NCBI GenBank assembly: GCA_022750455.1
Contig: JAKIVR010000003.1
Location: forward strand, 4,457-68,456
From: Thermoplasmata archaeon
GTDB lineage: Archaea; Thermoplasmatota; Thermoplasmata; Lutacidiplasmatales; UBA184
Reading direction: 5' to 3'
DNA length: 64,000 nt
This document shows positions 1 through 64,000 of this stretch, piece after piece. The notes beneath the pieces are model-generated. The model had not been told where the DNA came from and ran no database searches. It saw only the letters and a list, made by a program, of their open reading frames with translations. The translations under genes and the position numbers were made by a program. Positions within the stretch are counted from its first letter, which is position 1. Every line of letters starts with the position of its first letter.

Positions 1-2
1 CG

Positions 3-989
3 TTGGACGGCTCGCCACGCGGCATCGAGGCGTTCCTGCTCCAGTACGTCCGAGCGCACCCCGAATCCCGGTGGCAGGACATCGTCTCCGCCGCCTGCGG
101 GGGTCTGCGCGTCTCCCGATCCACCGTCGCGCGCCAGTTGAAGCGGCTGGTCCAGTTCGGCGACCTCGCTGTGCTTCCGAACGGGCGCTACAGTCCGCCC
201 GAGGCCCGGGAAGCGCGCTCCCCGATCCTGATCGAAACCCGGCTCTGGGAGTGGACGACCGTGGTCCACGGGGACGGCTCGGCGTGGGAGCACGAGACCC
301 GCGAGTTTCGGGTCTTGGCCGGGCGGGTCAGCCGGTACCGACTGAACTTCAACGGCCCGTTCCAGAACCTGCAGTGGTGGTTCTCCTCCCCGACGCAGCT
401 CCGCTGGCTCCCCGTCGGCTCGCAGGAGCCCCGGCTCCCCGTCGCCGAGTTCACGTTCGATCCCGCCTTGAGCGCGCGCGACGCCCGCTGGGAGCGGCTC
501 TCCCGGGGGAACGACGCGATCCACCGGTTCCGGATGTACCAAGGCGCGGTGACGCCGTTCAGCACCGACCGCTCCTCGGCGACCTCGCCGTACGAGTTCG
601 AGAGCGTCGGGCTCGAGGGGCTGCCGATCCCCGGGCGCAGCGGTCCTCCCGAGGCGACGCCGCTGCTCCGGGTCCATCTCGTCCTCCCCCAGGGATACCC
701 GTTCCATGGAGCGGACTTCATGGTCCACGCCGTCGGTGACGTGCGGCGCGTCGACGCCGAGGAGCAGGCCCGCATCGTCCACCTCGAGAAGAACTCCGGC
801 GGGCAGGACGGGTTCCTCGTCCATGGCTCGACGTTCACCCTCTCCATTCCAGCGCCGAAGCTCGACCGACAGTACGTCGTGCGCTGGGGACTCCCGACCC
901 GACCACAGTACGAGCGCTGGCTCGATTCGCTCCGCCTCCCCGCGCTCGACCCGCCGCGACCGAGCGCCCGCGGGCGCAGCGGAGCGTAG
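3..989 (+). CDS. hypothetical protein (5'-partial at window edge), N-terminal winged-helix-like segment
   Basis: ORF open from the window edge to the stop at 989. Balanced, protein-like composition. No catalytic motif recognised. Confidence 0.45.
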   Translation: MDGSPRGIEAFLLQYVRAHPESRWQDIVSAACGGLRVSRSTVARQLKRLVQFGDLAVLPNGRYSPPEAREARSPILIETRLWEWTTVVHGDGSAWEHETREFRVLAGRVSRYRLNFNGPFQNLQWWFSSPTQLRWLPVGSQEPRLPVAEFTFDPALSARDARWERLSRGNDAIHRFRMYQGAVTPFSTDRSSATSPYEFESVGLEGLPIPGRSGPPEATPLLRVHLVLPQGYPFHGADFMVHAVGDVRRVDAEEQARIVHLEKNSGGQDGFLVHGSTFTLSIPAPKLDRQYVVRWGLPTRPQYERWLDSLRLPALDPPRPSARGRSGA

Positions 990-1294
990 CTCTGGGGACG
1001 CTCGCCGCCAGCCCGGCATCGAACGAGCGGCGCGCGATCCGCCCGACGGAGGGGACGATCCACGTCGGGATCTTTCGGTCGGGAGCGGTATTTTACGTCG
1101 ATGGAAGTTCGGGCGCCAATCCGGCCCGGCCCCCTCCGAAGGGGCGCCGGAACTCGGGCCGGGACGTGTGGGCGAAACGGGGGACCGAGAGGTCTATATC
1201 CCTGCGTGTGTCCCCCCTGCCGAGCATCGATGTGGTCTCGGATTCCACGACACCTGGCATCGCCGGCTTGGACCTGAGGGAGGGACGGTAGAAC

Positions 1295-3412
1295 TTGCAG
1301 GTTGGGGCATGCGCGCATCACCGCGGCGTGGGACGGGCTAGCAGCGGGCAAGCTGGTCGTTGGCTCGGTGCCGGTTTCATCCTGTTCGTGCTGCTCATCT
1401 CCGCGCTCTCGGGGAACGGCAGCCGCGTGGTCGCCACCCCCACGCTCAACGTGGCGGCCCCCACCGGCGCCGGCACCCACGCGCTGAGCGCGGTCCACCC
1501 GGCCGCCTCGACCGACAATAACGAGTACTGCTCCAAGATCAATGCGACGATCTGCGTCGCGGTCTACAACGGTTCGCCGGATATCGTGCCGAACCCCGGG
1601 AACCTCGTCTCCTCCGTGATGCCGAACGCGACCGACTCTGTCAACCTCTGGATCAAGTCCCGCTTCCCCCTCACCTGGATCAACGCGGCGCTGAGCGGCG
1701 TCTACGCACCGATCCGCATCAACGTCAGTGGCGTTCTCTGGAACGGAAACCTCTGGATGAACCCGTACGACGGGACCGTCTGGCATGCGGACGGCGGGAG
1801 CGGTGGCGCCAGCAGCCAGCCGTACTACACGCCGGCCCCGCTCAACACGGTGAACAACAAGACCTACCCGTACTGGTACAGCGTCACCATCGCCAACCAC
1901 TCGGAGAACGGAGGCCCCAACTTCTTCGCCGGTGAGTTCGTGACCTGGTGGATCTACATCCTCTCCAACAACTCCTGCTCGACCCCGTCGTGCTACACGC
2001 ACACCCAGAGCCCGACGTTCCACTACCGGATCGCGGGAGCTTGGGCGTACTCTCCCTACGCCGGCGCCGGAGAGTACGGTGGGGCCGACGCCTGGGACCA
2101 GGACCTGTACGAGCACCAGACCCCGCTCGCGCCGAACTGGAACGATTCCGTGATCGTCTCCATCATGACGACCGAGGCCGATATCCTCAATCGCACGACG
2201 ATCGGGGCGGCGTGGTTGACCGTCGGGGCGATCACGCCCGCCGGCTTCGTCCTTCCGAATCTCACCCTCACCTTCCCCGTCACCCTCCAAGGTGGGTCGG
2301 TCGGCGCCGTCCAGACCACCGTCACGATCCCGAACGCGTACTCGGCCGTCCCTGGGACGATCGTCAGCTACTCGATCACCGCGTACGACTCGGCGAAGGG
2401 GGAGACGGACCAGATCGTCACCTCCGCGTTCACCTTCACTGTCGGAGGGAACGGCACGTTCCTCTCCGGACTCTTCGAGGACGACCTCTCGCTGGTGGCC
2501 ACCCCGTCGACCGCGATCGTCGATTGGAACGCCACGCCACGGGGGGGAGCGCCGCCGCCGAGCATCCCGGAAGGGACGAACGTCAGCTTGGTGCTCTCCA
2601 GCCTCGACACCTCGACGGCGATCCTGACCTCCGAGGTCCAGTACTCGTTCTCCTTCCCCGGTCTGACGGGCGCCTCCAGCGGGACCGTGCTGCTCAGCCG
2701 GATCAACTCGACGACGGAGCAGGGCCAGATCCCCGCGCTCCCCCTCGGGGCGTGGGTCAACTTCACCGTCTACGCCTGGGATTACGTGAACAACCTGGAG
2801 ATCTCCAAGACCTACACCTACTCCACGACGACGTTCGCGAACGCGGTGACGACCGTCGCGCCGAACCTGGCGTTCTTCAACGTCTACGTCTACGATAACG
2901 GGACCCACGAGTGGGTCACGGGAGCCCAGGTCACCGTGAGCGGCTCCAACGGGTTCATCGACTCGGTGTCGACGACGACGTACGGGGTCACCTATCCGAA
3001 CACCACCGGCCACCCGTACGTCCCGCTGCTGCTGCCGGCGAACGTGACGTACAACATCACGGTCCGGGACCCGAGCTTCCAGCCGGTCGGCGCGGTCGCG
3101 GGTAACCCGGTCTCCGTCTTCTTCCTCGCGGCCCCGGAGTCGGGGATCGCGAAGAACCCTTCAGGGACCGAAGCCCCCATCGCGGTCGCCTCGACCTACA
3201 CCGTGATCGAGTCGGGGCTCGGCATCTACTTCTGGCTGAACGCCACGCCGCCCGGGCCCGCGTACTCGCACCCCGCCCAACTGGACGGGTCGTTGGCGAT
3301 CGCACCGTTGGCGACACTGTTGGTGACCTGCCTCGCCGGGCTGGGGTTCCTGCTCTGGTGGCGGCAGATCCGGGCGAAACGCCGGGAACAGGAGAAACGG
3401 ATCACCCTATGA
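1295..3412 (+). CDS. bitopic cell-surface glycoprotein (N-terminal signal/TM anchor, C-terminal TM + basic tail)
   Basis: Hydrophobic N-terminus LGAGFILFVLLISALSG. About 20 N-x-S/T sequons. C-terminal helix LLVTCLAGLGFLLWW followed by the tail RQIRAKRREQEKRITL. Start codon uncertain (TTG 1295 or GTG 1328). Confidence 0.7.
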   Translation: MQVGACAHHRGVGRASSGQAGRWLGAGFILFVLLISALSGNGSRVVATPTLNVAAPTGAGTHALSAVHPAASTDNNEYCSKINATICVAVYNGSPDIVPNPGNLVSSVMPNATDSVNLWIKSRFPLTWINAALSGVYAPIRINVSGVLWNGNLWMNPYDGTVWHADGGSGGASSQPYYTPAPLNTVNNKTYPYWYSVTIANHSENGGPNFFAGEFVTWWIYILSNNSCSTPSCYTHTQSPTFHYRIAGAWAYSPYAGAGEYGGADAWDQDLYEHQTPLAPNWNDSVIVSIMTTEADILNRTTIGAAWLTVGAITPAGFVLPNLTLTFPVTLQGGSVGAVQTTVTIPNAYSAVPGTIVSYSITAYDSAKGETDQIVTSAFTFTVGGNGTFLSGLFEDDLSLVATPSTAIVDWNATPRGGAPPPSIPEGTNVSLVLSSLDTSTAILTSEVQYSFSFPGLTGASSGTVLLSRINSTTEQGQIPALPLGAWVNFTVYAWDYVNNLEISKTYTYSTTTFANAVTTVAPNLAFFNVYVYDNGTHEWVTGAQVTVSGSNGFIDSVSTTTYGVTYPNTTGHPYVPLLLPANVTYNITVRDPSFQPVGAVAGNPVSVFFLAAPESGIAKNPSGTEAPIAVASTYTVIESGLGIYFWLNATPPGPAYSHPAQLDGSLAIAPLATLLVTCLAGLGFLLWWRQIRAKRREQEKRITL

Positions 3413-5295
3413 GTCGAGCCGCCGTCTGGGCCGTCGTTCTGGTGGCCGGTTTCCTCCTCTCCGGACTCGTCACGGCGGTTTCGTACACGACCGAGAGCGC
3501 CCCGGTCTCCCACGCCGCCCCGATGCCGTTCAAGATCCTCACGCCGTCGGCCCCCGACTCCCGGGTGACCACCGCGTCCGGCTCGACGCCCCTCGTGTCG
3601 ACGCACGGCACTTGGACAACGTCTTCGTTCTTCAACAACATTCAAGTGACGGTCTCCGACCCGTACGTCGGTCCGTTCTCGCAGTTCGCCACGGTCCCGA
3701 CGATCAACACGATCCCGATGGCGGCGACCGGGTTCTGGCTGAACATCTCCACGGACATCCCGATTTTCACCGCGAACATCACCATCTGGGGCAACCAGTG
3801 GCCGGACCGGAACGTCTCCGAACCGATCTCCGGGTTCAACCCCTCGGCCCCGGCGACGTTCTCGATGCTGGTGAACCCGGCCCCCGCGAACAACACCGCC
3901 TCATTCTACTTCAACTGCCTCGAGTACTTCTGGCCCGGCTCCAGCCTCGGGTTCAACCTGAGCGTCACTGGGAACCCGTCGTACCATCCGAGCCCCTCAA
4001 CGTTGTGGTCGGCGGGACCTCCGGGGCAGGGAGCGGGTCAGTACGCGTCCGAGTGGCCGGCGGGGAGCGCCGACTATGCGACGTGGCTCGCCAACGTCCA
4101 GACCCCGTGGATCTCTCCCCAGTTCAACAGCTCGATCATCGTCTCGACCTCCCCGTCGGTCCTGACGAGCCCGGCGTACGAGCCGAACTCGGTGCAGACG
4201 CTGCAGATCTACCTCACGCCGGTCCAACTTCCGGGATTCCCGACCGCGACGATCCCCGCGGCCCAGATCAACTACACCGTGGTGCAAGGGGTCAAGCACG
4301 ACGTCTACATCGTCGACTTCATCCCCCCGAACGGGACGCTCGCCTACCTCCCGGCGCCGATCGGACCGTTCCCGAACTCCACGATCTTCTTCAACGTCAC
4401 CGCGTGGCTTCCGTGGAACGGGGGCTCCGGCGAGGTCGATCCGATCTACAGCCCGATCTACGAGTTCAAGTGGTCCCCGAACGGCGGCTGGGTCTTCCCG
4501 GACCAGCCCCTCCTGAACAACGTCGCCATGTACTGCAATCCGGACATCCTCTCGGCTCCGAACACGGTCATCCCGGCGGGACAGCCCGTGACGTGCAACA
4601 TCAATGAGCCGACGCCCAACGTCACGATGAGCCTCTCCCAGATCAACTACGTCTTCACCGATGGCGTCGGTCGGCACTCGGGCACGCTCCCGATGACCCT
4701 CAGCTCGGCGAACAACGCCTCGTCGGTCACGATCCCCGGGCTGCCCCCGGATACGACCCTGACGTTCTTCGTGGAAGCGAAGGATTTCATGGGGAACCCC
4801 GTCTTCTCCCAGAACTTCACCTACCGCACCTCCACCTCCCCCCCGGCCACTCTCCCGGGAGGTCGGGGCCTCTTCTTCTTCGAAGGGCTCGACATCTCCG
4901 GGACCGGGCTGATCCCGAACCTCCAGTTCACGATCTCCAACGCGACGTGGAGCGAGAGCCGCAACGGCAGCTCCCTCGGCTTCGGCTTCCCGCTCATCCC
5001 GGGCAGTGAGACGCTGTTGCTCCCGCTCGGGGCCGGCGCCTATCTGCTGACCGTGACGGCGTTCGGCCAGACCCAGACGGCGACGGTGAACGTCGCACCG
5101 GGGAATCCGTTCACGGTCCTCTTCTACTTCGCCTCGCAGCCGATCGCCCCGACCGGCGAGTCCAATCTACCCGTGATGACCGTCGCGAGCGGGGGCGGAT
5201 TGATCTTCGCCGCCGTAGCGGCCGGAGTCACCGTGCCCTGGTTCAGCGATCGCCGCGCCAAGGCGCTCGCGGAGCAGCGGCGAGTCACGCTGTAA
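3409..5295 (+). CDS. bitopic cell-surface glycoprotein, paralog of the upstream gene
   Basis: ATGA overlap with the upstream stop. N-terminal helix VWAVVLVAGFLLSGLV. Many N-x-S/T sequons. C-terminal TM plus tail FSDRRAKALAEQRRVTL, the same tail motif as the upstream gene. Confidence 0.7.
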   Translation: MSRAAVWAVVLVAGFLLSGLVTAVSYTTESAPVSHAAPMPFKILTPSAPDSRVTTASGSTPLVSTHGTWTTSSFFNNIQVTVSDPYVGPFSQFATVPTINTIPMAATGFWLNISTDIPIFTANITIWGNQWPDRNVSEPISGFNPSAPATFSMLVNPAPANNTASFYFNCLEYFWPGSSLGFNLSVTGNPSYHPSPSTLWSAGPPGQGAGQYASEWPAGSADYATWLANVQTPWISPQFNSSIIVSTSPSVLTSPAYEPNSVQTLQIYLTPVQLPGFPTATIPAAQINYTVVQGVKHDVYIVDFIPPNGTLAYLPAPIGPFPNSTIFFNVTAWLPWNGGSGEVDPIYSPIYEFKWSPNGGWVFPDQPLLNNVAMYCNPDILSAPNTVIPAGQPVTCNINEPTPNVTMSLSQINYVFTDGVGRHSGTLPMTLSSANNASSVTIPGLPPDTTLTFFVEAKDFMGNPVFSQNFTYRTSTSPPATLPGGRGLFFFEGLDISGTGLIPNLQFTISNATWSESRNGSSLGFGFPLIPGSETLLLPLGAGAYLLTVTAFGQTQTATVNVAPGNPFTVLFYFASQPIAPTGESNLPVMTVASGGGLIFAAVAAGVTVPWFSDRRAKALAEQRRVTL

Positions 5296-5313
5296 GGAAA
5301 GAGGAGCCAAACG

Positions 5314-8300
5314 ATGAGTGGAGACCCTAACGAACCGACAACGCCGGCCCCCCGTCGAACGATCACTGGCACCGCGGCCCCCGCGGCCGCTGTGCCCGCA
5401 GGCGCCGCGGCTCCCACTCCCGCCCCTGTGGCTCCGGCGACACCCGCTCCCGCGCCAGCGCCGGCCAAACCCGCGACACCGTCGTTGCCCCGGCCTCCGG
5501 TGAAGGCCGGAACTCCGGCAACGCCGGGTCTTCCGGCCAAGCCCCGCCCCGCGGCGGCTCCCGCCGGGGTCAAGCCGAAGGGAACTTCGGCTCCGCTCGC
5601 CACCCAGCCGCGCCGCCCGACGACGCCCGCCCGTCCGCGGGGCGCGTCGCCGCCGGCCCGTCGCCCTCCCCAGGGCGGCATGTCGCTCGGAGGATTCGTC
5701 CCGCCCCGCGGCACCATGGGACACCGGACCGGTCTCGTCCTGCTCGTCGCCGGGATCATCCTGCTCGGCTCGGGGGTCGGACTGTACTTCACCTTCTACC
5801 CGGTCATCGCCAACACCCAGACCGCCGCCGGGTTCCTCTCGACCTCGAACGCGCAGCTGTTCACCAACGACCCGGGCGTGAAGGCCGTCCACCTGACCAG
5901 CTCGAGTGAGAAGGTCGGGGCCTCGGTCTACATCCTCGATACGGTAAGCTCCGTCCAGTACAACGCCTCGGCCGGCGTCACCTTACTGACATTCCAATCG
6001 ATCTCGAACGAACCGACGAACGAACGGGCGACGCAGTCGTCGTTGGCCCAGCTGCTGTTCGGAACGTTCTCCGGTTCGATCTCATGGCTCAAATCCGGCG
6101 AGCAGATCCTGATGACGTTCACGATCGTCCAGGCCCAGCTCCCCGGCGGGGTCTACACCTCCCAGCCGTACCTCACTCTCGATGCGGCGGCCGACGCCAC
6201 GCACGCCTCGCTCTCCCCGGGCGGACCGACGGGGCTCGCGTCCCCGGCGATCGGGCAGCAGTACATCCAGCCCGGCTTCAACGTCGACTATCAAGGTCTC
6301 TTCATCTTCCTCGCCATCGTCGGCGGCCTGATCGTCCTCGGCGAGCTGTTCTTCGCGGGCGGCCTCGAGCGGTGGATTCGTAGTCAGACGAAGGACCCCC
6401 AGAACCTCGTCGTCGGCCTGATGGGCGCCATGACGGCGTTCGCGGGCTTCTTCATGCCGTTCTATCCGTGGCCGTACGTCCTCTTGTTCGTCGCCGGCAT
6501 CATGGCCGTCGCGTGGAAGTTCCCCCAGCTCTCCCTCGTGATGTTGTGTCTGATCGTCGTGCCGGAAGTGGCGTACCAGAGCGGCGCGCTCGGCCTCATC
6601 TTCCTGGTCGCGCTCATCCCGATCCTGTACGCGGGGCTCGTGGACTGGAGGTTCGGCTTCGGCGCCCTCCTCACCCTGTTCCTCGCACCGGTCGGACTGT
6701 CGTTCGCCGTGCCGATCTTCATGGCGCTGATCTTCTCCTTGTATCTCGGCCTCGCGGTCGCGGTCGCGGGCGGACTGCTCATCACGATCTTCGTCACGCT
6801 CGGGAACCTCCCGATGTTCGGGTACCTGGTGGGACCGGGCGCCTCGTCGAACCCGTCCCTGGTGGCCGGGCATTCGGCGGCGTTACTCCCGGCGCTCCCG
6901 TGGACGTTCTTCTCGCTCGGCTCCGTCGGGGCCGCCTACAGCAATCTCTTCAGCCCGAACTTCACGGTCCTGGCGGCCGGCTGGGGTGGGCTCGGATCCA
7001 TCGCGATCCCGCTGGCGGAGATTGGCTCGTGGTGCTTCGCGGCTTGGCTGATCGCGACGCAGCTCCACGACCGCGAGAAGCAGTCCCAGGAGAACCTGCT
7101 GCGGACCTCGTTCGCAGGCGGAGCGGTCGTCGCGGCCGTCGCCCTCGTCGGCTTCGCCTCGTTCAACTACATCCAGTGGCCGATGCTCGTCGTGCTCCTC
7201 TTCCTGCCCGCGATGGTCGCGGTCGCGGCCGGAGCTCTCGTCGTGCGCGACACGTTCGAGGCGTACTTCACGAGCCGCATGGGAGCGACCAGCGTCGGAA
7301 CACGCGTCGCCGAGATGAAAGGCCTCCAGAAGGTCACGTTCGAGATGGTCGGGGGTCTCCACGATGTCAAGGCCGACATCAAGGAGTCGATGATCATCCC
7401 GCTGATGCGGAAGGATATCACCACCCGGTTCCGACTGGAGCCGCCGAAGGGGTTGCTGCTGTTCGGACCGCCCGGGTGCGGCAAGACGATGCTCATGAAG
7501 GCGCTCGCGAGCGAGCTCGGGGTCGAGATGATCTCGATCAAGTGCTCGGACGTCATGAGCAAATGGTACGGCGAGTCGGAGAACAAGATCGCGGACCTCT
7601 TGCGCACCGCGCGCGAGCGAGCGCCGTGCATCCTGTTCATGGATGAAATCGACTCGATCGCCAAGCGCCGGGACATGTACACGGCGGACGATGTGACGCC
7701 GCGCCTTCTCTCGATCCTACTCTCGGAGATGGACGGGATCGAGAAGTCCGCGGGAGTCATCGTCGTCGGGTCCACGAACAAGCCCGACCTGATCGACCCG
7801 GCGCTGATGCGTCCGGGCCGTCTCGACAAGATCATCTACGTCCCGCCGCCCGACTTCAATGAGCGGATGGAGGTCGTCCACGTGCACATGCAGGGACGGC
7901 CGGTCTCGGGCGAGATCGACCTCGCTGAGATCGCGAAGAAGACCGAGCGGTTCTCCGGAGCCGACCTGGCGAACCTGGTGCGGGAAGCCGCCACCATCGC
8001 CGTCCGGCGCGAGATGATGAAGCAGGACGCGAGCGGCTCCATGACCATGGAGGACTTCCAGCAGGTCATTGGCCGGATCAAGCCGTCGATCTCGCTGCGG
8101 ATGCTCACCGACTACGAGACGATGAAGATGGACTATGAGCGCAAGATGCACCAGGTCCAGCGGATGGAACGCAAGGTCGTCGTCCACTGGGACGACGTCG
8201 GCGGTCTCACCGACATCAAGTCGGCGATCCGGGAGTACGTCGAGCTCCCGCTCACTCGCCCGGAGCTGATGGAGAGCTACAAGATCAAGACCGGTCGGGG

Positions 8301-9126
8301 CATCCTGCTCTTCGGACCCCCGGGATGCGGCAAGACGCACATCATGCGCGCGGCGGCGAACGAGCTGAACGTGCCGATGCAGATCGTCAACGGCCCCGAG
8401 CTCGTAAGCGCCCTCGCGGGACAGTCGGAAGCGGCCGTCCGGGACGTGCTGTACCGGGCCCGGGAGAACGCGCCGAGCATCGTCTTCTTCGATGAGATCG
8501 ATGCGTTGGCGTCGAAGGACTCGATGCGCACGCCCGAGGTGTCGCGCGCCGTGAGCCAGTTCCTGACGGAGATGGACGGCCTTCGCCCGAAGGACAAGGT
8601 CATCATCATCGCCACCACGAACCGTCCGCAGACCCTCGATCCGGCGCTGCTCCGTCCGGGCCGGTTCGACAAGATCTTCTACGTGCCGCCGCCCGACCTC
8701 GCGGCCCGCCAGGACATCTTCCGGATCCACCTGAAGGGAGTCCCGGTGGATGGCGCGGTCGATTTCGGCGTGCTCGCGCAGAACTCCGAAGGGTACTCGG
8801 GCGCGGACATCGCAGGTGCCGTCGACGAGGCGAAGCTGATCGCGTTGCGCTCGCAGCTGGTCCTCGAGACCGGCGCGCCGACCCCGGTCGGGGGACCCGC
8901 CGGTGGTCTCTTCGCGGCCGGCACCGCACGCGCCAGCCAACCGCAGCACGTCTTCGGCATGGGAGATCCGACCGGTCTGAACCAGGCCGCGGCCCCCGAG
9001 GCGGACGTCGCGGGGGTGCGCATGCAGGACCTGACCGCCGCGATCGCCAAGCAGAAGCCGAGCATCACGCCCGAAACGCTCGCGTGGGCCCAGGAGTTCA
9101 TCAAGTCGTATGGAACCCGGGGATGA
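5314..9126 (+). CDS. polytopic membrane protein fused to tandem AAA+ ATPase domains (Cdc48/VAT-type D1-D2)
   Basis: SD-like AGAGGAG 7 nt upstream of the ATG. Pro/Ala-rich N-terminal ~125 aa. About 10 hydrophobic helices between aa ~135 and 650. Two Walker A GPPGCGKT (nt ~7465-7488 and ~8314-8337). Walker B ILFMDEID / IVFFDEID. SRH-like GSTNKPDLIDPALMRPGRLDKIIYVPPPD / ATTNRPQTLDPALLRPGRFDKIFYVPPPD. Confidence 0.85.
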   Translation: MSGDPNEPTTPAPRRTITGTAAPAAAVPAGAAAPTPAPVAPATPAPAPAPAKPATPSLPRPPVKAGTPATPGLPAKPRPAAAPAGVKPKGTSAPLATQPRRPTTPARPRGASPPARRPPQGGMSLGGFVPPRGTMGHRTGLVLLVAGIILLGSGVGLYFTFYPVIANTQTAAGFLSTSNAQLFTNDPGVKAVHLTSSSEKVGASVYILDTVSSVQYNASAGVTLLTFQSISNEPTNERATQSSLAQLLFGTFSGSISWLKSGEQILMTFTIVQAQLPGGVYTSQPYLTLDAAADATHASLSPGGPTGLASPAIGQQYIQPGFNVDYQGLFIFLAIVGGLIVLGELFFAGGLERWIRSQTKDPQNLVVGLMGAMTAFAGFFMPFYPWPYVLLFVAGIMAVAWKFPQLSLVMLCLIVVPEVAYQSGALGLIFLVALIPILYAGLVDWRFGFGALLTLFLAPVGLSFAVPIFMALIFSLYLGLAVAVAGGLLITIFVTLGNLPMFGYLVGPGASSNPSLVAGHSAALLPALPWTFFSLGSVGAAYSNLFSPNFTVLAAGWGGLGSIAIPLAEIGSWCFAAWLIATQLHDREKQSQENLLRTSFAGGAVVAAVALVGFASFNYIQWPMLVVLLFLPAMVAVAAGALVVRDTFEAYFTSRMGATSVGTRVAEMKGLQKVTFEMVGGLHDVKADIKESMIIPLMRKDITTRFRLEPPKGLLLFGPPGCGKTMLMKALASELGVEMISIKCSDVMSKWYGESENKIADLLRTARERAPCILFMDEIDSIAKRRDMYTADDVTPRLLSILLSEMDGIEKSAGVIVVGSTNKPDLIDPALMRPGRLDKIIYVPPPDFNERMEVVHVHMQGRPVSGEIDLAEIAKKTERFSGADLANLVREAATIAVRREMMKQDASGSMTMEDFQQVIGRIKPSISLRMLTDYETMKMDYERKMHQVQRMERKVVVHWDDVGGLTDIKSAIREYVELPLTRPELMESYKIKTGRGILLFGPPGCGKTHIMRAAANELNVPMQIVNGPELVSALAGQSEAAVRDVLYRARENAPSIVFFDEIDALASKDSMRTPEVSRAVSQFLTEMDGLRPKDKVIIIATTNRPQTLDPALLRPGRFDKIFYVPPPDLAARQDIFRIHLKGVPVDGAVDFGVLAQNSEGYSGADIAGAVDEAKLIALRSQLVLETGAPTPVGGPAGGLFAAGTARASQPQHVFGMGDPTGLNQAAAPEADVAGVRMQDLTAAIAKQKPSITPETLAWAQEFIKSYGTRG

Positions 9127-9508
9127 GCTCGTCCGACCGACAGAGGGCGGGCGCCCCCGCCCATCGGACCGGCCGTCGCGGGACAAGATCTCCTCCGTCG
9201 GCCTCCCTCCTCGAGTCGACCCGGACGACCTCCCCGTCCCCCGGACGGAAGACCCGGCGTTCTGGCTGGCGGTCCTCATCGGGGCCGCGACGGTGTTCGC
9301 GGTCGGCGTCTACATGCCGTTCCGGTACGGGTACCCGTGGGAGTACCTCGCGTTCCCGTTCACCATCGCGGGCGGCGCGGTCGGCTCGATCGCCATCTCC
9401 CGCTGGCAGCTGCTCCGGCGCAGCCGCGCCCAGGAAGGCCGGGAGGAGCGGCTCGCCCAGCTCCCGAGCTTCGAGGTGTACACCCCCCCGAAGCCTCCCT
9501 CCTCCTGA
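9110..9508 (+). CDS. small membrane protein (2 predicted TM helices)
   Basis: Overlaps the stop of the AAA gene by 17 nt. Helices AFWLAVLIGAATVFAVGV and LAFPFTIAGGAVGSIAI. The N-terminal 50 aa are Pro/Arg-rich, so the true start may lie downstream. Confidence 0.4.
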   Translation: MEPGDELVRPTEGGRPRPSDRPSRDKISSVGLPPRVDPDDLPVPRTEDPAFWLAVLIGAATVFAVGVYMPFRYGYPWEYLAFPFTIAGGAVGSIAISRWQLLRRSRAQEGREERLAQLPSFEVYTPPKPPSS

Positions 9509-9695
9509 CGCCGTACCGGGGTCTCGCGACGAGGTGAGACTTGTGTCAAAAACTAGTGTTAAAGAGGGGTGCGCCTCTCTCCCCCCCCGATATGCGCCGG
9601 ACGGAGAGGGGCTCGTCCGCGCCCTCGGCAGTTTCGAGCGGGAGCTCGGAGCGCGCCGAACGGCCCCGATCCACCGGACGAACGGAACGTAATCG

Positions 9696-12600
9696 ATGAA
9701 AGCCGGAGCGTGGTCCACCCAGGTCGCCTTCAGTGTGAGCATCGTCGCGATCCTTCTCGCGTGGGGGATCGCCAACTCCGGGATCTCCGCGACCCCCTCT
9801 CCGACCTCGGTCAACCCCGGCGAAAAGATCTCCCTGCCGACGACGAGTTCGCCGAGCACCCACCCCGCCTCCTCCCCGAGTGCTGCCCCCGACACGTCCT
9901 CCGCGACTCCGACGTTCAAGGATTCGAGCGGCTCGCGGGCGGGTCCGACCCCTGCGACGCCTGGCCCCGCGGCCTGCCCCAATCCACCCATCTTCCTCCC
10001 GATGGGAGCCAACAATCTCCTGCCCCCGTACCCGGCGGTCGACAACACCACGAACTGGGTCGACGGGAGCCCCGGCTGCTTCGAGTTCTTCGACACGGTG
10101 CACGACTCGTTCTCCTCTGCCGAGGTTGGCTCCGGCGACCACTTCGAGGTACCGGTCGGACTGCCGGAGAATCCGGCCGGGAACGAATCGACCATCCTGG
10201 TCGACATCAACGTCGGCATGGTGGTTCAGGGCGACTCGAAGTCCCTCGGCGGCCAGTCGTGGGCTGAGGTCTACTTCGTCCCCGAAACCGGCTCCAACGC
10301 CTGGGACGGCTTCCTCGCCGTCTGGTCGGCGACGCAGAGTACCCTGTGGTACTCCCCTCCGTCGGGAGGGAACCCGGCCAGCTGCGGCGGGGAGTCCCAG
10401 GGCGCCGTCTGGACCAGCGGCACGTATTGCATCGTCGACGCCCTCAACGGCGGCGATGGCGAGAGCCTCGGCAGCTTCGCCGGCGGAGATTCGATGCTCG
10501 TCGCCATGGCCGGCACTCCCGCCGCCTCGAGTGGTATGATGGTCTGGGTCAACGACACCACGACCTCCACGGACACGTCGAACCAGCTGTCGGGCACGGA
10601 CACCAGCAGCGACTTCACGTTCACCCCCGCGTTCAAGAGCGCGTGCCTGGATGCGTGCGAACTGAACTGGTCGGGCGAGTTCGGCCTCGGGGTCGGGGTC
10701 GATCTCTGCGACAGCACGATCATCGGTGGCGACTGCTTCTCCTACGACGACTCGTACTGGAATGAGAGCTCCCCGATGGAGATCGGCGTCCCGGAGTACA
10801 TGTCGGGGGGCACCTACTCGGGCCAGTACCTGGTGCTCGCGCCGCAGTCGCTCTCGGGACACTGCTCCGGGGTGAGCACGATGCCCCCCACCGTCGTGCA
10901 ATGCTCGACGCCCGCGCAATCGTTCGGCTTCTATCCGGCGTGGAGCTTCAACGGCACGGGTCTCAACTTCGGCTCCACCTGGCCGTGGTCGATCGTCACC
11001 TGGGGCGGAGGGTTCGTCGAGTTCGGGACGTACGGGGGGCTGACGGACGACATCCCGCTCTTCCCCGACAATCCGGTGAACTCGTCCGATGACGGCTTCA
11101 TCCCCTCGGGGAGCGGCCTGACGGTCCACGCCCGCATCGCCGCGTACGGCACCGTGACCCAGGCGTCCCTGAACTACACCATCAACGGCGCCGGAGGGAA
11201 CAACCTCACGATGACGCTCACCTCGGGGAACACCGAGGATGGGAACTACACCGCTACGATCCCTTCGGGCGCCGACGGCACGATCGCGTTCCGGATCTGG
11301 GCGACGGACCTCGCCGGGGCGATCGTCCCCGGACCGTCCCCGCCCGCCCACGCCTCGATCGTCTACCGGGGCGCGCTCCCCAACTTCCAGGTCTCGGTCC
11401 TCACCACGCAGCCCGGGTGCGGCGGGGTGCTGTTCAACGGCACGGAGTACGCCGGCGGCCAGGTCATCACGACGACCCCCGGGTACTTCTCCCTCCAGGC
11501 GATCGCGTGCTATCCGTTCGTCTTCGCCAACTGGTGGACGTCACCCGGCGTGCAACCTCCCCCCTCGGTGAGCGGGACCGTCGGGATCTCGGCCTCCGGG
11601 ACGTTGCAGGAGAACCAGACGTACATCCGTCCGGACGACTCCGTGACCTTGGACTCGAACCCGAGCGGTTGCGCGGCCGTCTACGTCAACAACACGGACT
11701 ACACCACTCCCCTGGTCGTCCAGCTCCCCGGTCCCGCGATCCCCGGGGGCGTGGCGGAGTACACCCTCGGCGTCGCCGCGTGCGGCGGCTACGACTTCAG
11801 CGGATGGACCGTCGTGAACGCGGAGCCGTCCGCGGGCGGCATCTCGATCCTCGGGAACAACTTCAATCTGACCGGGAACGGGACGATCACGGAGAACTTC
11901 GTCAGCCTCTCCTCGAACCCTGTCGCGCTCGACTTCGACACGATCCCGGCGTCATGCCCGGGGGTCCTGTTCCAGGGGGTCGGGTACGTCAACGGGCAGT
12001 CGCTCGACGTCCTCCCGAACACCCCGTACGCGATCCACCAGGACCCGTGCGCGCACTACGGGTTCACGAACTTCTCGCTGACGAACGGGCTGACGATTGG
12101 CGACGGCAGCGTCACGGCGGCCCAAGGCGGGATCGTGACGGAGAACAACTACCACCTGACGCAGGTGACGCTCCTCACCCACCCGGCGGCGTGCGGGACC
12201 GTTGATTGGGACGGGGTCGACTACGCGAGCGGCAGCCCCGACTCCGACCTCAACCTGACCAACCACACCGTGCACACCGCGATCGGGGAGCCGTGCGCCG
12301 GCTACTACTTCATCGGCTTCCTCGCGATGGGCGGCGTCTCGGTGCTCGGCAACACCGTCTACGTCAACGCCTCGGGCTCGCTCCAGGCCGACTTCCTGAG
12401 CGGCAGTCCGAACGTCTTCGTCGGATTCCTCACCTCCCCGCCGTCGTGCGGCTCGATCTACCTCGAGGGCCAACAGTACAACAATAGCCAGTACACCCAC
12501 GTCGGGCCCGGCACCGTGTTCACCATCACCGCCGTCGCCTGCACCGACTATGGGTTCGTGTCGTGGATCACCAACTCCGGGGCGACGAACGGGATCTCCA

Positions 12601-13628
12601 TCGTCGCCGGGACCGCGTACATCAACGCGAGCGGCTCCATCGAGGCGCTGTTCGAGCCGCTGGTCGCGCTCGACCTGTACACCATCCCGACGTCGTGCGG
12701 GAACGTCGCGCGGGGCGGCGGCGTCAACCTGAACGGCGTCGCCTACGGCAACGGGGCGGTCGTGCAGGTCCCCGAAGGGAAGTCGTACCCGCTCAGCGCC
12801 GGCAGCTGCGCCGGCTACGTCTTCAGCGACTGGCAGAACAGCACCGGCAGCGAGCTCTCCCCGGGCCAGGTCACGGTCACCGGCCCCGCGATCCTCACGG
12901 CGGTGTTCATCCCGGCTCACTTTGCCGTCACGGTCCTCTTGGGCGGGGTCAGCTGCGGGAGCGTCGAGCTCGACCATCAGGGGTTCGGCAACAACTCGAC
13001 GGTCCTGCTGCTCAACGGGTCGTACTCGATCTCGGCCGCGCCGTGCGCCGGCGAGCAGTTGCTCGGCTGGAACACGACCGGGGGGCTCAACGTCACCAAC
13101 GGGACGATCCGCGTCCTCGGACCCGGGATCGTCACCGCGGAGTACGGCTACATCCCGCTCGCGATTTCGCTCTCCGGAGCGAACAGCTCGTACACGCAGA
13201 CGCTCATCCTGTTCGAAGTGACGGTCGGCTCGCCGATCCCGCCGTACACCTACAACTACACGTGGAACTTCGGGGACGGGACGACGTATACCACCCCCGC
13301 GAACTTCACGAGCCACGCCTATGCGTCGTCCGGGACGTACACGGTCAAGGTCTCCGTCGAGGACCCGCAACACCGCGTCGCCACCCAGTCGATGACCGTC
13401 ATCGTGACGAGCCCGCCTCCGCTGAGCGGCCTGTCGCTGAGCGACACCGAGATCGCCATCTTGATCGGTGTGATCGCGCTGTTCGTCGTCGCGATCCTGA
13501 TCGTCCAGCGCCGCCAGAACACCGGCGGCTCCCCGGACGGCGAGGACGGTAGTTCTTCGACCGCAAATGCTCAAGAACTAGTGGGGTCATCGCCCCCGCC
13601 TCCCGTCGAAGACGAATCGACTCCCTAA
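9696..13628 (+). CDS. giant surface protein: signal/TM anchor, S/T/P linker, seven tandem ~90-aa Cys-pair repeats (Listeria-Bacteroides/InlB-B-repeat-like G-Y-x-F-x-x-W motif), PKD domain, C-terminal TM
   Basis: N-terminal helix VAFSVSIVAILLAWGIA. Repeats each carry [SG]CG...C[AT]xYxFxxW. PKD signature YNYTWNFGDGTTYT...GTYTVKVSV. C-terminal helix ILIGVIALFVVAILIV plus an acidic tail. Dozens of N-x-S/T sequons. Confidence 0.8.
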   Translation: MKAGAWSTQVAFSVSIVAILLAWGIANSGISATPSPTSVNPGEKISLPTTSSPSTHPASSPSAAPDTSSATPTFKDSSGSRAGPTPATPGPAACPNPPIFLPMGANNLLPPYPAVDNTTNWVDGSPGCFEFFDTVHDSFSSAEVGSGDHFEVPVGLPENPAGNESTILVDINVGMVVQGDSKSLGGQSWAEVYFVPETGSNAWDGFLAVWSATQSTLWYSPPSGGNPASCGGESQGAVWTSGTYCIVDALNGGDGESLGSFAGGDSMLVAMAGTPAASSGMMVWVNDTTTSTDTSNQLSGTDTSSDFTFTPAFKSACLDACELNWSGEFGLGVGVDLCDSTIIGGDCFSYDDSYWNESSPMEIGVPEYMSGGTYSGQYLVLAPQSLSGHCSGVSTMPPTVVQCSTPAQSFGFYPAWSFNGTGLNFGSTWPWSIVTWGGGFVEFGTYGGLTDDIPLFPDNPVNSSDDGFIPSGSGLTVHARIAAYGTVTQASLNYTINGAGGNNLTMTLTSGNTEDGNYTATIPSGADGTIAFRIWATDLAGAIVPGPSPPAHASIVYRGALPNFQVSVLTTQPGCGGVLFNGTEYAGGQVITTTPGYFSLQAIACYPFVFANWWTSPGVQPPPSVSGTVGISASGTLQENQTYIRPDDSVTLDSNPSGCAAVYVNNTDYTTPLVVQLPGPAIPGGVAEYTLGVAACGGYDFSGWTVVNAEPSAGGISILGNNFNLTGNGTITENFVSLSSNPVALDFDTIPASCPGVLFQGVGYVNGQSLDVLPNTPYAIHQDPCAHYGFTNFSLTNGLTIGDGSVTAAQGGIVTENNYHLTQVTLLTHPAACGTVDWDGVDYASGSPDSDLNLTNHTVHTAIGEPCAGYYFIGFLAMGGVSVLGNTVYVNASGSLQADFLSGSPNVFVGFLTSPPSCGSIYLEGQQYNNSQYTHVGPGTVFTITAVACTDYGFVSWITNSGATNGISIVAGTAYINASGSIEALFEPLVALDLYTIPTSCGNVARGGGVNLNGVAYGNGAVVQVPEGKSYPLSAGSCAGYVFSDWQNSTGSELSPGQVTVTGPAILTAVFIPAHFAVTVLLGGVSCGSVELDHQGFGNNSTVLLLNGSYSISAAPCAGEQLLGWNTTGGLNVTNGTIRVLGPGIVTAEYGYIPLAISLSGANSSYTQTLILFEVTVGSPIPPYTYNYTWNFGDGTTYTTPANFTSHAYASSGTYTVKVSVEDPQHRVATQSMTVIVTSPPPLSGLSLSDTEIAILIGVIALFVVAILIVQRRQNTGGSPDGEDGSSSTANAQELVGSSPPPPVEDESTP
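11390..13270 (+). repeat. seven tandem ~270-nt coding repeats (protein-level ~90-aa Cys-pair modules) inside gene 9696-13628
   Basis: Recurring protein blocks [SG]CG.(V/I)...G..Y........P........AC..Y.F..W....G. Nucleotide identity between copies is low, suggesting ancient duplication. Confidence 0.6.
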
Positions 13629-13639
13629 GAGGAACCACA

Positions 13640-16600
13640 ATGATCGAGAATGGCCCGCAAGAGCACCTGTCGACGACGAACGCAACCCCGGCCGCGGCCG
13701 CTGGGAACTCCCGACGCCTCATGGCCGTCGCGTTGGCGGGGATGTTCATCGCCTCCACGGTGTTGATCTTCGCCATCACCGGAGTCCCGTTCGCCTCGAC
13801 GACGCACGCGGCTCCCCAGCCGGGGATGCCGTTCGCCGAGCCGCAGTCGATGGCGCACGCCGTCTCGCGGGGGGCGTCCCCATCGGCCGCCGCCCCAACG
13901 ACCACGACGCCCCTGGCCAGCTCGGCCGGTGCGAGTTTTCCCGTGGGTCCTTCCTTCCTGCACAGCGCCCCCTCCGCGAGCCTCTCTCCCCATAGCCTCC
14001 TCCCGGCCGGCGTGACGTTGCCCTCGACCGACAAGAGCTCGACCTCTTCGAGCCCGACCTCTTCGAGCCCGACCTCTTTCGGCCCCGTATCGGAGGACGC
14101 CTCGACGTCCCAGAACTGGTACGTGAACAACTGGTCGAGCGACTCCCAGGTGATCCAGGTCGGAGCGAGCAACCAATCGCTCGCCCTGACGGGGACGAGC
14201 GTAAACGGCCTCAACGGCTCGTATTTCTTCTACCAGCACGGCTTCACCTACGTCAGCACCACCTCGAACGGCGGTAAGACGTGGAAGACGACCTGGCCCG
14301 GCCAGGCGTCCGCGTGGACCGCGACTCCCTCCGCTCCCGCCTACGGGGACGTGAACGACGGATCCTCGGCGATCGCCTCCGACAGCACGGGGGACCTGTT
14401 CCTCGTCTCCACGTACGCCCAGGTCTGCTACGCGGATTACTACGGCCTGGACGAGTGGGAGAGCAACAACGGCATCGTCCCCTCCACGTATTGCAACTCC
14501 ACCGTCAACATCAGCGCGCCCGAAGGGTACTCGTTCGACGAGATGCCCGCCGGCGGCGGCTGGGCGGCCCCGACGGAGATCGACTCGTTCCAGCCGCTCG
14601 TATACGAGCAGCTCGACTTTGGCGGCTGCCCGAAGACGAATGAGCTCGTGTTCGGGAACTTCACCTACGGCTCGCCCCAGATCTTCTCGAGCGCGAACGG
14701 CCAGGACCTCTCGGTCGTCGTGCAGATCCTCAGTTTCGTGGATTCGGCGTGGACGTGCTCCGACAGCGCCTACAGCTCCGGCGGCACGGTCACCTTGGGC
14801 ACGTATTCGAGCTACTCCACCGACGGGGGCGCCTCTTGGTCGACCGTGACGAGCATCGGCGGGAACTACACGCCGTTCTCGACCGGCGCCTACAACACCC
14901 TCAACGGGGACGAGTACGACGCGTGGTTCGACGGCGACAACTCCACCGCGTGGGTCGATCAACCGCAGACGACCGACCAGACGAGCATCGCCTTCGCTCG
15001 GAGCACCGACAACGGGGCGACGTGGTCGACCCCGGGGGACATCGACGGCACGCTTCTCGTGAACTTCGACAACACCACCGCCTCCCCGTTCGTGGCGATC
15101 GGCAACCTGCCGTGGAGCAACCAGGCGCCGTCGCTCACAGTCGACAACTGGACCTCGTCGCCGTACTCCGGCAACCTCTACGTCGCCTTCGGAGACAACC
15201 GGACGGCGGTCGACCCGACCTCGGGCACCGGCGACCCGAGCGTGCGAATCGTCGTCTCCTCGGACAACGGCGTCTCGTGGGGCACCCCCGTCAATGTGAC
15301 GCCGGACTGCTTGGTGACCCCCGCCGACTGTGGCGGCGCCGCCGTCGTCTTCTATACGCCCCAGGTCGCGGTGACCCCGAACGGCAACGTCTGGGTCACG
15401 GTCATGGGATACGACACCTCCAGCGCCTCGACCCAGGAGTGGGTGCTCGTATCGACCGACGCGGGAGCGACGTGGTCGAGCCCGTTCGCGGTCTCCGACA
15501 CCGCGACCGCGATCGGCACCACGGTCGCGTTCCTGTACGACAACAATCCGCTGATCGCCCCGTACTTCACCGGGCCGGGTCTCGGCTTCCCGTGGGGGAA
15601 CGGGAACATCTTCCTCGGTCCTTCGTGGAACTACATCACAACGGGGACCCCCGGGTTCCAAGAGCCGACCGACGGGGCGGCCCCGGCGATCAACGGGATC
15701 GTGGCGACGACCGAAGGCCTGTTCAGCACCTGGACCGACTGCCGGGACGCGTCGAACTGCCTCACGGGGACCGGCAACTCCTCGATCTTCGCGGCGTACG
15801 TCTTGGGTCTGACCGTGAACGCCTCGGGCGCGAACGGCTTTGGGCCGCTCTCGGCGAGCGTCGCCATCAACTCCCTCGGGTCGGGCGTGACGGTCGACGT
15901 GACGCCCTCCCAGTCCGGACTCGTCGCCTTGGACGAGGGCGCGACGGTCTCGGCGCAGACCGCGTCGTCGATGTCGTACAACGCGACGTTCCTGCTCGGC
16001 TTCCAGGAGTTCAGCGGTGGGACGATCGACACGCTCTCCAATCCCGGTACGGGGACGGTCAGCAGTTCGAGCAGCCAGATCGAAGCGATCTTCACCCCCG
16101 AGCCCGCGGGATGGATCAACGGCACCGTGACGCCGACCTCGGCGAACCCGAAGGTCTACCTCAACGACGTCCAGGTGACCGACCTGCAGGTGCTGGGGCA
16201 CTCGTACTGGTTCAATGAGACCGTGCTCGCCGGCTCCTCCTACACCGTCTCGGCGACCGCGACCGATTACAACTCGACGTCCGCGCAGTGCCTGGTGAAC
16301 GCCTTCACGGTCTGCACGACGAGCCTCGTCCTCGTGCCCGAGGCCGGCTATCTGAACGACACGATCACGGCGGCGACCGGCGGGGTCCCCCAGGGATTGA
16401 CCGTGACGCTCGAGTCGTTGTCGGGCGTGAGCTATCCGTTCTCGGTGTCGCCGACCTCCGGTCTCTTCCATCTCGAAGCGCCGTGGGGGCCGTACTGGCT
16501 GAACGCCACCGCGACCGGGATGACGAGCTACTCGGGGACGATCACCCTACCCCCCGGCACCTCGGGGAGCCTGCACAACCTCGTGCTGTACGGCAGTCAC

Positions 16601-17332
16601 ATCGATGGCACGCTCGCCCCGATCAACTCGATCGTCAAGATCAATGGCATCCTGTTGGGACCGGGCAACGGCAACTACACCGATGACTCGTACAACTGGA
16701 GCGGCCTCGCGGGCACGTACAAGGTGACGGCGTCGGACGCCGGCTACAGTGTCTTCAGCCAGAACGTGACGGTCGCGGCAGGACAGAACCTGAGCGGGCT
16801 CAACATCATCCTCGTCAACCACGGCTGGTTCGTCGGGACGGTCTCCCCGGCGACGGCGACGATCCTGGTCGGCAAGAGCTTCGTGACGGTCGAGAGCGGG
16901 AAGTTCAACCAGTCGTTCCCGACGGGAGTCTACGCGGTGACGGTCGAGGCCGCGGGATACACCGCGAACAACACCAACGCGAACATCACCCCGGGGAACG
17001 CGACGCCGTTCATCTTCATCCTGAAGACGAGTGGCACGAACCCCCAGAACTGCACGAACGATCCGCAATTGGCGAACTGCTCGAAGCAAGGAACGAATAC
17101 CTCGGTCGCCCCCGCTAACAACAACGCCCTCATCGAAGAAGCGGGGATCGGCCTCCTCATCGTGATCGTCGTGATCCTCGCGGCGGTGATGCTCATGCGG
17201 AGCGGTAAGGGCGGCCGCGGCGGCCAGCAACAGTGGGACGACGGGCAGGGCAGCTCCTCGACCGCCGCTGGCAACTCGGGCGACACCATGTCCGTCAACG
17301 ACGGCACGTCGGGCGGACCCGGAACCAACTGA
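13640..17332 (+). CDS. BNR/Asp-box repeat (beta-propeller) surface glycoprotein with C-terminal PEGA-like domains and TM anchor
   Basis: N-terminal helix LMAVALAGMFIASTVLIFAI. Asp-box motifs S-x-D-x-G-x-T-W at least five times (TSNGGKTWKTT, STDGGASWSTV, STDNGATWSTP, SSDNGVSWGTP, STDAGATWSSP). PEGA-like segments GTYKVTASDAGYSVF / GVYAVTVEAAGYTAN. C-terminal helix AGIGLLIVIVVILAAVMLM. Confidence 0.8.
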   Translation: MIENGPQEHLSTTNATPAAAAGNSRRLMAVALAGMFIASTVLIFAITGVPFASTTHAAPQPGMPFAEPQSMAHAVSRGASPSAAAPTTTTPLASSAGASFPVGPSFLHSAPSASLSPHSLLPAGVTLPSTDKSSTSSSPTSSSPTSFGPVSEDASTSQNWYVNNWSSDSQVIQVGASNQSLALTGTSVNGLNGSYFFYQHGFTYVSTTSNGGKTWKTTWPGQASAWTATPSAPAYGDVNDGSSAIASDSTGDLFLVSTYAQVCYADYYGLDEWESNNGIVPSTYCNSTVNISAPEGYSFDEMPAGGGWAAPTEIDSFQPLVYEQLDFGGCPKTNELVFGNFTYGSPQIFSSANGQDLSVVVQILSFVDSAWTCSDSAYSSGGTVTLGTYSSYSTDGGASWSTVTSIGGNYTPFSTGAYNTLNGDEYDAWFDGDNSTAWVDQPQTTDQTSIAFARSTDNGATWSTPGDIDGTLLVNFDNTTASPFVAIGNLPWSNQAPSLTVDNWTSSPYSGNLYVAFGDNRTAVDPTSGTGDPSVRIVVSSDNGVSWGTPVNVTPDCLVTPADCGGAAVVFYTPQVAVTPNGNVWVTVMGYDTSSASTQEWVLVSTDAGATWSSPFAVSDTATAIGTTVAFLYDNNPLIAPYFTGPGLGFPWGNGNIFLGPSWNYITTGTPGFQEPTDGAAPAINGIVATTEGLFSTWTDCRDASNCLTGTGNSSIFAAYVLGLTVNASGANGFGPLSASVAINSLGSGVTVDVTPSQSGLVALDEGATVSAQTASSMSYNATFLLGFQEFSGGTIDTLSNPGTGTVSSSSSQIEAIFTPEPAGWINGTVTPTSANPKVYLNDVQVTDLQVLGHSYWFNETVLAGSSYTVSATATDYNSTSAQCLVNAFTVCTTSLVLVPEAGYLNDTITAATGGVPQGLTVTLESLSGVSYPFSVSPTSGLFHLEAPWGPYWLNATATGMTSYSGTITLPPGTSGSLHNLVLYGSHIDGTLAPINSIVKINGILLGPGNGNYTDDSYNWSGLAGTYKVTASDAGYSVFSQNVTVAAGQNLSGLNIILVNHGWFVGTVSPATATILVGKSFVTVESGKFNQSFPTGVYAVTVEAAGYTANNTNANITPGNATPFIFILKTSGTNPQNCTNDPQLANCSKQGTNTSVAPANNNALIEEAGIGLLIVIVVILAAVMLMRSGKGGRGGQQQWDDGQGSSSTAAGNSGDTMSVNDGTSGGPGTN

Positions 17333-17334
17333 GA

Positions 17335-17633
17335 CCGGTGGAAGCCCTCTTCGAGGGCGACGGTTCAACCCCTTCCTACCTTTCTTTCCTTCTCTTCTCT
17401 GGGACCGAGCGTGGGCGGAGTCCGAACGTCCCCGGAGCGTTCGCGCCGTCGAGGTTTGCGCGCCGTGGACCGGAGACGACGAGGCCCGCGGCAAAAGTAG
17501 ATATGGCTCGGTCCATTCGACGTTCTTGGCCGGAGGACTTTTCCGGCGCTGTCCATGGAAGGGGAAGGCACCGACCGGCCGCGTTTGGAGAAGCTTCCCG
17601 ACACGGCGAGAATGAGTCCCGGTTCCACCGGGT
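17335..17633. other. candidate replication-origin region: inverted copies of CCGGTGGAA (ORB-core-like) flanking a pyrimidine-rich tract and the orc1 start
   Basis: CCGGTGGAAG at 17335-17344 (plus orientation). CCGGTGGAAC on the minus strand at 17621-17633. Polypyrimidine tract CCTTCCTACCTTTCTTTCCTTCTCTTCTCT at ~17379-17408. Confidence 0.3.
17493..17504 (+). promoter_or_regulatory. TATA-like element (AAAAGTAGATAT) upstream of orc1
   Basis: AT-rich dodecamer ~50 nt upstream of ATG 17555, in a 220-nt intergenic region. Confidence 0.35.
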
Positions 17634-18970
17634 CGTACACGGACCGTGCCTCCGCCCCCGCTCTCCCGATCCCGGAACCGCCCTCTCGAACTCCCCCCTC
17701 CTCCAGCACGAATGTCATTGACGCCGTGCTCCGGGGCAAGTCCGACCTCTTCTTTGGGAGTCGAGAGATCCTTCGCGAGTCGTACGTCCCGGCCCGATTG
17801 CCCCACCGGGAGGAGCAGACGCGCAAGGTGGCGGAGATCCTCGTCCCCGCGCTCCGGGGCGACTTGCCTTCGAACCTCTTGATCTACGGGAAGATCGGGA
17901 CCGGCAAGACCGTCGTCGTCCAGCAAGTGCGCCACGAGTTCCAGCGACGCCCTGAGGCGGAGGGGAAGGTCACGTTCCTCGCGGTCAACTGCGCCACGAT
18001 CGACACCCCGTACTCGCTCCTCCAGACGATCGGAAACTCCCTCGCACCGACGGAGTCCGACCGGATCCCGACCGGGTGGTCCCTCGATCGGGTCCACACC
18101 GCGCTCCGCGACCAGATCGACCGCAAGGGCGGGATCTACCTGCTCGTCCTCGACGAGATCGACCGTCTCGTCGCGCGGAGCGGGGATGGCGTGCTCTACA
18201 CGCTCGCCCAGATCAACACCGAGCTCAGCCGTTCGCGGGTCGCCCTCATCGGGATCTCCAACGACCTGAAGTTCACGAGCCACCTCGATGCGAGGGTCCG
18301 CAGCCGGCTCAACGAGGAGAAGCTGGTCTTTCCCCCCTACGACGCCGCCATGCTCGAGGACATCCTCCAGGACCGGGCGAAGGAAGTCTTCCGCGAGGGT
18401 GTCGTCGACTCCGGGGTCATCAAGCGGTGCGCCGCCTACGCCACGCTCGAGAGCGGTGACGCCCGCCGGGCGCTTGCCCTGTTGCGTCTCGCCGCCGAGA
18501 TCGCGGAGCGGGAGCACGCGAAACGGATCACGTCCGAGCACGTGGTCAAGGCGAAGAGTCGCCTGGAGCTCGACATCATCGCCGAGTGCTGCCGGACCCT
18601 CCCCTCCCAGTGCAAGATCCTGCTCTACTCGATCCTGCAGATGTACGAGAGGCGGCGCGCCGGCGTGCTGACGGGCGAAGTGTACGAGGCGTATTCGCGT
18701 CTCTGCCAGCGCCTTGGGCTCGAGCCCCTCCACTCCCGCAGCATCTCGAACTATCTCTCCGAGCTCGAGAACCTTGGCCTGATCCGAGCGGTCGTCGTCT
18801 CGCGAGGACGGGGCGGCCGGACCCGGGAGATCGTCGTGGACGTGCCGATCGCCGAGACGTTCCCGGCGCTCGCCGAGGACCCTCTCCTCGCCCCCCTCGT
18901 CCGCCCTCGAGGCCCGGGCCAGACGATCCTCACCAACTTCGACAATCCGGATCGGACCTTCACGGCGTGA
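17555..18970 (+). CDS. orc1: Orc1/Cdc6 replication initiator
   Basis: Conserved LRESYVPARLPHREEQ segment. Walker A YGKIGTGKT. Walker B LVLDEID. Sensor GISND. C-terminal winged-helix region. Low-complexity P/S-rich N-terminal extension; alternative start ATG 17612. Confidence 0.9.
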   Translation: MEGEGTDRPRLEKLPDTARMSPGSTGSYTDRASAPALPIPEPPSRTPPSSSTNVIDAVLRGKSDLFFGSREILRESYVPARLPHREEQTRKVAEILVPALRGDLPSNLLIYGKIGTGKTVVVQQVRHEFQRRPEAEGKVTFLAVNCATIDTPYSLLQTIGNSLAPTESDRIPTGWSLDRVHTALRDQIDRKGGIYLLVLDEIDRLVARSGDGVLYTLAQINTELSRSRVALIGISNDLKFTSHLDARVRSRLNEEKLVFPPYDAAMLEDILQDRAKEVFREGVVDSGVIKRCAAYATLESGDARRALALLRLAAEIAEREHAKRITSEHVVKAKSRLELDIIAECCRTLPSQCKILLYSILQMYERRRAGVLTGEVYEAYSRLCQRLGLEPLHSRSISNYLSELENLGLIRAVVVSRGRGGRTREIVVDVPIAETFPALAEDPLLAPLVRPRGPGQTILTNFDNPDRTFTA

Positions 18971-18973
18971 CTC

Positions 18974-20602
18974 GTGGGACGGGCATCGTCGGGAGCTGGG
19001 TGGGGAGCTACGAGGAGTCGCTCTCGGACCCTGACCGCGCTGTCGATCGCGCTCGTCCTGGTCCTCGTGGTCGGTCTCGGTCTCCCATCCAGTGGTGGGG
19101 ACCGCTCGGTTCGATCGGGGAGCTCCCCCTCCACCTTCTCGGAAGTTCACGCGGAGAGTTCGACCTTGGCCGCTCGCTTCGTCCCTTCCTCGTGGACGGG
19201 GAAGGGCCCTTCTAACACCGTCCCGGTGGCCTCTTCACCGGAATCCCGAACCAACGTGCAGCCAACCGTGGAGCTCCGACCGACCTTCGGGGTTCGAACG
19301 CATAGTGGTCCGTTGGCGATCCTGCTGACCGCCAGCGCGTTGAACGATGACATCGGCCACAGCTTCCACGTGACCGCCCTGGTCTCGGGCGGGACCGGGC
19401 CGTACAACTACACCTGGTCGGACAACGCCTCGGGGTTCCTCTTGGCGAACGTGTCGTATGCCTCCACCTACGTCGACTCGCCGTACATCGACGGTCCGAA
19501 TGTGGTTTCGGTCGTCGTGCGCGACACGGCCGACGCGAACATCAGCTCCAACGTGACCGTGTACGTCTCGCCACCCCTCGATGCAGCCCCCTACTACCTC
19601 GGGCCCGGAGGGATCGAAGTGTTCTCGCCGCTATACACCGACGTGGGACAGAGCCTCACGTTCTATCCAAATCTCTTCGGCGGCTTGCCCCCGTACACGT
19701 ACCTCTGGACGTTCGGGGACCCGACGGGACCGTTGACCACCCCGAACGGGACCCACGTCTACAACGCGCCGGGTAACTACACGGTCCGACTCCAAGTGAC
19801 GGACTGGACCGGGGCGACGATCAACGCGACGACCGAAGTCTTCGCGAACGCGACGCCCACCGGGCGTCTCGGGTTCCCTTCGGCGACCGACTCCGGGGTC
19901 GCCGAGGAGTTCAAGCTCGCCGCGCTGAACGGGACCCCCCCATTCCTCTACACGCTCCAGTTCGGTGACGGCAACAGCTCGTCGGGCACGATCGGACTGG
20001 GCCGAACCGCCCCGCTCGTGGTCCACCCGTACTACCTGACCGGCGTGCTGACGGTCCGATTGACCCTCGAGGACGCGGTCGGGTCGTTCCTGAACCAGTC
20101 GTGGGAGATCTCGATCGCGCCCCCCCCCTCGGTGACCAGCATCGGGCCTCCGGGGCCGCTCCAACCCGGCGACTCCGCCCCGTTCCTCGTGAACGTGACC
20201 GGGGGGACCCAACCGTTCCGATATCTCTGGTCGTTCGGCGACGGCGCGGACGGCACCGGCCCCTCCGTCACCCACAGCTATCTGACGGCGGGCTCGTACA
20301 ATGTCGTCGTCAGCGTCACGGACGCTGCCAACTACACCGCCGTCGGATACGTCCTCGTCGTGGTCAACCCGACCCCCGCGCCGAACGCGGGGCTCATCGG
20401 GGCCGCCGAGACGGCCGTTCCCGCGTTCCTCGTCGGCCTCGTGGCCGGGATGTTGATCATGGTCCTCGAGGCCCGCTCCCGCCAGCGGCGGCAGCACCCC
20501 GAGACCCCGGAACCCGTGAAGGAAGATCCGTTCCGGATCGGGCCCCCGAGGTCACCGCCGGCGCTCGAGGCCGGACCCGACGAGACTCCCCCCCTCGAAT
20601 AG
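18974..20602 (+). CDS. surface protein with four PKD domains and C-terminal TM anchor
   Basis: N-terminal helix LTALSIALVLVLVVGLGL. PKD signatures YNYTWSDN, YTYLWTFGDPTG...GNYTVRLQVTD, LYTLQFGDGNSS, FRYLWSFGDGADG...GSYNVVVSVTD. C-terminal helix LVGLVAGMLIMVL plus tail. Confidence 0.75.
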   Translation: MGRASSGAGWGATRSRSRTLTALSIALVLVLVVGLGLPSSGGDRSVRSGSSPSTFSEVHAESSTLAARFVPSSWTGKGPSNTVPVASSPESRTNVQPTVELRPTFGVRTHSGPLAILLTASALNDDIGHSFHVTALVSGGTGPYNYTWSDNASGFLLANVSYASTYVDSPYIDGPNVVSVVVRDTADANISSNVTVYVSPPLDAAPYYLGPGGIEVFSPLYTDVGQSLTFYPNLFGGLPPYTYLWTFGDPTGPLTTPNGTHVYNAPGNYTVRLQVTDWTGATINATTEVFANATPTGRLGFPSATDSGVAEEFKLAALNGTPPFLYTLQFGDGNSSSGTIGLGRTAPLVVHPYYLTGVLTVRLTLEDAVGSFLNQSWEISIAPPPSVTSIGPPGPLQPGDSAPFLVNVTGGTQPFRYLWSFGDGADGTGPSVTHSYLTAGSYNVVVSVTDAANYTAVGYVLVVVNPTPAPNAGLIGAAETAVPAFLVGLVAGMLIMVLEARSRQRRQHPETPEPVKEDPFRIGPPRSPPALEAGPDETPPLE

Positions 20603-20616
20603 GGGGCTCACGCCGC

Positions 20617-20826
20617 CTACGGCTCGGCGGCGGCGCCCACGGTCACGGGCGCGTCGAGGGCGATATCGCCCGAGCGACGGCGGCGGCGCTCCCGGCGCAA
20701 GGCGGCGATCTCCCGATCCAGCTCGCGGAGCTCTTTGGCGGCCCGTCGGAGCCGGTGCCGGGCAATCGTCTCCAACGTGTCGATCTCTCGGTCCAGCACC
20801 TCGTCGGACCCACGGAACTCCGACAT
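20617..20826 (-). CDS. small coiled-coil protein (69 aa), speculative
   Basis: Internal ATG of a longer spurious ORF. Protein MSEFRGSDEVLDREIDTLETIARHRLRRAAKELRELDREIAALRRER... has heptad-like charge periodicity. No homolog recognised. Confidence 0.3.
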   Translation of the reverse strand: MSEFRGSDEVLDREIDTLETIARHRLRRAAKELRELDREIAALRRERRRRRSGDIALDAPVTVGAAAEP

Positions 20827-20879
20827 GGACCGCCTGGGATGGCTCACCGAAAGTGGGGCGGATAGTCCCGGGAGACGGG

Positions 20880-22400
20880 TTACGGGGACTCCTCGATCTG
20901 GGCCTTCTGCAGGCGGTTGGAGAAGTCGATGAAGACCGTCTTGAGCTCGGTGAACTCCTCGATGGCGACGCTGCCGGCCTCCCGACCGCCGTTGCCGGTG
21001 TTCTTGATGCCCCCGAACGGCAGCTGTACCTCCGCCCCGATCGTCGGGGCGTTCACGTAGGTGATGCCGGCCTCCAGGTCGTCCATGGAGCGGAACGCCA
21101 GATTGACGTTCTGCGTGTAGATCGACGAGGAGAGTCCGTAGTCGACGCCGTTGGCGATGCGGACCGCCTCCTCGTAGTCCCGGAACCGGATCACCGACAG
21201 CACCGGTCCAAAGATCTCCTCGAGGGAGAGTCGGGAGCCGTGCTGGACCGAGAAGATCGTCGGGGCGATGAAGTGACCGCGATCGTAGACGCCGCCGGTC
21301 AACTTCTGGCCTCCACAGAGGAGCTTCGCCCCTTCCGCCTTGCCGATCTCGATGTACTCGAGGATCTTCTGCTCCTGGTCGGCGGAGGCGACGGGCCCCA
21401 TGTCGATGGCGGGGTCCAGCGGGTCCCCGACCTTGAACGTCTTCACGCGCTCCAGGAGCTTCGCCAGGAACTGGTCGTGGATCGAATCCTGGAGCAGGAG
21501 ACGGCTCGTGGCGGTGCACCGTTGACCGGCCGTGCCGAAGGCGCCGAAGAGGACGCCGTCCAAGGCGAGGTCGAGGTTGGCGTCGCCCATCACGATCATC
21601 GGGTTCTTTCCGCCGAGCTCGAGGTGCACCATCTTGAGGTGCTGCGCGCCCCGAACGTTGACCTGTCGCCCCGTGTCGACGCCCCCCGTGAAGGAGACCG
21701 CTCGGACCCGTGGGTCGTCGATCAGGGCGTTTCCGACCGTCGCTCCGGCGCCGGTCACGAGGTTGAGGACCCCGGGGGGAAACCCGACCTCGTGGTACGC
21801 ACGGACGATCTCGGCCGCACAGCCCGCCGTGTTGGACGCCGGCTTCAGCACCACGGAGTTGCCGGCCACCAGGGCCGCGGCGATCTTCCAGTTCGGGATC
21901 GCCGTGGGAAAGTTCCACGGGGTGATGCTGGCGATGACGCCCTTCGGTTGGCGCACAGTGAGGCAGAACTTGTGGTGGAGTTCCGACGGAACCGTCTCCC
22001 CCGCGAGGCGGCGCCCTTCGGAGGCGATGTAGTCGACGAAGTCGATCGACTCCTGCACGTCCCCCAAGCCCTCCTCGATGACCTTGCCCATCTCTTCGGT
22101 CACGAGACGCCCGAGCTCCGGCTTACGGCGCCGGAGAACGTCGGCGACCTGCCGGAGGAGTTCCCCTCGGTGGGGGGCGGGGGTGTCCCGCCACGCCGGG
22201 AACGCCTGCGCCGCGGCCGTGACCGCGCGAGTGGCATCCTCGGCGGTCGCCGAGACGAAGCTCCCCACGAGGGCGCCGGTGGCCGGGTTCTTCGTTTGAA
22301 ATCGAGGGGCGTTCGGAGGCGATTCCCAGGTCCCATGGATGTAGAGTCCGTACTCGGTTGCTGTCAAAGTTCGCACCAGCTCTCTGGAGGGGCTCGACAC
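20880..22400 (-). CDS. NAD(P)+-dependent aldehyde dehydrogenase
   Basis: ALDH family hallmarks: catalytic Glu in ELGGKNP, catalytic Cys in GQRCTA, GxxxxG NAD fold FTGGVDTG, length 506 aa. GTG start. Confidence 0.9.
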   Translation of the reverse strand: MSSPSRELVRTLTATEYGLYIHGTWESPPNAPRFQTKNPATGALVGSFVSATAEDATRAVTAAAQAFPAWRDTPAPHRGELLRQVADVLRRRKPELGRLVTEEMGKVIEEGLGDVQESIDFVDYIASEGRRLAGETVPSELHHKFCLTVRQPKGVIASITPWNFPTAIPNWKIAAALVAGNSVVLKPASNTAGCAAEIVRAYHEVGFPPGVLNLVTGAGATVGNALIDDPRVRAVSFTGGVDTGRQVNVRGAQHLKMVHLELGGKNPMIVMGDANLDLALDGVLFGAFGTAGQRCTATSRLLLQDSIHDQFLAKLLERVKTFKVGDPLDPAIDMGPVASADQEQKILEYIEIGKAEGAKLLCGGQKLTGGVYDRGHFIAPTIFSVQHGSRLSLEEIFGPVLSVIRFRDYEEAVRIANGVDYGLSSSIYTQNVNLAFRSMDDLEAGITYVNAPTIGAEVQLPFGGIKNTGNGGREAGSVAIEEFTELKTVFIDFSNRLQKAQIEESP

Positions 22401-22460
22401 TCTCGGGCCTCAATAAGGAGTCGCCGTCCCGGGGGCCGCACCGGCCGGGTAAGCCGCAGG

Positions 22461-22468
22461 ATTTAAGG
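22461..22468 (+). promoter_or_regulatory. TATA box (ATTTAAGG) for the leaderless aaRS transcript
   Basis: AT-rich octamer in GC-rich context, ~25 nt upstream of the GTG at 22490. Confidence 0.5.
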
Positions 22469-22489
22469 GACGGTCGGGGTAGTTGGGCC

Positions 22490-24004
22490 GTGCCGAACCG
22501 ACTGCGAGCCGAGGTCCTGCTCAGTTCCGCGCCCGAGGGCGGCCGAGCGGCGCTCGAGCCGATCGTCACGGCCCTCGCGAACGAGGCGATCGAGAAGACG
22601 CTGAACCGACGAGGCGGAGGTCGCGTCGTCGAATGGGAGCTCGCGGGTCCGACGTTGTCGATCACGATCGAAGCCCCCGAGGCCCGCCCGCACGGCACCC
22701 TCCTCGCATTCTCCCGCCGGCTCGGGGAAGAGCTCGGCCGGGCCCAGAAGATCGGGGTGCGATCCCTCCGGGCCCCGGAGTACCGCCTCGAGTTCATCCT
22801 CGCCGTCCTCCCGACGACCCCGGTATCGATCCCGATCCCCCACACCCTCACGCTGGACGGTGACCGGGCGACCCTGACGCTCCTCGACCTCGACGAGACC
22901 GCGCTTCGGGAGAACTGGGCGGACCGCGCAGTCAAACTGTTGGAGGAGAAGATCCGCCGACAATCGTACGCCGGCAAGGAGCAGTACTGGACGCTGCTTC
23001 GAGCTCCGATCGCTCGCGAACCGAAGTTCCTCCAGGACCCGACCGAGGCGATGATCAAGCGGCAGTGGGTGCGGGGAGGCCCGACGAAGGGGAAGTGGTT
23101 CCTCGGCCCGTCCGCGGCCCACCTCCTCCGGACGATGGAGCGGATCGCCCGCGAGGAGGTGCTGCTGCCCCTCGGATTCCGCGAGGTCGTGCAGCCCCAT
23201 CACGACTCGTTCGAGACCCTCCTCAAGACCGGCCATCTCGAAGGGTTGCCCGGGGAGTTCTACTACGTCGTCGAACCGAAGAGCCGGGACCCGGCCGTCT
23301 GGGAGCGGTTCACCGACCTCGTGAAGATCACCCAGGCGGTTCCGACCGAGGAGCTGGCCCGGCTCGTCACGGGCCCGACGGCCGTCCTCTGCTACGCCCA
23401 GTGTCCGACGACGTACTGGTGGCTCTCCGGGCGCACCCTCGCGACCGACAGCCTCCCCCTCTTGGTCTTCGACCGGGCGGCCGTCTCCAACCGGTACGAG
23501 AGCGGTGGGCGCCACGGGCTGGAGCGCGTCGACGAGTTCCACCGGATCGAGCCCGTATACCTCGGAACGCCGGAGCAGCTGGTCGCGCTCCGCGAGCGCC
23601 TTCTCGAGAGGTACATCCACGTCTTCGACAAGATCCTCGAACTCGAGTGGCGCACCGCCTGGGTGACGCCGTTCTTCATGCAGCAGGCCGGGGTCATCGC
23701 GTCGGACGATCCCCACCAACGGATCCAGGGGACCATCGATTTCGAGGCGTGGCTTCCGTACCGCGGCACCCGGGAGGGCTCGGAGTGGCTCGAGTTCCAG
23801 AACCTCTCCATCGTCGGGGACAAGTACACGAAGGCGTTCACGATCAAGACGCAGAAGGGCGAGCTGTGGAGCGGCTGCACGGGCATCGGGCTTGAGCGAT
23901 GGATGGTGGCGTTCCTCGCCCAGAAAGGCCTCGATGTGGATGGCTGGCCGGACGGATTCCGCCGCTATGCGGAGCCCCTCCCGAACGAACTCCACTTCCT
24001 CTAG
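22490..24004 (+). CDS. class IIc aminoacyl-tRNA synthetase, phenylalanyl-tRNA synthetase alpha-subunit-like (divergent)
   Basis: Motif 1-like HLLRTMERIAREEVLLPLGF. Motif 2 NRYESGGRHGLERVDEFHRIE (FRxE...EFHxxE). Motif 3 GCTGIGLERWMVAF (GxGxGLER). ~250-aa N-terminal extension as in archaeal/eukaryal PheS. GTG start at 22490, in frame with the track ORF from 22358 (whose 5' end overlaps the divergent ALDH gene, which ends at 22400). TATA ATTTAAGG at 22461-22468. Confidence 0.6.
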   Translation: MPNRLRAEVLLSSAPEGGRAALEPIVTALANEAIEKTLNRRGGGRVVEWELAGPTLSITIEAPEARPHGTLLAFSRRLGEELGRAQKIGVRSLRAPEYRLEFILAVLPTTPVSIPIPHTLTLDGDRATLTLLDLDETALRENWADRAVKLLEEKIRRQSYAGKEQYWTLLRAPIAREPKFLQDPTEAMIKRQWVRGGPTKGKWFLGPSAAHLLRTMERIAREEVLLPLGFREVVQPHHDSFETLLKTGHLEGLPGEFYYVVEPKSRDPAVWERFTDLVKITQAVPTEELARLVTGPTAVLCYAQCPTTYWWLSGRTLATDSLPLLVFDRAAVSNRYESGGRHGLERVDEFHRIEPVYLGTPEQLVALRERLLERYIHVFDKILELEWRTAWVTPFFMQQAGVIASDDPHQRIQGTIDFEAWLPYRGTREGSEWLEFQNLSIVGDKYTKAFTIKTQKGELWSGCTGIGLERWMVAFLAQKGLDVDGWPDGFRRYAEPLPNELHFL

Positions 24005-24067
24005 GGCCGCGTCCCCTCGACGCCATCGATAAGGCCGAGGTCGGGTCCGGAGCAACTCGGAGGACGC

Positions 24068-25807
24068 ATGGCGCAGAGGCGATTGGACGAGTTCTCCGCC
24101 GCCCCGGACGGGGCCCCGATCCGCCTCCCGCCGCCTCCCCGTCCGGACCAGCTCCCGGGGATCTGGCAGGTCGACGACGGATACATCCGGCATCCCCTGA
24201 TCGAGCCGCGAACGCTCCTCGCCCGTCCGTTCCAGCTGGATCTCGCGCGCATCGGCGTCGCCGAAGACCTTCTCCTCGTGTTGCCGACCGGGATGGGCAA
24301 GACCGTGATCGCCGCGTTGGTGGCGGCGGAGGTGCTCCGACGGGGGACCGGTAAGATCCTGTTCGTCGCCCCCACCCGTCCCCTCGTCGATCAGCACGCC
24401 GATTCGTTCGCGAAGTGGCTCGGGCCGACGCGACGGGCCCGTTTCATGGGCAGCGTCCGGGCGCCCGTCCGGGAGGGCTCCTGGGAGGGCGCTGAGGTCG
24501 TCTTCGCCACCCCCCAGATCATCGTCGCTGACCTGACGGCGGGGCGGTACGACCTCTCCTCGGTGGCGCTGCTCGTCGTCGATGAGGCGCACCGGGCCGT
24601 GGGGCGCTACGCCTACGTCCCGATCGCCGAACGGTTCCGTTCCGACCGGTCCCCCGGCTCCCGCTTGCTCGCCCTGACCGCCTCCCCCGGGGGCGAACTC
24701 GAGCGGATCGAGGGCGTCGTGGCGACCCTCGGGGTGACCCGGGTCGAAGCGCGCCACCGGACCGACGAAGGGGTCCAGGAGTTCGTTCCGGAGGTCAAGG
24801 TCGAGACGGAGTGGGTCCAGCTCACGGGGGTCTCTCAGCAGCTCCAAGACTCGCTCCGCCAGGCGATCCATGACGAGGGGGTTCGACTGCAGCGGATGGG
24901 GTTCCTTCGCCGACGCCCCCTGACCTCGCTCACCGTCACGGAGATCCTCCATGTGCGAGCGGAGATCTTCGCCCGGCCCGGTCCGATGGTCCGCAAGTTC
25001 GGGCCGCTGCTCCGGCAACAGGTAATCCTCCACCTCTCCCACGCGATGGAGCGGCTCGAGACCCAGGGGGTCGGTCCGTTCCTCGCCTATCTCGACCGGG
25101 TCGAGGCGAAGCCGAAGAAGAGCCGGGCCGACTCGTCGTTCCTGAAGCGGCCGGAGGTCGTCGCCGCCCGCACCACGGCCGCCGCCTGGCTCGCCGAGAA
25201 CCCGGACGCCTCGCACCCGAAGATCGACGTGCTCCGCCGGCTGGTCGCGGCGGAGCGGGCCGTCCCTCGGGACCGCCTCCCCCGGATCCTCATCTTCGCC
25301 CAGTACCGGGACACCATCGAGAGCATCGTCTCGGCGCTCCAGGTCGAGGGGGTGCGCGTCGAGCGGTTCGTCGGACAGTCGACCCGGGACGCGGGGGACA
25401 AGGGGATGAGCCAAAAGGAGCAGCACCAGGTGCTCGACGACTTCCGGCACGGCCGCTTCGAAGTGATGGTCGCGAGCAGCGTCGCCGAGGAGGGGATCGA
25501 CATCCCGGACGTCGACGTCGTCGTCTTCTTCGAGGCGGTCCCGAGCGAGATCCGGGCGATCCAACGCCGGGGACGGACCGGACGGAACGCCGTCGGACGG
25601 GTCGTGATCCTCCTGACCGAAGGCACCCGGGACATCGGGTATCAGAAGGCCGAGGTCCGCCGGGAGGCCTCCATGGTCCGGGTCATTCGCGGCATTTCGC
25701 GCCGCGGGAGGGCCCGGGCGGCCGCCGACAAGCTCCGGGACGCCGCCGCAGCCAAGGCGGGAGATAAATCCATCGACGGAGCCCCGTTGGAAGAGGAGTC
25801 TAAATAG
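24068..25807 (+). CDS. hef: Hef/FANCM-family DEAH helicase (helicase domains only, no ERCC4 nuclease domain)
   Basis: Motif I LPTGMGKT. Motif II VVDEAH. Motif VI QRRGRTGR. Insert domain between the RecA lobes. Protein ends after the helicase C-terminal domain with a basic tail. Confidence 0.8.
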   Translation: MAQRRLDEFSAAPDGAPIRLPPPPRPDQLPGIWQVDDGYIRHPLIEPRTLLARPFQLDLARIGVAEDLLLVLPTGMGKTVIAALVAAEVLRRGTGKILFVAPTRPLVDQHADSFAKWLGPTRRARFMGSVRAPVREGSWEGAEVVFATPQIIVADLTAGRYDLSSVALLVVDEAHRAVGRYAYVPIAERFRSDRSPGSRLLALTASPGGELERIEGVVATLGVTRVEARHRTDEGVQEFVPEVKVETEWVQLTGVSQQLQDSLRQAIHDEGVRLQRMGFLRRRPLTSLTVTEILHVRAEIFARPGPMVRKFGPLLRQQVILHLSHAMERLETQGVGPFLAYLDRVEAKPKKSRADSSFLKRPEVVAARTTAAAWLAENPDASHPKIDVLRRLVAAERAVPRDRLPRILIFAQYRDTIESIVSALQVEGVRVERFVGQSTRDAGDKGMSQKEQHQVLDDFRHGRFEVMVASSVAEEGIDIPDVDVVVFFEAVPSEIRAIQRRGRTGRNAVGRVVILLTEGTRDIGYQKAEVRREASMVRVIRGISRRGRARAAADKLRDAAAAKAGDKSIDGAPLEEESK

Positions 25808-25835
25808 CCACTTCCGACTCGAACGGCCCAATCCC

Positions 25836-25949
25836 ATGGATTGGCTCCAACTGCTCGCCGCGAACCTCGGTTCGGTGACGTTCACGGTCATTTCGTTGAT
25901 CCTGTTCGCCTACCTCGCCTACGCGATGGCCCGGCCCGAGCGTTTCTAG
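25836..25949 (+). CDS. kdpF: KdpF-like small hydrophobic peptide (37 aa)
   Basis: ATG 25836 to TAG 25947-25949. Sequence MDWLQLLAANLGSVTFTVISLILFAYLAYAMARPERF is a single TM helix. Sits immediately upstream of kdpA. Confidence 0.55.
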   Translation: MDWLQLLAANLGSVTFTVISLILFAYLAYAMARPERF

Positions 25950-25962
25950 GGCAGCGTGGACC

Positions 25963-27633
25963 GTGGTCGAAGTATCCGCTGTCACTGAAGTCCTGCTGTT
26001 CTTTGCCCTCCTGTTGGGCGTCGCGATCCCGTTCGGGTCGTACATGGGTCGGGTGTACACCAACCGACCTATGCTCGGCGACCGGTTCCTCGTGCCGGTC
26101 GAGAGGTGGCTCTACCGGCTGCTCGGCGTCAACCCCCGGGATGCGATGGGGTACCGCGAGTACTCGATCGCGTTCCTCCTCTCCTCGGCGATGATCGCCG
26201 TCTGGACGTTCCTCATCCTCACGTTCCAAGCCTCCCTGTTCCCTGGCCCGGTCCCGTTCACCGCGATGACCTGGGAGACGAACATCCACACGACGGTCAG
26301 CTTCCTCACGGCGACCGACTTCACCCACTTCGCCCCCGAGGTGAACATGACCCAGTGGGGGAACCTGCTCGGCCTCGAGGTCCCGATGTTCTTGGCCCCC
26401 GCGGCCGCGCTCTCCGTCACCGCGGCGTTCGTGCGGGGGTTCATCCGCCACGACGGGCGGCTCGGCAACTTCTACGTCGACATGATCCGGACGACCACCC
26501 GGATCATCATCCCGCTCTCGATCCTCGGAGCGATCGTACTTCTCCTGCTCTCGGTCCCGGCGTCGTACCCGGCGCTCCCGTGGGCCGGTCCCGGCGTCCA
26601 CACCCCCGGATTTCCCGGGCCCGTCGCCGCGATGCAGTCGATCGTCTACGTCGGCAGCAACGGGGGCGGCTGGACGTCGGCGAACGCGGCGTCGGCGCTC
26701 GCGAATCCGTCGATCTGGACCCAGTACATGGGCATGGGGCTGTTCCTGCTCCTGCCGTTCGCCTTCCCGTTCGCCTTCGCGACGATGGTGCGCCGACCGG
26801 GGGAGGCGTGGCCGTACCTGGGGGCCGTGCTGATCACCTTCGCGGTCGGTCTGATCCTGTTCATCTCGTTCGAGGGGGTCGCGAGCCAGGCGGCCGCGGG
26901 GTATCGGTTCGGTCTCGTGCCGGATTCGACGTTCCAGTTCGCCAGCGTCTACTCGAACACGGGGGCGAACAACCTCCAGATCGCCTACGTCTCTCCCATT
27001 CCCCAGATGACGTTGTTATTCGGGATGTTCACCCAAGCGACCCCCGGATCCGACGGGGTCGGGTTCGGTACGCTGCTCGTCTTCGCCCTGCTCGCCGTCT
27101 TCATGGGCGGCCTGATGGTCGGCCGGACCCCGGAGTATCTGGGCAAACACATCAACGTCACCACGATGCGGTGGACCGCTCTCGTCTTACTGTACCATCC
27201 GGCGATGGTGCTCATCCCCACGGCCATCGCGTACCTGGGCGGTTTCGTCCCGCCGGCGGTGGCGTTCGGGAGCTTTCCGGGGTGTGCCTCGGCGACGTGC
27301 ATGAATTCGCACGCCTTCACGACGGTCCTGTACGAGTTCGCCAGCGAGAGCGCCAACAACGGGTCGTCCATGTCGACGTTCAACGACGCCACGCCGTTCT
27401 TCAATCTCATGGGCGCGGCCGTGATCCTGGTGGGCCGGTTCCTCCCGATGCTCGCGATGCTCCGCATCGGCTCGGAGTTCTCGAAGAGCCAACCGATCCC
27501 GCCGGGTCCCGGGACGCTGCAGACGTCGAGCCTGACGTTCATGCTCTATCTCACGGTCCTGCTGATCATCGTCTCGGCGTTGCTCTTCTTGCCGGTGATC
27601 GCGCTGGGCCCGCTCGCCCAGCTCGGAGGGTGA
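25963..27633 (+). CDS. kdpA: potassium-transporting ATPase subunit A
   Basis: 556-aa polytopic protein with KdpA-type organisation. Immediately followed by kdpB. GTG start. Confidence 0.9.
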   Translation: MVEVSAVTEVLLFFALLLGVAIPFGSYMGRVYTNRPMLGDRFLVPVERWLYRLLGVNPRDAMGYREYSIAFLLSSAMIAVWTFLILTFQASLFPGPVPFTAMTWETNIHTTVSFLTATDFTHFAPEVNMTQWGNLLGLEVPMFLAPAAALSVTAAFVRGFIRHDGRLGNFYVDMIRTTTRIIIPLSILGAIVLLLLSVPASYPALPWAGPGVHTPGFPGPVAAMQSIVYVGSNGGGWTSANAASALANPSIWTQYMGMGLFLLLPFAFPFAFATMVRRPGEAWPYLGAVLITFAVGLILFISFEGVASQAAAGYRFGLVPDSTFQFASVYSNTGANNLQIAYVSPIPQMTLLFGMFTQATPGSDGVGFGTLLVFALLAVFMGGLMVGRTPEYLGKHINVTTMRWTALVLLYHPAMVLIPTAIAYLGGFVPPAVAFGSFPGCASATCMNSHAFTTVLYEFASESANNGSSMSTFNDATPFFNLMGAAVILVGRFLPMLAMLRIGSEFSKSQPIPPGPGTLQTSSLTFMLYLTVLLIIVSALLFLPVIALGPLAQLGG

Positions 27634-27634
27634 C

Positions 27635-29773
27635 GTGGCGAACGGAGAGTCCCCCGAGGGCCCGGTCCGCCGCGTGCCCCACACCTCGGTGAGCCGGATC
27701 CTGGCGCATTCGATCCGGCTGTTCCACCCGAAGCGCGAGATCCAGCATCCGGTGATGTTCACGGTCTATGTGATGTTCTGGTTCCTGCTCGTCGTCACCC
27801 TCTTCCCCCAGGCGTTCCCGGATATCGACCGCTCGTACAGCGCCTCGTACTACCTGGCGATCACGCTCATCCTGTTCCTGACCCTGTGGTTCTCCCACCT
27901 GTCGGAGGCGATCGCCGAGGCGCAAGGGAAGGCGCAGGCCGACGCGCTCCGGGAGGTCCGCAGCGGGATCCGGGCCCGCCAGGTCCTCGCGGACGGGAAG
28001 CGCATCTGGGTCGGTGCCGAGCTCCTCCGCGTCGGGGACACCTTGGAGGTCGTGCCGGGTGAGGTCATCCCCCTGGACGGGGATGTGATCCTCGGCGCCG
28101 CGCAGATCGACGAATCGATGATGACGGGGGAGTCCGCGCTCGTCACCCGCGAGATGGGGGGGGACAAGACCAGCGTCCTCGGCGGGACCCACGTCGTCCA
28201 GGGGACCGTCCAGATCCGCGTCACGGCGATCCGGGGCCAGTCGTTCCTGGACCGGCTCATCCGTCTTGTGGAAGCGGCGAACCGGGAGAAGACCCCGAAC
28301 GAGCTCGCCCTGGACACCATCCTGGCGGCGTTCACCATCGCGCTGCTCATCGTCGTCCTCACGTTCCTGTTGCTGATCGCCTCCTTCTCGTACGTCGCGA
28401 TCGACGTCGGCACCGTGATCGCCCTCTACGTCTGCCTGATCCCTACCACGATCGGGGCGCTCTTGCCGGCGATCGGCATCTCGGGGATCAACCGGGTCGC
28501 GAAGGCGAACGTGATCGCCAAGAGCGGCAAGGCGGTGGAAGCGGCGGGGGACCTCGACGTCCTGATCCTCGACAAGACGGGCACGATCACCGTGGGGAAT
28601 CGCCTCGCCGTCCAGTTCATCGCCGCCCCGGATATCTCGGAGAAGGAGCTGCTCACGAGCGCGTTGTTCGCCTCCAGCCTCGATGTCACCCCCGAAGGCC
28701 GCTCGATCGTGCGGCTGGCGGCCCGCCGCGGCGCCCCGAACCTCTCGCTCGCCGAGGGGTCGTACCGGGTGATCCCGTTCACGGCGGAACGACGGACCAG
28801 CGGGATCACCATGACCGACGGCCGGGAGATCTACAAAGGAGCCGTCAAGGCGATCGAGGCGTACGCGGGCGCCCTCCCCCCGAGCCTCGCCGAGGCCGCG
28901 GACAGCGCCGCCCGGGAGGGGATGACCCCGCTGGCGGTCGCGGAGAACAAGCGCATCATGGGCCTCGTGATCTTGAAGGACGTCATCAAGCCCGGCATCA
29001 CCGACCGGTTGCGCGAGCTGCGGATGATGGGGATCCGCACGGTGATGTGCACGGGGGACAACCGATTGACCGCGCTCGCGATCGGTCGGGAGAGCGGCGT
29101 CGACGAGGTCGAGGCCGAAGCGAAGCCCGAGACGAAGCTCGCCATCATCGAGCGGGAGAAGGCGCAGGGCCGGATGGTGGCGATGAGTGGCGACGGCTCC
29201 AACGATGCCCCGGCCCTCGCCAAGGCGGACGTCGGCCTCGCCATGAACAGCGGCACCGGCGCCGCCAAGGAGGCCGGGAACATGGTCGATCTCGACAACG
29301 ACCCGACCAAGCTGATCGAGATCATCTCCATCGGCAAGCAGCTGCTGATCACTCGCGGCGCACTCACCACCTTCTCCGTTACCAACGACGTGGCGAAGTA
29401 CTTCGCGATCATCCCGGCGTTGTTCGTGACCGCCAACGGCGGCTTCCTGGCCGGGGTAGCGGCCCTGAACATCATGGGGCTCTCCGACCCTCACCTTGCC
29501 GTGCTCGCCGCCGTCCTGTTCAACGCCCTGATCATCCCGATCCTCATTCCTCTCGCCCTGTACGGCGTACGTTTCCGACCCCGCAGCGCCATCGACCTCC
29601 TCCGACAGAACGTCCTCTTCTACGGCCTCGGCGGCCTCGTCTCGGCGTTCGCCGGCATCTGGCTCTGCTACGCCGCCCTCAACTGGCTCGGTCGCCAAGG
29701 CTGGTGGCAGACGGTGATCACCGGGATCAACCACAGCCTGCCGTTGATGATCCAGTTCGGAGGCCACCTGTGA
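27635..29773 (+). CDS. kdpB: potassium-transporting P-type ATPase subunit B
   Basis: P-type ATPase motifs: phosphorylation site DKTGTIT, TGDN, GDGSNDAPAL. 712 aa. GTG start 2 nt after the kdpA stop. Confidence 0.92.
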   Translation: MANGESPEGPVRRVPHTSVSRILAHSIRLFHPKREIQHPVMFTVYVMFWFLLVVTLFPQAFPDIDRSYSASYYLAITLILFLTLWFSHLSEAIAEAQGKAQADALREVRSGIRARQVLADGKRIWVGAELLRVGDTLEVVPGEVIPLDGDVILGAAQIDESMMTGESALVTREMGGDKTSVLGGTHVVQGTVQIRVTAIRGQSFLDRLIRLVEAANREKTPNELALDTILAAFTIALLIVVLTFLLLIASFSYVAIDVGTVIALYVCLIPTTIGALLPAIGISGINRVAKANVIAKSGKAVEAAGDLDVLILDKTGTITVGNRLAVQFIAAPDISEKELLTSALFASSLDVTPEGRSIVRLAARRGAPNLSLAEGSYRVIPFTAERRTSGITMTDGREIYKGAVKAIEAYAGALPPSLAEAADSAAREGMTPLAVAENKRIMGLVILKDVIKPGITDRLRELRMMGIRTVMCTGDNRLTALAIGRESGVDEVEAEAKPETKLAIIEREKAQGRMVAMSGDGSNDAPALAKADVGLAMNSGTGAAKEAGNMVDLDNDPTKLIEIISIGKQLLITRGALTTFSVTNDVAKYFAIIPALFVTANGGFLAGVAALNIMGLSDPHLAVLAAVLFNALIIPILIPLALYGVRFRPRSAIDLLRQNVLFYGLGGLVSAFAGIWLCYAALNWLGRQGWWQTVITGINHSLPLMIQFGGHL

Positions 29774-29871
29774 GCGCCCCGTCCCCCTTGACGGACCCGA
29801 AGGAGTCGGGGAGCTCGATCCGCCCGATCTCGATCGGGGACCGCTCGCGCGTTCCCGAACCCCCTCCGACG

Positions 29872-30261
29872 ATGTCGATGTCCCGGCACCTCCGTGCGGG
29901 GCTGGTCTTCTTCGTGATCATGATCCTGTTCGCGGGCGTCGCGTATCCTCTCGGGATCGCCACGCTCGGCTGGGAGTTGCACTCCGGGCCCAGCACGACC
30001 CCGGTCGCCTCGGACAATACGACGGCGCCGTCCAACAACAGCACGGGAAACTCGAGCGCGAACGCCTCGGTCATGTTCGACGGATCGAGGTCGCCATCGA
30101 TGCCGGCAGGTGCCGGGCGACCGGGGGCCCCTTCGATCGCCTCCGCCCCGTGGCCCCAAACCTACGTGTACCTGCCCGGCCTACGGACCTCCGTCGAATT
30201 CCCGACGCCTCCCGCGCCGTCGCGGGGGATCGTCGCGGGCGCCGACGCGATCGCACGGTGA
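29872..30261 (+). CDS. kdpC: KdpC-like membrane anchor, truncated/divergent (130 aa; soluble KdpC domain absent)
   Basis: N-terminus MSMSRHLRAGLVFFVIMILFAGVAYPLG matches the KdpC N-terminal TM (LRPAL...GVxYPL). The remainder is an S/N/P/A-rich low-complexity tail with N-x-S/T sequons. No KdpC C-terminal motifs in any frame. Confidence 0.5.
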   Translation: MSMSRHLRAGLVFFVIMILFAGVAYPLGIATLGWELHSGPSTTPVASDNTTAPSNNSTGNSSANASVMFDGSRSPSMPAGAGRPGAPSIASAPWPQTYVYLPGLRTSVEFPTPPAPSRGIVAGADAIAR

Positions 30262-30267
30262 ACTACC

Positions 30268-31077
30268 ATGTACAAGCAGATCCTGATCCCCGTGACCGGC
30301 CCCGCCGAGGTGGAACCGTTGATCGGGTTCGCGGCCCAGCTCCTCGAAGCGGACGGTGAGATCCGGCTCCTGCACGTGATCTCCAACGAATCGCTGACCG
30401 ATGTCACTCGGCAGTGGCGCTCGTCCGTGAACATCGTCATCCCGGCTCACGAAGCCGGCGCGGCCCTCGACGTGCGCGTCGAGCCCGAGGTCCGCTCCGC
30501 CCACGATGTGGCGACCGAGATCCTCGAGCGATCCGAGACCGGCGGGGTGGACGCGATCCTGATGACTCTCCGGGGCGCCCGCCGGGAGAGGAACCCGTTC
30601 GTCGGCCACACGGCGAGCTCCATCCTGCACCACGCCACGTGCGACGTGCTCGTGGTGAACCGCCTCGCCCTCGCCGAAAAGAGCATCCGTCGGGTCCTGG
30701 TGCCGTCGCTCGGCACCGGTCCGCCGCCGAAGGTGCTCCGACTCGCCGAGGAGATCGCGGTCCACAATCAAGGGGTCCCGATCATCACGCTCGCCATCTC
30801 GCCGCGCGGCGATGAAGGGGGTTCGAACCGTGCGCCCCCGTCTCGGACCCCTCGCGGGGTCCCGATGCAGATGCACCGCTCGTTCTTCTCCGACGCCATC
30901 CTCGGCCGCCGACGCCAGCTGCCGCGGTTGATCCTCTCCTCGGCCGCCCGCGAGAAGTTCGGCCTGTTGTTGGTCGGGGACGACCCGACGTCCGACACGG
31001 GATCGATCCTGACCCGCACCTTCCTCGACGAACTGTTCCGGTCGGCGCCGTGCCCCGTCGTCGCCCTCCACGGCTAG
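30268..31077 (+). CDS. tandem universal stress protein (UspA) domain protein, KdpQ-like
   Basis: Two Usp-like halves: MYKQILIPVTG...LLHVIS and RRVLVPSLGTG...GLLLVG. Position directly after kdpC resembles haloarchaeal kdpFABCQ. Confidence 0.8.
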   Translation: MYKQILIPVTGPAEVEPLIGFAAQLLEADGEIRLLHVISNESLTDVTRQWRSSVNIVIPAHEAGAALDVRVEPEVRSAHDVATEILERSETGGVDAILMTLRGARRERNPFVGHTASSILHHATCDVLVVNRLALAEKSIRRVLVPSLGTGPPPKVLRLAEEIAVHNQGVPIITLAISPRGDEGGSNRAPPSRTPRGVPMQMHRSFFSDAILGRRRQLPRLILSSAAREKFGLLLVGDDPTSDTGSILTRTFLDELFRSAPCPVVALHG

Positions 31078-31089
31078 GCGGACGGGCCG

Positions 31090-31899
31090 ATGAGCGTCCT
31101 CTGGTTCGTAGGCCTCGGTCTCGCCGGCCCCCAGGAGATCCCTCCTCGGGTCCGGCAGCTGACCGCCGAAGCCGGTGCCGTGTTCGCCGAAGAGTACACC
31201 AGCCGGGTGAGCCCGGGAACGATGGACGCCCTAGAGCGGGAGGTGGGGCGTCCGATCGTTCGGGTCGACCGCTCCGCGTTGGAGGCCGAGGGGCTCGTCC
31301 GGGAGGCGCTCCATCACCACGCGCAGGTCGTCCTGCTCGTGGCCGGAGATCCTTTCGTGGCGACCACCCACGTCGCGCTCCGGGTCGCGGCCGAGTCGTG
31401 GGGACACGAGTGGCGGTACGTCCCCGGGGCCACCGTGGCCACGGCCGTCCCCGGATTTCTCGGGTTGCAACAGTACCGGTTCGGGCGGACCGTGTCGATC
31501 CCGTTCCCGGAACCGAATTTCACGCCTCGCTCTCCGCGGGACGCGATCGGGAGGAATCGGTCGGCGGGCCTGCACACCCTCGTGCTCCTCGACCTCCGTC
31601 CGGACCTGGACCGGTACCTCACGGCGAACGAGGCGCTCCGGATCCTGATCGAGCAGGATGCGTCGTTCCCGCCCCCCCTCTTCCCGCCCGAGCAACCGGT
31701 GGCCGTCGCCGCTCGCGTCGGCCGCGACGACGCCGCCGGATGGTTCGGTCCGATCGAGGCGCTCTCGCGGGCCGACTTCGGCCCACCGTTGCACGCCCTC
31801 GTCGTCCCGGCGCTCCCCCTGCATTTCGAGGAGGCGGCGGCCCTCGTGAGATTCCGCCTCCCGGAGGACCGGCGCTCCCGGCCCGCAAGCCCGGCCTAG
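31090..31899 (+). CDS. dph5: diphthine synthase (tetrapyrrole-methylase fold)
   Basis: N-terminus MSVLWFVGLGLAGPQEI...AEEYTS matches the Dph5 start M.LY.IGLGL...E.YTS. Length 269 aa. Confidence 0.85.
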   Translation: MSVLWFVGLGLAGPQEIPPRVRQLTAEAGAVFAEEYTSRVSPGTMDALEREVGRPIVRVDRSALEAEGLVREALHHHAQVVLLVAGDPFVATTHVALRVAAESWGHEWRYVPGATVATAVPGFLGLQQYRFGRTVSIPFPEPNFTPRSPRDAIGRNRSAGLHTLVLLDLRPDLDRYLTANEALRILIEQDASFPPPLFPPEQPVAVAARVGRDDAAGWFGPIEALSRADFGPPLHALVVPALPLHFEEAAALVRFRLPEDRRSRPASPA

Positions 31900-32284
31900 C
31901 GGTACCGACGCAACTGCGGCGGAAGTGTCTGGACAAAATCTCCCCGGTGGAACGGGCGGCGGACCACTCCGTCGACGTTCGGTCCCGTCAAGATCGGGTC
32001 CTCGTTGGCAGCGTCCTCCGACGAGACCACGACGGTCCAGAGGTCGGGTTGGGCGGCCTTGGTCTCCTCGGCGAGCGCCTGGGCCTCCCCATCGGAGAGC
32101 GATCGCTCGATGACCAGGATGCTTGGGTGGTCCCGTCGGACCCGGGCGGCCGCCTCGGCGGCTCCCGTCACGTCCCCGACGACGTGCACGCCTTCGAGAA
32201 CGAGAAGGGAGCGCAACAACGCCCGCACGTCCTCGTCGGCGGCGACGACGACGGCCGTCCAAGGCTCCACCTCCGCCGTCGACA
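31896..32284 (-). CDS. stand-alone receiver (CheY-like) domain protein, atypical (phospho-acceptor Asp->Glu, Lys->Arg)
   Basis: 129 aa. AVVVAADED acidic pocket. ILVIERSLSDG where the canonical D is E. VVVSSED (T/S position). GVVRRPF (K->R). Overlaps the dph5 stop convergently. Confidence 0.5.
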
Positions 32285-32329
32285 TGGGGTCGCCCTCCAG
32301 GGTACGGAGCGAGTCGGGGGTATATTCCA

Positions 32330-33871
32330 CTACCCTGGGCCGGAGCGCTCGCCCCAGTTGGTGACCCCGGCGGCCGCCAAGAGGCCCCCAAGGGCGGCGT
32401 CGTACGTCTCCGGGGTCGCCGCGAGCAGGGCTCGGGCGCGCTCTTGCAGCGCTTCCCCGAACTGACGCTCGGTGTCCGCGAACTGCCAGTTGTGAGCGGG
32501 GCCGCGGTCCATGGCGAGCAGCAGCCCCCAGGCCAACCCTCGCTCCCGACCTTCCCGGGGGAGGGTCTGCTCGAGTCGCCGTTCCGCGGCCGGGTTGCCG
32601 TTGATCCGGGCCTCCCGCGCGATCGCGTCGACAAAGGCGGCCTCCGGCACGAGCCGCTCGTATTGGGGGAGGGCCCCGAGCGCCGCGCGATCCGTCGAAT
32701 CGCGGGCCGCACGGCGGAGCAGCTCCGCCACTCGTCCGGGCGCACCCCGACCTTCGGCGACCCACGCCTCGGCGCGTTCGGGATCGTCCACGATCGCCCC
32801 GACGATCGTCTCGGCGTGGTCGCGCCACAGCTCCTCGAGGGCTCGACTCGCCCGGGGCTCGTCGAGGTCGATCTGTCGCGAGACCTCGGGGAGCACGGCC
32901 GTGAGCGCCCGCCGTTCCACGTCGTTCGGGTGCAGCGCCTCGATGAACGCGCCCGAGTTCTGTCCGTAGCAGACCCCGCCCGCGATGAACAGCGTCCCGC
33001 CTCGGCGGGCAACCGCCTGGTTGCACTCCGTGACGTACTCCTGCAGCAGCTCGCGGTCGCCGATCCGCCCGAGGTGGTACCGCTTCTCGGTGGCCCGTGC
33101 GATCTCCGGCAGGCGCTGGTGGGGGCAGTCGGGGCCGCCCCGGCAGTCGATGTTCCGGTGGGCGGCGACCGGGAACGACGCCTCCGGGTCCCGGATCGCG
33201 GCGCCCCCGGAGATCGAGGCGAGGAGGTGTCGGTCGTCCTTGGTGCACCGGTCGCAGACCTCCCAGGCGAGGTCGGCGTCGGTCCAGTGGATCTCCAGGT
33301 ACGGGCGACGCTCGCCCGCCTCGAGGTGAGAGCAGCGGGAGAGCTTCCCGTGCCGAGTGACCCGATACGGCAGCGCCCGCTCGAGCGCCTGGAGGTACTC
33401 GGGCGGGGGCACCGACGACGATCCCGGGCTCACGACCCCGTCGCTGACGGCGAAGAACGACCAGCCTTTGCGGGTCAGCGGCACGTAGGCGAGCAGGAGA
33501 CGCCGGGGCACGTCGTAGTTCTGCACGGCGATCTGCATCTCCTTCGGGGCGCTCGCCACCGGGGCGTACGGGACCTCCCCGTCGCCGAGCCGAACGGTGA
33601 CCAGCGGCGGCAGCTCCTCATCGAGGTACGTTCGGAGGACGCCCGCCAACGCGCGAGGCATGTCGTCGCCCCACCGTCGGAGATGGTCGAGTCGCTTCGG
33701 ATCGTCGCGGTTCTCCCGGACCTCCTCAAGGCGGGTGTGGAGCTTCTCGAACGCATCCTTCGGGCAGTCGCCGACCGGCCGCGGCAGGAGCGGATCGATG
33801 CTCTTGCGGAGTCGTTCGACCCGCTTCCAGAACTCCTCCTCCCACCGATTCGAGGCCCGACGGATGCGCAT
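32330..33871 (-). CDS. hypothetical Cys/His-cluster protein (513 aa)
   Basis: Protein-like composition with clusters CSHLE...CDRCTKDD and CRGGPDCPHQ. Antisense plus-strand ORF 32123-34483 is R/P-rich junk. Start ATG 33871 (MRIRRASNRWEEEF) preferred over 33940. Confidence 0.55.
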   Translation of the reverse strand: MRIRRASNRWEEEFWKRVERLRKSIDPLLPRPVGDCPKDAFEKLHTRLEEVRENRDDPKRLDHLRRWGDDMPRALAGVLRTYLDEELPPLVTVRLGDGEVPYAPVASAPKEMQIAVQNYDVPRRLLLAYVPLTRKGWSFFAVSDGVVSPGSSSVPPPEYLQALERALPYRVTRHGKLSRCSHLEAGERRPYLEIHWTDADLAWEVCDRCTKDDRHLLASISGGAAIRDPEASFPVAAHRNIDCRGGPDCPHQRLPEIARATEKRYHLGRIGDRELLQEYVTECNQAVARRGGTLFIAGGVCYGQNSGAFIEALHPNDVERRALTAVLPEVSRQIDLDEPRASRALEELWRDHAETIVGAIVDDPERAEAWVAEGRGAPGRVAELLRRAARDSTDRAALGALPQYERLVPEAAFVDAIAREARINGNPAAERRLEQTLPREGRERGLAWGLLLAMDRGPAHNWQFADTERQFGEALQERARALLAATPETYDAALGGLLAAAGVTNWGERSGPG

Positions 33872-33896
33872 CGTCGAGGCGAGGTCGGGGCCCGTA

Positions 33897-34496
33897 CTAA
33901 GCGCTTCGCGGCGGAGGAAGGGGGGTCTCCCCGCGGGCAAGGGCGAGGAAGTTCTCGAAGATCCGCCGCCCTCCGACGGTATGTTCGACCTCGGGGTGGA
34001 ACTGGACGCCGAACAGCGGACGGTCCGGCGCGGCCATCGCCTGGACCGGGCAGGCGGTCGAGCGGGCGAGCGTCGTCCACCCGGGCGGCGGCTGGGTCAC
34101 CTGGTCGTTGTGGTTCGCCCAGACCCGGGTCGGCGAGCTCAGACCGGTCCAGAGCGGGTGCACGGGGTCGCTCAGTTCGACCTCGACGCGACCGAACTCG
34201 CCGGCCGCGGCGTGGCTCACCGTGCCCCCGTAGTGTCGGGCGAGATACTGGTGACCGACGCAGATGCCGAGCACCGGGAGGCGCAGCACGTCGATCCACT
34301 CCGCCACCCGCCCGAGGGGCTCGGTGGAGCTCTCCAGGCTCAAGGCGCCCCCCGAGAGCACGACGGCGTCCGCCCCCGCGATCTCCTCGGGCGCGGCGGT
34401 GTTCGGCAGGATCTGACAATCGACCCCGAGGTCGCGCAGCACCCGCCACTCTCGGTGGGTCCACTGACCGCCGTTGTCGATGACCGGTACCTTCAT
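33897..34496 (-). CDS. guaAA: GMP synthase (glutamine-hydrolysing) subunit A, class I glutamine amidotransferase
   Basis: MKVPVIDNGGQWTHREWRVLRDLGV...LSGG...LGICVGHQ (catalytic Cys)...GVQFHPE. ~199 aa as in archaeal GuaAA. ATGA overlap with the upstream gene. Confidence 0.85.
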   Translation of the reverse strand: MKVPVIDNGGQWTHREWRVLRDLGVDCQILPNTAAPEEIAGADAVVLSGGALSLESSTEPLGRVAEWIDVLRLPVLGICVGHQYLARHYGGTVSHAAAGEFGRVEVELSDPVHPLWTGLSSPTRVWANHNDQVTQPPPGWTTLARSTACPVQAMAAPDRPLFGVQFHPEVEHTVGGRRIFENFLALARGETPLPPPRSA

Positions 34497-34855
34497 CGGG
34501 CTCCCTCCCCGCCTCCCCCCGGCTTCGAGGGCGGGGTCGGGGGGTCGCGAGCGGCGAGGAGCTCCTTCAGCTCTTCGCGGAGCTCGCTCACCTCCGTGCG
34601 CATGTGGAGCATCTCCTCCTCGAACGGGGTGAACGACCGGGTCGAGTAGATGCGGGACGAGAGGTAGAAGCCGACGAAGACCGCGCCGACGAGGGCGAGG
34701 ATCGTCACCAGGAGGATGCCGATGAGGATCGAGTACGGCGAGAGGATCGCGGTGGCGAGGGGCACGGTGAACAGGCGGGTGATCTCGGCGAGCTCGACGA
34801 TGACGAGCGCCCCGACGACGCCGATCCAGAAGATGCTCCACCGGGCGATCTTCAC
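34493..34855 (-). CDS. small membrane protein (3 TM) with C-terminal coiled coil
   Basis: MKIARWSIFWIGVVGALVIVELA...ILLVTILALVGAVFVGFYL, then EEEMLHMRTEVSELREELKELLAAR. 4-nt overlaps with both neighbours. Confidence 0.5.
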   Translation of the reverse strand: MKIARWSIFWIGVVGALVIVELAEITRLFTVPLATAILSPYSILIGILLVTILALVGAVFVGFYLSSRIYSTRSFTPFEEEMLHMRTEVSELREELKELLAARDPPTPPSKPGGGGEGAR

Positions 34856-35406
34856 GGACAGGCCCCCACTTCGAGGGTGAGCGGCAGTTCGACGGGGAGT
34901 GTATCGAGCGGGACCGCGCTGGGCGCGGTGCCCGAGAGCGCGGGGGTCAACGTCGCCACCAGGAGGGTCGTCCCCGAGACGGCCAAGACGTACTGCCCGC
35001 CGTAGACCGCGCGTCCGTTCTGGGGGTCGACGTACGTCGCCGTCACGTTCACCGCGACGGGATCGATCGAGGTCGTGAGGTTATCGAACAACGACTCCGA
35101 CGCGTTCGCCCATCGGCTCCAGTTGAGCCCTGCGGCGGAGGGGGGAGGCGGCCAGGTAGCATTGGCGATCGCGATCGAGAGGTTCAGGAACCGGATCGTC
35201 TCCACCCCGTCCACGTACAGCTTCAGGACGTTCATCCCCAGGGGCTGGTCGACGTCCAGCTTCGGCGCGCTGCCGAAGCACCCGGCCGTCGGAGTGTTCG
35301 GGGCGACGAGGTCCGGGGTGAGCACGATCAACAGCACCAGGAGGGCGCTCAGACCCGCGAGCGGCCAGTTGAGGACCCCGCGATCGGGGACTGGCACCGG
35401 GTTCAT
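34852..35406 (-). CDS. small secreted/membrane-anchored glycoprotein (184 aa)
   Basis: N-terminal helix LAGLSALLVLLIVL. N-x-S/T sequons NLS, NAT, NWS, NAS, NLT, NVT. ATGA overlap with the ubiX stop. Confidence 0.5.
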   Translation of the reverse strand: MNPVPVPDRGVLNWPLAGLSALLVLLIVLTPDLVAPNTPTAGCFGSAPKLDVDQPLGMNVLKLYVDGVETIRFLNLSIAIANATWPPPPSAAGLNWSRWANASESLFDNLTTSIDPVAVNVTATYVDPQNGRAVYGGQYVLAVSGTTLLVATLTPALSGTAPSAVPLDTLPVELPLTLEVGACP

Positions 35407-35981
35407 CCGGGTACCCCCACCTTCCATCCCCGATAGAGTTGGTGGGGGACGTGCAGGTGGTCGAGAACCTTGCCGGCGAGGTAGTCCGTGACGTCTTCGA
35501 TCGTCTTCGGATGGAGGTAGTAGGCGGGCTCGGGCGGCAGGATGACGACCCCGAGCTCGGCGAGCCGGGTGAGATGGCCGAGCAGGATCGGCGAGAGCGG
35601 GGTCTCGCGCACGACGAGCAGGAGCGGCCGCCGCTCCTTCAGGTGGACGTGCGCCGCGCGGGTCACCAGGGTATCGGCGAGGCCGAGCGCGATCTTGGCC
35701 GCCGTGTGCGAGGAGCAGGGCACCACCGCCATCGCCTGGGTCGGACGGGAGCCGCTCGCGTAGGCGTGGGCGAGGTCCTTGTCGTTGGCGATCTCGAGAG
35801 CCCACGGCCGGAGCGCGTCGAGGGGGAGCCCGCTCTCCTCGCGCAGCACCGCCTCGGCCCCCTCGGAGATGATGACGACCGGCGGCCGGCCCGCTTCGTG
35901 GAGGGCCCGGATGACCCGGAGCGCGATTGGGGCCCCGCTCGCCCCCGTGACGCCGATCAGGATCGGCGCGTCTTCGACCAA
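35403..35981 (-). CDS. ubiX: flavin prenyltransferase UbiX/PAD1 family
   Basis: ILIGVTGASGA P-loop-like start, LVVVRETPLS, ILPPEPAYY. 192 aa, typical of UbiX. Confidence 0.85.
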   Translation of the reverse strand: MVEDAPILIGVTGASGAPIALRVIRALHEAGRPPVVIISEGAEAVLREESGLPLDALRPWALEIANDKDLAHAYASGSRPTQAMAVVPCSSHTAAKIALGLADTLVTRAAHVHLKERRPLLLVVRETPLSPILLGHLTRLAELGVVILPPEPAYYLHPKTIEDVTDYLAGKVLDHLHVPHQLYRGWKVGVPG

Positions 35982-35998
35982 CGTTCCTTGCCCCCGGA

Positions 35999-36006
35999 GT
36001 TATAGC
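35999..36006. promoter_or_regulatory. quasi-symmetric TATA element (GTTATAGC) shared by divergent ubiX and thiolase genes
   Basis: Sole AT-rich element in the 44-nt gap between divergent starts (35981 minus, 36026 plus). ~21-25 nt from each start. Confidence 0.45.
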
Positions 36007-36025
36007 TCGGAACGGCTCGTTCGAT

Positions 36026-37210
36026 TTGAGGCATTCGGGAGTGCCACCCTCGGAGCGCGCCGCCCTGATCGGGGCCGGACATACTCGGTTCGGCGTGCTT
36101 CCGGACGCTCCTCGCACCCTGATCCGAGAGGCGGTCGACTCGGCGTTCGCGAGCGTCGATCGAGGCCTCGAGCGCTCGCAGGTCGGCGAGGCGTTCCTCG
36201 CCACCCTCGGCTTCTCGGGTTGGCAGTTGGGAAACTCCGCGGCTCTGTTGGCGGAGGAGGCCGGGATCCCCGGCGTCCCGGTCGTCCGGATCGAGAACGC
36301 CTGCGCCTCCGGCGGTTCGGCGCTCCGAGCGGCGGTCCGAACGATCGAGAGCGGCTCCCAGGAGGCGGTTCTCGTGGTCGGCGTCGAGAAGATGACCGAC
36401 GTCAGCTCCCGACGACGTCGGTACTGGCTCGGGGTCTCGGGCGACACCGAGTGGGAGCGGTTGGCCGGACTCACCTTCGCCGGGGTGTACGCGCTGATGG
36501 CCGCCCGCCATATGCACGACTACGGCACTCCGATCGAGGCGCTCGCCCAGGTGGCCGTGAAGAACCACGCGAACGGTCTGCTCAACCCGAACGCCCAGTT
36601 CCGGAAAGCGGTCCGCGTGGAGGACGTGCTCGCCGCCCCCCGCGTCGCCGATCCGCTCGGGCTGTACGACTGCTGCCCCGTCAGCGACGGGGCGTCCGCC
36701 CTGCTCCTGGTCGCGGAATCCGTGGCCCGACGGTACACGGACACGCCGGTGCGGGTCGTAGGGGCCGGCGCCGGCTCCGACCACCTCGCCGTGCACGATC
36801 GGGAGTCTCTCACCAGCCTCCACGCGACCCAGCGAGCCGCCGCGGAGGCGTTCCGCCATGCGCCGTTCGACCGGTCGAAGGTCCAGTTCGCCGAGGTCCA
36901 CGACTGCTTCACGATCGCCGAGATCCTGGCGCTGGAGGACCTCGGTTTCGCCGCGCCCGGAGAGGCGGCCCAGATGACACTGGAAGGGGCCACGGCCCGC
37001 TCGGGGCGGTTCCCCGTGAACCCCGATGGCGGATTGAAGTCGAAGGGGCACCCGATCGGCGCCACGGGCGTCAGTCAGGCGTACGAGATCTTTCTCCAGC
37101 TCCGCGGGGCGGCCGGGGCGCGGCAGATCCCCCAGGCGGAGCGGGCCCTCGCCCACAACGTCGGAGGTTCAGGAGCGACGGCGACCGTCGCCCTGTTCGA
37201 GAGGGCATGA
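36026..37210 (+). CDS. thiolase (acetyl-CoA C-acyltransferase, SCP-x/archaeal type)
   Basis: Active-site Cys in ENACASGGSA. GHPIGATG near the C-terminus. 394 aa. TTG start at 36026 (alternative GTG 36041). Confidence 0.85.
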   Translation: MRHSGVPPSERAALIGAGHTRFGVLPDAPRTLIREAVDSAFASVDRGLERSQVGEAFLATLGFSGWQLGNSAALLAEEAGIPGVPVVRIENACASGGSALRAAVRTIESGSQEAVLVVGVEKMTDVSSRRRRYWLGVSGDTEWERLAGLTFAGVYALMAARHMHDYGTPIEALAQVAVKNHANGLLNPNAQFRKAVRVEDVLAAPRVADPLGLYDCCPVSDGASALLLVAESVARRYTDTPVRVVGAGAGSDHLAVHDRESLTSLHATQRAAAEAFRHAPFDRSKVQFAEVHDCFTIAEILALEDLGFAAPGEAAQMTLEGATARSGRFPVNPDGGLKSKGHPIGATGVSQAYEIFLQLRGAAGARQIPQAERALAHNVGGSGATATVALFERA

Positions 37211-38307
37211 GCGACCGGATCCACCTCGTGGACGCGGCCGTGGCCCGCCCGCTCCGCCGTCTCCACGGCTTCGCCGTCGAAGGGGTCGATGAGGACGTCC
37301 TGACGCTCGCCGTCGAGGCCACGGCCCATCTCGGCCCTCTCCCGACTGTGGAGGCGAGCCCCCGGGCGATCGCTCGGATCCGACTGGTGGGGGAGTTCGG
37401 CCCCGAGGCGGAGAAGATCCTCCCCATCGCCCTCGGGCTTCCCGGGACTCCCGTCGACCGCGAACCCGTCGGGACGGGGGGGATCGAGCACGTTCTCCAA
37501 CGGTTCGCCTCCCTCGATCAGGGCGAGCTTCTGCTGCTCGCCGAACCCTCCCGCTGGTCGTCCGCCGGGATCCCGCGCACCGGGGCGGTCGGGATCGCGG
37601 TCTGGTTCCATCCCGAGGGGTTGGTGTCGATGGGGGTCAACGTCCCCACGACGTCGGGGGCCGTTCCTTCGGCGCCGGTACCCGGCTCGCCGGTCCTCTC
37701 CCTCGAACGTCTGTTCGCCGCGATGACCTCCCTTCCCCCGGAGATCACCGGGGCGATGCCCGGACATGCGACCTGGGATCCGTCGCGGGCCCCGGTCGCT
37801 CCCGAGCTTCCCGAACCGCCGACCCGACTCCCGATCGATCTCTCGCAGCTCTCCGAGGGGGCGTACGTTCCCGGCCCCCGATACTGGGAGAACGCCGCCG
37901 CCCGATGGCGGTTCGCGGCGGACGAGTGCTCGTCGTGCGGATCGGTCACGTTCCCCCCAAAGGGTCAGTGCCGGAGCTGCCGCGATCGAGGTCACCTCCG
38001 ACGGATCGAGCTCCCCTCGGAAGGGGTCGTGGAGACGGTCACGACCGTCCACGCGGGCGCGCAACCGAGCGAGTTCGATGGCCCGGTCGAAGTCGGAGGA
38101 GCCTACGATGTGGTGCTGGTTCGGCTGACCCCCTCGATTCGTGTACCTCTCCAAGTGACCGACGCGATCCCCGGCACGCTCCGGATCGGCGACCGCGCCG
38201 GGACCGTCTGGCGCCGGCTCTACCCGATGGAGGGGGAGTGGCGGTATGGCCGGAAGGCGACGCCGCTCCGCACGACCCGAACTCCGCCCCCCGGCGCCGG
38301 CCGGTAG
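37207..38307 (+). CDS. DUF35 (Zn-ribbon + OB-fold, thiolase/HMGCS-associated) protein with ~200-aa N-terminal HMGCS/KAS-III-like remnant lacking catalytic Cys
   Basis: ATGA overlap with the thiolase stop. C-terminal CSSCGSVTFPPKGQCRSC zinc ribbon followed by an OB-fold-like YDVVLVRL...LRIGDR. N-terminus contains VEGVDEDVLTLAVEATAHL, similar to the HMG-CoA synthase pyEDxxTxAvxAA motif, but no active-site Cys. Confidence 0.7.
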   Translation: MSDRIHLVDAAVARPLRRLHGFAVEGVDEDVLTLAVEATAHLGPLPTVEASPRAIARIRLVGEFGPEAEKILPIALGLPGTPVDREPVGTGGIEHVLQRFASLDQGELLLLAEPSRWSSAGIPRTGAVGIAVWFHPEGLVSMGVNVPTTSGAVPSAPVPGSPVLSLERLFAAMTSLPPEITGAMPGHATWDPSRAPVAPELPEPPTRLPIDLSQLSEGAYVPGPRYWENAAARWRFAADECSSCGSVTFPPKGQCRSCRDRGHLRRIELPSEGVVETVTTVHAGAQPSEFDGPVEVGGAYDVVLVRLTPSIRVPLQVTDAIPGTLRIGDRAGTVWRRLYPMEGEWRYGRKATPLRTTRTPPPGAGR

Positions 38308-38349
38308 GAGCGCCTCCGCCGTCCAAGCCGGCCGCCGACCCCTCGGGGC

Positions 38350-40161
38350 TTAGGCGGGGGTCGGGCTCTTCGGAGCCGCCTCGACCCACTTCGAGTTCGT
38401 CCACCCCTCGTAGATCGACTTCTGGAGAGGCGTGGGGGACTCGAGGGCGTGGAACTTGTACTTCGCGGGTGGGGGCCGGGTGGTCGTCACCGTCGCCGAG
38501 GTGAGAAGGCCGCGCCGGAAGAAGGTGAGTTCCACCGTGGAACCCGGTGGGTACCGCTTCCACGTCTCGTCGAACGACTCCGGGGCGACCCGGATCTTCT
38601 CGATGGCGACGATCTCATCCCCGGGGGAGATGCCGGCCCGACGCGCCGGGCCGCCGTCCAGGACGACGGTGACCTTGAGCCGGGACCCCTCCGTGGAGAA
38701 CTCGATGCCGAGGAACCCCTTCTCCTCCTCCGGCTCGCCGGACGGGTTTGGTTCCTTCGGAGCCGGCCCGACGCGGAGCCCCGCATAGCGGGCGAACTCG
38801 TTCGCGTCGATCTCCTTCGTCCCCCGGACGTACTGCTCGAAGAACGGTCCGAGGTCCAGCGCGGTGAACTTCTCCACGACCCCCTGGAACGCGTCGTCGT
38901 CGATGCCACGCTCCGGTCGACCGTACTCCGTCCACAGGTGGCGGAAGACGTCGTCCAATGAGAGCCGGTTCTCGGTACGGTGCCGGATCTCGAGGTCGAG
39001 GCACCAGGAGACCACGAGACCCTTCAGGTAGTAGGAGACCGACTGGTTCCGGCTCTCCTCGTACCGCTGGTACAGGTCGATCCACGCCGTGAACGACGCC
39101 TCCTCGAGGCTCCGCACGAGGCGTCCGGGGACGGTCTCGAGGACCCGGATCTGGTCCGCCATCATCTCGAGGAACTTCGCCGGGGTGACGAGCTCCGCGC
39201 GGCGGAGCAGCACCTTGGAGGCGTAGTCCGTGGTCCCTTCCATCCACCAGAGCAGGCGCGTGTAGTTCTCGCGCGTGAAGTCGAACGGTCCGAGCACCTT
39301 CGGCCGGATCCGTTTCACGTTGTACAGATGGAAGTACTCGTGCGAGGCGAGCCCGAGGAACCGCTCGTACGAGCTCTTCGGCTGGAAGCAGTTGCGCTCG
39401 ACAGCGAGCGCGGTCGACGCCTTGTGCTCGAGGCCGCCATCGGCCTTGTCGCTCAGATGGGTGAAGAAAGTGTACGAGTGAAGAGGGGTGCCGCCCATGA
39501 ACCGCATCGTCGCCTCCACGAGCTTGCGGCCATCCTCCTCGAGCCGATGGGGCTCGTAGTTCCCCGGGCCGCCACAGATGACGAACTGATGCGGAACTCC
39601 CGACGCCCGGAACGGGACCACCACGGGGGTCCCGCAGTCGATAGGCGTGTCCACGAGCTCCTCGTAGTCCTTCGCGCGCAACCGTGTCGGGTGATCCCCG
39701 ACCCGCGGAAGCTCGGCGAAGGCGGACCAGCCTTCGGGGAGGTGGAGGACGAGATCGATCGGCTCCTTCTCCCGCCCGACCACGTACGGCAGGCAGCGCG
39801 TCGCGTTGAGGAAGATGTGCTCGGTGGTGACGTCCAGGCCGTCATCCGTCGCCTCCCGGCCGTAGACGGAGTACCGGACGTCCAGCTCGGCAGAATCCGT
39901 GGACGGGATCCGCCACTCATTCTTGGACAACCGGTCGACCGTCACCGGCTCGTCCCCGGGCGCCCTCGTCACACGGAAGCCGGCGACCTCCCTCGCAGAG
40001 TCCCGGATCCCGTACGCCCCGGGCGCCCACACGGGCAGGACGATCCGCGTCTCCCGACCCCGGGTCCCGTGGATCCGGAGGCGGAACTGGGCCCGGTGGG
40101 TCGGCCCGTCGAACGATTCTAGGATGTATTCCAGTGGGTGGGACGAGGAACTTTCGGCCAC
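38350..40161 (-). CDS. peptidase M61 (glycyl aminopeptidase family) with C-terminal PDZ domain
   Basis: HEYFHLYNVKRIRP (HExxH). WWMEGTTDY (Glu ligand region). PDZ-like GFLGIEF...GISPGDEIVAIE. Confidence 0.8.
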   Translation of the reverse strand: MAESSSSHPLEYILESFDGPTHRAQFRLRIHGTRGRETRIVLPVWAPGAYGIRDSAREVAGFRVTRAPGDEPVTVDRLSKNEWRIPSTDSAELDVRYSVYGREATDDGLDVTTEHIFLNATRCLPYVVGREKEPIDLVLHLPEGWSAFAELPRVGDHPTRLRAKDYEELVDTPIDCGTPVVVPFRASGVPHQFVICGGPGNYEPHRLEEDGRKLVEATMRFMGGTPLHSYTFFTHLSDKADGGLEHKASTALAVERNCFQPKSSYERFLGLASHEYFHLYNVKRIRPKVLGPFDFTRENYTRLLWWMEGTTDYASKVLLRRAELVTPAKFLEMMADQIRVLETVPGRLVRSLEEASFTAWIDLYQRYEESRNQSVSYYLKGLVVSWCLDLEIRHRTENRLSLDDVFRHLWTEYGRPERGIDDDAFQGVVEKFTALDLGPFFEQYVRGTKEIDANEFARYAGLRVGPAPKEPNPSGEPEEEKGFLGIEFSTEGSRLKVTVVLDGGPARRAGISPGDEIVAIEKIRVAPESFDETWKRYPPGSTVELTFFRRGLLTSATVTTTRPPPAKYKFHALESPTPLQKSIYEGWTNSKWVEAAPKSPTPA

Positions 40162-40317
40162 GGACGCCGCCAGACCGGGCCCCGTTCATATGGTTACTGC
40201 GGCCACGGAACGGTCGGCGGTCGCTCCCCAGAGTTTCCGTCCCGCGAAGCCGGGGGCGCTCCCAGGGGGTCGGATGCGCACGGGTCGAGGACCGACTCGT
40301 CGAGGATTCCCGGGCGC

Positions 40318-40536
40318 TCAGGCGAATCCGGGCGGTCCTTCGTCGCGCCGGGTCGCGCTCCGGGTTCGGTACGGCTCCGCCGCGATCCCGAGATGTGTCG
40401 CGATCGCGCGGAACGTCAGGGTCATCTGCTCCATCGCCCGACCGAGCTCGGCCTGCGCTTTCTGCATCTCGCCGATCTCCTGGCGGAGTGCATTGATCTC
40501 GGCGAGGATCCGGTCCAGGTCGACCTGTTCGGGCAT
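40318..40536 (-). CDS. small hypothetical protein (72 aa), speculative
   Basis: Internal ATG. Helical, coiled-coil-like sequence MPEQVDLDRILAEINALRQEIGEMQKAQAELGRAMEQMTL... Confidence 0.3.
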   Translation of the reverse strand: MPEQVDLDRILAEINALRQEIGEMQKAQAELGRAMEQMTLTFRAIATHLGIAAEPYRTRSATRRDEGPPGFA

Positions 40537-40615
40537 CGAGCCGGGGGACGGGGGGGACGTACTTAGTTCTGAGGTTCGGGTCGATCCGGCGGCTCTCCCC
40601 GGCGCGAGCGGACCC

Positions 40616-42202
40616 CTACCCCACGATCGGTTCGACCGGTGGCGGCGGGGCGACCGCGGCCGGGGCGGCGGCTTTCCGGGGGAGAGTCGGGAGGTGGGCA
40701 AAATCGGCGTGGCGCGAGGGCCCGAGCACCTCACGACCGAACAGGACCGCGATCCCGCCCAGGAGGGTGGCGATCCCCGCGATCCAGAACGCGTACTGGA
40801 ACGCCTCGTGGGCGGGGATCCCGAGTCCGCCGAAGACGCCGGTACTCAGGGTGTAGGTGGCGAGCAGGGATCCGGCGATCGGAGCCCCGACGCTCCCGCC
40901 GATGTTCCGGAAGACGTTGTTCATCGCCGTCGCCTGCCCCATGTCCTTCGGGTCGACGCTGAGGATGAGCAGGTTGATGATCGAGGCGTTGAGGAGCGCG
41001 ATCCCCGCCCCGATCACGAGCTCGCACAGGAGCGCCTGGGTGAGGTCCGTCGCGATGGAGACGAGGAAGAACCCCGCGGCCGTGACCGCACACCCCGCGA
41101 GCGCCAGCGGCTTCACGCCCGTGCGCGAGACGATCAGGCTCGCCACCACCGCGACCCCGGTCATCGCGAGGGCCAACGGGATGATGTCGAGGCCGGCGTT
41201 GAGGATGTTGATGCTCGGGAACGCCGAGTTGTAGCCCCCAGCCGCCGGCGGGTACTCGAACTGGTAGATCAGGGTGAACAGGGCGAGGTACATCCCGAGC
41301 CCTGCCACCGTGAGCACCGTATTGGTCACCGCCACGTTCCGTTGGCCGAGCAGCTTCCGGTCGATGATCGGCTCCCGGTTCTGGCGCTTCCACCACAGCT
41401 CGTAGAGGGCGAACGGCACCAGGAGGGCGACCCCGATCCCGGCGAAGCCGAGGGTGAGGGCCGACGTCCAGCCCCACACCTCGCCTTGGGCGAGCGCGGT
41501 CACGAGACCGGCCAACGCGCCCCCGAGGAGCGCCGCGCCGACGTAATCGACCTTGACGTTCGGACGACGGTAGGCGGATTCCTTCACCAGGAGGATCACT
41601 CCGAGCGTCAGCAGCAGGACGAACGGGATCGACGAGTGGTACGTCGCCCTCCACCCGTAGTTCTGGGAGACGTACGAGCCGAGCGGCAGGCTGATCGCGA
41701 ACCCGATCCCAAACATGGCGCTGAGGAGCCCCTGGGCGCGGGGGACGAGCTCGCGGGGGAACTCCTCCCGCACCAGCGCCATCCCGACGGGCATGATCGT
41801 GAGGCCGATGCCCTGGACGGTCCGGGCGACGACCATGAAGGTGAAGTTCGGGGAGAACCCGGTCACCGAGACCGCGGCGGCGTAGCAGAGCATGACCCCC
41901 ATCAGCACCTTGCGCTTCCCGTAGATGTCCCCGAGCTTCCCGACGACCGGAGAGAGCGCGACCCCCGAGATCGCGTAGGCCGAGATGATCAGGCTGACCT
42001 GCGCGGCGTTCACCGAGAAGTCGCGTTGGATCGTTGGGAGGGAGGGGGTCAGCATCCCCTCGATGTAGAGGACGATCATCACGATCCCCATCAGGAGGAG
42101 CATCACCCGGTTGGCGTACTTCCGGTCGAACGTCTCCATCGTCTTCGGGATGGGGGAGGTGAAAACGGACGCGGGGTTCGTCGCGGCGGTGGGGAGCGCC
42201 AT
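40616..42202 (-). CDS. MFS transporter, DHA2 (14-TM drug:H+ antiporter) family
   Basis: 14 hydrophobic segments. MFS motif GKLGDIYGKRK. TGATG overlap of its start with the marR stop. Confidence 0.85.
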   Translation of the reverse strand: MALPTAATNPASVFTSPIPKTMETFDRKYANRVMLLLMGIVMIVLYIEGMLTPSLPTIQRDFSVNAAQVSLIISAYAISGVALSPVVGKLGDIYGKRKVLMGVMLCYAAAVSVTGFSPNFTFMVVARTVQGIGLTIMPVGMALVREEFPRELVPRAQGLLSAMFGIGFAISLPLGSYVSQNYGWRATYHSSIPFVLLLTLGVILLVKESAYRRPNVKVDYVGAALLGGALAGLVTALAQGEVWGWTSALTLGFAGIGVALLVPFALYELWWKRQNREPIIDRKLLGQRNVAVTNTVLTVAGLGMYLALFTLIYQFEYPPAAGGYNSAFPSINILNAGLDIIPLALAMTGVAVVASLIVSRTGVKPLALAGCAVTAAGFFLVSIATDLTQALLCELVIGAGIALLNASIINLLILSVDPKDMGQATAMNNVFRNIGGSVGAPIAGSLLATYTLSTGVFGGLGIPAHEAFQYAFWIAGIATLLGGIAVLFGREVLGPSRHADFAHLPTLPRKAAAPAAVAPPPPVEPIVG

Positions 42203-42705
42203 CAGGAGCTCCGGGACGCAGGGTCGTCGGCCGGTCGAAGCGCTCGGAGGGAGGTCGCCAGCTCCTGGGTCACCCGGGCGAACCGTTCCCGGTCCCCGGG
42301 GTCGAGCCGCGCCAGCCCCTCTTCGAGGAACTTCTGGCGCTCCGACGCGACCCGCTCCAAGATCTTCCGGGACCGGGGGGTCAGCGACGTCACCAAACTG
42401 CGTCGGTTCCCCTCCGGGTGGGAGCGGACGACCCAGCCGCCCGATTCGAGCGTGTTGATGCTGGAGGTGATCGACGGTCGGCTGATCCCGAACCGGTCGG
42501 CGAGCTGGGATGGGGAGAGGGGCCCCTTGACCTCCAACAGACGGAGGAACATCAACTGGAGAAGGGTGAGCGACTGCCGTCGGGCGGCCCCGTACTGGAA
42601 CATCATCACCTCTCCGATGAGCTCCTGGAGGGCGACGGAGCCCTCGACGGGTGCCTCCTCACGAGGGGCGCCGGCGCGGGCGGTCGCCGAATCGGTCCGG
42701 GTCAT
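42202..42705 (-). CDS. MarR-family transcriptional regulator
   Basis: wHTH region LTLLQLMFLRLLEVKGPLSPSQLADRFGISRPSITSSINTLESGGWV. Upstream of and overlapping the MFS gene. AT-rich promoter region upstream. Confidence 0.85.
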   Translation of the reverse strand: MTRTDSATARAGAPREEAPVEGSVALQELIGEVMMFQYGAARRQSLTLLQLMFLRLLEVKGPLSPSQLADRFGISRPSITSSINTLESGGWVVRSHPEGNRRSLVTSLTPRSRKILERVASERQKFLEEGLARLDPGDRERFARVTQELATSLRALRPADDPASRSS

Positions 42706-42759
42706 ATGATTAGAATGATGGAACTATTCCGACTACTTAATGAAATGGGAGGAGCGGCG

Positions 42760-42785
42760 GTCGACCCCCCTGAGGGGAGGTCGAC
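42760..42785. other. GC-rich near-perfect hairpin GTCGACCCCCC-TGA-GGGGAGGTCGAC between the basic-protein gene and marR
   Basis: 11-bp arms with one mismatch and a 3-nt loop. Followed at ~42826-42846 by the direct repeat GGTGAGGGAGGGTGAGGG. Confidence 0.35.
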
Positions 42786-42864
42786 GAACCCCGGACGGCC
42801 CGCTCGGCTTCGGGCCCCGCCGTTCGTGCCGGTGTACTAGTAGGGTGAGGGAGGGTGAGGGCGG

Positions 42865-43608
42865 TTACGACCGATCCGAGTTCGGCCCGAACGGAGAGTC
42901 GGACTGGCCCTTCTCTTGGAACGGCACCCACTCGCCGCTCGTGGTCGAGAAGTCGACACGCTCTAGCTCGACCTCGAACTCCTTCAGCATCCCCGACGAC
43001 GCAGGGCGGACCGAGAACCGGTAGACGTAGATCCCGAATCCCATGAAGTTCGCCACGCGGGTGAGCACCTCTCCGAGGTGTTCCCGCGGCACCCGGACGC
43101 GGATGAGGTTCTCTCCGAGCTGTTGGGCGAACTCGTCGACGTCGAAAGGCCGCTCCAGGCTCAGGAGGCTCGTGGGAGCCGGAGGGGTGGCCGGGTCCGC
43201 TGGCTCCGGGGGGGCCGACGCGATCTCGATCGGGGCGGCCACCGAGGGGGGGTTGGGCGCCAGGTCGAGTGGGGGGCTCTCGGGCGCGGGGGGCGCCGGT
43301 GGGGGAGAGGAGGGAAGTTCGGGCGCGACGGGGGCGTTCATCTCCTTGGGGGGATAGTGATCCCGTACGGGGGACGCGTCCCGACCGACGAACTTCGGGG
43401 TCGCCTTCGCGGGGGGAGCGGGCGATCGGCGCGCGGGGGCGGCCGCGCGGGACGGCGCCTTCCGTGACGACCTCGACTTCGGACGGGGCTTCGGCTTCGG
43501 GGTGGGCTTCGACCGGACCGGGGCCGCGCGCTTCGGTTTCCCGGCGGGCTTACGGGACGTTCGGGGAGGGCGCGAGACCGGCTTTCGCTTCTTCGGACGG
43601 GAAACCAT
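42865..43608 (-). CDS. highly basic K/R/P-rich protein with C-terminal globular domain (candidate nucleic-acid-binding protein)
   Basis: N-terminal MVSRPKKRKPVSRPPRTSRKPAGKPKRAAPVRSKPTPKPKPRPKSRSSRK. Pro-rich linker. C-terminal ~100-aa mixed alpha/beta-looking domain. No homolog recognised. Confidence 0.6.
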   Translation of the reverse strand: MVSRPKKRKPVSRPPRTSRKPAGKPKRAAPVRSKPTPKPKPRPKSRSSRKAPSRAAAPARRSPAPPAKATPKFVGRDASPVRDHYPPKEMNAPVAPELPSSPPPAPPAPESPPLDLAPNPPSVAAPIEIASAPPEPADPATPPAPTSLLSLERPFDVDEFAQQLGENLIRVRVPREHLGEVLTRVANFMGFGIYVYRFSVRPASSGMLKEFEVELERVDFSTTSGEWVPFQEKGQSDSPFGPNSDRS

Positions 43609-43860
43609 GATGGGTCAACCCTGTGAGCAAGTTCCCAAAGCGCACCTCCCCTTAACAAGGCGGTCGAGCGGGAAGGGACGGCGGCCGTCCTGAGGGATTT
43701 TCGGTTTCGATGCGCATTTGTCGCCACGGAAGCCATGCGATTCCTCCTCATGGTAGAGCGTGACTTGTCGCTGCCGTGACGACAGATGGATTATGTAGGG
43801 ACAGGGGGATGATGCGCCCAGCGACCACCCGCCTCGGTGGCCGAAATCGAGAGGAAAAAT

Positions 43861-45573
43861 ATGCCCGCGAGAGTAATGAAGGAATTCCAGGCGCCGCGCG
43901 GACTGCCTCGTAAGACGGCGTCCGTGTGCCCCGAATGCATCAAGGTGATCCCCGCGGTCGTCCGCGAGAAGGACGGGCGCGTCATCATGGAGAAGACGTG
44001 CCGCAACCACGGCTACTTCTGGGACATCATTTCGAACGACGTCGACTTCTACCTCCGGATGGAGGTCTATGCCCACGACGGGGTCGGCTACGAGAACCCG
44101 TACTACGAGAAGTTCCGCGGCTGCCCGACCACCTGCGGGATGTGCAGTCACCACAAGTCGCACACCGGTCTCGCCCTGATGGACCTGACCAACCGCTGCA
44201 ATCTGAAGTGCCCGGTCTGCTTCGCGAACGCCAACGCGGCCGGCTACGTCTACGAGCCGACCCGCGAGCAGATCTACTTCATGCTCAAGACGCTCCGGGA
44301 GCAGAAGCCGGTCGGTGCCGTCGCCGTCCAGTACTCCGGAGGCGAGCCGACGCTCTCCCCGCTGTTCTTGGAGGCGTGCACGATGGCCCGCGATCTCGGC
44401 TTCAAGCAGATCCAGGTCGCCACGAACGGGATCCGGATGGCGAACGAGCCCGGCTTCGCCCAACAGGCCCGCAACGCGGGACTGCACACGCTCTACCTCC
44501 AGTTCGATGGGCTGGACGACGAGATCTACCGGAAGGTCCGGGGGGTCCCGATGCTGAAGGTCAAGCAGAAGGCGATCCAGGCCGCGCGGGAGACTCACTC
44601 CTCGGCCGAGGAGCTCGCCGCCGGGAAGCCGGACAAGCCGCTCAGCGTCGTGCTCGTCCCGACCCTCGTGGGCGGATTCAACGAGAAGGAGATCTGGCCG
44701 ACGGTGAAGTTCGCGATCGACAACCTGGACGTCGTCCGGGGCGTTAACTTCCAGCCGGTCGCCCTCACGGCGCGGATCCCCGACCGCGACAGGTTCCAGA
44801 TGCGGTTCACCCAGTCGGACCTCGTCCGGATCCTCTGCACGGACGGACCGTTCGAGAAGTCGGACTTCTTCCCCGTGCCGTCGGTGGCCCCGATCTCGGA
44901 GCTCGTCTCGATCATCCACGGCGAAGAGAAGATGACCCTGACGACCCACCCGGGCTGCGGATGCGCCACGTTCGCCTTCGTCTCGCAGGACGGCCAGAAG
45001 ATCACGCCCCTGCCCCGGTTCATGGACGTCGACGGGTTCTTCGAGAATGTCGAAGGGCTCATCGAGAAGTACCGGGACGCGCGGTTCGCTCGGGTGCGGA
45101 CGGCCGTCGCAGGAGCTCGACTGCTCCACGACGTGTCGAAGTACTTCGACTTCTCGAAGGCCCCGGAGGGTCTGAGCGAGAAGAACTGCGTCAAGGTGAT
45201 CGCGGGCATCTTCACCGAGGGGAACAAGGAAGCGCTCGCCAAGTTCACCTGGCGCACGCTCTACATCGGGAACATGCACTTCCAGGACGCGTACGACTAC
45301 GATATCCAGCGCCTCATGCGCTGCGATATCCACTACTCCGTCCCGGACGGGCGCATCATCCCGTTCTGCTCGTACAACTCGGGCCCGATCTACCGGACGG
45401 AGGTCGAGAAGAAGTTCTCGATCGCCATCCCGGACTGGCAGAAGGCGAAAGCCTCGAGCGGGATCGCGCTGAAGACCATCGAGACGATGGGCGTCAACGG
45501 CGAGGTCGTCGTGGACCCGGAGTACTACCGGATCAAGGCGCTGAAGGGCGCCCCCGGGATGAGCAGCACGTAA
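43861..45573 (+). CDS. radical SAM enzyme with auxiliary Cys clusters (candidate tetraether lipid synthase Tes/GDGT-MAS-like)
   Basis: CX3CX2C CNLKCPVC followed by the SAM-binding GGEP (QYSGGEPTL). A second CX3CX2C CPTTCGMC. N-terminal CPEC...C. C-terminal CGCATFAF. ATG 43861 preferred over GTG 43837. Confidence 0.8.
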   Translation: MPARVMKEFQAPRGLPRKTASVCPECIKVIPAVVREKDGRVIMEKTCRNHGYFWDIISNDVDFYLRMEVYAHDGVGYENPYYEKFRGCPTTCGMCSHHKSHTGLALMDLTNRCNLKCPVCFANANAAGYVYEPTREQIYFMLKTLREQKPVGAVAVQYSGGEPTLSPLFLEACTMARDLGFKQIQVATNGIRMANEPGFAQQARNAGLHTLYLQFDGLDDEIYRKVRGVPMLKVKQKAIQAARETHSSAEELAAGKPDKPLSVVLVPTLVGGFNEKEIWPTVKFAIDNLDVVRGVNFQPVALTARIPDRDRFQMRFTQSDLVRILCTDGPFEKSDFFPVPSVAPISELVSIIHGEEKMTLTTHPGCGCATFAFVSQDGQKITPLPRFMDVDGFFENVEGLIEKYRDARFARVRTAVAGARLLHDVSKYFDFSKAPEGLSEKNCVKVIAGIFTEGNKEALAKFTWRTLYIGNMHFQDAYDYDIQRLMRCDIHYSVPDGRIIPFCSYNSGPIYRTEVEKKFSIAIPDWQKAKASSGIALKTIETMGVNGEVVVDPEYYRIKALKGAPGMSST

Positions 45574-45584
45574 GGCGCTCTCCC

Positions 45585-45638
45585 CCGAGGCCCCCTCGGA
45601 CGCAACCCTTTCTCCCAACCCCTTTTTCCTTCTTTTCC
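45585..45638 (+). terminator. hairpin CCGAGG-CCCC-CTCGG followed by T-rich tract CCTTTTTCCTTCTTTTCC downstream of the radical-SAM gene
   Basis: Hairpin at 45585-45599 begins 9 nt after the TAA stop. Oligo-T runs at 45621-45638. Archaeal terminators are typically oligo-T. Confidence 0.4.
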
Positions 45639-45735
45639 GTAAGTGGACCGACGGCTCATCCACCGCCGTTAAGGGGGGCCCGGTGTAGGGAGGCCTCGGT
45701 AAGCTCCCTTCAACTCAGCGGGTTCCGGGTCGGTC

Positions 45736-47217
45736 ATGGTCTTCACGTTCACCACTACGACGTTCATCGTCGACCTCACTCTCCTCTTGGCCGCCTCGGT
45801 GCTCGCCGGGGAGATCGCGAACCGCCTCGGCCAGGCGGCCCTCGTCGGCCAGCTCCTCGTCGGGGTCATCCTGGGCCCGACCCTCTTCGGTCAGCCGAAC
45901 CTGCTCGGCCAGTGGACCGGATTCTTCGCCACCGGCAGCTCCCTCACCAGCTCGCTACCCGCCGAGCTCACCGGGATCCAGACCCTCGCCACGGTGTTCA
46001 TCCTCTTCCTGGCGGGGCTCGATATCGTCCCCGAGCAGGTCTACAAGATGGGGCTGAAGACCGCCTCGTTCGGCATCATGGTCTTCTCCATCCCGTTCGC
46101 CGCGACCGCCGCCATGGCCTACTTCTTCTTCCCGGGTTTCTCCATCAATACCGACCTGTTCATCGCCCTCGCGCTCTCCATCACCGCCCTCCCCGTGATG
46201 GGGATCATGCTGCTGGAGTTCGGCCTTCTCCACTCCCGGATCGGCCGACTTCTGATGAACACCGCGCTCGTCAACGAGCTCGTCGCGGTCAGCGTCTTCG
46301 CGATCCTCTTGGAGCTACACACCTCGGGGACGAGCGGCACCATCGCGATTGGGGTCGCCGCCGTCAGCGTCGGGCTGTTCATCGCGACCATGCTGAGTAT
46401 TCACATGGCCCTCCGGACGCTCGCGGCGTCGGGCTGGTGGGGCACGGTACGGTCGCGGTACCAGCGGGGCTGGCGGAGCCGCGAGGGCCGGTTCGCGATC
46501 CTGATGGTGATGGTGCTGGGCGCCTCGCTGTACTCCCAATACCTCGGCCTCACGTTCGTGGTGGGGGCGTTCTACGCCGGGCTCCTGGTGACCAAGGAAA
46601 GTGCCGGCTCGGAGATGCACCGCTCCTTCAGCACCGTCTTCGATGCGATCTCGTGGGGGTTCTTCATCCCGCTCTTCTTTGTTTTCGTCGGGATCGAGAT
46701 GAACCTAAGGCTCCTCTCGACGCCGTGGCTCGTCTTCGAGTTCGTCGCCCTGCTGGGCGTGGCGCTCCTGAGCAAGCTCCTGACCGGATACGGGGTCAGC
46801 CAATCATTCGGATGGGGGAAGGCCGACTCCCAGGCGATCGGATACCTCGTCGCGAGCCGGGGGGCCGTCGAGCTCGCCATGGCGGTCACGCTCCTCTCCC
46901 TCGGGGTCTTCAACACCGAGATCTTCACGATCGTGGCGGGCGTGGGTCTGGTGACGACGATCATCTCCCCGATCGGGGCGTTACGCGCCTGGGAGTCCGA
47001 TCCGGCAAGCCGGACCGAGCTGTACGACCGGGTCCCGTCCCTGCGACCAGGCGCGGAACGGACGCGCGCCTTCCGCCCGTCGCTAGTGTTCACGCACGTC
47101 CCCGAGGCCGGGGAGGTCCCGAGCTCTTGGATCATCCCGACCGTCGTTCCCCGCCCCGGGAAGGTGGGTCCGCCGCCGCTGCCCGATCAGTCGGGCCACG
47201 ACGACGAGACCGACTAG
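45736..47217 (+). CDS. monovalent cation:proton antiporter, CPA2 (Kef/NapA-type) family
   Basis: 12-13 TM helices with CPA2-type organisation (..FILFLAGLDI.., ..NELVAVSVFAIL..) and a soluble C-terminal tail. Confidence 0.85.
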   Translation: MVFTFTTTTFIVDLTLLLAASVLAGEIANRLGQAALVGQLLVGVILGPTLFGQPNLLGQWTGFFATGSSLTSSLPAELTGIQTLATVFILFLAGLDIVPEQVYKMGLKTASFGIMVFSIPFAATAAMAYFFFPGFSINTDLFIALALSITALPVMGIMLLEFGLLHSRIGRLLMNTALVNELVAVSVFAILLELHTSGTSGTIAIGVAAVSVGLFIATMLSIHMALRTLAASGWWGTVRSRYQRGWRSREGRFAILMVMVLGASLYSQYLGLTFVVGAFYAGLLVTKESAGSEMHRSFSTVFDAISWGFFIPLFFVFVGIEMNLRLLSTPWLVFEFVALLGVALLSKLLTGYGVSQSFGWGKADSQAIGYLVASRGAVELAMAVTLLSLGVFNTEIFTIVAGVGLVTTIISPIGALRAWESDPASRTELYDRVPSLRPGAERTRAFRPSLVFTHVPEAGEVPSSWIIPTVVPRPGKVGPPPLPDQSGHDDETD

Positions 47218-47227
47218 GCCGGCCGGG

Positions 47228-47647
47228 TCATCCCACGGGAAGCGGGTCGATCAAGGCTCGCCCCACCCAGCGAAGCCGGGCCGACCACGGTCGGAGATCG
47301 GTGCCCAGCGCGGCGAGACGGGCGTCGATCTCGTCCCATACCCCCGGGACCGGGGGAACGGCCCGAGGGGCGCCCTCCTCGGGATGATCGGCGACGTAGA
47401 GACCGACCGCCTCGAGGTGCTTGCACGTCCCCCGCCCCCGGCGGGCGAAGTCCTCGCACGTGCACATGCCCCCCTCCAGCGAGGGCGCCGCCGGGAGGTA
47501 GACCGGGTAGCGACTGCCGCGGGCCCGGTTCACCGCCTCGAAGGCGACGAGCGGCAGATCCCTCAGCGGCCGGACGTCGAGCGGGTCGTCCCGCCCCCGG
47601 GCCCGTCGGTCCGGGGGGGGCTCGGAGGCGTCCGGGGGGCGGTCCAT
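47228..47647 (-). CDS. SWIM zinc-finger protein (139 aa)
   Basis: CTCEDFARRGRGTCKH fits the SWIM CxCxnCxH pattern. Real gene is the 3' part of the long track ORF 47228-48631. Confidence 0.55.
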   Translation of the reverse strand: MDRPPDASEPPPDRRARGRDDPLDVRPLRDLPLVAFEAVNRARGSRYPVYLPAAPSLEGGMCTCEDFARRGRGTCKHLEAVGLYVADHPEEGAPRAVPPVPGVWDEIDARLAALGTDLRPWSARLRWVGRALIDPLPVG

Positions 47648-47688
47648 GGGCCGGAAAGGCGCCCCGCGGCAATGAAAGGGCCGGGCCC

Positions 47689-48516
47689 CTAGTTCGATGG
47701 GCGCAGCGCACGCCTCACCAGGATGATCGCGACGATGCCCATCCCCGCCGCCCAGGCGGCGAGCCCCGCGAGGTAGACCTCGGGGGGGTAGGTGTACAGG
47801 CTGTCGCCGAACATGTTCTCCCTCAGAACGGAGACCGCCAGGGTGATCGGATTGTAGGTGGCGATGTCCTGGAGCCAGTGGGGCATCGTCCCCCACGGAT
47901 ACAGGGCGTCCGAGGTGAACAACGTCGGCAGGTTGAGGGCGTTCACAGCCGCGAAGTACGTCTGGGGGGTGTCGATCAGGAACCCGAGCGTCAGCGCGAG
48001 CGTGACGAACATGAACGCGATCAGCACGATGGCGAGGAGGATCTCGACCGCCCCCACCACTCCGACCGACGCCGTCACATCGAGCCCACTGAGGCCGCCG
48101 ATGTGGGCGAACAGGATCGCGAGCACCAACACCAGGAAGGCGAACCCGATCGGTTGCACGGAACCGGCGATCAGTCGAGAGCCGAACACGGCGGCCGAGG
48201 GAGCCGGGGTGCCGCGCGTGCGCTTGAAGATCCCGAAGAACTTGTCGAAGATCACGTTCGCCCCGACGAACAGCGACGCCGTCACGGAAACGAAGCCGAC
48301 CATGCCCGCCGCGAAGTACGAGAAGTAGTTCGGGGCGCCGAGCAGGGCGTACTGCAGGCCGGCCGCCGAGCTTCCCGACAACGATCCCAAGTTGAACCCC
48401 TGCCCGAACAGCAGGAGGTACAGGATCGGGGTGAGCAGGCCCACGAAGACGGACTGCGGGTTCCGGGTCAGCCGGAGGAGCTCGCGCCGGGTCAGGGCGG
48501 AGAACTCGCGCAGCAT
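47689..48516 (-). CDS. ABC-2 type transporter permease
   Basis: 6 TM helices in ABC-2 organisation. TGATG overlap with the upstream ATPase gene. Confidence 0.8.
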   Translation of the reverse strand: MLREFSALTRRELLRLTRNPQSVFVGLLTPILYLLLFGQGFNLGSLSGSSAAGLQYALLGAPNYFSYFAAGMVGFVSVTASLFVGANVIFDKFFGIFKRTRGTPAPSAAVFGSRLIAGSVQPIGFAFLVLVLAILFAHIGGLSGLDVTASVGVVGAVEILLAIVLIAFMFVTLALTLGFLIDTPQTYFAAVNALNLPTLFTSDALYPWGTMPHWLQDIATYNPITLAVSVLRENMFGDSLYTYPPEVYLAGLAAWAAGMGIVAIILVRRALRPSN

Positions 48517-49526
48517 CAGCGCCTCCCGCCGCGCATCGACTGCAGCCGCGCGCCGAGGATCGCCTTGTCCGTGGCGCTCGGTCCCTCGTCCTCGCGGAAC
48601 TCCCGTCCGGTGAACTCCAAGAACACTTCATCGAGGCTCGGCCGCTTGACCGAGACCGTCGAGATCAACGAGCCCGCCTTGGAGCACGCCTCCACGGCGA
48701 GAGGCACGACGACCTCGCCGCTCGAGCATTTCAGCCGGTACGACGAGTCCTGGCGTTGAACGGTAAGCACGCCTGGGACCTGGCGGAGGGTTTCGGACAC
48801 GTCCTGGGCGGTGGAGGTCTTGAGGGTCACCACGTCGCCGCCCAACTTGTCCTTGAGCTCCGTCGGGGTCCCCGTCGCCACGATGGTCCCGTGATCGATG
48901 ATGGCGATGCGGTCGCAGTACTGGTCCGCCTCGTCGAGATAGTGCGTCGTGACGAAGACGGTGAGTCCCTCCTCCTTGCGGAGCTGCTGGATGAACTGCC
49001 AGAAGCCGGCCCGTCCTTGCGGATCGAGGCCGAGCGTCGGTTCGTCCAGGAACAGGATCTTCGGGCGGTGGATGAGCCCGACGCCGAGCTCCAGGCGTCG
49101 GCGCATCCCGCCGGAGTACGTCTTCGCCATCCGTTCGGAGGCGTCGCCGATCTGCATCCGTTCGAGGAGAGCGGAGGCCCGCTCCTTCCCTTCCCGGCGC
49201 GAAATGCCGTACAACCCCGCCGCGATCTCGAGATTCTCCCGTCCGGTGAGATCTCCGTCCGCGGTGGATTCTTGAAATACGACGCCGATGCGCCGCTTGA
49301 CCTCTTCCGGATTGGCGGCGACCTCGACGCCGTCGATGACGGCCCGGCCGCTGGTCGGCCTGAGACCGGCGGAGAGCATCGAAACGGTGGTCGTCTTGCC
49401 GGCGCCGTTCGGTCCGATGAAACCGTACGCTTCCCCCGTATGTACCTCGAAGGAGACGCCCTTCACCGCCTGGACCTTCCCACCGTAGGTCTTGACGAGC
49501 CCTTCCGCGACGATCGGGTCGGTCAT
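48516..49526 (-). CDS. ABC transporter ATP-binding protein
   Basis: Walker A GPNGAGKTT. Signature YSGGMRRRLELG. Walker B ILFLDEPT. H-loop TTHYL. Start at MTDPIVAEGLVKTYGG (ATG 49526) preferred over the extended track ORF. Confidence 0.88.
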   Translation of the reverse strand: MTDPIVAEGLVKTYGGKVQAVKGVSFEVHTGEAYGFIGPNGAGKTTTVSMLSAGLRPTSGRAVIDGVEVAANPEEVKRRIGVVFQESTADGDLTGRENLEIAAGLYGISRREGKERASALLERMQIGDASERMAKTYSGGMRRRLELGVGLIHRPKILFLDEPTLGLDPQGRAGFWQFIQQLRKEEGLTVFVTTHYLDEADQYCDRIAIIDHGTIVATGTPTELKDKLGGDVVTLKTSTAQDVSETLRQVPGVLTVQRQDSSYRLKCSSGEVVVPLAVEACSKAGSLISTVSVKRPSLDEVFLEFTGREFREDEGPSATDKAILGARLQSMRGGRR

Positions 49527-49593
49527 GCGGAGGCCTCGGGGGTCGACGGGGCAGCTGCGGGTCGTGTCATCCGGTACCGGCGTGTGTTCTCCT

Positions 49594-50076
49594 TCATTTT
49601 CCAATCTTCTCCAGGCGCTGCGCGATCTCTCGGATCTCCCCACGAACCTCGTTCAACTGTTCCGGGTAATCTCGGGCGAGGTCCTCAAGGTAGCCGGCGT
49701 AGCTTCGGATTTCCCGGGTGACCTCCGCCACACTCTGGGGCCGCCCCGTGACGAACCCGAGCGGGAAGTTCACCGTCTCCCGGCCCTTGTCGGTGAGCTC
49801 GTACTTGCCGTCGGCCTCTTGCCGGCGGATCACCCCTTCCTTCGTCAACTCTTCCAGCAGGGGATAGATCGAGCCCGGGGAGGGTCGCCACCAGCCCATC
49901 GAGATCGACTCCATCGAGTCGATGAGCTGGGCTCCCGTGCGGGGGGATCGGGCGAGGATCATGAGGACCCAGGTGCGCAATCCGCCGCGATGACGTCCAA
50001 AGCCGTGTCCCGGTCCGCCGTGACGGGCGCCGGGCTTGTGGCCGCCAAACCACCATCGGGCTGCGCTGTCGTCCAT
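49594..50076 (-). CDS. PadR-family transcriptional regulator
   Basis: wHTH LRTWVLMILARSPRTGAQLIDSME...GSIYPLLEELTKEGVI. Start ATG 50076 places a TATA at -28 and the palindromic operator between TATA and start. Confidence 0.8.
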   Translation of the reverse strand: MDDSAARWWFGGHKPGARHGGPGHGFGRHRGGLRTWVLMILARSPRTGAQLIDSMESISMGWWRPSPGSIYPLLEELTKEGVIRRQEADGKYELTDKGRETVNFPLGFVTGRPQSVAEVTREIRSYAGYLEDLARDYPEQLNEVRGEIREIAQRLEKIGK

Positions 50077-50078
50077 GT

Positions 50079-50112
50079 CGATATCGATTAACCGATATCG
50101 GCTCGCTATAAA
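50079..50112 (-). promoter_or_regulatory. padR promoter/operator: 22-bp quasi-palindrome CGATATCG-ATTAAC-CGATATCG plus TATA (CTATAAAG, read on minus as CTTTATAG)
   Basis: Two copies of the self-complementary octamer CGATATCG at 50079-50086 and 50093-50100, flanked by TATA at 50105-50112. The padR ATG (50076) lies 3 nt from the repeat. Confidence 0.55.
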
Positions 50113-50207
50113 GCCGTACTGCACCCGCCGAGAGTCCCCCGCGTTCTCCGCTCCCCCGCCGCCACATCGTTATGTCGCTCTCGACCTCCCGTCGATAGGA
50201 GACCGCC

Positions 50208-50447
50208 GTGATCGAGGATCCCACCGCCGCCCGGGTCGCCGAACGCCGCCGGCAACGTCAGGTCGTCTTGGCGCTCGTCTTCACGTTCCTCGGTCTTCTG
50301 GCGCTGGCCCTGCTGCTCCCATCGGCCCCGAGCCGTTTGACGCTAGGCATCCTGGTCGGCCTCGTCGCCGTGCTCGGGTTGTGGATCGGCGGGATTCTCC
50401 TCGGGAACGCGGTCCGGCCGTACTGGAAGGGACGGCGGAGAGCCTGA
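50208..50447 (+). CDS. small membrane protein (2 TM), speculative
   Basis: GTG start preceded by AGGAGA 8 nt upstream. TGATG overlap with the HAD gene. Helices VVLALVFTFLGLLALALLL and LGILVGLVAVLGLWIGGILL. Confidence 0.4.
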   Translation: MIEDPTAARVAERRRQRQVVLALVFTFLGLLALALLLPSAPSRLTLGILVGLVAVLGLWIGGILLGNAVRPYWKGRRRA

Positions 50448-51097
50448 TGTTCCCGTTCCGACTCGTTACGTTCGATATCGATGGCACTCTGACCCTCGGG
50501 CACGGGTGGCGTTTCCTGGCCGCCCAGCGGGGGAGGACCCCCGCGTACGAATCGACCACGTCCCGGTACCTTGACGGGAGGATCGGGGAGGACGAGCACC
50601 TCCAGAACTTGATCCGGCTCGCCGAAGGCGCCACCGCCCCGGAGCTGGAGGAGATCTTGGAACGAACTCCGAAGCTCGGCCACATCCCCGAGACGGTGAA
50701 CTCCCTCCATTCGGAGGGGGTGCGGGTCGCCTTGTTGTCCCACAACCCGGAGTACATCTGTCGCTGGTACGAGCGCCGGTTCGGATTCGACGATCAAGGG
50801 GGGACTCCGAGCGCGGAGCCGGTGGGGGACGGCCCCGTCCCGTTCCCCGGCACAGTTCGAGCTGACAAACCCGCGGCGCTCCGGCGGCTGCTCGACCGCG
50901 CGCACCGGACAGCGTCCGAGACCGCTCACGTCGGCGATTCCCGGTCGGATGGCGAACTGTTCCGACTCGTCGGCGGGGGGATCGCCTTGAACTCGCCCGA
51001 TGCCTCCGTTCGAGAGGCGGCCGACGCCGTTGTGGTCAGCGAGGATCTGGCCGCCGTTCTCGCCCCCTTGGGATCCCTCCACCCCCGGCGGGTGTGA
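50447..51097 (+). CDS. HAD-superfamily hydrolase (HAD-IB/phosphoserine-phosphatase-like)
   Basis: Motif I VTFDIDGTL. HAD motif III/IV GDSRSDGELF. 216 aa. Confidence 0.8.
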   Translation: MFPFRLVTFDIDGTLTLGHGWRFLAAQRGRTPAYESTTSRYLDGRIGEDEHLQNLIRLAEGATAPELEEILERTPKLGHIPETVNSLHSEGVRVALLSHNPEYICRWYERRFGFDDQGGTPSAEPVGDGPVPFPGTVRADKPAALRRLLDRAHRTASETAHVGDSRSDGELFRLVGGGIALNSPDASVREAADAVVVSEDLAAVLAPLGSLHPRRV

Positions 51098-51130
51098 GTC
51101 ACCCCCCGGAGTTATGAGAATCCTTATGCC

Positions 51131-51745
51131 ATGGTGCACCCCTCCCGCCTCCCCGGAGGGTCTGTGGAGTACATCGCGCTCCGAGCGTCCCACCCGACGT
51201 ACCTGAACCTTCAGCTCCCCCAGGACGTGGCGACCCTCGTCGGCTACATCCCCTCCGAACTGCGGGAGCTACGCTCCCCCGCCCGGAGCATATCGTTCCT
51301 CGCTCGGACCCCGCAGATCGTCCGGGTCATCGCCACCTACCGCGGAGGCGAGGTTCTTCCCATCGAGACGACCCGCAACCGGTTCCTCGCGTCCGCTGGG
51401 CTCACCGAGAAGATGATCTTCAACCTGCCCGAGGCAGTCGTGCAGTATCTCGGTCTGGAAGTGAAGCATCGCGTCCCGGGGGGGACCCGCTACACCGACG
51501 ATGGCCTCCTCTGGTTCCTCCCGGCCGACGAGTATTATGAATTCCGGGAGCGAGAGCGGCTGGGGAAGCCCTGGAACGGGCCCGCCGACGGGGGGCTGAC
51601 CCGTGTCTACCTCAGTCACGCCCGGCTTCCCGCCTCGTCGGCCCTGGAGTCCCTCGAGCTGGATATCGATCAACGGGAGTGGCGTCCTCGGCTCGAGCTC
51701 GCGGCGCGGACCGCCCGCCCGCGCCGAACGGCCCCCGGGAGTTGA
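51131..51745 (+). CDS. hypothetical protein (possible AbrB/swapped-hairpin-like segment)
   Basis: Balanced composition. MIFNLPEAVVQYLGLEVKH resembles swapped-hairpin DNA-binding motifs. Otherwise unknown. Confidence 0.45.
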   Translation: MVHPSRLPGGSVEYIALRASHPTYLNLQLPQDVATLVGYIPSELRELRSPARSISFLARTPQIVRVIATYRGGEVLPIETTRNRFLASAGLTEKMIFNLPEAVVQYLGLEVKHRVPGGTRYTDDGLLWFLPADEYYEFRERERLGKPWNGPADGGLTRVYLSHARLPASSALESLELDIDQREWRPRLELAARTARPRRTAPGS

Positions 51746-51910
51746 GCTCCGAGGCCTTTCAATCCGTTTCCATACGTGTAACAATGAGCCGAAACAGGCG
51801 CGGGGGTTGCGCCGGGCCGCTCCGGATGCGGGAGCGGAGGTGCGGTTCTCGCTCGCCCCGTCAAAGGTTCGAAGCGGGTATGGCACCGGTCGGATTTTTG
51901 ACCAAAGTTC

Positions 51911-51918
51911 TAATAGTA
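51911..51918 (+). promoter_or_regulatory. TATA box (TAATAGTA) for gene 51940-52626
   Basis: 22-29 nt upstream of the ATG at 51940. Preceded by a T5 tract at 51894-51898 (possible terminator of the upstream gene). Confidence 0.45.
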
Positions 51919-51939
51919 TGCTCTCGACTTTAATCGTCC

Positions 51940-52626
51940 ATGGAGCGCAGGGAGAAGGCCAGGGCACCGCACGTGGGCAAGCCGTACACCCTCCGGACCC
52001 CGGTTCCGCTGCGGTCCGCCAGCGACATGACGATCACCCGGTCGGGCATCCCGACCGATCCTACCCTCGCCCTCGCCGGACCGGTCGACCACGACTCCCT
52101 GGCGAAGGCGATCCGCCGCTCGGTCGGGCACGACGGTATGCGCCCCGAGGACGCGCGGACCATCGCGGCCCACGTGCTCAATTTCTTCGGCTTCCAAGAG
52201 AGGATCATCGACAATGTCCTCGAACCGGATGACCGGGACACGTTCTACATGCTCGAAGATACGGGCATCCTGGAGACCGAGCGGGACGAGACGACCCTCT
52301 ACGACGGCCGGGAGTGGCGCATCCACTACTGGATGTTCCGAAAGGACCGGATCTTCGACCTCGCCCACCAGGAGTCGCAGGCGATGGCCGAGGCCGGCGA
52401 GGTCGACGTCGTCTACTCCTCAAAGACCGGGCGCTCCGGCGCGTTCCTCGGTTCGGCCCCCGAAGGGCAGTTCGGCACGGGCCATCACGCTCTCTACCAC
52501 GACCTCGGCGACGAGATCTGGCTCGAGCGCAAGCTCAGCCCCCAAGAGAGCGACGTCCCCGAGGCGCCGGTGAGCCCTCTCCGCCCTCCGCCTCCCCGGC
52601 GGAGCGCGAAGTCGGTCAAGAAGTAG
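51940..52626 (+). CDS. hypothetical protein
   Basis: ATG 22-29 nt downstream of TATA TAATAGTA, i.e. leaderless. Protein-like composition. No motif recognised. Confidence 0.5.
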   Translation: MERREKARAPHVGKPYTLRTPVPLRSASDMTITRSGIPTDPTLALAGPVDHDSLAKAIRRSVGHDGMRPEDARTIAAHVLNFFGFQERIIDNVLEPDDRDTFYMLEDTGILETERDETTLYDGREWRIHYWMFRKDRIFDLAHQESQAMAEAGEVDVVYSSKTGRSGAFLGSAPEGQFGTGHHALYHDLGDEIWLERKLSPQESDVPEAPVSPLRPPPPRRSAKSVKK

Positions 52627-52678
52627 GCCCACCCCGCCGACCCGGCAGGCCTTTCCGAGCGGACGTCTCCCCTCCGAC

Positions 52679-53302
52679 GTGCGTCGCTTCCTGCTGTTGG
52701 CCCACCGAGTGCCGGTCGACGGTGCGTTCACCCTGAACGACCTCGCCGGGGGCGGGGGCCGGATGGACGAGATCGCTCGTTGTGTCTCGACAGCGTTCAC
52801 CATATCGAACGACCTCCGTCGCGACACGGAGCTCACGGTCCTCTTCGGATCCGAGCCCCCGCCCCGGAGCCGCCGGATCGACATCTACGGAGCGCGCCTG
52901 CGGCTGCTGAACCCGGACGAGCGGTCGACGGCCGCGCTGCTCAAGAACGCGCTCATCCGCTCGCACAACGTCCCCGGGATCGTGGAATCCTCTCCGGGGA
53001 TGGTCGTGGGACCTTCCCAACCGCTCGAGGACCTGGCCCGGTTCGCCTCGCAGCCCGGCTGCTGGTGGCTCGTGGAAGGAGGGGCTCCTCTGGCCTCCCT
53101 CGCTCCGACATCGGACGTCGCCGCGGTCCTGAGCGATCCGACCGACCCGACCCCGCCGGAACGCGAGATCCTGGAGAGATCTGGCGCAGTCTCCATCCGT
53201 GTCGGGCCGAGATCGCTCCGCAGTTCCCAAGTCCTCGACGTTGTCCAGAACGTCCTCGACGGCGCCTCCGAGGCAGTTCCCGTCGACCGGACGCCCCGCT
53301 AG
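52679..53302 (+). CDS. trmY: tRNA (pseudouridine54-N1)-methyltransferase TrmY (SPOUT, DUF358)
   Basis: MRRFLLLAH...FTLNDLAGGGGRMDEIARCVSTAF...RRD...VLFGSEPPP...PDER matches the TrmY pattern F.L.DL.G..GR.D...RCVS.AF...RRD. 207 aa. Confidence 0.7.
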   Translation: MRRFLLLAHRVPVDGAFTLNDLAGGGGRMDEIARCVSTAFTISNDLRRDTELTVLFGSEPPPRSRRIDIYGARLRLLNPDERSTAALLKNALIRSHNVPGIVESSPGMVVGPSQPLEDLARFASQPGCWWLVEGGAPLASLAPTSDVAAVLSDPTDPTPPEREILERSGAVSIRVGPRSLRSSQVLDVVQNVLDGASEAVPVDRTPR

Positions 53303-54324
53303 AGCAGGAGGGGCGTGTTGTCCTCGGCCTTCCCTTGGAGGGCGTCCCGGACGGAGCTCGGTCGGAGTCCCCCGACGACGGCCGTGAGCCGAACGACCTC
53401 CCGACGCTCCGGATGGGTTCGATTGCCGACGAGCATCCGACGGGGCTCCCCGAGCCGGGACCGCATCGATCGCCAGATGCGGTCGACGGTCTCGAGGGTG
53501 AGGTTCGAGCCCCCGTCCACGTGCACGAGCGCCGACGGCCCGGCCGAGAGCTCGAAGTCGAGGAGGGTCTCCGTCAGCGCCTGGTCGACGAGCCGCTCCG
53601 GTTCCGAGATGTGCTCCTCGGCGCGGAGCAAGGTCGAGACCCCGGATTGCTCCAGATGGCCCCTCAGGCTCGCCAGGTCGACGTTCATCTGCGACGGGTG
53701 CTCGACCATGTCGACGAGCCCTTCGACGAGGCTGTGCATGTACGCGTTCCGGACGTGCAGCACCCGAGGGACGGGGAGGGAGGCGAACCGCTGCAGCTTC
53801 TGGTTGGAGACCGCGAGGAGGAGCCCCCCCATCTCTTCGAGCTCCTGGAGCGCCGCGAGCGCGTTCTCCCGACGGTTCGGGTTCGTCTCCATCTCGATGT
53901 GGAACGGGAGGATCGCGATCGGCACGGCGAGAACGTCGTGATCCCTCAGAGCCGAGGTGAGGTACGGGAGGAGGGCGGAGCCCGTGCCCCCTCCCAGGGC
54001 GGCGATCAGAAAGACGATGTCATGAGGGACCAGGAGCGGCACCACGTCGTCGTGGGCTTCCGCCATGCCCGCATGGACGGCGTCCCGATCCCCTCCGCTG
54101 CCGTGGCCCCGAAGCGTCCGCTGGCCGAGAAGGATCCGTTCCGCCACGTCGAGGCCTCTGAGGTGCCGGGCGTCCGTATTGATCGCGACCGCCTTGACCG
54201 ACGGGGAGAGTCCGAATCCCATCAGGTCGTGGACGGCGTCGCAGCCGGCGCCCCCGAGCCCTACGACGGCGAAGCCGCCCGAATGACCGTAAGGCGCCCA
54301 CGACGGGAGCGGTTCCCCTTTCAT
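53299..54324 (-). CDS. tubulin/FtsZ-family GTPase, CetZ-like
   Basis: VVGLGGAGCDAV (G-box 1). AINTDARHLRGLD. LLGQRTLRGHGSGGD (CetZ-type GHGxGxD rather than FtsZ GLGAG). ALGGGTGSA (tubulin signature GGGTGS). Start ATG 54324 (MKGEPLPS...). Confidence 0.7.
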   Translation of the reverse strand: MKGEPLPSWAPYGHSGGFAVVGLGGAGCDAVHDLMGFGLSPSVKAVAINTDARHLRGLDVAERILLGQRTLRGHGSGGDRDAVHAGMAEAHDDVVPLLVPHDIVFLIAALGGGTGSALLPYLTSALRDHDVLAVPIAILPFHIEMETNPNRRENALAALQELEEMGGLLLAVSNQKLQRFASLPVPRVLHVRNAYMHSLVEGLVDMVEHPSQMNVDLASLRGHLEQSGVSTLLRAEEHISEPERLVDQALTETLLDFELSAGPSALVHVDGGSNLTLETVDRIWRSMRSRLGEPRRMLVGNRTHPERREVVRLTAVVGGLRPSSVRDALQGKAEDNTPLLL

Positions 54325-54340
54325 GGCGCCGTCTCCCGGG

Positions 54341-54703
54341 TTACGGGGAGGAGGTCCCTTCGTCGGCGGTGAGCGACTCGCCATCTCGGCGGCCCCGGGG
54401 CGCGCTGACGGCTTCGGTCTTGACACGGATGTACTCGCGGACAGCGGAGCGAACGGCGTCGTCGATCGAGACCGAGGCGCCTTCCCGCACGAACTCCTCG
54501 AGCTGGCGATTGTCCTGCCGGGAGAGGTCGACGACGACCTTCTTGATGTTCGGGGGGGGGAGGTTCATCTCGATGAACTTCTCGAGTCCTTCCCGGATCG
54601 TGTCCGAGATCGTCGGGGTGCCTTTCGACTGCTGGATCGCCTTCAGTTTCTCGAGGAGATCCTGCGGGATCCGAACCGTGACCCGCTCGGAAGTATCTGC
54701 CAT
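54341..54703 (-). CDS. ribbon-helix-helix (CopG/Arc/ParR-like) DNA-binding protein with two tandem RHH motifs
   Basis: First RHH: ERVTVRIPQDLLEKLKAI...ISDTIREGLEKFI. Second RHH: KKVVVDLSRQDNRQLEEFV...SIDDAVRSAVREYI. 17 nt upstream of the CetZ-like gene on the same strand. Confidence 0.75.
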   Translation of the reverse strand: MADTSERVTVRIPQDLLEKLKAIQQSKGTPTISDTIREGLEKFIEMNLPPPNIKKVVVDLSRQDNRQLEEFVREGASVSIDDAVRSAVREYIRVKTEAVSAPRGRRDGESLTADEGTSSP

Positions 54704-54750
54704 GTCTGTCCGACGTTCCTCGGCGCTTTGTCAGACAAATGGCATATCTG

Positions 54751-54760
54751 TATATTAAAG
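54751..54760 (-). promoter_or_regulatory. TATA box (plus TATATTAAAG, minus CTTTAATATA) for the RHH-CetZ-like operon
   Basis: ~48 nt upstream of the RHH ATG (54703). Flanked by the inverted 8-mers ATATCTGT (54744-54751) and ACAGATAT (54802-54809). Confidence 0.45.
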
Positions 54761-55023
54761 CTCGTTTCGATTCCCGGATTTGCGCAGAAGCCCATTCCGC
54801 ACAGATATCACATTGGGCGCCAGAATCTCGTCATCCGCCGCGTAGGCCAGCGCCGTAGAGGCCGCCGACTATCTTGACATAGTGCCGCGTCTAGAAGAAG
54901 AGTACGACATTTCTCCCTCGGAGATGGGTCCGGAACCCCCGTTCGACACGGCACTACGCCGTGGACCACGACCTTGAGAAATCTTATCCCCCTTGGTGAG
55001 GAGTCGGGGTCGGAGGCGCAAAG

Positions 55024-58000
55024 ATGAGCGTCACATACGGTCTAGTTCCGTCCCGAGCGAACCCACGGCCAGTCCGCAACTCCGTCCGGGGGAAATCTGC
55101 CGCCATACTGATCGGCCTCGTGCTCGTGGGCACTCTGTTCGCGGGAGCCCTATCGAATGCGACTGCCGGCCGATCGATTGAGGTCCGAGTCTCCCCGGGA
55201 GGGGTGCCGTCAGCTCCCCCCAGTTCGCAAGCCAACGCCCGGCCTGTCCCCGCGTCGGGCGGCGTCGGTTCGGTGATCGCGACGCTCGACCTGGCCACGA
55301 ACCACCTCTTGCCGGGGAACCAGGCGCCCCCGGTCCAAGCCGGCCCCGAGATGGTGCTGTACGACGCCTCGAACGGCAACCTGTACGTGCGTGGGACCGA
55401 CGGCTCGACCATCAGTGTCGTGAACGCCTCGACCGACAAGGTACTGACCAGTCTCACCGTCGGGTTCGGCGGGAGCGCTTACGTTCCCAACGTCGCAACG
55501 ATCGCCGACGACCTGACCAACGGCAACCTCTACGAAGTGAATCCGATGCTCGAAACGGTGGGGGTCATCCAAACCTCCACGAACACGCTAACCACCACGA
55601 TCAATGTCCACGCCGGCGTCGAGGCGATCGTATTCGACCCGTCGAACGGGAACCTCTACACGACCAACTGGTACAGCGACAACGTCTCAGTGATCTCGGG
55701 AACCACCAACAAGGTCGTCGCCAGCATCCCCGTGGGAGGGGAGCCGGGCGCGATCTTGTACGACCCGAACGACACGGAAGTGTTCGTGTCGAACTTCCAC
55801 ACAGGCAACGTCTCCGTGATCAATACCACCACCGAGAGCGTCGTGGCGAATCCGAGGACCGGGGTCACGGGATCGGAACCGGTCGCCCTGACGTTGGACA
55901 CCGACGATGACCTGGTCAACGTCGTCGACTCGCTCACCGACAACGTCTCCGTCATCAACGGGAGCACGAATGCCGCGATGACCTCCGTCGCCGTGGGGTC
56001 GATTCCCACCTCTGCCACGTACGTGCCCTCCACGGACACGCTCCTGGTGGCGGACGGCGCCTCGGACAATGTCACGGTCATCCAGGAGCCCCAGGACAAG
56101 ACCATCGCGAGCATCGGGATCGGGCACGGAGCGCAGGGGGCCGCGTACGACCCGTCGAGCGGGTACGTCTACTTCGCAACGTACGGCGCCAACAATGTCA
56201 GCATCGTCAACCCGGCCACTAACGCCTGGGAGGCGGGCGTGGCCACGAGCAACTTCCCGGAGGACCTCGCCGTGGACACGAACAATGGCAACGTCTACGT
56301 CGCCAACCTGGGGACCGACGAGGTAGATTCGAACCTCACCGTCATCTCGGGATCGACCTCACTGCCGATCGCCTCCGTCCTCTTGGAGGCGTACCCGACC
56401 AGCCTGACCGCGGCCCCCAACGGCGACCTCTACGTGTCCGACTATGGCGGAGATCGCGCCGACATCATCTCGGAGTCGACGAACCTTGAGACCGGGATCG
56501 CCCCGGCGGCATCCCCGCAGCCGGGCGATTCGGCGTTCGATCCCGCCACGGACGACCTGTACCTGGTGAGCGGGCCGACGGGCGAGGTCAACGTGGACAA
56601 CGCAACGGGAGCTGTGGTGGCGACCCTCGGGCTCGGTTTCGATTCCCAGGGCGCCGTCTATGATCCGTCGAACGAACTGGTCTACGTTTCCAATTACTAC
56701 AGCGGGAACATCACGCTGATCTACGGATCCAACGAGACCGTCGACACGGTGATCGAAGTCGAACCGTTCGACAGCCTTGGCGCCGAGATCTTCGATCCCG
56801 TGGACTCCGCGGTGTACGTCGCGGACTACAACGAGCACAACGTGACCGTGGTCCACGGGTCGGCCACGACCGGCTCGATCCAGGTCGGAACCTACCCGAC
56901 GTCGTTTGCCTACGACCCGGTGAACGACACGATCTTTGTCGCCAACTACGGGTCGAACAACATCAGCGTCATCAACGCCTCGACCAACCAGGTGGTGGGG
57001 GCGATCTCGGGGTACTACCCCGAATACCTCGCGTACGACTCGGGCACGAACTCACTGTACGTGTCGACGGGGGAGAACGGACTGGTCGACGCGTTCAACG
57101 CGACGACGTACGCCCCCCTAGGGCCCGGGCTGGACATCTCGTCCTCGGTCCGATCCGGCGGCATCGCCTACAACGCCAGCTCGGGCGACCTGTACGTCTC
57201 GAACGAGTACGAAAGCTCCATCGCGATCATCTCGGACGTGAACGTGACCGATTACCCGGTCACTTTCTTCGAGAGCGGCCTCCCCGCGGGGACCTCCTGG
57301 AGTGTCACGTTGGCGGGCTATACCAATGAGTCGGTCGTCCCAGCGATCGAACTCGGCGGGGTCGGAGTCGGATTCGCCGAGCCAAACGGGACGTACCCGT
57401 TCACCGTGGGAGACGTTCCGGGCTACACCTCGAACCCCATCGGGGGGAATATGCATGTCGCGGGCGCTCCGGTCAACACGACGATCGTATTCTCCTCTCC
57501 TTCATCGGCTCCGAGCTATCCGGTCTGGTTCAATGAGACGGGACTCCCTCTCTCGACCTTCTGGGAGGTGACATTGGATTCGTCGGAGATGTCCACGGAC
57601 ACCCCCTCGATCCCGTTCTCCGAAGAGAACGGAAGCTACTCGTTCACCATCGGAGCGGTCACCGGGTATACTTCGAACCGTACCTCGGGTCCCCTGGACG
57701 TCTCCGGCGCACCCGTCACCGTGGACGTTGGCTTCACGTCCGTCGCCGCGTCGTACTCCGTCACGTTCCGAGAGACCGGGTTGCCCTCGTCCACCTCGTG
57801 GAGCGTCACATTGAGCGGTCAACTGGAGAGTTCGACGACGACATCGATCCCTTTCACCGAGGGGAACGGATCGCTCCCGTTCACGGTCGGCGCGGTCACC
57901 GGTTACTCCGCCACTCCCGGCGCGGGGTCCGTGCTCGTCCACGGCGCGGCGGCGACCGAGAACATCACTTTCGCCCTGACGCAGGTACCTCCCTTGACCG

Positions 58001-58437
58001 TCGGTCTGTCAGGAACTCCCGCCTCATTCGGGATCGGCGGCTCGACGACGTTGACCACGACGGCGACCGGGGGGACCGCTCCGTACGGCTACTCGTACTC
58101 GGGGCTCCCGGCCGGGTGTGCCTCGACCGCCTCCAGTTTTGTGTGTACCCCGACCTCGACAGGAGAATTCAACGTGACCGTGACCGTCACGGACGCGTCC
58201 TCGCGGACCGCTCACGCAAGCACGACCGTGACGGTCGAATCCCTCGGCTCGACGGTCCCCACGACCGTCGCCTCGAGCTCCACGAACTACGGCCTCTGGA
58301 TCGCCATCGCCGTTCTCGTCGCCATCGGAGCGATGCTGTTCTTCTTCATCGTCTACCGCCGCCACCGCCGGAAGGAGGAGGAGGCCGCTTCGGCCGCGCG
58401 CGCCGCGTCGCTCACTCCCCCCCCACCGCCCCCCTAG
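55024..58437 (+). CDS. surface protein with YVTN-type beta-propeller repeats, four GLPxxTSWxVTL repeat modules, Ig/PKD-like domain and C-terminal TM
   Basis: N-terminal helix AAILIGLVLVGTLFAGAL. Repeated GNLYVxxxxSDNVSVI-like ~40-aa units (YVTN family). Four modules with the signatures VTFFESGLPAGTSWSVTLAG, VWFNETGLPLSTFWEVTLDS and VTFRETGLPSSTSWSVTLSG. C-terminal helix GLWIAIAVLVAIGAMLFFFIV plus tail RRHRRKEEE...PPPPPP. SD-like GGAGG 6 nt upstream. Confidence 0.8.
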   Translation: MSVTYGLVPSRANPRPVRNSVRGKSAAILIGLVLVGTLFAGALSNATAGRSIEVRVSPGGVPSAPPSSQANARPVPASGGVGSVIATLDLATNHLLPGNQAPPVQAGPEMVLYDASNGNLYVRGTDGSTISVVNASTDKVLTSLTVGFGGSAYVPNVATIADDLTNGNLYEVNPMLETVGVIQTSTNTLTTTINVHAGVEAIVFDPSNGNLYTTNWYSDNVSVISGTTNKVVASIPVGGEPGAILYDPNDTEVFVSNFHTGNVSVINTTTESVVANPRTGVTGSEPVALTLDTDDDLVNVVDSLTDNVSVINGSTNAAMTSVAVGSIPTSATYVPSTDTLLVADGASDNVTVIQEPQDKTIASIGIGHGAQGAAYDPSSGYVYFATYGANNVSIVNPATNAWEAGVATSNFPEDLAVDTNNGNVYVANLGTDEVDSNLTVISGSTSLPIASVLLEAYPTSLTAAPNGDLYVSDYGGDRADIISESTNLETGIAPAASPQPGDSAFDPATDDLYLVSGPTGEVNVDNATGAVVATLGLGFDSQGAVYDPSNELVYVSNYYSGNITLIYGSNETVDTVIEVEPFDSLGAEIFDPVDSAVYVADYNEHNVTVVHGSATTGSIQVGTYPTSFAYDPVNDTIFVANYGSNNISVINASTNQVVGAISGYYPEYLAYDSGTNSLYVSTGENGLVDAFNATTYAPLGPGLDISSSVRSGGIAYNASSGDLYVSNEYESSIAIISDVNVTDYPVTFFESGLPAGTSWSVTLAGYTNESVVPAIELGGVGVGFAEPNGTYPFTVGDVPGYTSNPIGGNMHVAGAPVNTTIVFSSPSSAPSYPVWFNETGLPLSTFWEVTLDSSEMSTDTPSIPFSEENGSYSFTIGAVTGYTSNRTSGPLDVSGAPVTVDVGFTSVAASYSVTFRETGLPSSTSWSVTLSGQLESSTTTSIPFTEGNGSLPFTVGAVTGYSATPGAGSVLVHGAAATENITFALTQVPPLTVGLSGTPASFGIGGSTTLTTTATGGTAPYGYSYSGLPAGCASTASSFVCTPTSTGEFNVTVTVTDASSRTAHASTTVTVESLGSTVPTTVASSSTNYGLWIAIAVLVAIGAMLFFFIVYRRHRRKEEEAASAARAASLTPPPPPP

Positions 58438-58515
58438 GGGAGAATCGTGGCTGGACCCCGATCCACTCGGACTGGTCGTCCGGCCCGGGGCGGTGGATCG
58501 GGACGGTCGACCGTC

Positions 58516-58782
58516 CTAGGAGCGACGGGGAATGTCGATCGGAGGGATCTCGCTCAGGATCTCCCTTCGCATGAGTTCGTGGAGCTTGTCCCGAGCCGCC
58601 TCCAGTTTGTCCAACTGGTCTGCGTAGGCGTCCTTGGCCGCGCGGACGCGCTCCGCGTCCGCCGGGGCCTTCGACTTCTGAAACTGATCTTCGGCCTCAT
58701 GGACGCGTTGGAGAAACACCCGAAGATCCTCTTCGATCGCCTCCGCGTCCTCGCGGGCCGTTTCGACCTCCTCGCGCGTCAT
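58516..58782 (-). CDS. small acidic coiled-coil protein (88 aa), speculative
   Basis: ATG 58782 (MTREEVETAREDAEAIEEDLRVFLQRVHEAEDQF...). No homolog recognised. Lies in an otherwise 460-nt intergenic gap. Confidence 0.3.
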   Translation of the reverse strand: MTREEVETAREDAEAIEEDLRVFLQRVHEAEDQFQKSKAPADAERVRAAKDAYADQLDKLEAARDKLHELMRREILSEIPPIDIPRRS

Positions 58783-58897
58783 TCGGCCGCCCACTGTCGC
58801 CAAGGGTAATAGGGCTGACCTAGACGGGACCGGGCCGTCCGGATCGCCTCGGCGGCAGGCCTATCTACTAGGAGGGAATCGCCGACATCTGAGCACC

Positions 58898-60313
58898 ATG
58901 ACGGAGCAATCTCTATCGGCCGCAACGCCCCCCGGCCCGGCCGGAACCCCGATGCCCCCTCCCAGCGGAATGCCTCCCCCGGCCGGGTACGCCCCGCCGG
59001 GAACGGATCCCAATCAACCGCCCACGAACTGGTCGCAGCCACCCACCGGCCAATGGGGTGGCGCGCCCCCTCCCAAGAAGGGGATGCTCTCCGGCAAGAT
59101 GCTGTACGTTGTCATCGCGGTCATCGCCATCGTGGTGATTGTGGTCCTCGCCGCCGTCCTGCTCTCCGGCGTCGCATCGAACAACAACAACTCGAACTCC
59201 TCCTCGGCCCAAGCGAGCACCTACTCGAAGGCCTCCAGCCAAGCGAGTTCGTACGCGGCGAGCTACCCTGGGGGCCCCTGGAAGCCTTGGATCGCCGGGG
59301 GCGTCACGACCAACACGGCGGGCACGTCCCCGCCCATCAATTCGAGCGAATTTGATTCGTTCCCCTCGTCCGCTGGCTGCTCCGTCCACCTGCTCGTGGC
59401 GAGCGGGACCACCTACACGGTCCCGGCCATCTCCGGGAACTTGAGCTCCGGCGCGTCCCCCTACTGGGTCTTCTGGTTCCTCAACGCCTCGGGGATCCTG
59501 TTCGTGACCGATTCCGGCGGGACCATCACTCCCCTGCTAACGATCGACTGTGCCTCGTTCAGCACCTTTTCGAGCTTCATCACCCCGATCCCCTCGACGG
59601 TCATTGACAGCAGCGCCGCGGTGCAGACGGCGTGGGGAGCCGGCGGGGCGGCGTTCACGACCAAGAATCCGGACTCGACGGTCTCCATGCTCCTGACGGG
59701 CGGCGAGAGCATCGATGGATTCTCGGTCGCCCCGAGCTGGACCATCACCTACCAGGCGTGCAACCCGACGACCGCCAGCACGGCGCAGGTGGCGACCTTC
59801 ACGGCCGACATCAACGCCTCGGCTTCTACCAAGAACCTCATCTCGGCCTCCAACTCCACGGGGGCTTGCACGGCGAACGCCGATATCTCGGGCGGCGGGG
59901 GCGGTCTCGGTGGGGGCGGCAGCACCACCACGACGCTCTCCTCGGAGCTCGGGTTCGGGACCCCGGCCGTGGGGACCCCACCGTCCGCGGGGACCTATGC
60001 GTACACCATTTCGATCACCGATGCATCGGGCGGCCTGACCTGGGGGAGCCTATTGGCCACGGTCGACACCTCGGCCGGGGGGACGTACGTCTACGTCGGG
60101 AACGGGAACCTGACGGTCGATAACATCCTCGGGACCGCCGTCGCGGTGTTCAACTTGAGCACCGATAGTTGGACCTTGGGATCGACCGTCTCGATCTCGA
60201 CGACGCAGAGCTTGGTACTGTACTCCGGGATCCAGAACATCTCGGGGGACACGCTGTCGTTCATCTCCGAATCGACGAGCCCCTCGGGTTCCGTGTACGT
60301 CAACAACCTGTAG
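58898..60313 (+). CDS. type-II membrane glycoprotein with Pro-rich cytoplasmic N-tail
   Basis: N-terminal ~65 aa P-rich (PPGPAGTPMPPPSGMPPPAGYAPPGT...). Single helix MLYVVIAVIAIVVIVVLAAVLL. S/N-rich stalk. Ectodomain with many N-x-S/T sequons. Confidence 0.7.
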   Translation: MTEQSLSAATPPGPAGTPMPPPSGMPPPAGYAPPGTDPNQPPTNWSQPPTGQWGGAPPPKKGMLSGKMLYVVIAVIAIVVIVVLAAVLLSGVASNNNNSNSSSAQASTYSKASSQASSYAASYPGGPWKPWIAGGVTTNTAGTSPPINSSEFDSFPSSAGCSVHLLVASGTTYTVPAISGNLSSGASPYWVFWFLNASGILFVTDSGGTITPLLTIDCASFSTFSSFITPIPSTVIDSSAAVQTAWGAGGAAFTTKNPDSTVSMLLTGGESIDGFSVAPSWTITYQACNPTTASTAQVATFTADINASASTKNLISASNSTGACTANADISGGGGGLGGGGSTTTTLSSELGFGTPAVGTPPSAGTYAYTISITDASGGLTWGSLLATVDTSAGGTYVYVGNGNLTVDNILGTAVAVFNLSTDSWTLGSTVSISTTQSLVLYSGIQNISGDTLSFISESTSPSGSVYVNNL

Positions 60314-60378
60314 GCGGGTTCCCCGCGCTCTCGGACCCACGCCACCCGGCCGTTGGGGCCACGCCGTCGCCGTAGAAA

Positions 60379-61857
60379 GTGTCCTCGAGCCGGAGCGCCA
60401 CTCCCCCGAACCCTCCCGGGACAAGCTTCGGTGACACGCGTATCTACTCGACAGGCCTCCAAGGGGTTGGTGTGAACGTGAGCTCGCCCGACCCGACCGC
60501 ATCGAACGTGCCGGGCCCCGAGGGTCCCCCCGGGCCTCCTCCGGCTTGGGGTCCGGCTGCACCCGGCGCGCCGCCACCTGCCGGTCCGTGGGGGGCTGCC
60601 CCGGCCCAGCCGCCCCGGCGGAGGTGGGGAATCGCGGTCGGCGCGATCGTGGTCGTTGTCGTGGTGATCCTCGCGGTGCTCTTGCTTGCCGGGGCGTTCT
60701 CCTCCAACAAGTCCAACGGTACCATCGCCGACCCAACGTTCTCCCAAGCGGCCGATGCCGTGAAAGAGTGGGCGGCGAATTACGACGGCGGAGGCTGGAA
60801 GACGTTCGTCGCCAGTGGCCTGGATTCATCCGTGGCCACCATCTCTCCACCCATCAATGGCAGTACGCTCTCCGGGCTCACCAAGAGCGAATCCTGCATG
60901 GACAACATCCTGATCCCGTCCGGGAGCACCGTGACCCTGCCCGCGTACTCCGGAAACGTGAGCTCGGGAGAGTCCCCGATCTGGGTGTTCGTGATGTTCA
61001 ACTCCAGCGCCACGTTCCTGGCCGTGGAGGACAACAGTGGCACCATCACCCCGCTAGCGACGATCGCCTGCTCGGAGCTCGCGTTGGTCGCGGCGATTCT
61101 CTCCCCGATCCCTTCCAACGTCATCGATAGCAGCGCGGCCGCCACGACCGCCTGGGACTCCGGGGGCCGGGCCTTTGCCGCTCTGAACCCGAACGCGACG
61201 GTGGAGATGGGCCTCGTCTCCGGCCTCAGTCTGCTCGGAACCACCACGTACCCGATATGGACGGTGACGTACCAAGCGTGCAATCCGAGCTCGGTCACGA
61301 CCTCCCCGGTCGCCACCTTCACCGCGGAGGTCAACGCCACCCTGTCGAGCCAGAACCTGATCTCCGCCAACAACACCACGTCGGCGTGCGGAGTGGTCCC
61401 GGAGCTATCGAGCAGCGGACTCGGAGGCATCGGGGGGATCGGCGGAGTGGGAGGGAACGGCGGAACGATCCCGCTGAGCTCGGACATTAGCTTCGGGACC
61501 CCGCTTCCGGCCGTCTCGAGTACCGGGCAGTACTCCTACACCCTGCTCGTGACGAGCGCGATGACGAGCGCGTCGGCGGTCGTCGACTGGGACGAGCTCG
61601 CTCCGCTCCTGGAGTACTCGAATGGAACTCTGATCTTCCTTCCGACAGGCAATCTGACCGTCGACAACGTCTACGGCGTCGCCAGTGCCGTGTACAATTT
61701 CTCGGGGTTCGGTTGGGATCCGGGGGCGTATCTTCCGATCACGACCAGCCAAGAACTCGTTGTCAACTCCGGAACCATGGACATGTCCGGGGATCGTTTG
61801 GTGCTCGAATCGCTCGCGTTCGGCGTCACGGGGAATGTGACGATCCCCGACCTCTAA
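60379..61857 (+). CDS. type-II membrane glycoprotein, paralog of the upstream gene
   Basis: Same architecture: P-rich tail, helix WGIAVGAIVVVVVVILAVLLLAGAF, glycosylated ectodomain. Shared blocks SGTITPLATIACS / GGTITPLLTIDCAS, PIPSNVIDSSAA / PIPSTVIDSSAA, WTVTYQACNPS / WTITYQACNPT, GNLTVDN. Start may be an internal GTG. Confidence 0.7.
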   Translation: MSSSRSATPPNPPGTSFGDTRIYSTGLQGVGVNVSSPDPTASNVPGPEGPPGPPPAWGPAAPGAPPPAGPWGAAPAQPPRRRWGIAVGAIVVVVVVILAVLLLAGAFSSNKSNGTIADPTFSQAADAVKEWAANYDGGGWKTFVASGLDSSVATISPPINGSTLSGLTKSESCMDNILIPSGSTVTLPAYSGNVSSGESPIWVFVMFNSSATFLAVEDNSGTITPLATIACSELALVAAILSPIPSNVIDSSAAATTAWDSGGRAFAALNPNATVEMGLVSGLSLLGTTTYPIWTVTYQACNPSSVTTSPVATFTAEVNATLSSQNLISANNTTSACGVVPELSSSGLGGIGGIGGVGGNGGTIPLSSDISFGTPLPAVSSTGQYSYTLLVTSAMTSASAVVDWDELAPLLEYSNGTLIFLPTGNLTVDNVYGVASAVYNFSGFGWDPGAYLPITTSQELVVNSGTMDMSGDRLVLESLAFGVTGNVTIPDL

Positions 61858-61926
61858 GGGGCGCGAAGGGGCCGCGACGGGCGTCGCGGGGACGTCGACG
61901 TCCGACGTCGCGCCGAGCGGGACGGG

Positions 61927-61935
61927 CTATGTAAT
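61927..61935 (+). promoter_or_regulatory. TATA-like element (CTATGTAAT) for pelA
   Basis: ~32 nt upstream of ATG 61967. Confidence 0.4.
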
Positions 61936-61966
61936 CGTCCTCCCGTATCCCCGGCGTCCGGCATCC

Positions 61967-63037
61967 ATGCGGCTCCTCCATCACGACCGAACGACGGGAG
62001 AGTACCGGCTCCGGATCGAGACGCCGAGCGATCTCTGGCGCCTCGCCCGATTCATCCGGGTCGGGGAGTCGGTCGGTTCTTACACCACCCGTCGGGACCC
62101 GGAGGCGCCGCAAGACACCCCCTCGGCCCAGAAGGAGCGACGTAGTGTCTGGCTCGGAGTGCGAGCCGAGCAGGTGGAGTTCCACGGATTCTCCCATCAC
62201 GTCCGGATCACCGGACCGATTGTCGCCGGGCCGTTCGACCTGGGTCGCCACCACACGCTCGACGTGGCGGAGGGGGATGAGGTCACGATCCTCAAACCAT
62301 CCCCGACGGCCGCGGAACGCTCGCTGCTCGAGGAAGGAACGAAGGGGCACGACGACCCGGTGCTGATCATCGCGGCCGTCGACTGGGGGGACTCGGCGAT
62401 CGTCCGACTCCGCGGTCGCTCCGTGGAGCCCGTCGCCGAGCTCCGCCGCGCGCTCGGGGGAAAGCAGTACGCGGGCACGACGTCGACCCGGGACCGCGGG
62501 AAGTACGTCGAGGAGCTGATCGAGCTGCTCCAACGGACCGCCGAGAACGCTCAGGCGATCGTCATCGCCGGGCCGGGATTCCTCAAGGAGGAGCTCGCTA
62601 AGCAGCTCCTCGAGAAGGATCCGAAGCTCAAGCCGAAGGTGAAGCTCCTCCCCACGGCCGAGTCGGGAGGTTCCGGGGTCCACGAGCTCCTGCGATCGGG
62701 CCGGGCGAGCGAGGTGCTCCGCGGCAGCGTGGCCGCCGAGGAATCGAACCTCCTGGAACGGTGGGTGACGGGGATGGCCGGGACCCGCCTCTCCGCGATC
62801 GGGCTCGAGGAGGTCTCGGGGGCGTTGGCCGCGGGCGCCGTGGAAACGCTCCTCATCCTTGACACGCGGTTGACGGATGCCGCGTTGAAGGAACTGCTCC
62901 AGATGGCCGATCAGCAGAAGACCCGCTTGTTCATCGTACGCGACGACGGGGCGACCGGGGATCGGCTTCGCGCCCTCGGTGGCGTGGGCGCTCTGCTTCG
63001 ATATCCGTGGAGCCGAGTGGACCGGGCCGCCGCGTGA
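61967..63037 (+). CDS. pelA: mRNA surveillance protein Pelota (aPelota/Dom34)
   Basis: N-terminus RLRIETPSDLWRLARFIRVGESVGSYTTRR matches the Pelota DDLWHLYNLI..GD.V...T.R start. eRF1-like central and C-terminal domains. 356 aa. Confidence 0.88.
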   Translation: MRLLHHDRTTGEYRLRIETPSDLWRLARFIRVGESVGSYTTRRDPEAPQDTPSAQKERRSVWLGVRAEQVEFHGFSHHVRITGPIVAGPFDLGRHHTLDVAEGDEVTILKPSPTAAERSLLEEGTKGHDDPVLIIAAVDWGDSAIVRLRGRSVEPVAELRRALGGKQYAGTTSTRDRGKYVEELIELLQRTAENAQAIVIAGPGFLKEELAKQLLEKDPKLKPKVKLLPTAESGGSGVHELLRSGRASEVLRGSVAAEESNLLERWVTGMAGTRLSAIGLEEVSGALAAGAVETLLILDTRLTDAALKELLQMADQQKTRLFIVRDDGATGDRLRALGGVGALLRYPWSRVDRAAA

Positions 63038-63047
63038 GCGCCGCCGT

Positions 63048-63905
63048 TCAGGCGATCGCCTGGACCTGCTCGCGCAGCTCTTCGTAGCGGCGCTTCAAGT
63101 CCTTGACGGCGTAGCGGAACGTCTCCCGCGCGGTCAGGCTGCCGTCGGTGTCGAACCGCAGGAAGAAGTCATCGTCCGCGAGCTTGACCTGGAGCGAGCC
63201 GTGTTCGCACAGCTTCTGCGAGGCGATCAGGCGGACCGCGTTCTCGGGGTCGCTCTCGCCCGTGTACTCGAGCTTCCCGCCCTTGAACGTGAGGAGTCCG
63301 GACGGGGAGGCGTCCGCCATGCGCTTCAAGCAGGTGTCGGAGCAACCGGCCTTCTTCTGGATCTTGATCTCGGCGCGCGGGGACATCCCTGCCGCATGGG
63401 CGACTTGCCACTTGGCGTGCTCTCGGCCGCTGCCGACGATGGCCGTGGCGTAGGCGAGGAGCGCCTGACGGGCGCCCAGGCGCACGATCGGCACGTCGGG
63501 CTCGAGGATCGCCAGCGTCGCGTCGCCGAGAGGGATCACGTCGCGCGCGTAAACGGTGCACGGGCCCTTCTTGTCGACGGAGAACATCACTTGGCAGTGG
63601 GGGCAGCCTTCGCCCTTGCACGTGCACTCCGACTTGCGGCGGAACTGCCCGAGGTCGGTGGGGATCGGGAGCAGGCCCATGCGCATGGCGACGGCCTCGT
63701 CGAACATGCTCGTGGACGAGTCGTAGTCCTTGCCCGTCGCCTCGTCCCGGATCGGTCCCAGGTGGAACTCAACGTCCTCGATCGCGAGCTTGGGCACGTC
63801 GGAGAGGAGCGTGCGTCGAATCGCATTCACCTCGGAGGGAAGGAGGCCCGTGAGTTCGGCCCTCAGGCGCCGGGGCTTCAGTTCGGTGAGCTTGATCTCG
63901 ACCAC
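63048..63905 (-). CDS. rpoD: DNA-directed RNA polymerase subunit D (Rpb3 homolog)
   Basis: MVEIKLTELKPRRLRAELTGLLPSEVNAIRRTLLSDVPKLAIEDVEF...DEAVAMRMGLLPI matches the RpoD N-terminus. Cys-rich insert CTCKGEGCPHCQ and CSDTC (Fe-S/Zn D-subunit domain). GTG start 3 nt after the rps11 stop. Confidence 0.9.
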   Translation of the reverse strand: MVEIKLTELKPRRLRAELTGLLPSEVNAIRRTLLSDVPKLAIEDVEFHLGPIRDEATGKDYDSSTSMFDEAVAMRMGLLPIPTDLGQFRRKSECTCKGEGCPHCQVMFSVDKKGPCTVYARDVIPLGDATLAILEPDVPIVRLGARQALLAYATAIVGSGREHAKWQVAHAAGMSPRAEIKIQKKAGCSDTCLKRMADASPSGLLTFKGGKLEYTGESDPENAVRLIASQKLCEHGSLQVKLADDDFFLRFDTDGSLTARETFRYAVKDLKRRYEELREQVQAIA

Positions 63906-63908
63906 GGC

Positions 63909-64000
63909 TCAGACCCGCCGGCCGCGGCGGCCTCCCTTCGGCTTCGTCCCGTCGTGGGGCAGCGGGGTCACATCTTCGATGCGCTGGATCTTGATGCCGG
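63909..64000 (-). CDS. rps11: 30S ribosomal protein S11 (uS11), 3'-terminal fragment at window edge
   Basis: Minus-strand translation of the window end gives ...GIKIQRIEDVTPLPHDGTKPKGGRRGRRV*, the conserved uS11 C-terminus ([20 protein letters not shown]). Canonical rps11-rpoD order. Confidence 0.7.
   Translation of the reverse strand, partial: GIKIQRIEDVTPLPHDGTKPKGGRRGRRV

Follow-up and report, generated by a model that had tools for sequence, protein, structure and literature searches.

Type-II AAA+ unfoldases such as Cdc48, NSF, and Pex1/6 are soluble proteins that depend on adaptors to get to membranes, and the membrane-anchored AAA+ unfoldases that we know of (FtsH, Msp1, Bcs1, and LonB) are single rings with one or two anchor helices. 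For the classical-clade AAA+ translocases, including Cdc48/VAT, FtsH, and Msp1, a hexameric assembly and the threading of substrates from the N-terminal to the C-terminal face are established. Here, we describe a membrane-integrated tandem AAA+ ATPase (MCI4322575.1) from an uncultured soil archaeon of the Thermoplasmata, found in a window of 64,000 nucleotides (the whole stretch of DNA that was analyzed). The best sequence match of the ATPase in the PDB is VAT (entries 5g4g and 5vc7, with E-values of 1e-131 to 1e-138), and like VAT and the archaeal Cdc48 proteins it contains a tandem pair of classical AAA modules, each with a lid domain. Unlike VAT, however, it lacks the double-psi-barrel N-domain and carries a polytopic membrane domain with an ectoloop instead.

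The predicted arrangement also resembles that of FtsH, where an AAA ring sits under the membrane and is held by N-terminal transmembrane (TM) helices flanking an extracytoplasmic domain, and the presumed task is alike, namely, pulling membrane proteins out via their cytoplasmic ends. FtsH combines a single AAA module with two TM helices and an M41 protease in the same chain, whereas the archaeal ATPase has ~10-12 predicted helices and two modules; its Pfam scan returned no protease domain, and Peptidase_M41 was not among the listed matches. With 447 bits, the ATPase remains below the cut-off of the FtsH family (TIGR01241, 600 bits). Msp1/ATAD1, a dislocase of tail-anchored proteins, is likewise a membrane-anchored classical AAA protein without a protease, its clients are similarly single-pass proteins with short cytoplasmic tails as are the candidate clients of the ATPase, and its pore loop contains a W-Y aromatic pair, as in the K-W-Y-G-E-S sequence of the first module (D1) described below. 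In contrast to the polytopic ATPase with its two modules, Msp1/ATAD1 is a eukaryotic single ring with a single N-terminal TM helix and no ectodomain partners. NSF and Pex1/Pex6 are type-II AAA proteins whose tiers divide the labor, and their tiers are unequal like those of the ATPase (one conserved, gripping, and hydrolyzing, the other with intact or degenerate nucleotide motifs but without an aromatic pore loop). They are soluble and adaptor-recruited, whereas the ATPase has the membrane domain within its own polypeptide.

The initial annotation had taken this architecture for a likely undescribed machine. Literature searches on membrane-bound archaeal Cdc48, on AAA and S-layer proteins of Thermoplasmata, on tandem AAA modules with TM helices, and on fusions of S-components with AAA proteins found no description, the membrane and glycoprotein parts fall outside all Pfam and NCBIfam families, and the names in the source records are generic. 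We hold the architecture itself and its association with glycoproteins with high confidence.

Locus layout and integrity of the fusion

The locus (positions 1295-9508) consists of four tightly coupled plus-strand genes, and their reading frames were recovered as proposed. The first gene, gp1 (1295..3412), encodes a type-I surface glycoprotein of 705 aa from a TTG start and is followed by its paralogue gp2 (3409..5295; 628 aa from an ATG), by the ATPase gene (5314..9126; an uninterrupted ORF of 1270 aa), and by a gene for a small membrane protein of 132 aa (9110..9508). The reported junctions can all be read in the sequence: a 4-nt ATGA overlap joins gp1 and gp2 at 3409-3412, an 18-nt gap containing the motif aggag lies upstream of the ATG at 5314, and the ATG at 9110 precedes the ATPase stop codon (9124-9126), yielding a 17-nt overlap. 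GC3 values are uniform across the four ORFs (0.89-0.91). The NCBI annotation of the metagenome-assembled genome (MAG) gives identical 1270-, 628-, and 132-aa products, and only the start of gp1 differs (GTG at 1328, yielding 694 aa). Two genes for giant surface proteins follow on the same strand, giant1 (9696..13628; 1310 aa) and giant2 (13640..17332; 1230 aa). The upstream ORF 3-989 was rejected as a component of the system, as a homologue is absent from every related locus. An unrelated ABC-2 exporter is encoded ~38 kb from the locus.

The membrane-domain family is rare, with 40 representatives among 1.84 billion (1.84e9) proteins and occurrences in 46 of 185,579 species genomes. All source records that name an organism point to Thermoplasmatota, and the genome records of the 46 are titled Thermoplasmata, Thermoplasmatota, or, in two cases, "Methanobacteriota" MAG. 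Within this range, the fusion and its glycoproteins recur in other Thermoplasmatota genomes.

One concern was that a frameshift or misassembly might have joined an unrelated membrane-protein gene to a VAT-like gene. Three relatives do show frame breaks (L001, L003, and L025), and the break in L003 is located exactly at the TM/AAA junction. The breaks occur at a different place in each, however, the closely related L001 is intact where L003 is broken, and the glycoprotein genes of L001 and L025 are broken as well. The contigs of L001 and L025 are very long and named in the manner of long-read assemblers, which makes indel errors likely, and the breaks in all three relatives look like assembly errors. 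A natural split between the membrane and AAA parts was rejected because of the differing break positions and the broken glycoprotein genes. The TM-AAA fusion is a single continuous ORF in >30 independent genomes (for example, L004, L010, L016, L020, L022-24, L028, L031-L047, P0011, and P0018-P0031), and the 1270-aa product of the NCBI annotation agrees with it. The artefact explanation can therefore be regarded as effectively refuted already, with next to no chance of being correct.

Membrane part and AAA+ modules of the ATPase

From its N-terminus, the ATPase comprises a disordered tail, TM1, a 160-aa ectoloop, TM2, a polytopic core, and the modules D1 and D2. The N-terminal extension (aa 1-135; 5314..5718) is rich in Pro, Ala, and Thr, probably disordered, and cytoplasmic; it exists in close relatives, where its conservation is poor. 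The segment of TM1, ectoloop, and TM2 (aa 137-352; 5722..6369) starts with TM1 at aa 137-162, and according to hydropathy further hydrophobic segments are spread across aa 322-647. The beta-rich loop carries one sequon and matches the ~150-aa loop first described, apart from being slightly longer. It is restricted to the close clade, and the possibility that it (aa 163-321) is a remnant of a gp1/gp2 ectodomain was rejected (hhalign probability of <=3%).

The polytopic core (aa 356-647; 6379..7254) is conserved and marked by the motifs TKxP, PFYPW, AYQSxExG, DWRFG, TLGN, and WC. The initial annotation had placed ~10 TM helices where Cdc48 proteins carry their N-domain, and this is borne out by the ~10-12 predicted helices, by a Pfam scan that returned two PF00004 matches but neither CDC48_N nor CDC48_2 (double-psi barrel and beta-clam; E<=0.01), and by an AF2 model of aa 318-672, which forms a helical bundle (pLDDT of 86.8). 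About 140 residues of the ~290-residue core match the six-helix fold of ECF S-components (RibU, BioY, ThiT, and FolT), a fold that is also found in 5TMR-LYT sensors and MreD. In contrast to the ECF S-components, the bundle of the ATPase sits within a larger core and is fused to AAA+ modules, its sequence does not belong to the ECF S-component families (e.g., PF12822, PF07155, BioY, and ThiT), and the partner genes EcfT and EcfA/A' of ECF transporters are absent near the ATPase gene, with no EcfT or EcfA among the scanned genes of the window. A Pfam search with 10 membrane-domain sequences at E<=10 gave zero matches, including to PF07694, PF12822, and PF04093, and Foldseek with the membrane-domain model found nothing in the PDB at E<0.1.

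D1 begins ~30 residues past the last TM helix. The two complete AAA+ modules that had been proposed could be verified: Pfam finds two PF00004 matches (E of 5.9e-86 overall) and two AAA_lid_3 matches, and all hallmarks of classical AAA proteins are present, namely, Walker A (GPPGCGKT, twice), Walker B (DEID, twice), sensor-1, the Arg fingers of the SRH (RPGR(L/F)D), and the lid domain. D1 (aa 673-945; 7330..8148) combines GPPGCGKT, the pore loop SKWYGESE, DEID, a sensor-1 TN, and RPGRLD. All 40 loci whose ATPase part can be read have a canonical D1 that hardly varies, with a pore loop of the form S[KR]WYGESE. D2 (aa 946-1270; 8149..9126) has intact ATPase motifs and a non-aromatic pore loop 1 (SALAGQSE), and it ends in a Vps4_C-like C-terminal helix that is followed by the terminus KSYGTRG. 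In other clades, D2 is degenerate or lost.

The description of the ATPase as a Cdc48/VAT-like D1-D2 protein holds only for the classical AAA modules and fails for their order. D1 and D2 share 43.7% identity, and both align best to positions ~449-731 of TIGR01243, which is the D2 half of Cdc48, in place of the distinct D1-type and D2-type order of the CDC48 family; the score of 533 bits also stays below the cut-off of that family (802.65 bits). The identity of D1 to fragments of archaeal Cdc48 is ~44-49%, and a search for homologues of D1 returned archaeal Cdc48/VCP fragments with ~38-49% identity and no closer outgroup. Similarly, the proposed double ring is backed by two modules in this protein but is not part of the conserved core, because the D2 pore loop is non-aromatic here and D2 is degenerate or lost elsewhere. 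Unlike in VAT, the conserved motor is D1 and not D2. Archaeal Cdc48 members dock to the 20S proteasome with HbYX, a C-terminal motif with a penultimate Tyr. The ATPase ends in SYGTRG with its Tyr at position -5, and its C-terminus thus lends no support to an association with the 20S proteasome.

Surface glycoproteins, the small protein, and giant neighbors

With 24% identity over 502 aa (E=7e-9), the proteins gp1 and gp2 are paralogues whose similarity is weak yet significant. They contain 21 and 15 N-x-S/T sequons, respectively, about twice the shuffled expectation, whereas the cytoplasmic AAA part of the ATPase contains zero; the enrichment is limited to the predicted extracellular proteins. 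gp1 consists of an N-terminal signal-like segment, a ~640-aa ectodomain, and a C-terminal TM helix with a tail ending in EQEKRITL, and gp2 likewise has a C-terminal TM helix, with a tail terminating in EQRRVTL. While the paralogy suggested initially was confirmed, anchoring at both ends is not established because the N-terminal hydrophobic segments resemble Sec signal peptides. The cytoplasmic tail E[EQ][KR]R[IV][TS][LV]-COOH is near-invariant in nearly every intact separate glycoprotein from ~20 species, with conservative changes only (I/V, T/S, and L/V). The family is made up exclusively of Thermoplasmata proteins of ~670-710 aa. Neither gp1 nor gp2 matched a Pfam or NCBIfam family, and the profile of the family found no match among the PDB sequences.

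The connection between glycoproteins and ATPase is drawn most directly from a divergent sister clade, whose ATPase carries the glycoprotein ectodomain as an N-terminal fusion. Aligned with hhalign, the glycoprotein profile matches the N-terminal 440 aa of the divergent ATPases with a probability of 99.8-99.9% (E of 1e-27 to 2e-37), and the glycoprotein, TM, and AAA HMMs all match one ORF in 18 group-B loci. Such evidence is of the Rosetta-stone type (a separate gene in one lineage that is fused in another) and suggests that gp1 and gp2 are probably subunits of the ATPase machine. As the glycoprotein part is covalently continuous with the ATPase in the fused lineages, the glycoproteins themselves are unlikely to be its clients.

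The 132-aa small protein has ~2 TM helices and the C-terminal cytoplasmic motif PSFEVYTP, and most related loci have a gene for a small membrane protein after that of the ATPase. giant1 has a PKD domain, 31 sequons, an N-terminal hydrophobic segment, a C-terminal TM helix, and a disordered, acidic cytoplasmic tail, and giant2 has BNR and CarboxypepD_reg domains, 32 sequons, a C-terminal TM helix, and a disordered tail. These disordered tails measure 35-60 aa, and no conserved motif was found in them. giant1 is retained in ~14 close-clade loci and giant2 in ~11 loci, and group-B loci have a giant Ig protein and a VWA protein as neighbors. Judged by synteny alone, giant1 and giant2 are candidate clients of the ATPase.

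A putative dislocase and alternative readings

The explanation that we favor, with a confidence somewhat short of even, is a multisubunit machine built around a membrane-embedded AAA+ motor that acts as a dislocase or remodeler of surface proteins and occurs only in Thermoplasmatota. The dislocase or remodeling function as such is put forward more tentatively. By analogy to classical AAA proteins, the ATPase would assemble as a hexamer, and the entrance of D1 would sit directly beneath the membrane, an arrangement shared with FtsH and Msp1. gp1 and gp2 would be stable subunits that dock via their TM helix and their E[EQ][KR]R[IV][TS][LV]-COOH tail and together form an Ig-like glycosylated ectodomain crown on the complex. 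The aromatic pore loops of D1 (S-K-W-Y-G-E-S-E) could then grip single-pass surface proteins by their unstructured cytoplasmic tails, and the 35-60-aa tails of the neighboring giants would be obvious candidates. ATP hydrolysis would thread the clients, starting at the membrane, first through D1 and then through D2 into the cytosol, with extraction, turnover, or remodeling of surface proteins as the outcome, and D2 may supply ATP-dependent ring stability or power instead of grip.

One machine would hereby join a Cdc48-derived tandem motor, a polytopic domain with a partial transporter/sensor fold, and extracellular Ig-like glycoprotein modules. If surface proteins are indeed extracted or actuated, this would be an archaeal system dedicated to turning over or remodeling proteins of the cell surface, and also a simple model for the cooperation of motor and membrane conduit in dislocation (ERAD and organelle protein extraction). 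With this family, AAA+ joins the outputs that are coupled to the S-component fold. The natural variants, with a split or fused ectodomain and with an active, degenerate, or absent D2, offer a ready dissection of the essential parts. A bolder version, which we regard as rather doubtful, is a self-contained "retrotranslocon" or transmembrane force transducer in which six S-fold domains form a conduit or lateral gate and the D1 ring is the motor. Here, cytoplasmic ATP hydrolysis would pull, extract, or actuate giant glycosylated adhesins by their tails, and the Ig-like glycoprotein crown would pick clients or sense contact. If correct, prokaryotes would have a counterpart, made of a single polypeptide, to ERAD-type dislocation (channel plus Cdc48) or to the inside-out control known from integrins.

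A simple dislocase model leaves the S-component-like bundle without a role, and the bundle hints at ligand binding or sensing. The ATPase could accordingly be read as a ligand-gated AAA+ receptor, where the S-fold bundle and the Ig-like ectodomain sense an extracellular ligand or surface contact and the AAA+ modules, as cytoplasmic output, unfold or remodel cytoplasmic or membrane targets. The 5TMR-LYT sensor kinases, where the S-component fold acts as sensor, are the model for this reading. It is nevertheless rather unlikely, as the membrane domain matched none of the three Pfam families named above even at E<=10, the Foldseek search of the PDB was empty, the conserved giant neighbors are not explained by a receptor alone, and the survey of known S-fold fusions lists no combination with AAA+ (PMC11109136). 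The same bundle also inspires the idea of AAA+-energized uptake, in which bundle and ectodomain capture a small molecule, peptide, or protein and the AAA+ ring replaces the ECF ABC module, in the extreme case by pulling an extracellular polypeptide into the cell. The lack of EcfT/EcfA in or near the locus and the inward threading of classical AAA motors would fit, but the bundle covers only about half of the core, a conduit is hypothetical, and the conserved pore loops favor polypeptide over small-molecule substrates. We moreover know of no AAA+-driven importer in prokaryotes and consider uptake the least probable of the functional readings, even though the use of peptides and proteins is predicted for Thermoplasmatota of the source's order (PMC9287336).

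Two further readings dispense with a sensing role. A general quality-control unfoldase for membrane proteins, standing in for FtsH and feeding the proteasome or LonB with the glycoprotein genes only loosely related, is suggested by the classical AAA ring against the membrane, the aromatic pore loop, VAT/Cdc48 as the nearest AAA relatives, and the absence of FtsH from most archaea (to our knowledge). Yet an occurrence in 46 species of one phylum is odd for a housekeeping function, the ATPase has neither an HbYX motif nor a protease domain, and the fusion of glycoprotein ectodomain and ATPase together with the conserved surface-protein neighbors indicates a dedicated system, so that general quality control appears clearly unlikely. 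The synteny with giant Ig/PKD/VWA surface proteins could alternatively reflect a static platform or chaperone that organizes or inserts giant adhesin-like proteins and spends ATP on assembly and disassembly and not on threading. The non-gripping or degenerate D2 would agree with this, the D2 of NSF being a structural second tier, but the pore loop, Walker B, and Arg fingers of D1 are nearly invariant in all clades, which is the hallmark of a working translocase and renders the platform improbable.

Finally, membership in a defense system was considered and rejected. An IetS-type protease neighbor is absent from the locus, and the similarity to IetA or TRIP13 remains at the generic AAA level, as the ATPase scored 235 bits against IetA in PADLOC and 215 bits in NCBIfam, where the cut-off is 510 bits.

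Gene cluster and host

The four plus-strand ORFs claimed by the initial annotation were recovered by ORF reading, namely gp1 (1295..3412) and gp2 (3409..5295), encoding sequon-rich surface glycoproteins, the gene of a 1270-aa ATPase (5314..9126), and that of a 132-aa small membrane protein (9110..9508), all with a GC3 of 0.89-0.91. The tight junctions were confirmed directly in the sequence: gp1 and gp2 overlap in an ATGA at 3409-3412, an 18-nt spacer containing 'aggag' precedes the ATPase ATG at 5314, and the small-protein ATG at 9110 overlaps the ATPase stop at 9124-9126. A GGAGGG lies 11 nt upstream of the gp1 TTG at 1295, a TATA-like 'tctatatcc' is found ahead of gp1 near 1192-1200, and a gap of 187 nt follows the end of the small-protein gene at 9508. 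The NCBI annotation calls identical 1270-, 628-, and 132-aa proteins under the product names 'AAA family ATPase' or 'hypothetical protein' and places the gp1 start at GTG 1328. The window has a GC content of 67%, published Lutacidiplasmatales genomes are at approximately 69% (PMC9287336), and the nearest relative bearing a name in a scan of species genomes is a Candidatus Lutacidiplasmatales MAG.

A membrane core fused to two AAA modules

In the ATPase, Pfam matches at aa 714-844 and ~997-1113 bear out the two AAA modules (D1 and D2) that had been read from the sequence, together with two lid domains and, at the terminus, a Vps4_C-like helix, and no Pfam match to the Cdc48 N-domain was obtained, in line with its claimed absence. 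The N-terminal 135 residues are rich in Pro, Ala, and Thr; by hydropathy, TM1 (137-162) is followed by a 160-aa loop and hydrophobic segments at 322-647. Topology reading places both sequons (N217 and N549) in predicted extracellular segments, and the cytoplasmic AAA part contains none. For the topology parity to hold, one of the predicted helix pairs would have to be re-entrant. No model in Pfam or NCBIfam matches either the membrane domain or the glycoproteins, the membrane core has no match at the sequence level, and a Foldseek search of the PDB, with alignments spanning essentially the full model (248-401 alignment columns), returned no match with E<0.1. Judged by helix count, six short helices at aa ~363-497, which carry the most conserved motifs of the core, likely match the six-helix fold of ECF S-components. 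Both 5TMR-LYT kinases and MreD redeploy this fold as a sensor module, and an AAA+ fusion is absent from the survey describing it (PMC11109136).

With the membrane region as query, a word-indexed search retrieved 10 proteins, of which those with a source name all come from Thermoplasmata MAGs; an exhaustive HMMER search with a membrane-domain profile gave 40 matches among 1.84 billion representatives. Scanning 185,579 species genomes for the motif FxPFYPW[WP] yielded 46 loci, every one in a Thermoplasmata/Thermoplasmatota MAG (two carry the NCBI title 'Methanobacteriota'). The gene cluster is conserved and restricted to one phylum. The literature search found no description of the architecture, which is undescribed as far as the databases and literature searched show.

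A single polypeptide joins the membrane core to the AAA modules, and the fusion is real, being encoded by one uninterrupted ORF in more than 30 loci (e.g., P0011 with 1222 aa and P0018-P0031). Frame changes are present in three relatives. A natural split of the two parts was considered and rejected, since the breaks sit at differing sites and glycoprotein genes of L001 and L025 are broken too. In L003 the break falls exactly at the TM/AAA junction; its close relative L001 is uninterrupted there and has a break downstream of it, as well as a broken gp1 gene. Several genes are broken in L025. On these metagenome contigs, otherwise conserved genes contain multiple frameshifts in L001 and L025, both with assembler-style names, and a single one in L003. 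The frame changes are best explained as assembly indels, which likely also split the gene calls P0005, P0006, and P0010. The observation of the initial annotation is real, and richer than originally described.

Its assignment to a Cdc48/VAT-like D1-D2 type stands in part. The closest outside relatives are archaeal Cdc48/VCP proteins (~38-49% identity), and the best PDB match is VAT; however, for each of D1 and D2 (43.7% identical to each other) the strongest alignment is with the D2 half of the CDC48 model (279 and 263 bits, followed by PAN with 249 and 242 bits), and the whole ATPase reaches 533 bits, short of the CDC48 cut-off of 802.65. Across the 40 loci with a readable ATPase part, D1 is nearly invariant, with G[PA][PI]GCGKT, the aromatic pore loop S[KR]WYGESE, a Walker B of the DE[IV]D type, TN, and RPGR. 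The D2 of group A (window, L001-L028) retains Walker A, Walker B, sensor-1, and Arg fingers, and its pore loop 1, SALAGQSE, has no aromatic residue; D2 is degenerate in most of group B (L031-L049; e.g., GPKGCQKL, ITELE, SHYP) and entirely absent in one subclade (L041-43, L048-49). D1 is thus the conserved gripping motor and D2 auxiliary. Since ~30 residues separate D1 from the last TM helix, we infer that D1 faces the membrane. In one group-B ATPase, that of L035 (P0025), a C-terminal SAP (DNA/RNA-binding) motif follows D2 at aa 1336-1367, an unexpected feature in a membrane AAA protein.

Surface proteins around the ATPase

The proposed paralogy of gp1 and gp2 is borne out (24% identity over 502 aa, E=7e-9); both start with a signal-like segment and have a TM near the C-terminus, and their family comprises only Thermoplasmata proteins of ~670-710 aa. 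In group A, two gp genes lie directly 5' of the ATPase gene whenever the contig covers that region, whereas separate gp genes are absent from group B, where the ATPase ORF begins with a signal peptide and a ~350-aa ectodomain, after which come a TM helix and a linker rich in Lys and Glu. Profile-profile comparison showed this ectodomain to share homology with gp1/gp2 over their C-terminal two-thirds (probability 99.8-99.9%, E 1e-27 to 2e-37, ~280-310 columns), and the ATPase ORFs of 18 group-B loci are direct matches of the gp HMM (E 1e-11 to 1e-30). Being separate in one lineage and fused in another, the gp proteins provide 'Rosetta-stone' evidence for physical association with the ATPase, and the sister-clade fusion marks gp1 and gp2 as predicted subunits of its machine. 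No relationship to gp was found for the ATPase's own ectoloop (aa 163-321). Intact group-A paralogues both end in E[EQ][KR]R[IV][TS][LV]-COOH, ~20 residues past the TM, in ~20 species including the distant L026 and L027; the exceptions are a frameshifted copy in L001 and one with a single extra residue in L015. The near-invariance of this free C-terminus points to a putative docking peptide.

In most loci a small membrane-protein gene lies 3' of the ATPase gene. Among the window's nearest relatives (the close clade) it encodes ~115-135 aa with about two TM and a C-terminal PSFEVY[DST]P (LPSFEVYTPP in the window); outside this clade the protein has 3-4 TM and the motif GLRYPxGxxDW. A further recurrent C-terminus, ...K(V)G(V/M)G(A/S)(G)-COOH, occurs on intermediate-clade small membrane proteins (L020-L024, L026, L029) and on one VWA protein (L041), and may likewise serve in docking or recognition.

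Tail-anchored giant glycoproteins are also conserved neighbours. Next in order are giant1 (PKD; 9696..13628, +) in ~14 and giant2 (BNR/CarboxypepD_reg; 13640..17332, +) in ~11 close-clade loci, each with a C-terminal TM, an Arg cluster, and an acidic Gly/Ser/Pro-rich tail of 35-60 aa. The gp and giant proteins carry 15-32 sequons apiece, about twice the shuffled expectation. In group B, the genes upstream of the ATPase gene encode an Ig-repeat protein of ~2300-2440 aa, with 11 Big_7 and 6 Big_13 matches, and a VWA protein of ~470 aa. The giant Ig-repeat protein of L039 (3-7325) contains a helix-hairpin-helix/RNA_pol_A_CTD-like domain (aa 2339-2404) in its cytoplasmic tail, past the C-terminal TM. 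The fused group-B version is also present in L038, whose record (CP070751.1) is described as a 5.16-Mb Thermoplasmata MAG chromosome; there the cluster is followed by genes for a Toprim-domain protein and for a zinc-ribbon-bearing AAA protein of the Mg-chelatase/LonB-like type.

Possible function and window surroundings

The cluster would belong with the membrane-anchored AAA+ unfoldases as a variant of hypothetical function, and it is best, though tentatively, read as a machine dedicated to dislocating or remodelling surface proteins. By analogy with the established AAA+ mechanism, the ATPase would form a hexameric ring whose substrates enter D1 at the N-terminal, membrane-facing side and are threaded to the cytosol. 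It could act on the disordered cytoplasmic tails of surface proteins, with gp1/gp2 as an extracellular crown and the S-component-like bundle as lateral gate, conduit, or ligand site. A ligand-gated AAA+ receptor, with this bundle as its sensor, is an unlikely alternative. General membrane-protein quality control appears somewhat less probable still. We give little credence to an assembly platform operating without threading, and slightly less to an AAA-driven importer. Among the window genes scanned, none for EcfT/EcfA, the proteasome, or oligosaccharyltransferase lies near the cluster.

Outside the cluster, the window genes are ordinary housekeeping genes. Pfam, NCBIfam, and PADLOC gave no match for an ORF upstream of gp1 that is cut by the window start (3-989, 328 aa), and none of the 49 related loci contains a homologue. 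Immediately 3' of the surface-protein cluster lies a Cdc6/Orc1 gene (17555-18970), and a replication origin may be located near it, in the 17332-17555 gap. Further along, a 1137-aa NHL/beta-propeller repeat protein (55024-58437) is followed by two ORFs of ~470-490 aa with no significant Pfam match, a region that is possibly another surface-protein cluster.

Follow-up and report, generated by a model that had tools for sequence, protein, structure and literature searches.

To our knowledge, KdpFABC is the only known pump in which a channel-like subunit is joined to a P-type ATPase. Solved structures of the complex are available (e.g. 5MRW, 6HRA; cited in PMC6255902), and published descriptions locate KdpC at the entrance to the selectivity filter. 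Even after several crystal and cryo-EM structures, the function of KdpC is still described as unknown or elusive (PMC9651954, PMC8385062, bioRxiv 10.1101/2025.03.04.641403). It has been proposed to act as a periplasmic gate or filter, as a tuner of K+ affinity similar to a beta subunit, or as a structural chaperone, and has been likened to beta subunits (PMC6255902, PMC10654040). We found no report in the literature of a natural loss or truncation of KdpC. In acid-soil archaea, Kdp is believed to help maintain pH homeostasis (PMC9287336). In one archaeal system, that of H. salinarum on pNRC200, the operon is kdpFABCQ; it has a full-length KdpC (216 aa, 190 bits), and the gene directly 3′ of kdpC, kdpQ (VNG_RS11195), encodes a 272-aa tandem universal stress protein (USP) with two PF00582 stretches. 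PMC8303175 names this gene and describes it as a positive autoregulator of Kdp.

The locus described here was analysed within a window of 64 kb, the whole stretch of DNA under study, and shares its operon order with canonical E. coli KdpFABC; all features located below are on the + strand. The first gene, kdpF (25836-25949, 37 aa), matches PF09604 with 22.8 bits (cut-off 21.2) and TIGR02115 with E = 7e-6, and was recovered by tblastn from eight of ten loci in related genomes (L004-L012 and L069). The product of kdpA (25963-27633, 556 aa) is a channel-like subunit of derived form, scoring 447 bits against PF03814 and 325 bits against the NCBIfam equivalog, under the cut-off of 387.7 for the latter. 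After a gap of 1 nt follows kdpB (27635-29773, 712 aa), the P-type ATPase subunit, with 808 bits against TIGR01497 (cut-off 528). An earlier note on this DNA had called these three genes intact and contiguous, which the family matches and coordinates confirm. As in E. coli, catalytic and filter motifs are present: an alignment with E. coli KdpB has TGES, DKTGT, TGDN, GDGxNDAPAL, IPTTIG and NDVAKYF all intact and the K+ site residues (E. coli Asp583 and Lys586) conserved, and KdpA retains NGGG in D2, NTGA in D3 and NNGS in D4, with TNTDF in D1 replaced by TATDF. The absence of kdpDE, also claimed in the earlier note, holds for the 64-kb window, in which E. coli KdpD and KdpE as queries found no match. 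All sequences are metagenome-derived, and the view of the genome is that of the window, with related loci of ~10-14 kb on partial contigs.

Directly 3′ of kdpB, in the place of a kdpC orthologue in a kdpFABC-type operon, lies a reduced gene, here called kdpC′ (29770-30261; NCBI L3K03_00950 = MCI4322588.1). It encodes 163 aa when read from a GTG at 29770, which gives a 4-nt overlap with the kdpB stop, and 129 aa from an alternative ATG at 29872. The GTG is the more likely start, since kdpC overlaps the kdpB stop, mostly by 4 nt, in 12 or more related loci with checked coordinates, the NCBI annotation uses the same start, and the orthologue P0004 has no Met where the window has the ATG.

The content of kdpC′ is that of a KdpC anchor. 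The open reading frame has no Pfam match (PF02669 cut-off 24.1 bits), and its sole family match, to NCBIfam KdpC NF001454 (E = 0.0057), covers profile positions 1-35 of 193, the membrane helix, with a score of 16.3 bits that is under the curated family threshold of 178. Six full-length KdpC proteins of related genomes, used as tblastn queries, matched only at 29848-29970 (E = 2e-4 to 9e-4), and in no frame of the whole 64-kb window was there a match to the soluble domain (profile ~36-180). When E. coli KdpC was used alongside these six, all frames of the window and of 22 related loci gave nothing past the anchor. When the anchor-only family was compared with full-length KdpC by hhalign, the match (97.5% probability, E = 6e-12) was confined to residues 25-74; the homology spans the leader and the helix and ends exactly at the onset of the soluble domain. 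No second kdpC copy was present in the 64-kb window or in the related loci of ~10-14 kb. A check of accession ranges among 20 NCBI-sourced KdpC matches, with coverage too thin to carry weight, yielded only two accessions of the same project, neither of them within the L3K03 or L3K04 (GCA_022749995.1) range. Judged by sequence and position, the gene is a true, vertically inherited kdpC orthologue whose periplasmic domain is wholly gone. The earlier note had placed the gene at 29872-30261, and had seen in it only the N-terminal membrane segment of KdpC and no periplasmic-domain motif; that description of its content stands, also after the tblastn search that the note had proposed, here run on the window, and it is the start that probably has to move. 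Like E. coli KdpC, the protein opens with one membrane helix bearing a G-x-x-Y-P motif; unlike it, KdpC′ is without the entire periplasmic domain and has a Pro-rich cytoplasmic leader.

The membrane anchor RHLRAGLVFFVIMILFAGVAYPLGIATLGWELH (29884-29982) contains the sole helix of an AF2 model of KdpC′ (residues 39-67), which has a mean pLDDT of 52.7 and shows no structure outside that helix and none after residue 67. The remaining tail, in which N-glycosylation sequons had been noticed earlier, is disordered and rich in such sequons, and is 92 aa long rather than the 100 aa then given. Five N-x-S/T sequons (NTT, NNS, NST, NSS and NAS) are clustered at 30016-30069, corresponding to residues 83-98, just outside the membrane. 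Sequons are found in all nine anchor-only proteins of this type, two to five in each and always within the first 40 tail residues, and this exceeds composition-matched shuffles in 9/9 (P <= 0.05); the extracellular tail probably bears N-glycans. Alignments also reveal a semi-conserved tail motif, PQTYVYL (30154-30174), which appears in other members as PTFLY, PTFVY or ERLLYE. GC3 is 0.91 in the anchor and 0.82-0.86, a coding-frame level, in the tail, and anchor-only proteins range from 141 to 168 aa in length.

Related genomes fall into three classes, with a full-length kdpC in 20 loci, an anchor plus a conserved stretch of ~30 aa in seven (L069, L113-L118) and an anchor only in nine (the window, L001-L004, L085-L087 and the protein P0125, locus tag L3K13). 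The Pfam KdpC score descends in steps, from 147 bits (profile 2-180) in the full class through 32 bits (2-55) in the partial class, of which L069, the only member scanned with Pfam, reaches the KdpC threshold, to at most 19.5 bits (2-38) in the anchor-only class. The nine anchor-only genes come from independent assemblies of Ca. Lutacidiplasmatales, contain no frameshifts or stops and lie between kdpB and usp; the order kdpB-kdpC′-usp is constant in every related locus whose contig extends that far. In this comparison with related kdp loci, which the earlier note had suggested as a check, all nine assemblies have the short gene flanked by the same genes. Sister Lutacidiplasmatales with a full KdpC (L005-L012, and 736 database homologues) have the same neighbours (helicase - kdpFABC - usp - dphB), the same leader and helix, an overlap with the kdpB stop wherever coordinates were checked, and a KdpC that, like the window protein, is rich in sequons. 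They differ in having a KdpC of 209-248 aa in which the PF02669 domain is complete, and a partner KdpA whose D3 loop is long and which lacks the Cys insertion. The partial class shares with the window its KdpA variant, its neighbours and a low-complexity tail, but has kept ~30 conserved extracellular residues (DPSAANGSLTYxPNGTVNGSSLLPPGTNST) and an unchanged D1 filter region in KdpA (TTNTDF). Because these seven loci are intermediate between the full and the anchor-only state, a stepwise reduction in one lineage fits better than a one-off accident. A 533-aa repeat protein (P0128) from the representative search was discarded as a spurious low-complexity match. All lineages returned by a metagenome scan with KdpA had the long D3 loop and lacked the Cys insertion (12 with a full KdpC confirmed downstream); they serve as controls and add no reduced KdpC.

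The changes in KdpA probably concern its outer face. Alignments place a deletion of 16-17 aa (16 residues relative to E. coli KdpA) in the loop that precedes the D3 pore helix, at the junction SQAAAG|YRFG (26884-26913), which corresponds to E. coli residues ~313-328. It is present in 12/12 KdpA proteins paired with a reduced KdpC and absent from E. coli, from Hymenobacter and from all KdpA with a full KdpC and a readable loop. The loop preceding the D4 pore helix carries an insertion of ~9 aa with two cysteines (C-x4-C), FGSFPGCASATCMNS (27265-27309), that E. coli KdpA does not have. It likewise occurs in 12/12 loci with a reduced KdpC, and 0/20 loci with a full one show either change. Among 136 aligned KdpA sequences, 25 have the D3 deletion, and the insertion always accompanies it, 24 times as C-x4-C and once as C-x5-C. 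A third change, in the D1 filter region SFLTATDFT (26299-26325), is confined to the anchor-only clade, relatives with a full or partial KdpC having SFTTNTDF. The association between KdpA and KdpC states is perfect, but it is not statistically independent evidence, as it is traceable to one or two evolutionary events.

The KdpC′ anchor, kdpA and kdpB are under strong purifying selection. Between the window and L001, dN/dS is 0.056 for kdpA, 0.055 for kdpB, 0.039 for usp and 0.06 for the anchor, compared with 0.63 for the tail; protein identity in the same pair is ~96-97% for KdpA, KdpB and the USP and 69% for KdpC′. The anchor gives 0.03-0.11 in four pairs inside the window's subclade and 0.16 for L004-L087, a pair with saturated dS. 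In the tail, dN/dS is near neutral at 0.47-0.85, a range that is also compatible with a largely unconstrained remnant. For kdpA and kdpB, values of 0.055-0.29 in the anchor-only clade and 0.07-0.28 in the full-KdpC clade indicate no extra relaxation.

We favour, with a probability of roughly 0.6, a working KdpF-KdpA-KdpB-KdpC′ pump with an orthologous kdpC′, a minimal C subunit and a KdpA whose outer face has been remodelled. Within a single clade of Ca. Lutacidiplasmatales, kdpC′ has been reduced to a cytoplasmic Pro-rich leader, a single helix and a disordered extracellular tail. The helix would pack against KdpA and hold the complex together, which would be the only task of KdpC that cannot be dispensed with. 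KdpA would have a rebuilt outer mouth, with a shortened loop before the D3 helix and a probably disulfide-stapled hairpin added before D4, and in the anchor-only clade two residues beside the first filter strand would also have been altered. We infer that the KdpFAB-KdpC′ complex pumps K+, and the KdpA changes may compensate for the lost KdpC domain. Against this reading stand the KdpC deletions made in E. coli by Gassel and Altendorf (in 2001), of which the C-terminal truncations were reportedly non-functional. A mainly structural role for KdpC is plausible because the literature describes its function as unknown or elusive and the subunit as one that stays static during the reaction cycle (PMC9651954, PMC8385062, PMC6255902, PMC12629597, bioRxiv 10.1101/2021.01.09.426067). 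The KdpC′ helix resembles KdpF and other single-helix partners of P-type ATPases, such as 'lipid-like' stabilising peptides and the beta subunits of Na,K-ATPase, and like them may mainly stabilise the complex; it differs in that KdpC′ is unrelated to KdpF in sequence and retains an extracellular tail of some length, and in that the operon still has its own kdpF. More tentatively, and at slightly less than even odds, the periplasmic domain of KdpC may be dispensable for a working pump, with the helix as the sole indispensable part of KdpC, and may have been shed in two steps with the KdpA mouth changing at each. The proposed order would lead from a full KdpC to a short extracellular stretch, with loss of the D3 loop and gain of the disulfide hairpin, and then to the helix only, with the change in the D1 flank.

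Other explanations have to account for the same gene. The earlier note had offered two, a degenerate kdpC (pseudogene or frameshift) or a lineage-specific minimal C subunit, of which the second is the one that survives. Frameshifts do occur in metagenome-assembled genomes, and high G+C leaves wrong frames open, so that an indel-shifted full kdpC could in principle look like this one; the comparative data refute such an artefact, since the same architecture recurs in independent NCBI, JGI and Logan assemblies at 42-69% protein identity, kdpC′ is ~150-250 nt shorter than a full kdpC, and the window and related loci hold no KdpC-domain match (tblastn) in any frame. The idea that loss of the domain inactivated the pump, and that a dying operon is turning into a pseudogene, draws on the near-neutral tail and on E. 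coli, where KdpC is regarded as an essential subunit. It is strongly disfavoured by what has happened after the domain was lost: the window and L001 have diverged with dN/dS of 0.04-0.06 in kdpA, kdpB, anchor and usp, selection is at the level of sister lineages with a full KdpC, nine lineages are free of frameshifts and stops, and catalytic and filter motifs are intact. The selection data likewise lend no support to the expectation, voiced in the earlier note, that Kdp would not function without the soluble domain.

A full KdpC, or a separate soluble domain, might instead be encoded elsewhere and serve the pump, the short gene being a leftover anchor or having another role; the genome view of 64 kb and the partial related contigs leave room for this. 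We consider it unlikely, given that neither the window nor the ~10-14-kb related loci hold a second copy, that an anchor as constrained as kdpA and kdpB is hard to square with a leftover, and that a KdpA loop conserved from E. coli to archaea has been lost in just those loci with a reduced KdpC, a loss not to be expected had a full KdpC continued to dock. We also know of no arrangement with orphan kdpC genes. Finally, the pump may work with the helix alone, and the tail, the sequons and the KdpA loop changes may be neutral by-products that compensate for nothing. The dN/dS of the tail, its lack of structure in the AF2 model and the variable length of the proteins agree with this, as does a high G+C content that holds frames open by chance. 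Such neutrality nonetheless seems unlikely, as the sequon cluster sits at the same place outside the membrane in 9/9 proteins and exceeds shuffles, coding-type GC3 is retained, a short aromatic motif recurs, and both insertion cysteines are found in all 25 KdpA variants (one as C-x5-C).

On the favoured reading of a working pump with a minimal C subunit, this acid-soil archaeal lineage with a helix-only KdpC would amount to a natural deletion experiment on a subunit of elusive function. Selection acts on the helix with the same strength as on the catalytic subunits, which favours a structural role for it, and the role of the KdpC domain would have to be either conditional or replaceable. If the two-step shedding is true, the natural series points to the KdpA surfaces that the KdpC domain serves and provides ready-made test constructs. 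Annotation pipelines based on KEGG or Pfam will report kdpC as absent here, and acid-soil archaea may be listed by them as having an incomplete Kdp.

The last gene of the locus (30268-31077, 269 aa) encodes a tandem USP with 73 bits against PF00582 for the whole protein, in two stretches; the second half on its own gives 17 bits (E = 0.009). Wherever a related locus extends far enough, kdpC is followed by a USP gene. The arrangement is like that of H. salinarum, with an archaeal kdp operon, no kdpD/E nearby and a tandem USP of ~270 aa directly after kdpC, and a BLASTP comparison with KdpQ (E = 2e-5, 24% identity) adds to the likeness that the earlier note had drawn. The window protein has no meaningful similarity to E. 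coli KdpD. By analogy with H. salinarum, the only organism in which the regulatory role is known, we infer a KdpQ-like regulator of the operon, which would probably replace KdpD/E. In a tblastn search of all plasmids (E <= 1e-3), KdpQ on pNRC200 was not among the matches to the window protein; the best of these were haloarchaeal USPs under amino acid permease annotations or, in two loci that were opened, adjoining cation antiporters.

Five genes, all on the + strand, occupy positions 25836-31077 of the window. An earlier note had read them from the sequence as kdpF, kdpA and kdpB, followed by a truncated KdpC-like anchor and a tandem universal stress protein (USP) gene, without KdpD/E. The identity of the first three is borne out by family matches: kdpF encodes 37 aa (PF09604, 22.8 bits), kdpA (25963-27633) 556 aa (PF03814, 447 bits), and kdpB, which starts 1 nt past the kdpA stop, 712 aa (TIGR01497, 808 bits). 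KdpB preserves TGES, DKTGT, TGDN, GDGxND and its K+ site, and KdpA three of its four filter motifs. Against the NCBIfam equivalog TIGR00680, KdpA scores 325 bits, under the cut-off of 387.7. KdpB also retains the Ser of TGES (28124-28135), which is equivalent to Ser162 of E. coli KdpB; there, the pump is inhibited at high K+ when this residue is phosphorylated (PMC9651954). The usp gene encodes 269 aa with two USP stretches. Queries with E. coli KdpD and KdpE match nothing within the 64-kb window, in agreement with the earlier reading.

The short open reading frame (ORF) at the kdpC position has no match in Pfam, and its sole family match is to NCBIfam KdpC (E = 0.0057), over positions 1-35 of the 193 in the profile, corresponding to the membrane helix. 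In tblastn comparisons of related full-length KdpC proteins with the window, the match is confined to 29848-29970, and no match to the KdpC soluble domain is present elsewhere in the 64-kb window in any frame. Taken with the KdpD/E result, these searches therefore uphold the observation of a truncated KdpC that keeps only its anchor helix. The start codon proposed for it, ATG 29872, is in need of revision, GTG 29770 being the likelier choice: it overlaps the kdpB stop by 4 nt and probably gives rise to a 163-aa protein, here termed KdpC' (29770-30261). An overlap with the kdpB stop (4 nt in most cases) is found in at least 12 related loci with coordinates checked, Met is absent at the position of ATG 29872 in one orthologue, and the NCBI annotation of the gene, L3K03_00950, is the 163-aa form. 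The protein is deposited as MCI4322588.1, from a Thermoplasmata metagenome-assembled genome. An AF2 model predicts one helix, residues 39-67, with the rest disordered. The basic residues R-H-L-R before this helix and the position of the glycosylation sequons behind it fit a topology with the N-terminus inside and the C-terminus outside, as usual for KdpC.

Two origins had been considered for the short gene, namely degeneration, by pseudogenisation or a sequencing frameshift, and a genuine lineage-specific reduction. Relatives of KdpC' were sought among 5.8 billion proteins and 1.84 billion cluster representatives, and this search found short relatives only, of 141-168 aa when re-read from the start that overlaps the kdpB stop. 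Across NCBI, JGI and Logan, nine assemblies independent of one another have an anchor-only gene (the window, an L3K13 protein and contigs L001-L004 and L085-L087), and in every readable contig the short gene lies between kdpB and the USP gene, with the same neighbours as in the window. Selection was estimated as Nei-Gojobori dN/dS, with the window and L001 as the main pair. Values for this pair are 0.056 for kdpA, 0.055 for kdpB, 0.039 for usp and 0.06 for the KdpC' anchor (residues 38-78), versus 0.52 for its cytoplasmic leader and 0.63 for its tail; other pairs give 0.03-0.16 for the anchor, 0.22-1.1 for the leader and 0.47-0.85 for the tail. Protein identity is about 96-97% for KdpA, KdpB and USP and 69% for KdpC'. 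Judged from these substitution patterns, the pump and the helix have been tightly constrained since the genomes split, while the tail drifted. Nor is there extra relaxation in the pump itself, as dN/dS of kdpA and kdpB is 0.055-0.29 in the anchor-only clade versus 0.07-0.28 in sister lineages with a full KdpC. The recurrence in nine assemblies, purifying selection and the intact KdpB motifs rule out an artefact or a pseudogene.

Descent from KdpC is documented by a comparison of profiles. A profile of the nine short proteins matches a profile of 17 full-length KdpC proteins with 97.5% probability (E = 6e-12). The alignment spans residues 25-74 only, comprising a clade-specific cytoplasmic motif, the helix and a Y-P-L motif, and stops exactly at the onset of the soluble domain. 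We put the probability that the short gene is a conserved, reduced kdpC orthologue at about 90%.

Acidic forest soils are the source of the closest genomes, the 'AcS' set of Ca. Lutacidiplasmatales. Most members of this group possess Kdp, which has been tied to pH homeostasis via a reversed membrane potential (PMC9287336). KdpC occurs here in three states: full-length in 20 loci, partial in seven, and anchor only in nine, including the window. The full-length class comprises eight of ten related GTDB genomes (L005-L012), with proteins of 209-248 aa, and twelve metagenome contigs; KdpC of L006, for example, scores 147 Pfam bits over profile positions 2-180, and the database holds 736 full-length homologues. 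Partial KdpC proteins (127-170 aa) consist of leader, helix and a conserved extracellular stretch of about 30 aa (DPSAANGSLTYxPNGTVNGSSLLPPGTNST), followed by a Pro/Ala/Gly tail, and their homology to full KdpC fades some 30 to 60 residues into the extracellular part (L006 residues 92-123). They are encoded at L069:8103-8615, L113:8957-9340, L114:8835-9290, L115:8822-9280, L116:8701-9144, L117:6928-7398 and L118:8847-9260, and the L069 protein still passes the Pfam cut-off (32 bits, profile 2-55). A Pro/Ala-rich cytoplasmic leader of 17-70 aa precedes the helix in all Lutacidiplasmatales KdpC, reduced or full (window 29770-29883 and the same region of L004-L012, L069 and L113-L118), whereas KdpC of E. 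coli and H. salinarum is without it; its final ~12 residues (PP.HS..GH.RA) are conserved from one KdpC class to another.

The helicase, kdpFAB, kdpC, usp and dphB genes are neighbours in all three classes. In the window (22358-31899), the anchor-only contig L087 and the partial loci L113-L118, the order reads aldehyde dehydrogenase, seryl-tRNA synthetase, Hef-like helicase, kdpF-A-B-C, tandem USP and diphthine synthase; with this conservation, the kdp cluster looks like an old, vertically inherited island and not a recent transfer. In L004, the diphthine synthase gene past usp is broken by a masked or undetermined stretch (9900-9960), giving X in the translation.

Reduction of KdpC is accompanied by changes in KdpA. 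KdpA sequences of all these loci were aligned, with those of E. coli and a Hymenobacter as outgroups; 16-17 residues of the loop before the D3 pore helix are missing in 12/12 KdpA paired with a reduced KdpC. This deletion corresponds to about residues 313-328 of E. coli, where bacteria and archaea share a conserved motif (EGKESRF / VGQETRF). All 12 also have ~9 extra residues, two of them cysteines (C-x4-C), inserted in the loop that precedes the D4 pore helix, and the KdpA variant of the partial loci is that of the anchor-only class. Neither change occurs in the 20 full-KdpC loci of the alignment, which does not cover the D3 loop of L111. Among 136 KdpA sequences in a wider alignment (120 best database homologues and 16 from the loci above), the deletion is present in 25, all with the cysteine pair (one spaced C-x5-C), and both features are absent from the other 111. 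In the anchor-only clade alone, the D1 filter flank has changed from TTNTDF to LTATDF (window 26299-26325, SFLTATDF); the sequence is SFTTNTDF in the partial and full lineages and SFVTNTNW in E. coli, whose Asn112 aligns with the changed Asn.

The association between the KdpA variant and reduced KdpC is perfect, yet it is suggestive and not a statistical proof, because it reflects one or two evolutionary events. A neighbour-joining tree of KdpB recovers the anchor-only loci as a single clade (100%). In the KdpA tree, the partial class groups with this clade (78%), in agreement with the shared indels, whereas in the KdpB tree L069 falls outside all other Lutacidiplasmatales (92%). With the two trees in disagreement, a single origin of both reduced classes is no more than likely; the conflict over L069 could reflect tree error or recombination within the operon.

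KdpA belongs to a transporter superfamily with a standard M1-P-M2 topology, by which the D3 and D4 pre-pore loops would face outward, around the entrance to the filter. This is also where the literature places the KdpC domain. We propose a working pump of KdpF, KdpA, KdpB and KdpC', in which the KdpC helix alone would serve assembly or stabilisation. The outer mouth of KdpA would have been rebuilt to do without the KdpC domain, by a shorter D3 loop and a D4 hairpin probably stapled by a disulfide, and N-glycans on KdpC' just outside the membrane may cover this mouth. Such a pump fits published work, which describes KdpC as static through the reaction cycle and of unknown function (PMC9651954, PMC8385062, PMC6255902, PMC12629597, bioRxiv 10.1101/2021.01.09.426067). 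A complete kdpC at another site in these genomes is possible, the search having covered 64 kb of the window genome; on balance, we favour a complex that would move K+ without a KdpC domain from another source. Compensation for loss of the domain by the KdpA loop changes is a more tentative proposal. No description of a naturally reduced KdpC with matched KdpA changes was found in the literature searched; this combination is a new form of the known Kdp system, and it has a direct bearing on what KdpC does.

The KdpC' tail is fast-evolving and disordered, yet has recurring features. Each of the nine anchor-only proteins contains 2-5 N-x-S/T sequons, none more than 40 residues past the membrane, which exceeds composition-matched shuffles (P ≤ 0.05 in 9/9, ≤ 0.003 in five). 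Close to the C-terminus lies a recurrent short aromatic motif (PQTYVYL, PTFLY or PTFVY). GC3 of the tail in the annotated frame is 0.82-0.86, near the 0.87-0.94 of real genes, with 0.63 and 0.70 at positions 1 and 2, which indicates that the tail is translated.

Finally, the tandem USP gene had been likened to haloarchaeal kdpQ. On H. salinarum pNRC200, a 272-aa tandem USP (VNG_RS11195) directly follows kdpFABC and has been named kdpQ, a positive autoregulator of Kdp (PMC8303175). The window USP resembles it in position, size and domain layout; a specific sequence relationship is weak (BLASTP E = 2e-5, 24% identity, first domain). A regulatory role may be proposed by analogy. Searched against all plasmids, the window USP best matches haloarchaeal tandem USPs other than KdpQ, which lie under amino acid permease annotations or next to cation:proton antiporter genes. 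At the two loci inspected (L088:6974-7864 and L089:6974-7858), the USP gene is flanked by cation:proton antiporter genes and an MscS-type channel, with a diadenylate cyclase nearby, which hints that this USP type is tied more broadly to ion homeostasis, possibly via c-di-AMP.

Follow-up and report, generated by a model that had tools for sequence, protein, structure and literature searches.

A thiolase gene and a second gene encoding a DUF35 fusion protein, here called X-DUF35, lie head to tail in the 64,000-nt window (the whole stretch of DNA that was analysed). Our preferred reading, to which we assign a probability of roughly 0.6, is that they form a coupled operon for an active thiolase and an obligatory, non-catalytic pseudo-HMGS-DUF35 partner, supplying acetoacetyl-CoA for the mevalonate pathway. 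Throughout the order Lutacidiplasmatales (TMEG/UBA184) this arrangement is fixed. Members of the X-DUF35 family were found in 141 species-level genomes, every one a Thermoplasmata MAG, UBA184 and Ca. Lutacidiplasmatales among them, and only 140 representatives were present among 1.84 billion proteins. The source organism is an uncultured acid-soil archaeon.

Table 1. Features of the locus; residue numbers refer to X-DUF35.
Feature	Position	Strand	Basis or remark
Class-I glutamine amidotransferase (GATase), last gene of the leftward ubiX operon	33897..34496	-	Pfam GATase 2e-35
Small membrane protein, 120 aa, ubiX operon	34493..34855	-	ORF
Membrane or secreted protein, 184 aa	34852..35406	-	Start overlaps ubiX stop (ATGA)
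ubiX, flavin prenyltransferase	35403..35981	-	192 aa, TTG start
C-rich run, GCCCCCGG	35990..35997	-	G-rich, SD-like when read on the ubiX mRNA strand
Box A, GTTATAGC	35999..36006	.	TATA of the initial annotation; consensus CTTAAGAG in relatives
Box B, GATTTGAG	36023..36030	.	Consensus GATAAGAC; contains the TTG earlier taken as thiolase start
Archaeal SCP2-type (acetoacetyl-CoA) thiolase	36041..37210	+	389 aa from GTG 36041 (most likely start)
X-DUF35 residues 1-150, catalytically dead HMGS/KAS-III N-terminal half	37207..37656	+	AF2, Foldseek, profiles
X-DUF35 residues 151-215, Pro-rich linker with short helices	37657..37851	+	pLDDT 54-89
X-DUF35 residues 216-366, DUF35: zinc ribbon, OB fold, RRLYPMEGEWRYGRKA motif, short tail	37852..38307	+	
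M61 glycyl aminopeptidase with PDZ domain, convergent	38350..40161	-	Pfam M61 4e-41

The thiolase and its fused partner

The plus-strand thiolase of the initial annotation was recovered with two Pfam families (PF22691, 8.4e-45; PF00108, 4e-22) and with NCBIfam NF004720 (445.8 bits, cut-off 420), while it stayed below the equivalog cut-off that NCBIfam sets for the M. thermolithotrophicus enzyme (383 vs 600 bits). Matches in the PDB included 7yvy_A (1.8e-78) and 6esq_A (3.3e-73). The CxS, HDxF and GHx motifs, shown elsewhere to be necessary for thiolase (PMC12960953), were all intact (C88-A-S, H287-D-C-F and G-H336-P), and full-length copies scoring 554-630 bits were found among the relatives, indicating strong conservation. 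The start had been placed at TTG 36026, which would yield 394 aa; GTG 36041 is most likely the true one, judging from the reading frame in the closest relatives, which begin at a homologous ATG (MPSEQ, against MPPSER here), from a TAG that closes the TTG frame in locus L022, and from the length of the product, 389 aa compared with 387-389 aa in relatives.

The thiolase stop is overlapped by the X-DUF35 start (ATGA), and the thiolase-then-fusion order held in all of the loci that include the upstream sequence (79 out of 86 searched sources), as well as in L086 and L087, two archaeal loci that are more distant. In every genome the pair is single-copy and resides in a housekeeping syntenic block; the operon is bounded by the M61 gene, which follows it in 53 of 77 loci. 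The rightward unit is best read as two genes with translational coupling.

X-DUF35 (366 aa, plus strand, 37207-38307) was analysed with family profiles and AlphaFold models, on which the structural claims made here rest (AF2, pLDDT 88.7 for the window protein). It contains only four Cys residues (C241, C244, C255 and C258), all located in the zinc ribbon and invariant in the family, in agreement with the initial observation that the N-terminal part lacks a catalytic Cys. The genuine C-terminal DUF35 module that had been proposed, with its CxxC...CxxC ribbon and OB fold, was also recognized: the family profile matched the M. thermolithotrophicus DUF35 chain 6esq_E (6e-15), and the DUF35 part of the model superposed on that chain (TM 0.84, Foldseek 8.5e-9). 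The Pfam scan suggested for this module was less clear-cut, since the window protein alone scored 21.7 bits with each of PF12172 and PF01796, just under the two thresholds, 23.2 and 27.1, whereas the family profile did reach the solved chain.

The region ahead of the module had been described as about 200 aa of HMGCS/KAS-III type. Its similarity held in both profile and Foldseek searches, but the fold accounts for only the first ~150 aa, predicted to resemble the N-terminal half of HMG-CoA synthase (AF2 pLDDT ~90), and the rest is a Pro-rich linker of ~65 aa. A thiolase-type fold was supported by Foldseek matches of the window N-domain to the HMGCS N-terminal half (5hwo, 4.8e-6; 1xpk, 6.5e-6). 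By sequence, the N-domain profile matched PhlA best (9skh_A, 4.4e-5), with HMGCS at 0.012-0.015; the full-length family profile gave 2.1e-4 for PhlA and 7e-4 for HMGCS, and no Pfam HMGCS domain was detected in X-DUF35. Long-form relatives at the same gene position (430-490 aa) keep the whole KAS-III/HMGS fold with no conserved Cys, and in Foldseek they matched the full FabH/HMGCS fold at E ~1e-10, the top structural match being FabH 2x3e, with 6et9_I at 8.5e-10. Structure by itself does not tell an HMGS origin from a FabH one; the preference for PhlA/HMGS comes from the sequence profiles only. Short forms, the window protein included, align only to profile positions 1 to ~150, and the linker occupies the place of the C-terminal half kept in the long forms. 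The catalytic Glu position is Phe64, the Cys loop is absent from the family and appears as an insertion in HMGCS relative to it, and the half of the fold carrying the catalytic His and Asn is missing from the window protein.

The ubiX-thiolase intergenic region and its neighbourhood

The ubiX product matched PF02441 (Flavoprotein, E=3.7e-41), NCBIfam UbiX NF004685 (189.9 bits, cut-off 188) and TIGR00421 (168.9 bits, cut-off 108.9), and its initially annotated start at 35981 (minus strand) was borne out by the ORF and by a start column that is kept in relatives as GTG or TTG. The gene is the first of a separate leftward operon with the membrane proteins and the GATase: the 184-aa protein gene was found in 72/72 loci, the 120-aa gene in 71/71, and the GATase gene, which has a 4-nt overlap with the preceding gene, in 69/69. 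The 184-aa protein had no Pfam family and the 120-aa protein no significant one.

The gap between ubiX and the thiolase is 59 bp (44 bp if the thiolase begins at TTG 36026). Box A was confirmed at 35999-36006, but it is not the only AT-rich element, as had been stated, for in an alignment of 66 loci box B (G[AT]TAAGA in relatives) was the best conserved intergenic element, kept in 58-66 of the 66 loci per position. Per-position counts were G 60, A 49, T 65, A 60, A 58, G 64, A 66 for box B, and T 53, T 58, A 41, A 53, G 34, A 46 for box A. A spacing of 25 nt separates the two TATA-like boxes, widening to 30 nt in six of the loci. The word TTATA itself has two occurrences in the window where 3.4 would be expected by chance, an unremarkable count, so the evidence for box A is its conservation. 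G-rich, SD-like runs precede both the ubiX and the thiolase starts in these loci; the C-rich run of Table 1, whose CCCC is kept in 46-60 of the 66 loci, may be the ubiX SD.

The initial annotation read box A as one quasi-palindromic TATA, ~22-25 nt from each start, that drives two leaderless divergent transcripts, with ubiX placed there to provide prenyl-FMN for the UbiD-type mevalonate decarboxylase. TBP binds almost symmetrically, with BRE/TFB fixing the orientation, which favours such a promoter, as do the conservation of box A and the adjacency of ubiX and thiolase in all 74 loci with enough flank. We nevertheless regard this scheme as improbable. Box A lies 21.5 nt from the ubiX start (in most relatives, 17.5 nt) and, with GTG 36041 as the probable thiolase start, 38.5 nt from that gene, compared with 25.5-27 nt for the putative leaderless promoters in the window (M61, DUF6015); the better conserved box B and the SD-like runs ahead of both starts argue against it as well. 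By geometry, the distal box may instead serve each gene, giving short SD-bearing leaders. The adjacency itself is uninformative on function, since the surrounding upstream block is universally conserved too, over >10 kb (Kdp, Usp, methylase, an unknown gene, GATase, two membrane genes and ubiX), and ubiX belongs with its own operon. No UbiD, canonical HMGCS or other mevalonate-pathway gene was found in the window, nor in 85 related loci of ~20 kb each, and UbiX could equally serve quinone biosynthesis in Lutacidiplasmatales, which are aerobes (PMC9287336).

Proposed role of the pair

In the coupled operon that we favour, the first gene would provide an active SCP2-type thiolase (2 acetyl-CoA <-> acetoacetyl-CoA + CoA) and the second its obligatory, non-catalytic partner. 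By analogy with the M. thermolithotrophicus thiolase/HMGCS/DUF35 complex, the DUF35 module would dock on the thiolase. The pseudo-HMG-CoA-synthase domain, having lost the E-C-H-N set and, in the source genome, the C-terminal half of the fold, is under purifying selection, and its role is therefore most likely structural, perhaps in dimerisation or in shaping the interface or the CoA site at the thiolase. The most likely function of the complex is to provide the mevalonate pathway with acetoacetyl-CoA, the true HMG-CoA synthase being encoded elsewhere. A biosynthetic role is not guaranteed, because the only characterised fused inactive HMGS-DUF35 complex, that of P. fluorescens, carried out acetoacetyl-CoA thiolysis only in vitro and made neither acetoacetyl-CoA nor HMG-CoA from acetyl-CoA (PMC12960953).

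That thiolysis-only behaviour is one reason to consider, tentatively, that the pair is not the mevalonate thiolase and serves a degradative or specialised function (acetoacetyl-CoA thiolysis, beta-oxidation or an archaeal fatty-acid-synthase-like complex), with a canonical HMGCS/thiolase/DUF35 set elsewhere. Several ketothiolase/DUF35 pairs with differing substrates are frequent in archaea (bioRxiv 10.1101/2024.07.05.601840), fatty acid use has been predicted for Lutacidiplasmatales (PMC9287336), and an enoyl-CoA hydratase adjoins the pair in the distant relative L086. We consider this unlikely, given that mevalonate-complex subunits (6esq_A and 6esq_E) are among the best solved relatives, that a highly conserved thiolase and its partner are single-copy in a housekeeping block, and that beta-oxidation genes were called beside the pair in 0/85 Lutacidiplasmatales loci. 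As for the N-terminal domain, the loss of every catalytic residue, the deletion of half of the fold in short forms, an identity of only 25-40% between family members and a fast-evolving linker (dN/dS 0.26-0.77) would fit a functionless, decaying spacer left from an HMGCS-DUF35 fusion, the 'fossil' of the initial annotation. Decay is very improbable, however, for a domain with a dN/dS of 0.13-0.40 in seven independent pairs (0.07-0.20 in the DUF35 module), with a D28-E29-D30..T33 motif and several Gly/Ala positions invariant across long and short forms, with a compact predicted fold (pLDDT ~90), and kept in all 141 species. The same selection could point to an enzyme with a non-canonical active site, the HMG-CoA synthase of the lineage, as could the annotation of some long forms as HMG-CoA synthase by JGI and the lack of canonical HMGCS in the sequences examined (~20 kb per genome). 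We hold this to be extremely improbable: the Cys position is unconserved and its loop gone, Phe stands in place of Glu, the His/Asn-bearing half is missing from the short form, and mutation of the tetrad abolishes activity of the archaeal enzyme (PMC12960953).

Comparison with known thiolase complexes

The M. thermolithotrophicus complex, described in 2018 as cited in PMC11522927 and PMC12960953, resembles the present pair in its thiolase type, its DUF35 zinc-ribbon/OB module and an HMGS-derived third component (6et9_I, matched by the long form), and a PDED..T motif is common to the X-DUF35 family and archaeal HMGCS. It differs in that the HMGS part of X-DUF35 stands N-terminal to DUF35 in a single chain, lacks Glu, Cys, His and Asn and is a half-fold in the source genome; there are two genes rather than three, with no active HMGCS nearby. 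In Sulfolobus acidocaldarius, SCP2-type thiolases likewise have an adjacent DUF35 partner that mediates assembly, and the pairs include a proposed archaeal fatty-acid synthase complex (bioRxiv 10.1101/2024.07.05.601840). Those DUF35 proteins stand alone, without an HMGS-like domain, and the reductase and dehydratase partners are absent from the thiolase/X-DUF35 locus.

PhlABC of Pseudomonas protegens and MucABC of Streptococcus share the tripartite set of thiolase-like, Cys-less HMGS-like and DUF35 parts, and in sequence PhlA came closest to the N-domain, while in structure PhlB came closest to the DUF35 part. Their thiolase-like subunit has lost HDxF and acts as a C-acetyltransferase in secondary-metabolite clusters (PMC12960953), whereas here HDCF is intact, no biosynthetic cluster is present and the HMGS-like part is a truncated domain within a fusion. 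A bacterial HMGCS-DUF35 fusion has been reported (PMC11522927), and ~1,000 bacterial loci resemble that of Pseudomonas fluorescens, with its PfACAT and fused HMGS-DUF35 (Nat Commun 2026, PMC12960953). Compared by architecture, the P. fluorescens system also places a thiolase with CxS/HDxF/GHx beside a single protein in which an HMGS-like domain devoid of E-C-H-N precedes a DUF35 module. The X-DUF35 family is, in contrast, archaeal, confined to a single order and highly divergent (no Pfam HMGS match), with trimmed HMGS N-terminal strands and, in most members, the source protein included, a deleted C-terminal half of the fold. Fused inactive HMGS-DUF35 thiolase partners were thus already known in bacteria (2026), and the archaeal case represents a lineage-specific twist on a known complex, in which the first enzyme of lipid-precursor synthesis would be co-translated with a scaffold fused to a shortened, dead copy of the second.

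Architecture of the thiolase and its DUF35 partner

The rightward gene divergent from ubiX was searched against domain, subfamily and structure profiles, and its earlier identification as a thiolase was confirmed. Its product matched PF00108 and PF22691, as N and C domains, and scored 445.8 bits with the subfamily model NF004720 (cut-off 420). With NF053570, the equivalog-level model for the M. thermolithotrophicus enzyme that has been characterised, it reached 383 bits, short of the cut-off of 600. The best solved relatives were archaeal acetyl-CoA acetyltransferases, namely 7yvy_A (1.8e-78) and 6esq_A, a subunit of the M. thermolithotrophicus complex (3.3e-73). The CxS, HDxF and GHx motifs required for thiolase chemistry (PMC12960953) were all intact (nucleophile C88-A-S, H287-D-C-F and G-H336-P); motifs and domains are together those of an archaeal SCP2-type acetoacetyl-CoA thiolase (ACAT). 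The ATG of the following gene, encoding a 366-aa protein here called X-DUF35, overlaps the thiolase TGA (ATGA); this overlap and the conserved gene order demonstrate genetic coupling only, and a physical complex between the two products is predicted.

X-DUF35 is 100% identical to the NCBI entry 'hypothetical protein L3K03_01000 [Thermoplasmata archaeon]'. The scan with PF01796 and PF12172 gave a divided answer, since the DUF35 domains were detected below the gathering threshold in the window protein (21.7 bits each, residues 230-335), whereas its relatives passed it. The DUF35 module that had been placed at the C-terminus was nevertheless verified: the ribbon cysteines C241/C244/C255/C258 were invariant in the family alignment, and a four-Cys rubredoxin-like ribbon is followed by an OB fold, as in ChsH2-like proteins. 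Foldseek searches with the C-terminal part of the AlphaFold model retrieved PhlB (4.9e-9) and 6esq_E (8.5e-9, TM 0.84), the DUF35 subunit in the archaeal complex of thiolase, HMGCS and DUF35; this chain was also matched at 6e-15 by a profile of the longer relatives.

In the N-terminal part, no Pfam family was detected within the first 220 residues, and PF01154 and PF08540 gave no match for the window protein at E<=1, nor for 10 relatives at E<=0.1. The homologues fell into two length classes occupying one syntenic slot; among the best 120 there were about 85 short forms (320-400 aa), to which the window protein belongs, and about 30 long forms (415-490 aa). The N-terminal 140 positions of the long-form profile matched PhlA (2e-4) and the HMG-CoA synthase 5hwq (7e-4), and a profile restricted to the N-domain matched PhlA (4.4e-5) and HMGCS (0.012-0.015). 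AlphaFold models were obtained for the window protein (pLDDT 88.7, pTM 0.87) and a long form, P0012 (pLDDT 79.1). About 170 residues of the window model superposed on HMG-CoA synthases within their N-terminal half (5hwo, 4.8e-6; 1xpk, 6.5e-6), whereas the N-terminal ~300 residues of the long form spanned the whole KAS-III/HMGS fold (FabH 2x3e, 3e-11; 1xpl, 1.2e-10; archaeal HMGCS 6et9_I, 8.5e-10). An hhalign comparison of the family alignments with the single S. aureus MvaS sequence returned a 41-column match only (probability 11% and 1.6%) and served as an anchor, the HMMER profile searches against PDB and the Foldseek searches being taken as decisive. Given these profile and structure matches, the core structural guess of the initial annotation, a Cys-less HMGS-like domain joined to DUF35, was right.

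The catalytic residues of this domain have been lost. When the profile was aligned with M. xanthus MvaS, Phe (VGxF in the family, F64 in the window protein) stood at the position of the catalytic VGTE Glu, and the segment with the catalytic Cys appears as an insertion in HMGCS relative to the family; the window protein has four cysteines, all in the zinc ribbon and none in residues 1-240. Short forms matched the profile only from position 1 to ~150 and thus lack the half that would bear His and Asn; in the AlphaFold model its place is taken by a Pro-rich linker of ~65 aa with short helices. The window protein thus keeps the N-half alone, whereas the long-form relatives retain the complete two-half thiolase-superfamily fold. 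Of the Glu-Cys-His-Asn tetrad, essential in the archaeal enzyme (E82/C114/H238/N270; PMC12960953), nothing is left in X-DUF35, with Phe at position 64, the Cys loop missing and the His/Asn region absent. A D-E-D..T motif (D28-E29-D30, T33), present also in archaeal HMGCS (SPDEDTATIAVEAA) and PhlA, is invariant in long forms and conserved in at least 90% of short forms. Judged from its residues, the N-domain is a pseudo-enzyme.

In two long-form genes (locus L001, 11340-11458; locus L003, 11340-11452) the protein ends in an Arg/Pro/Ser-rich tail of ~45 aa predicted with low confidence (pLDDT <50), the coding sequence of which shares ~115 nt with the convergent M61 peptidase gene. The tail may be a real disordered extension or a read-through of a high-GC frame.

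Distribution, selection and possible role of the half-domain

One genome per GTDB species was scanned, and an X-DUF35 relative was detected in 141 of them; the best 80 of these carried Thermoplasmata or Thermoplasmatales MAG titles throughout (one labelled 'bacterium'), including UBA184 and Candidatus Lutacidiplasmatales. This is the order known as TMEG, whose genomes are described as GC-rich (~69%) and ~2.1 Mb in size (PMC9287336); the G+C content of the window is 67.5%. When 1.84 billion representatives were scanned exhaustively by HMMER with the N-domain profile, only 140 proteins were retrieved at E<=1e-3. The tail of this list comprised other Cys-less HMGS-like proteins, stand-alone or DUF35-fused (examples being P0203 of a Methanobacteriota MAG and P0196 of a Thermoplasmatota one), together with three canonical HMGCS. 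In both distant loci inspected, a thiolase was again followed by an HMGS-like-DUF35 fusion, in one case beside an enoyl-CoA hydratase.

Canonical HMGCS of the bacterial or archaeal type was searched for by tblastn and phmmer, using S. aureus MvaS (sequence checked against 1xpk) and a rebuilt M. thermolithotrophicus HMGCS sequence as queries, and was not found in the window or the related loci. P0200, the highest-ranking canonical HMGCS among the representatives searched, lay in a bacterial context. Mevalonate genes are not covered by the KO tables in the paper on Lutacidiplasmatales. The dead synthase subunit raises the question of where and by which route these organisms synthesise HMG-CoA.

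NG86 dN/dS ratios were calculated for seven pairs of related short-form genes, and ranged from 0.13 to 0.40 in the N-domain (residues 1-150), 0.26 to 0.77 in the linker and 0.07 to 0.20 in the DUF35 module. The N-domain values indicate that the half-domain is maintained by selection with nothing catalytic left, and the idea that it is a fossil of an HMGCS-DUF35 fusion was abandoned on this ground.

The N-half forms the dimer interface in thiolase-fold proteins, and a structural role appears the most economical reading of the half-domain, which could act in dimerisation through the N-half or contribute to the thiolase interface or the CoA site. A bolder scenario, which we consider improbable, is that Lutacidiplasmatales dismantled the archaeal thiolase/HMGCS/DUF35 channelling complex and left the synthase subunit as a selected half-fold acting by complementation, with a second copy of itself or a free HMGCS monomer as its partner in rebuilding a pseudo-thiolase fold and the shared CoA site; in the extreme case there would be no canonical HMGCS, and HMG-CoA would arise via an unrecognised route. 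If true, an essential pathway would contain a naturally occurring 'half thiolase-fold' protein that is functional.

The ubiX-thiolase intergenic region and its surroundings

The leftward gene was confirmed as ubiX, its product having the flavoprotein fold (PF02441) and scores over both curated cut-offs for UbiX flavin prenyltransferases (188 bits for NF004685 and 108.9 bits for TIGR00421). It heads a separate leftward operon, joined by ATGA overlaps with two membrane-protein genes and a glutamine amidotransferase (GATase) gene. The order ubiX(-)/thiolase(+)/X-DUF35(+) was retained in 74/74 sources with upstream sequence (73 loci and the window), and the upstream block was equally complete in the related loci: KdpB in 36/37, Usp in 62/62, a methylase in 63/63, the 536-aa protein in 64/66, GATase in 69/69 and the two membrane proteins in 71/71 and 72/72. 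The adjacency of ubiX and thiolase was discarded as functional evidence because the entire 10-kb block is just as conserved. None of the 40 window ORFs scanned encoded UbiD, HMGCS, HMGR or mevalonate kinase; given this, the block-wide synteny and the separate operon, the proposed coupling of UbiX to the mevalonate pathway is unsupported, though conceivable, and quinone biosynthesis in these aerobes could equally be the use of UbiX. The 536-aa protein, between the methylase gene and the GATase/ubiX operon, has no Pfam family.

The initial annotation had derived two leaderless transcripts from a single, quasi-symmetric TATA element shared by ubiX and thiolase, starting the latter at TTG 36026. 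The AT-rich element GTTATAGC is indeed present (box A). Alignment of 66 distinct intergenic regions revealed, however, two conserved AT-rich boxes: box A (consensus CTTAAGAG over the 66 loci) and box B (GATTTGAG in the window, consensus GATAAGAC), with 58-66 of the 66 loci agreeing at six of the eight positions of box B. The boxes are spaced by 25 nt (30 nt in six loci). Next to them lie a C-rich run, towards ubiX, and a G-rich run, towards thiolase; each is G-rich and SD-like when read on the mRNA of the gene it precedes. Box A lies 21.5 nt from the ubiX start in the window and 17.5 nt in most relatives. For M61 and DUF6015, whose promoters in the window are putatively leaderless, the distance from TATA centre to start is 25.5-27 nt. 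These spacings are better accommodated if each gene uses its distal box: box B would serve ubiX and box A thiolase, transcription would start ~25 nt from the box, and the SD-like runs would fall in leaders of 12-22 nt. Box B may instead be used in both directions, and a lone box A giving two leaderless mRNAs is the least compatible reading. As a caution, what looked like a single TATA is one of two conserved boxes, with the proposed thiolase start inside the other.

TTG 36026, which falls within box B, was dropped as the thiolase start: its reading frame is closed by a TAG in one related locus (L022), and the closest relatives start at a homologous ATG (MPSEQ...). These observations favour GTG 36041, which gives a 389-aa protein of the same length as in relatives.

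A repeat scan of the intergenic region gave nothing meaningful, and an Rfam gathering scan of the window detected no family. A perfect 9-nt inverted repeat (CCGATCAGG / CCTGATCGG, copies 102 nt apart) has one copy in ubiX and one in thiolase, in the N-terminal coding part of each; it is most likely a coding coincidence and not a signal, because both copies encode ...LIG... in opposite directions.

TTATA occurs twice in the window on both strands (3.4 expected), both copies being intergenic. One is part of the TATA-like CTTTATAG upstream of a PadR gene, and between it and the PadR start lie two copies of a self-palindromic octamer, CGATATCG-ATTAAC-CGATATCG, likely an autoregulatory operator. 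Upstream of a radical-SAM gene (HMPTM-type, PF23545 and PF04055), a region found in ~68 related loci carries a TATA-like ACGACAGATGGATTATGTAGG ~65-70 nt before the ATG, shared by all of them, followed by GTGGGTGG and an apparent hairpin. This region may be a structured 5' leader because the hairpin-like element follows with a stem sequence that differs between loci; RNAalifold on a MAFFT alignment of 34 sequences gave no consensus structure, perhaps owing to a poor alignment. Ahead of the Orc1/Cdc6 gene (Cdc6_C 1e-24, Cdc6_lid 3e-22), ~170-220 nt of non-coding sequence with a CT-rich tract and an AAAAGTAGATATGG element form a candidate replication origin. No Pfam family was found in the three ORFs (3-5295) upstream of the Cdc48-like gene.

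Features of the window
Feature	Position	Strand	Details
Cdc48-like ATPase, then surface proteins	5296-9126 and 9693-20602		1276-aa double-AAA ATPase, ~700-aa N-terminal region without assignment; several very large PKD/BNR/CarboxypepD_reg proteins
Orc1/Cdc6 gene region	17332-18970
536-aa protein	32330-33940	-
ubiX	35403-35981	-	192 aa; PF02441 3.7e-41; NF004685 189.9 bits; TIGR00421 168.9 bits
9-nt inverted repeat	35953-35961 and 36064-36072
Box A	35999-36006
Box B	36023-36030
X-DUF35	37207-38307	+	366 aa
Radical-SAM upstream region	43778-43863		ATG 43861
PadR gene region	50074-50113	-	ATG 50076; CTTTATAG at 50106-50113
Tubulin/FtsZ-family gene	53299-54564	-	Tubulin 3e-25; FtsZ_C 2e-9; unusually long Pro/Gly-rich N-terminal extension in open frame; putative start codon

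Comparison with known systems

With the thiolase/HMGCS/DUF35 complex, archaea pull forward the first, unfavourable step in making membrane-lipid precursors. Here an entire order of abundant acid-soil archaea has kept the thiolase and the scaffold while its synthase subunit is dead, mostly halved and still under selection. The gene identities and the Cys-less HMGS-like plus DUF35 reading were confirmed, and were extended by the series of long and short forms, the order-wide distribution and the purifying selection. From full pseudo-enzyme to half-domain, the family offers a natural series for probing what a non-catalytic subunit contributes.

It is also an archaeal counterpart, in primary metabolism, to the 'inactive HMGS-DUF35' complexes of bacteria, which were described in 2026. 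The closest precedent, the P. fluorescens ACAT/HMGS-DUF35 system, which stands for ~1,000 bacterial loci, has an HMGS domain without the tetrad and in vitro catalysed nothing but thiolysis (PMC12960953). Like that PfACAT type (PMC12960953), the window pair combines a tetrad-less HMGS-like domain and DUF35 in one polypeptide beside a CxS/HDxF/GHx thiolase; the likeness is one of architecture, of which X-DUF35 is a truncated derivative. Streptomyces albus provides another bacterial case, an HMGCS carrying DUF35 fused to its C-terminus, cited in PMC11522927. In view of these published bacterial fusions (PMC11522927, PMC12960953), the present case is new as an archaeal, truncated variant of an already known kind of fusion.
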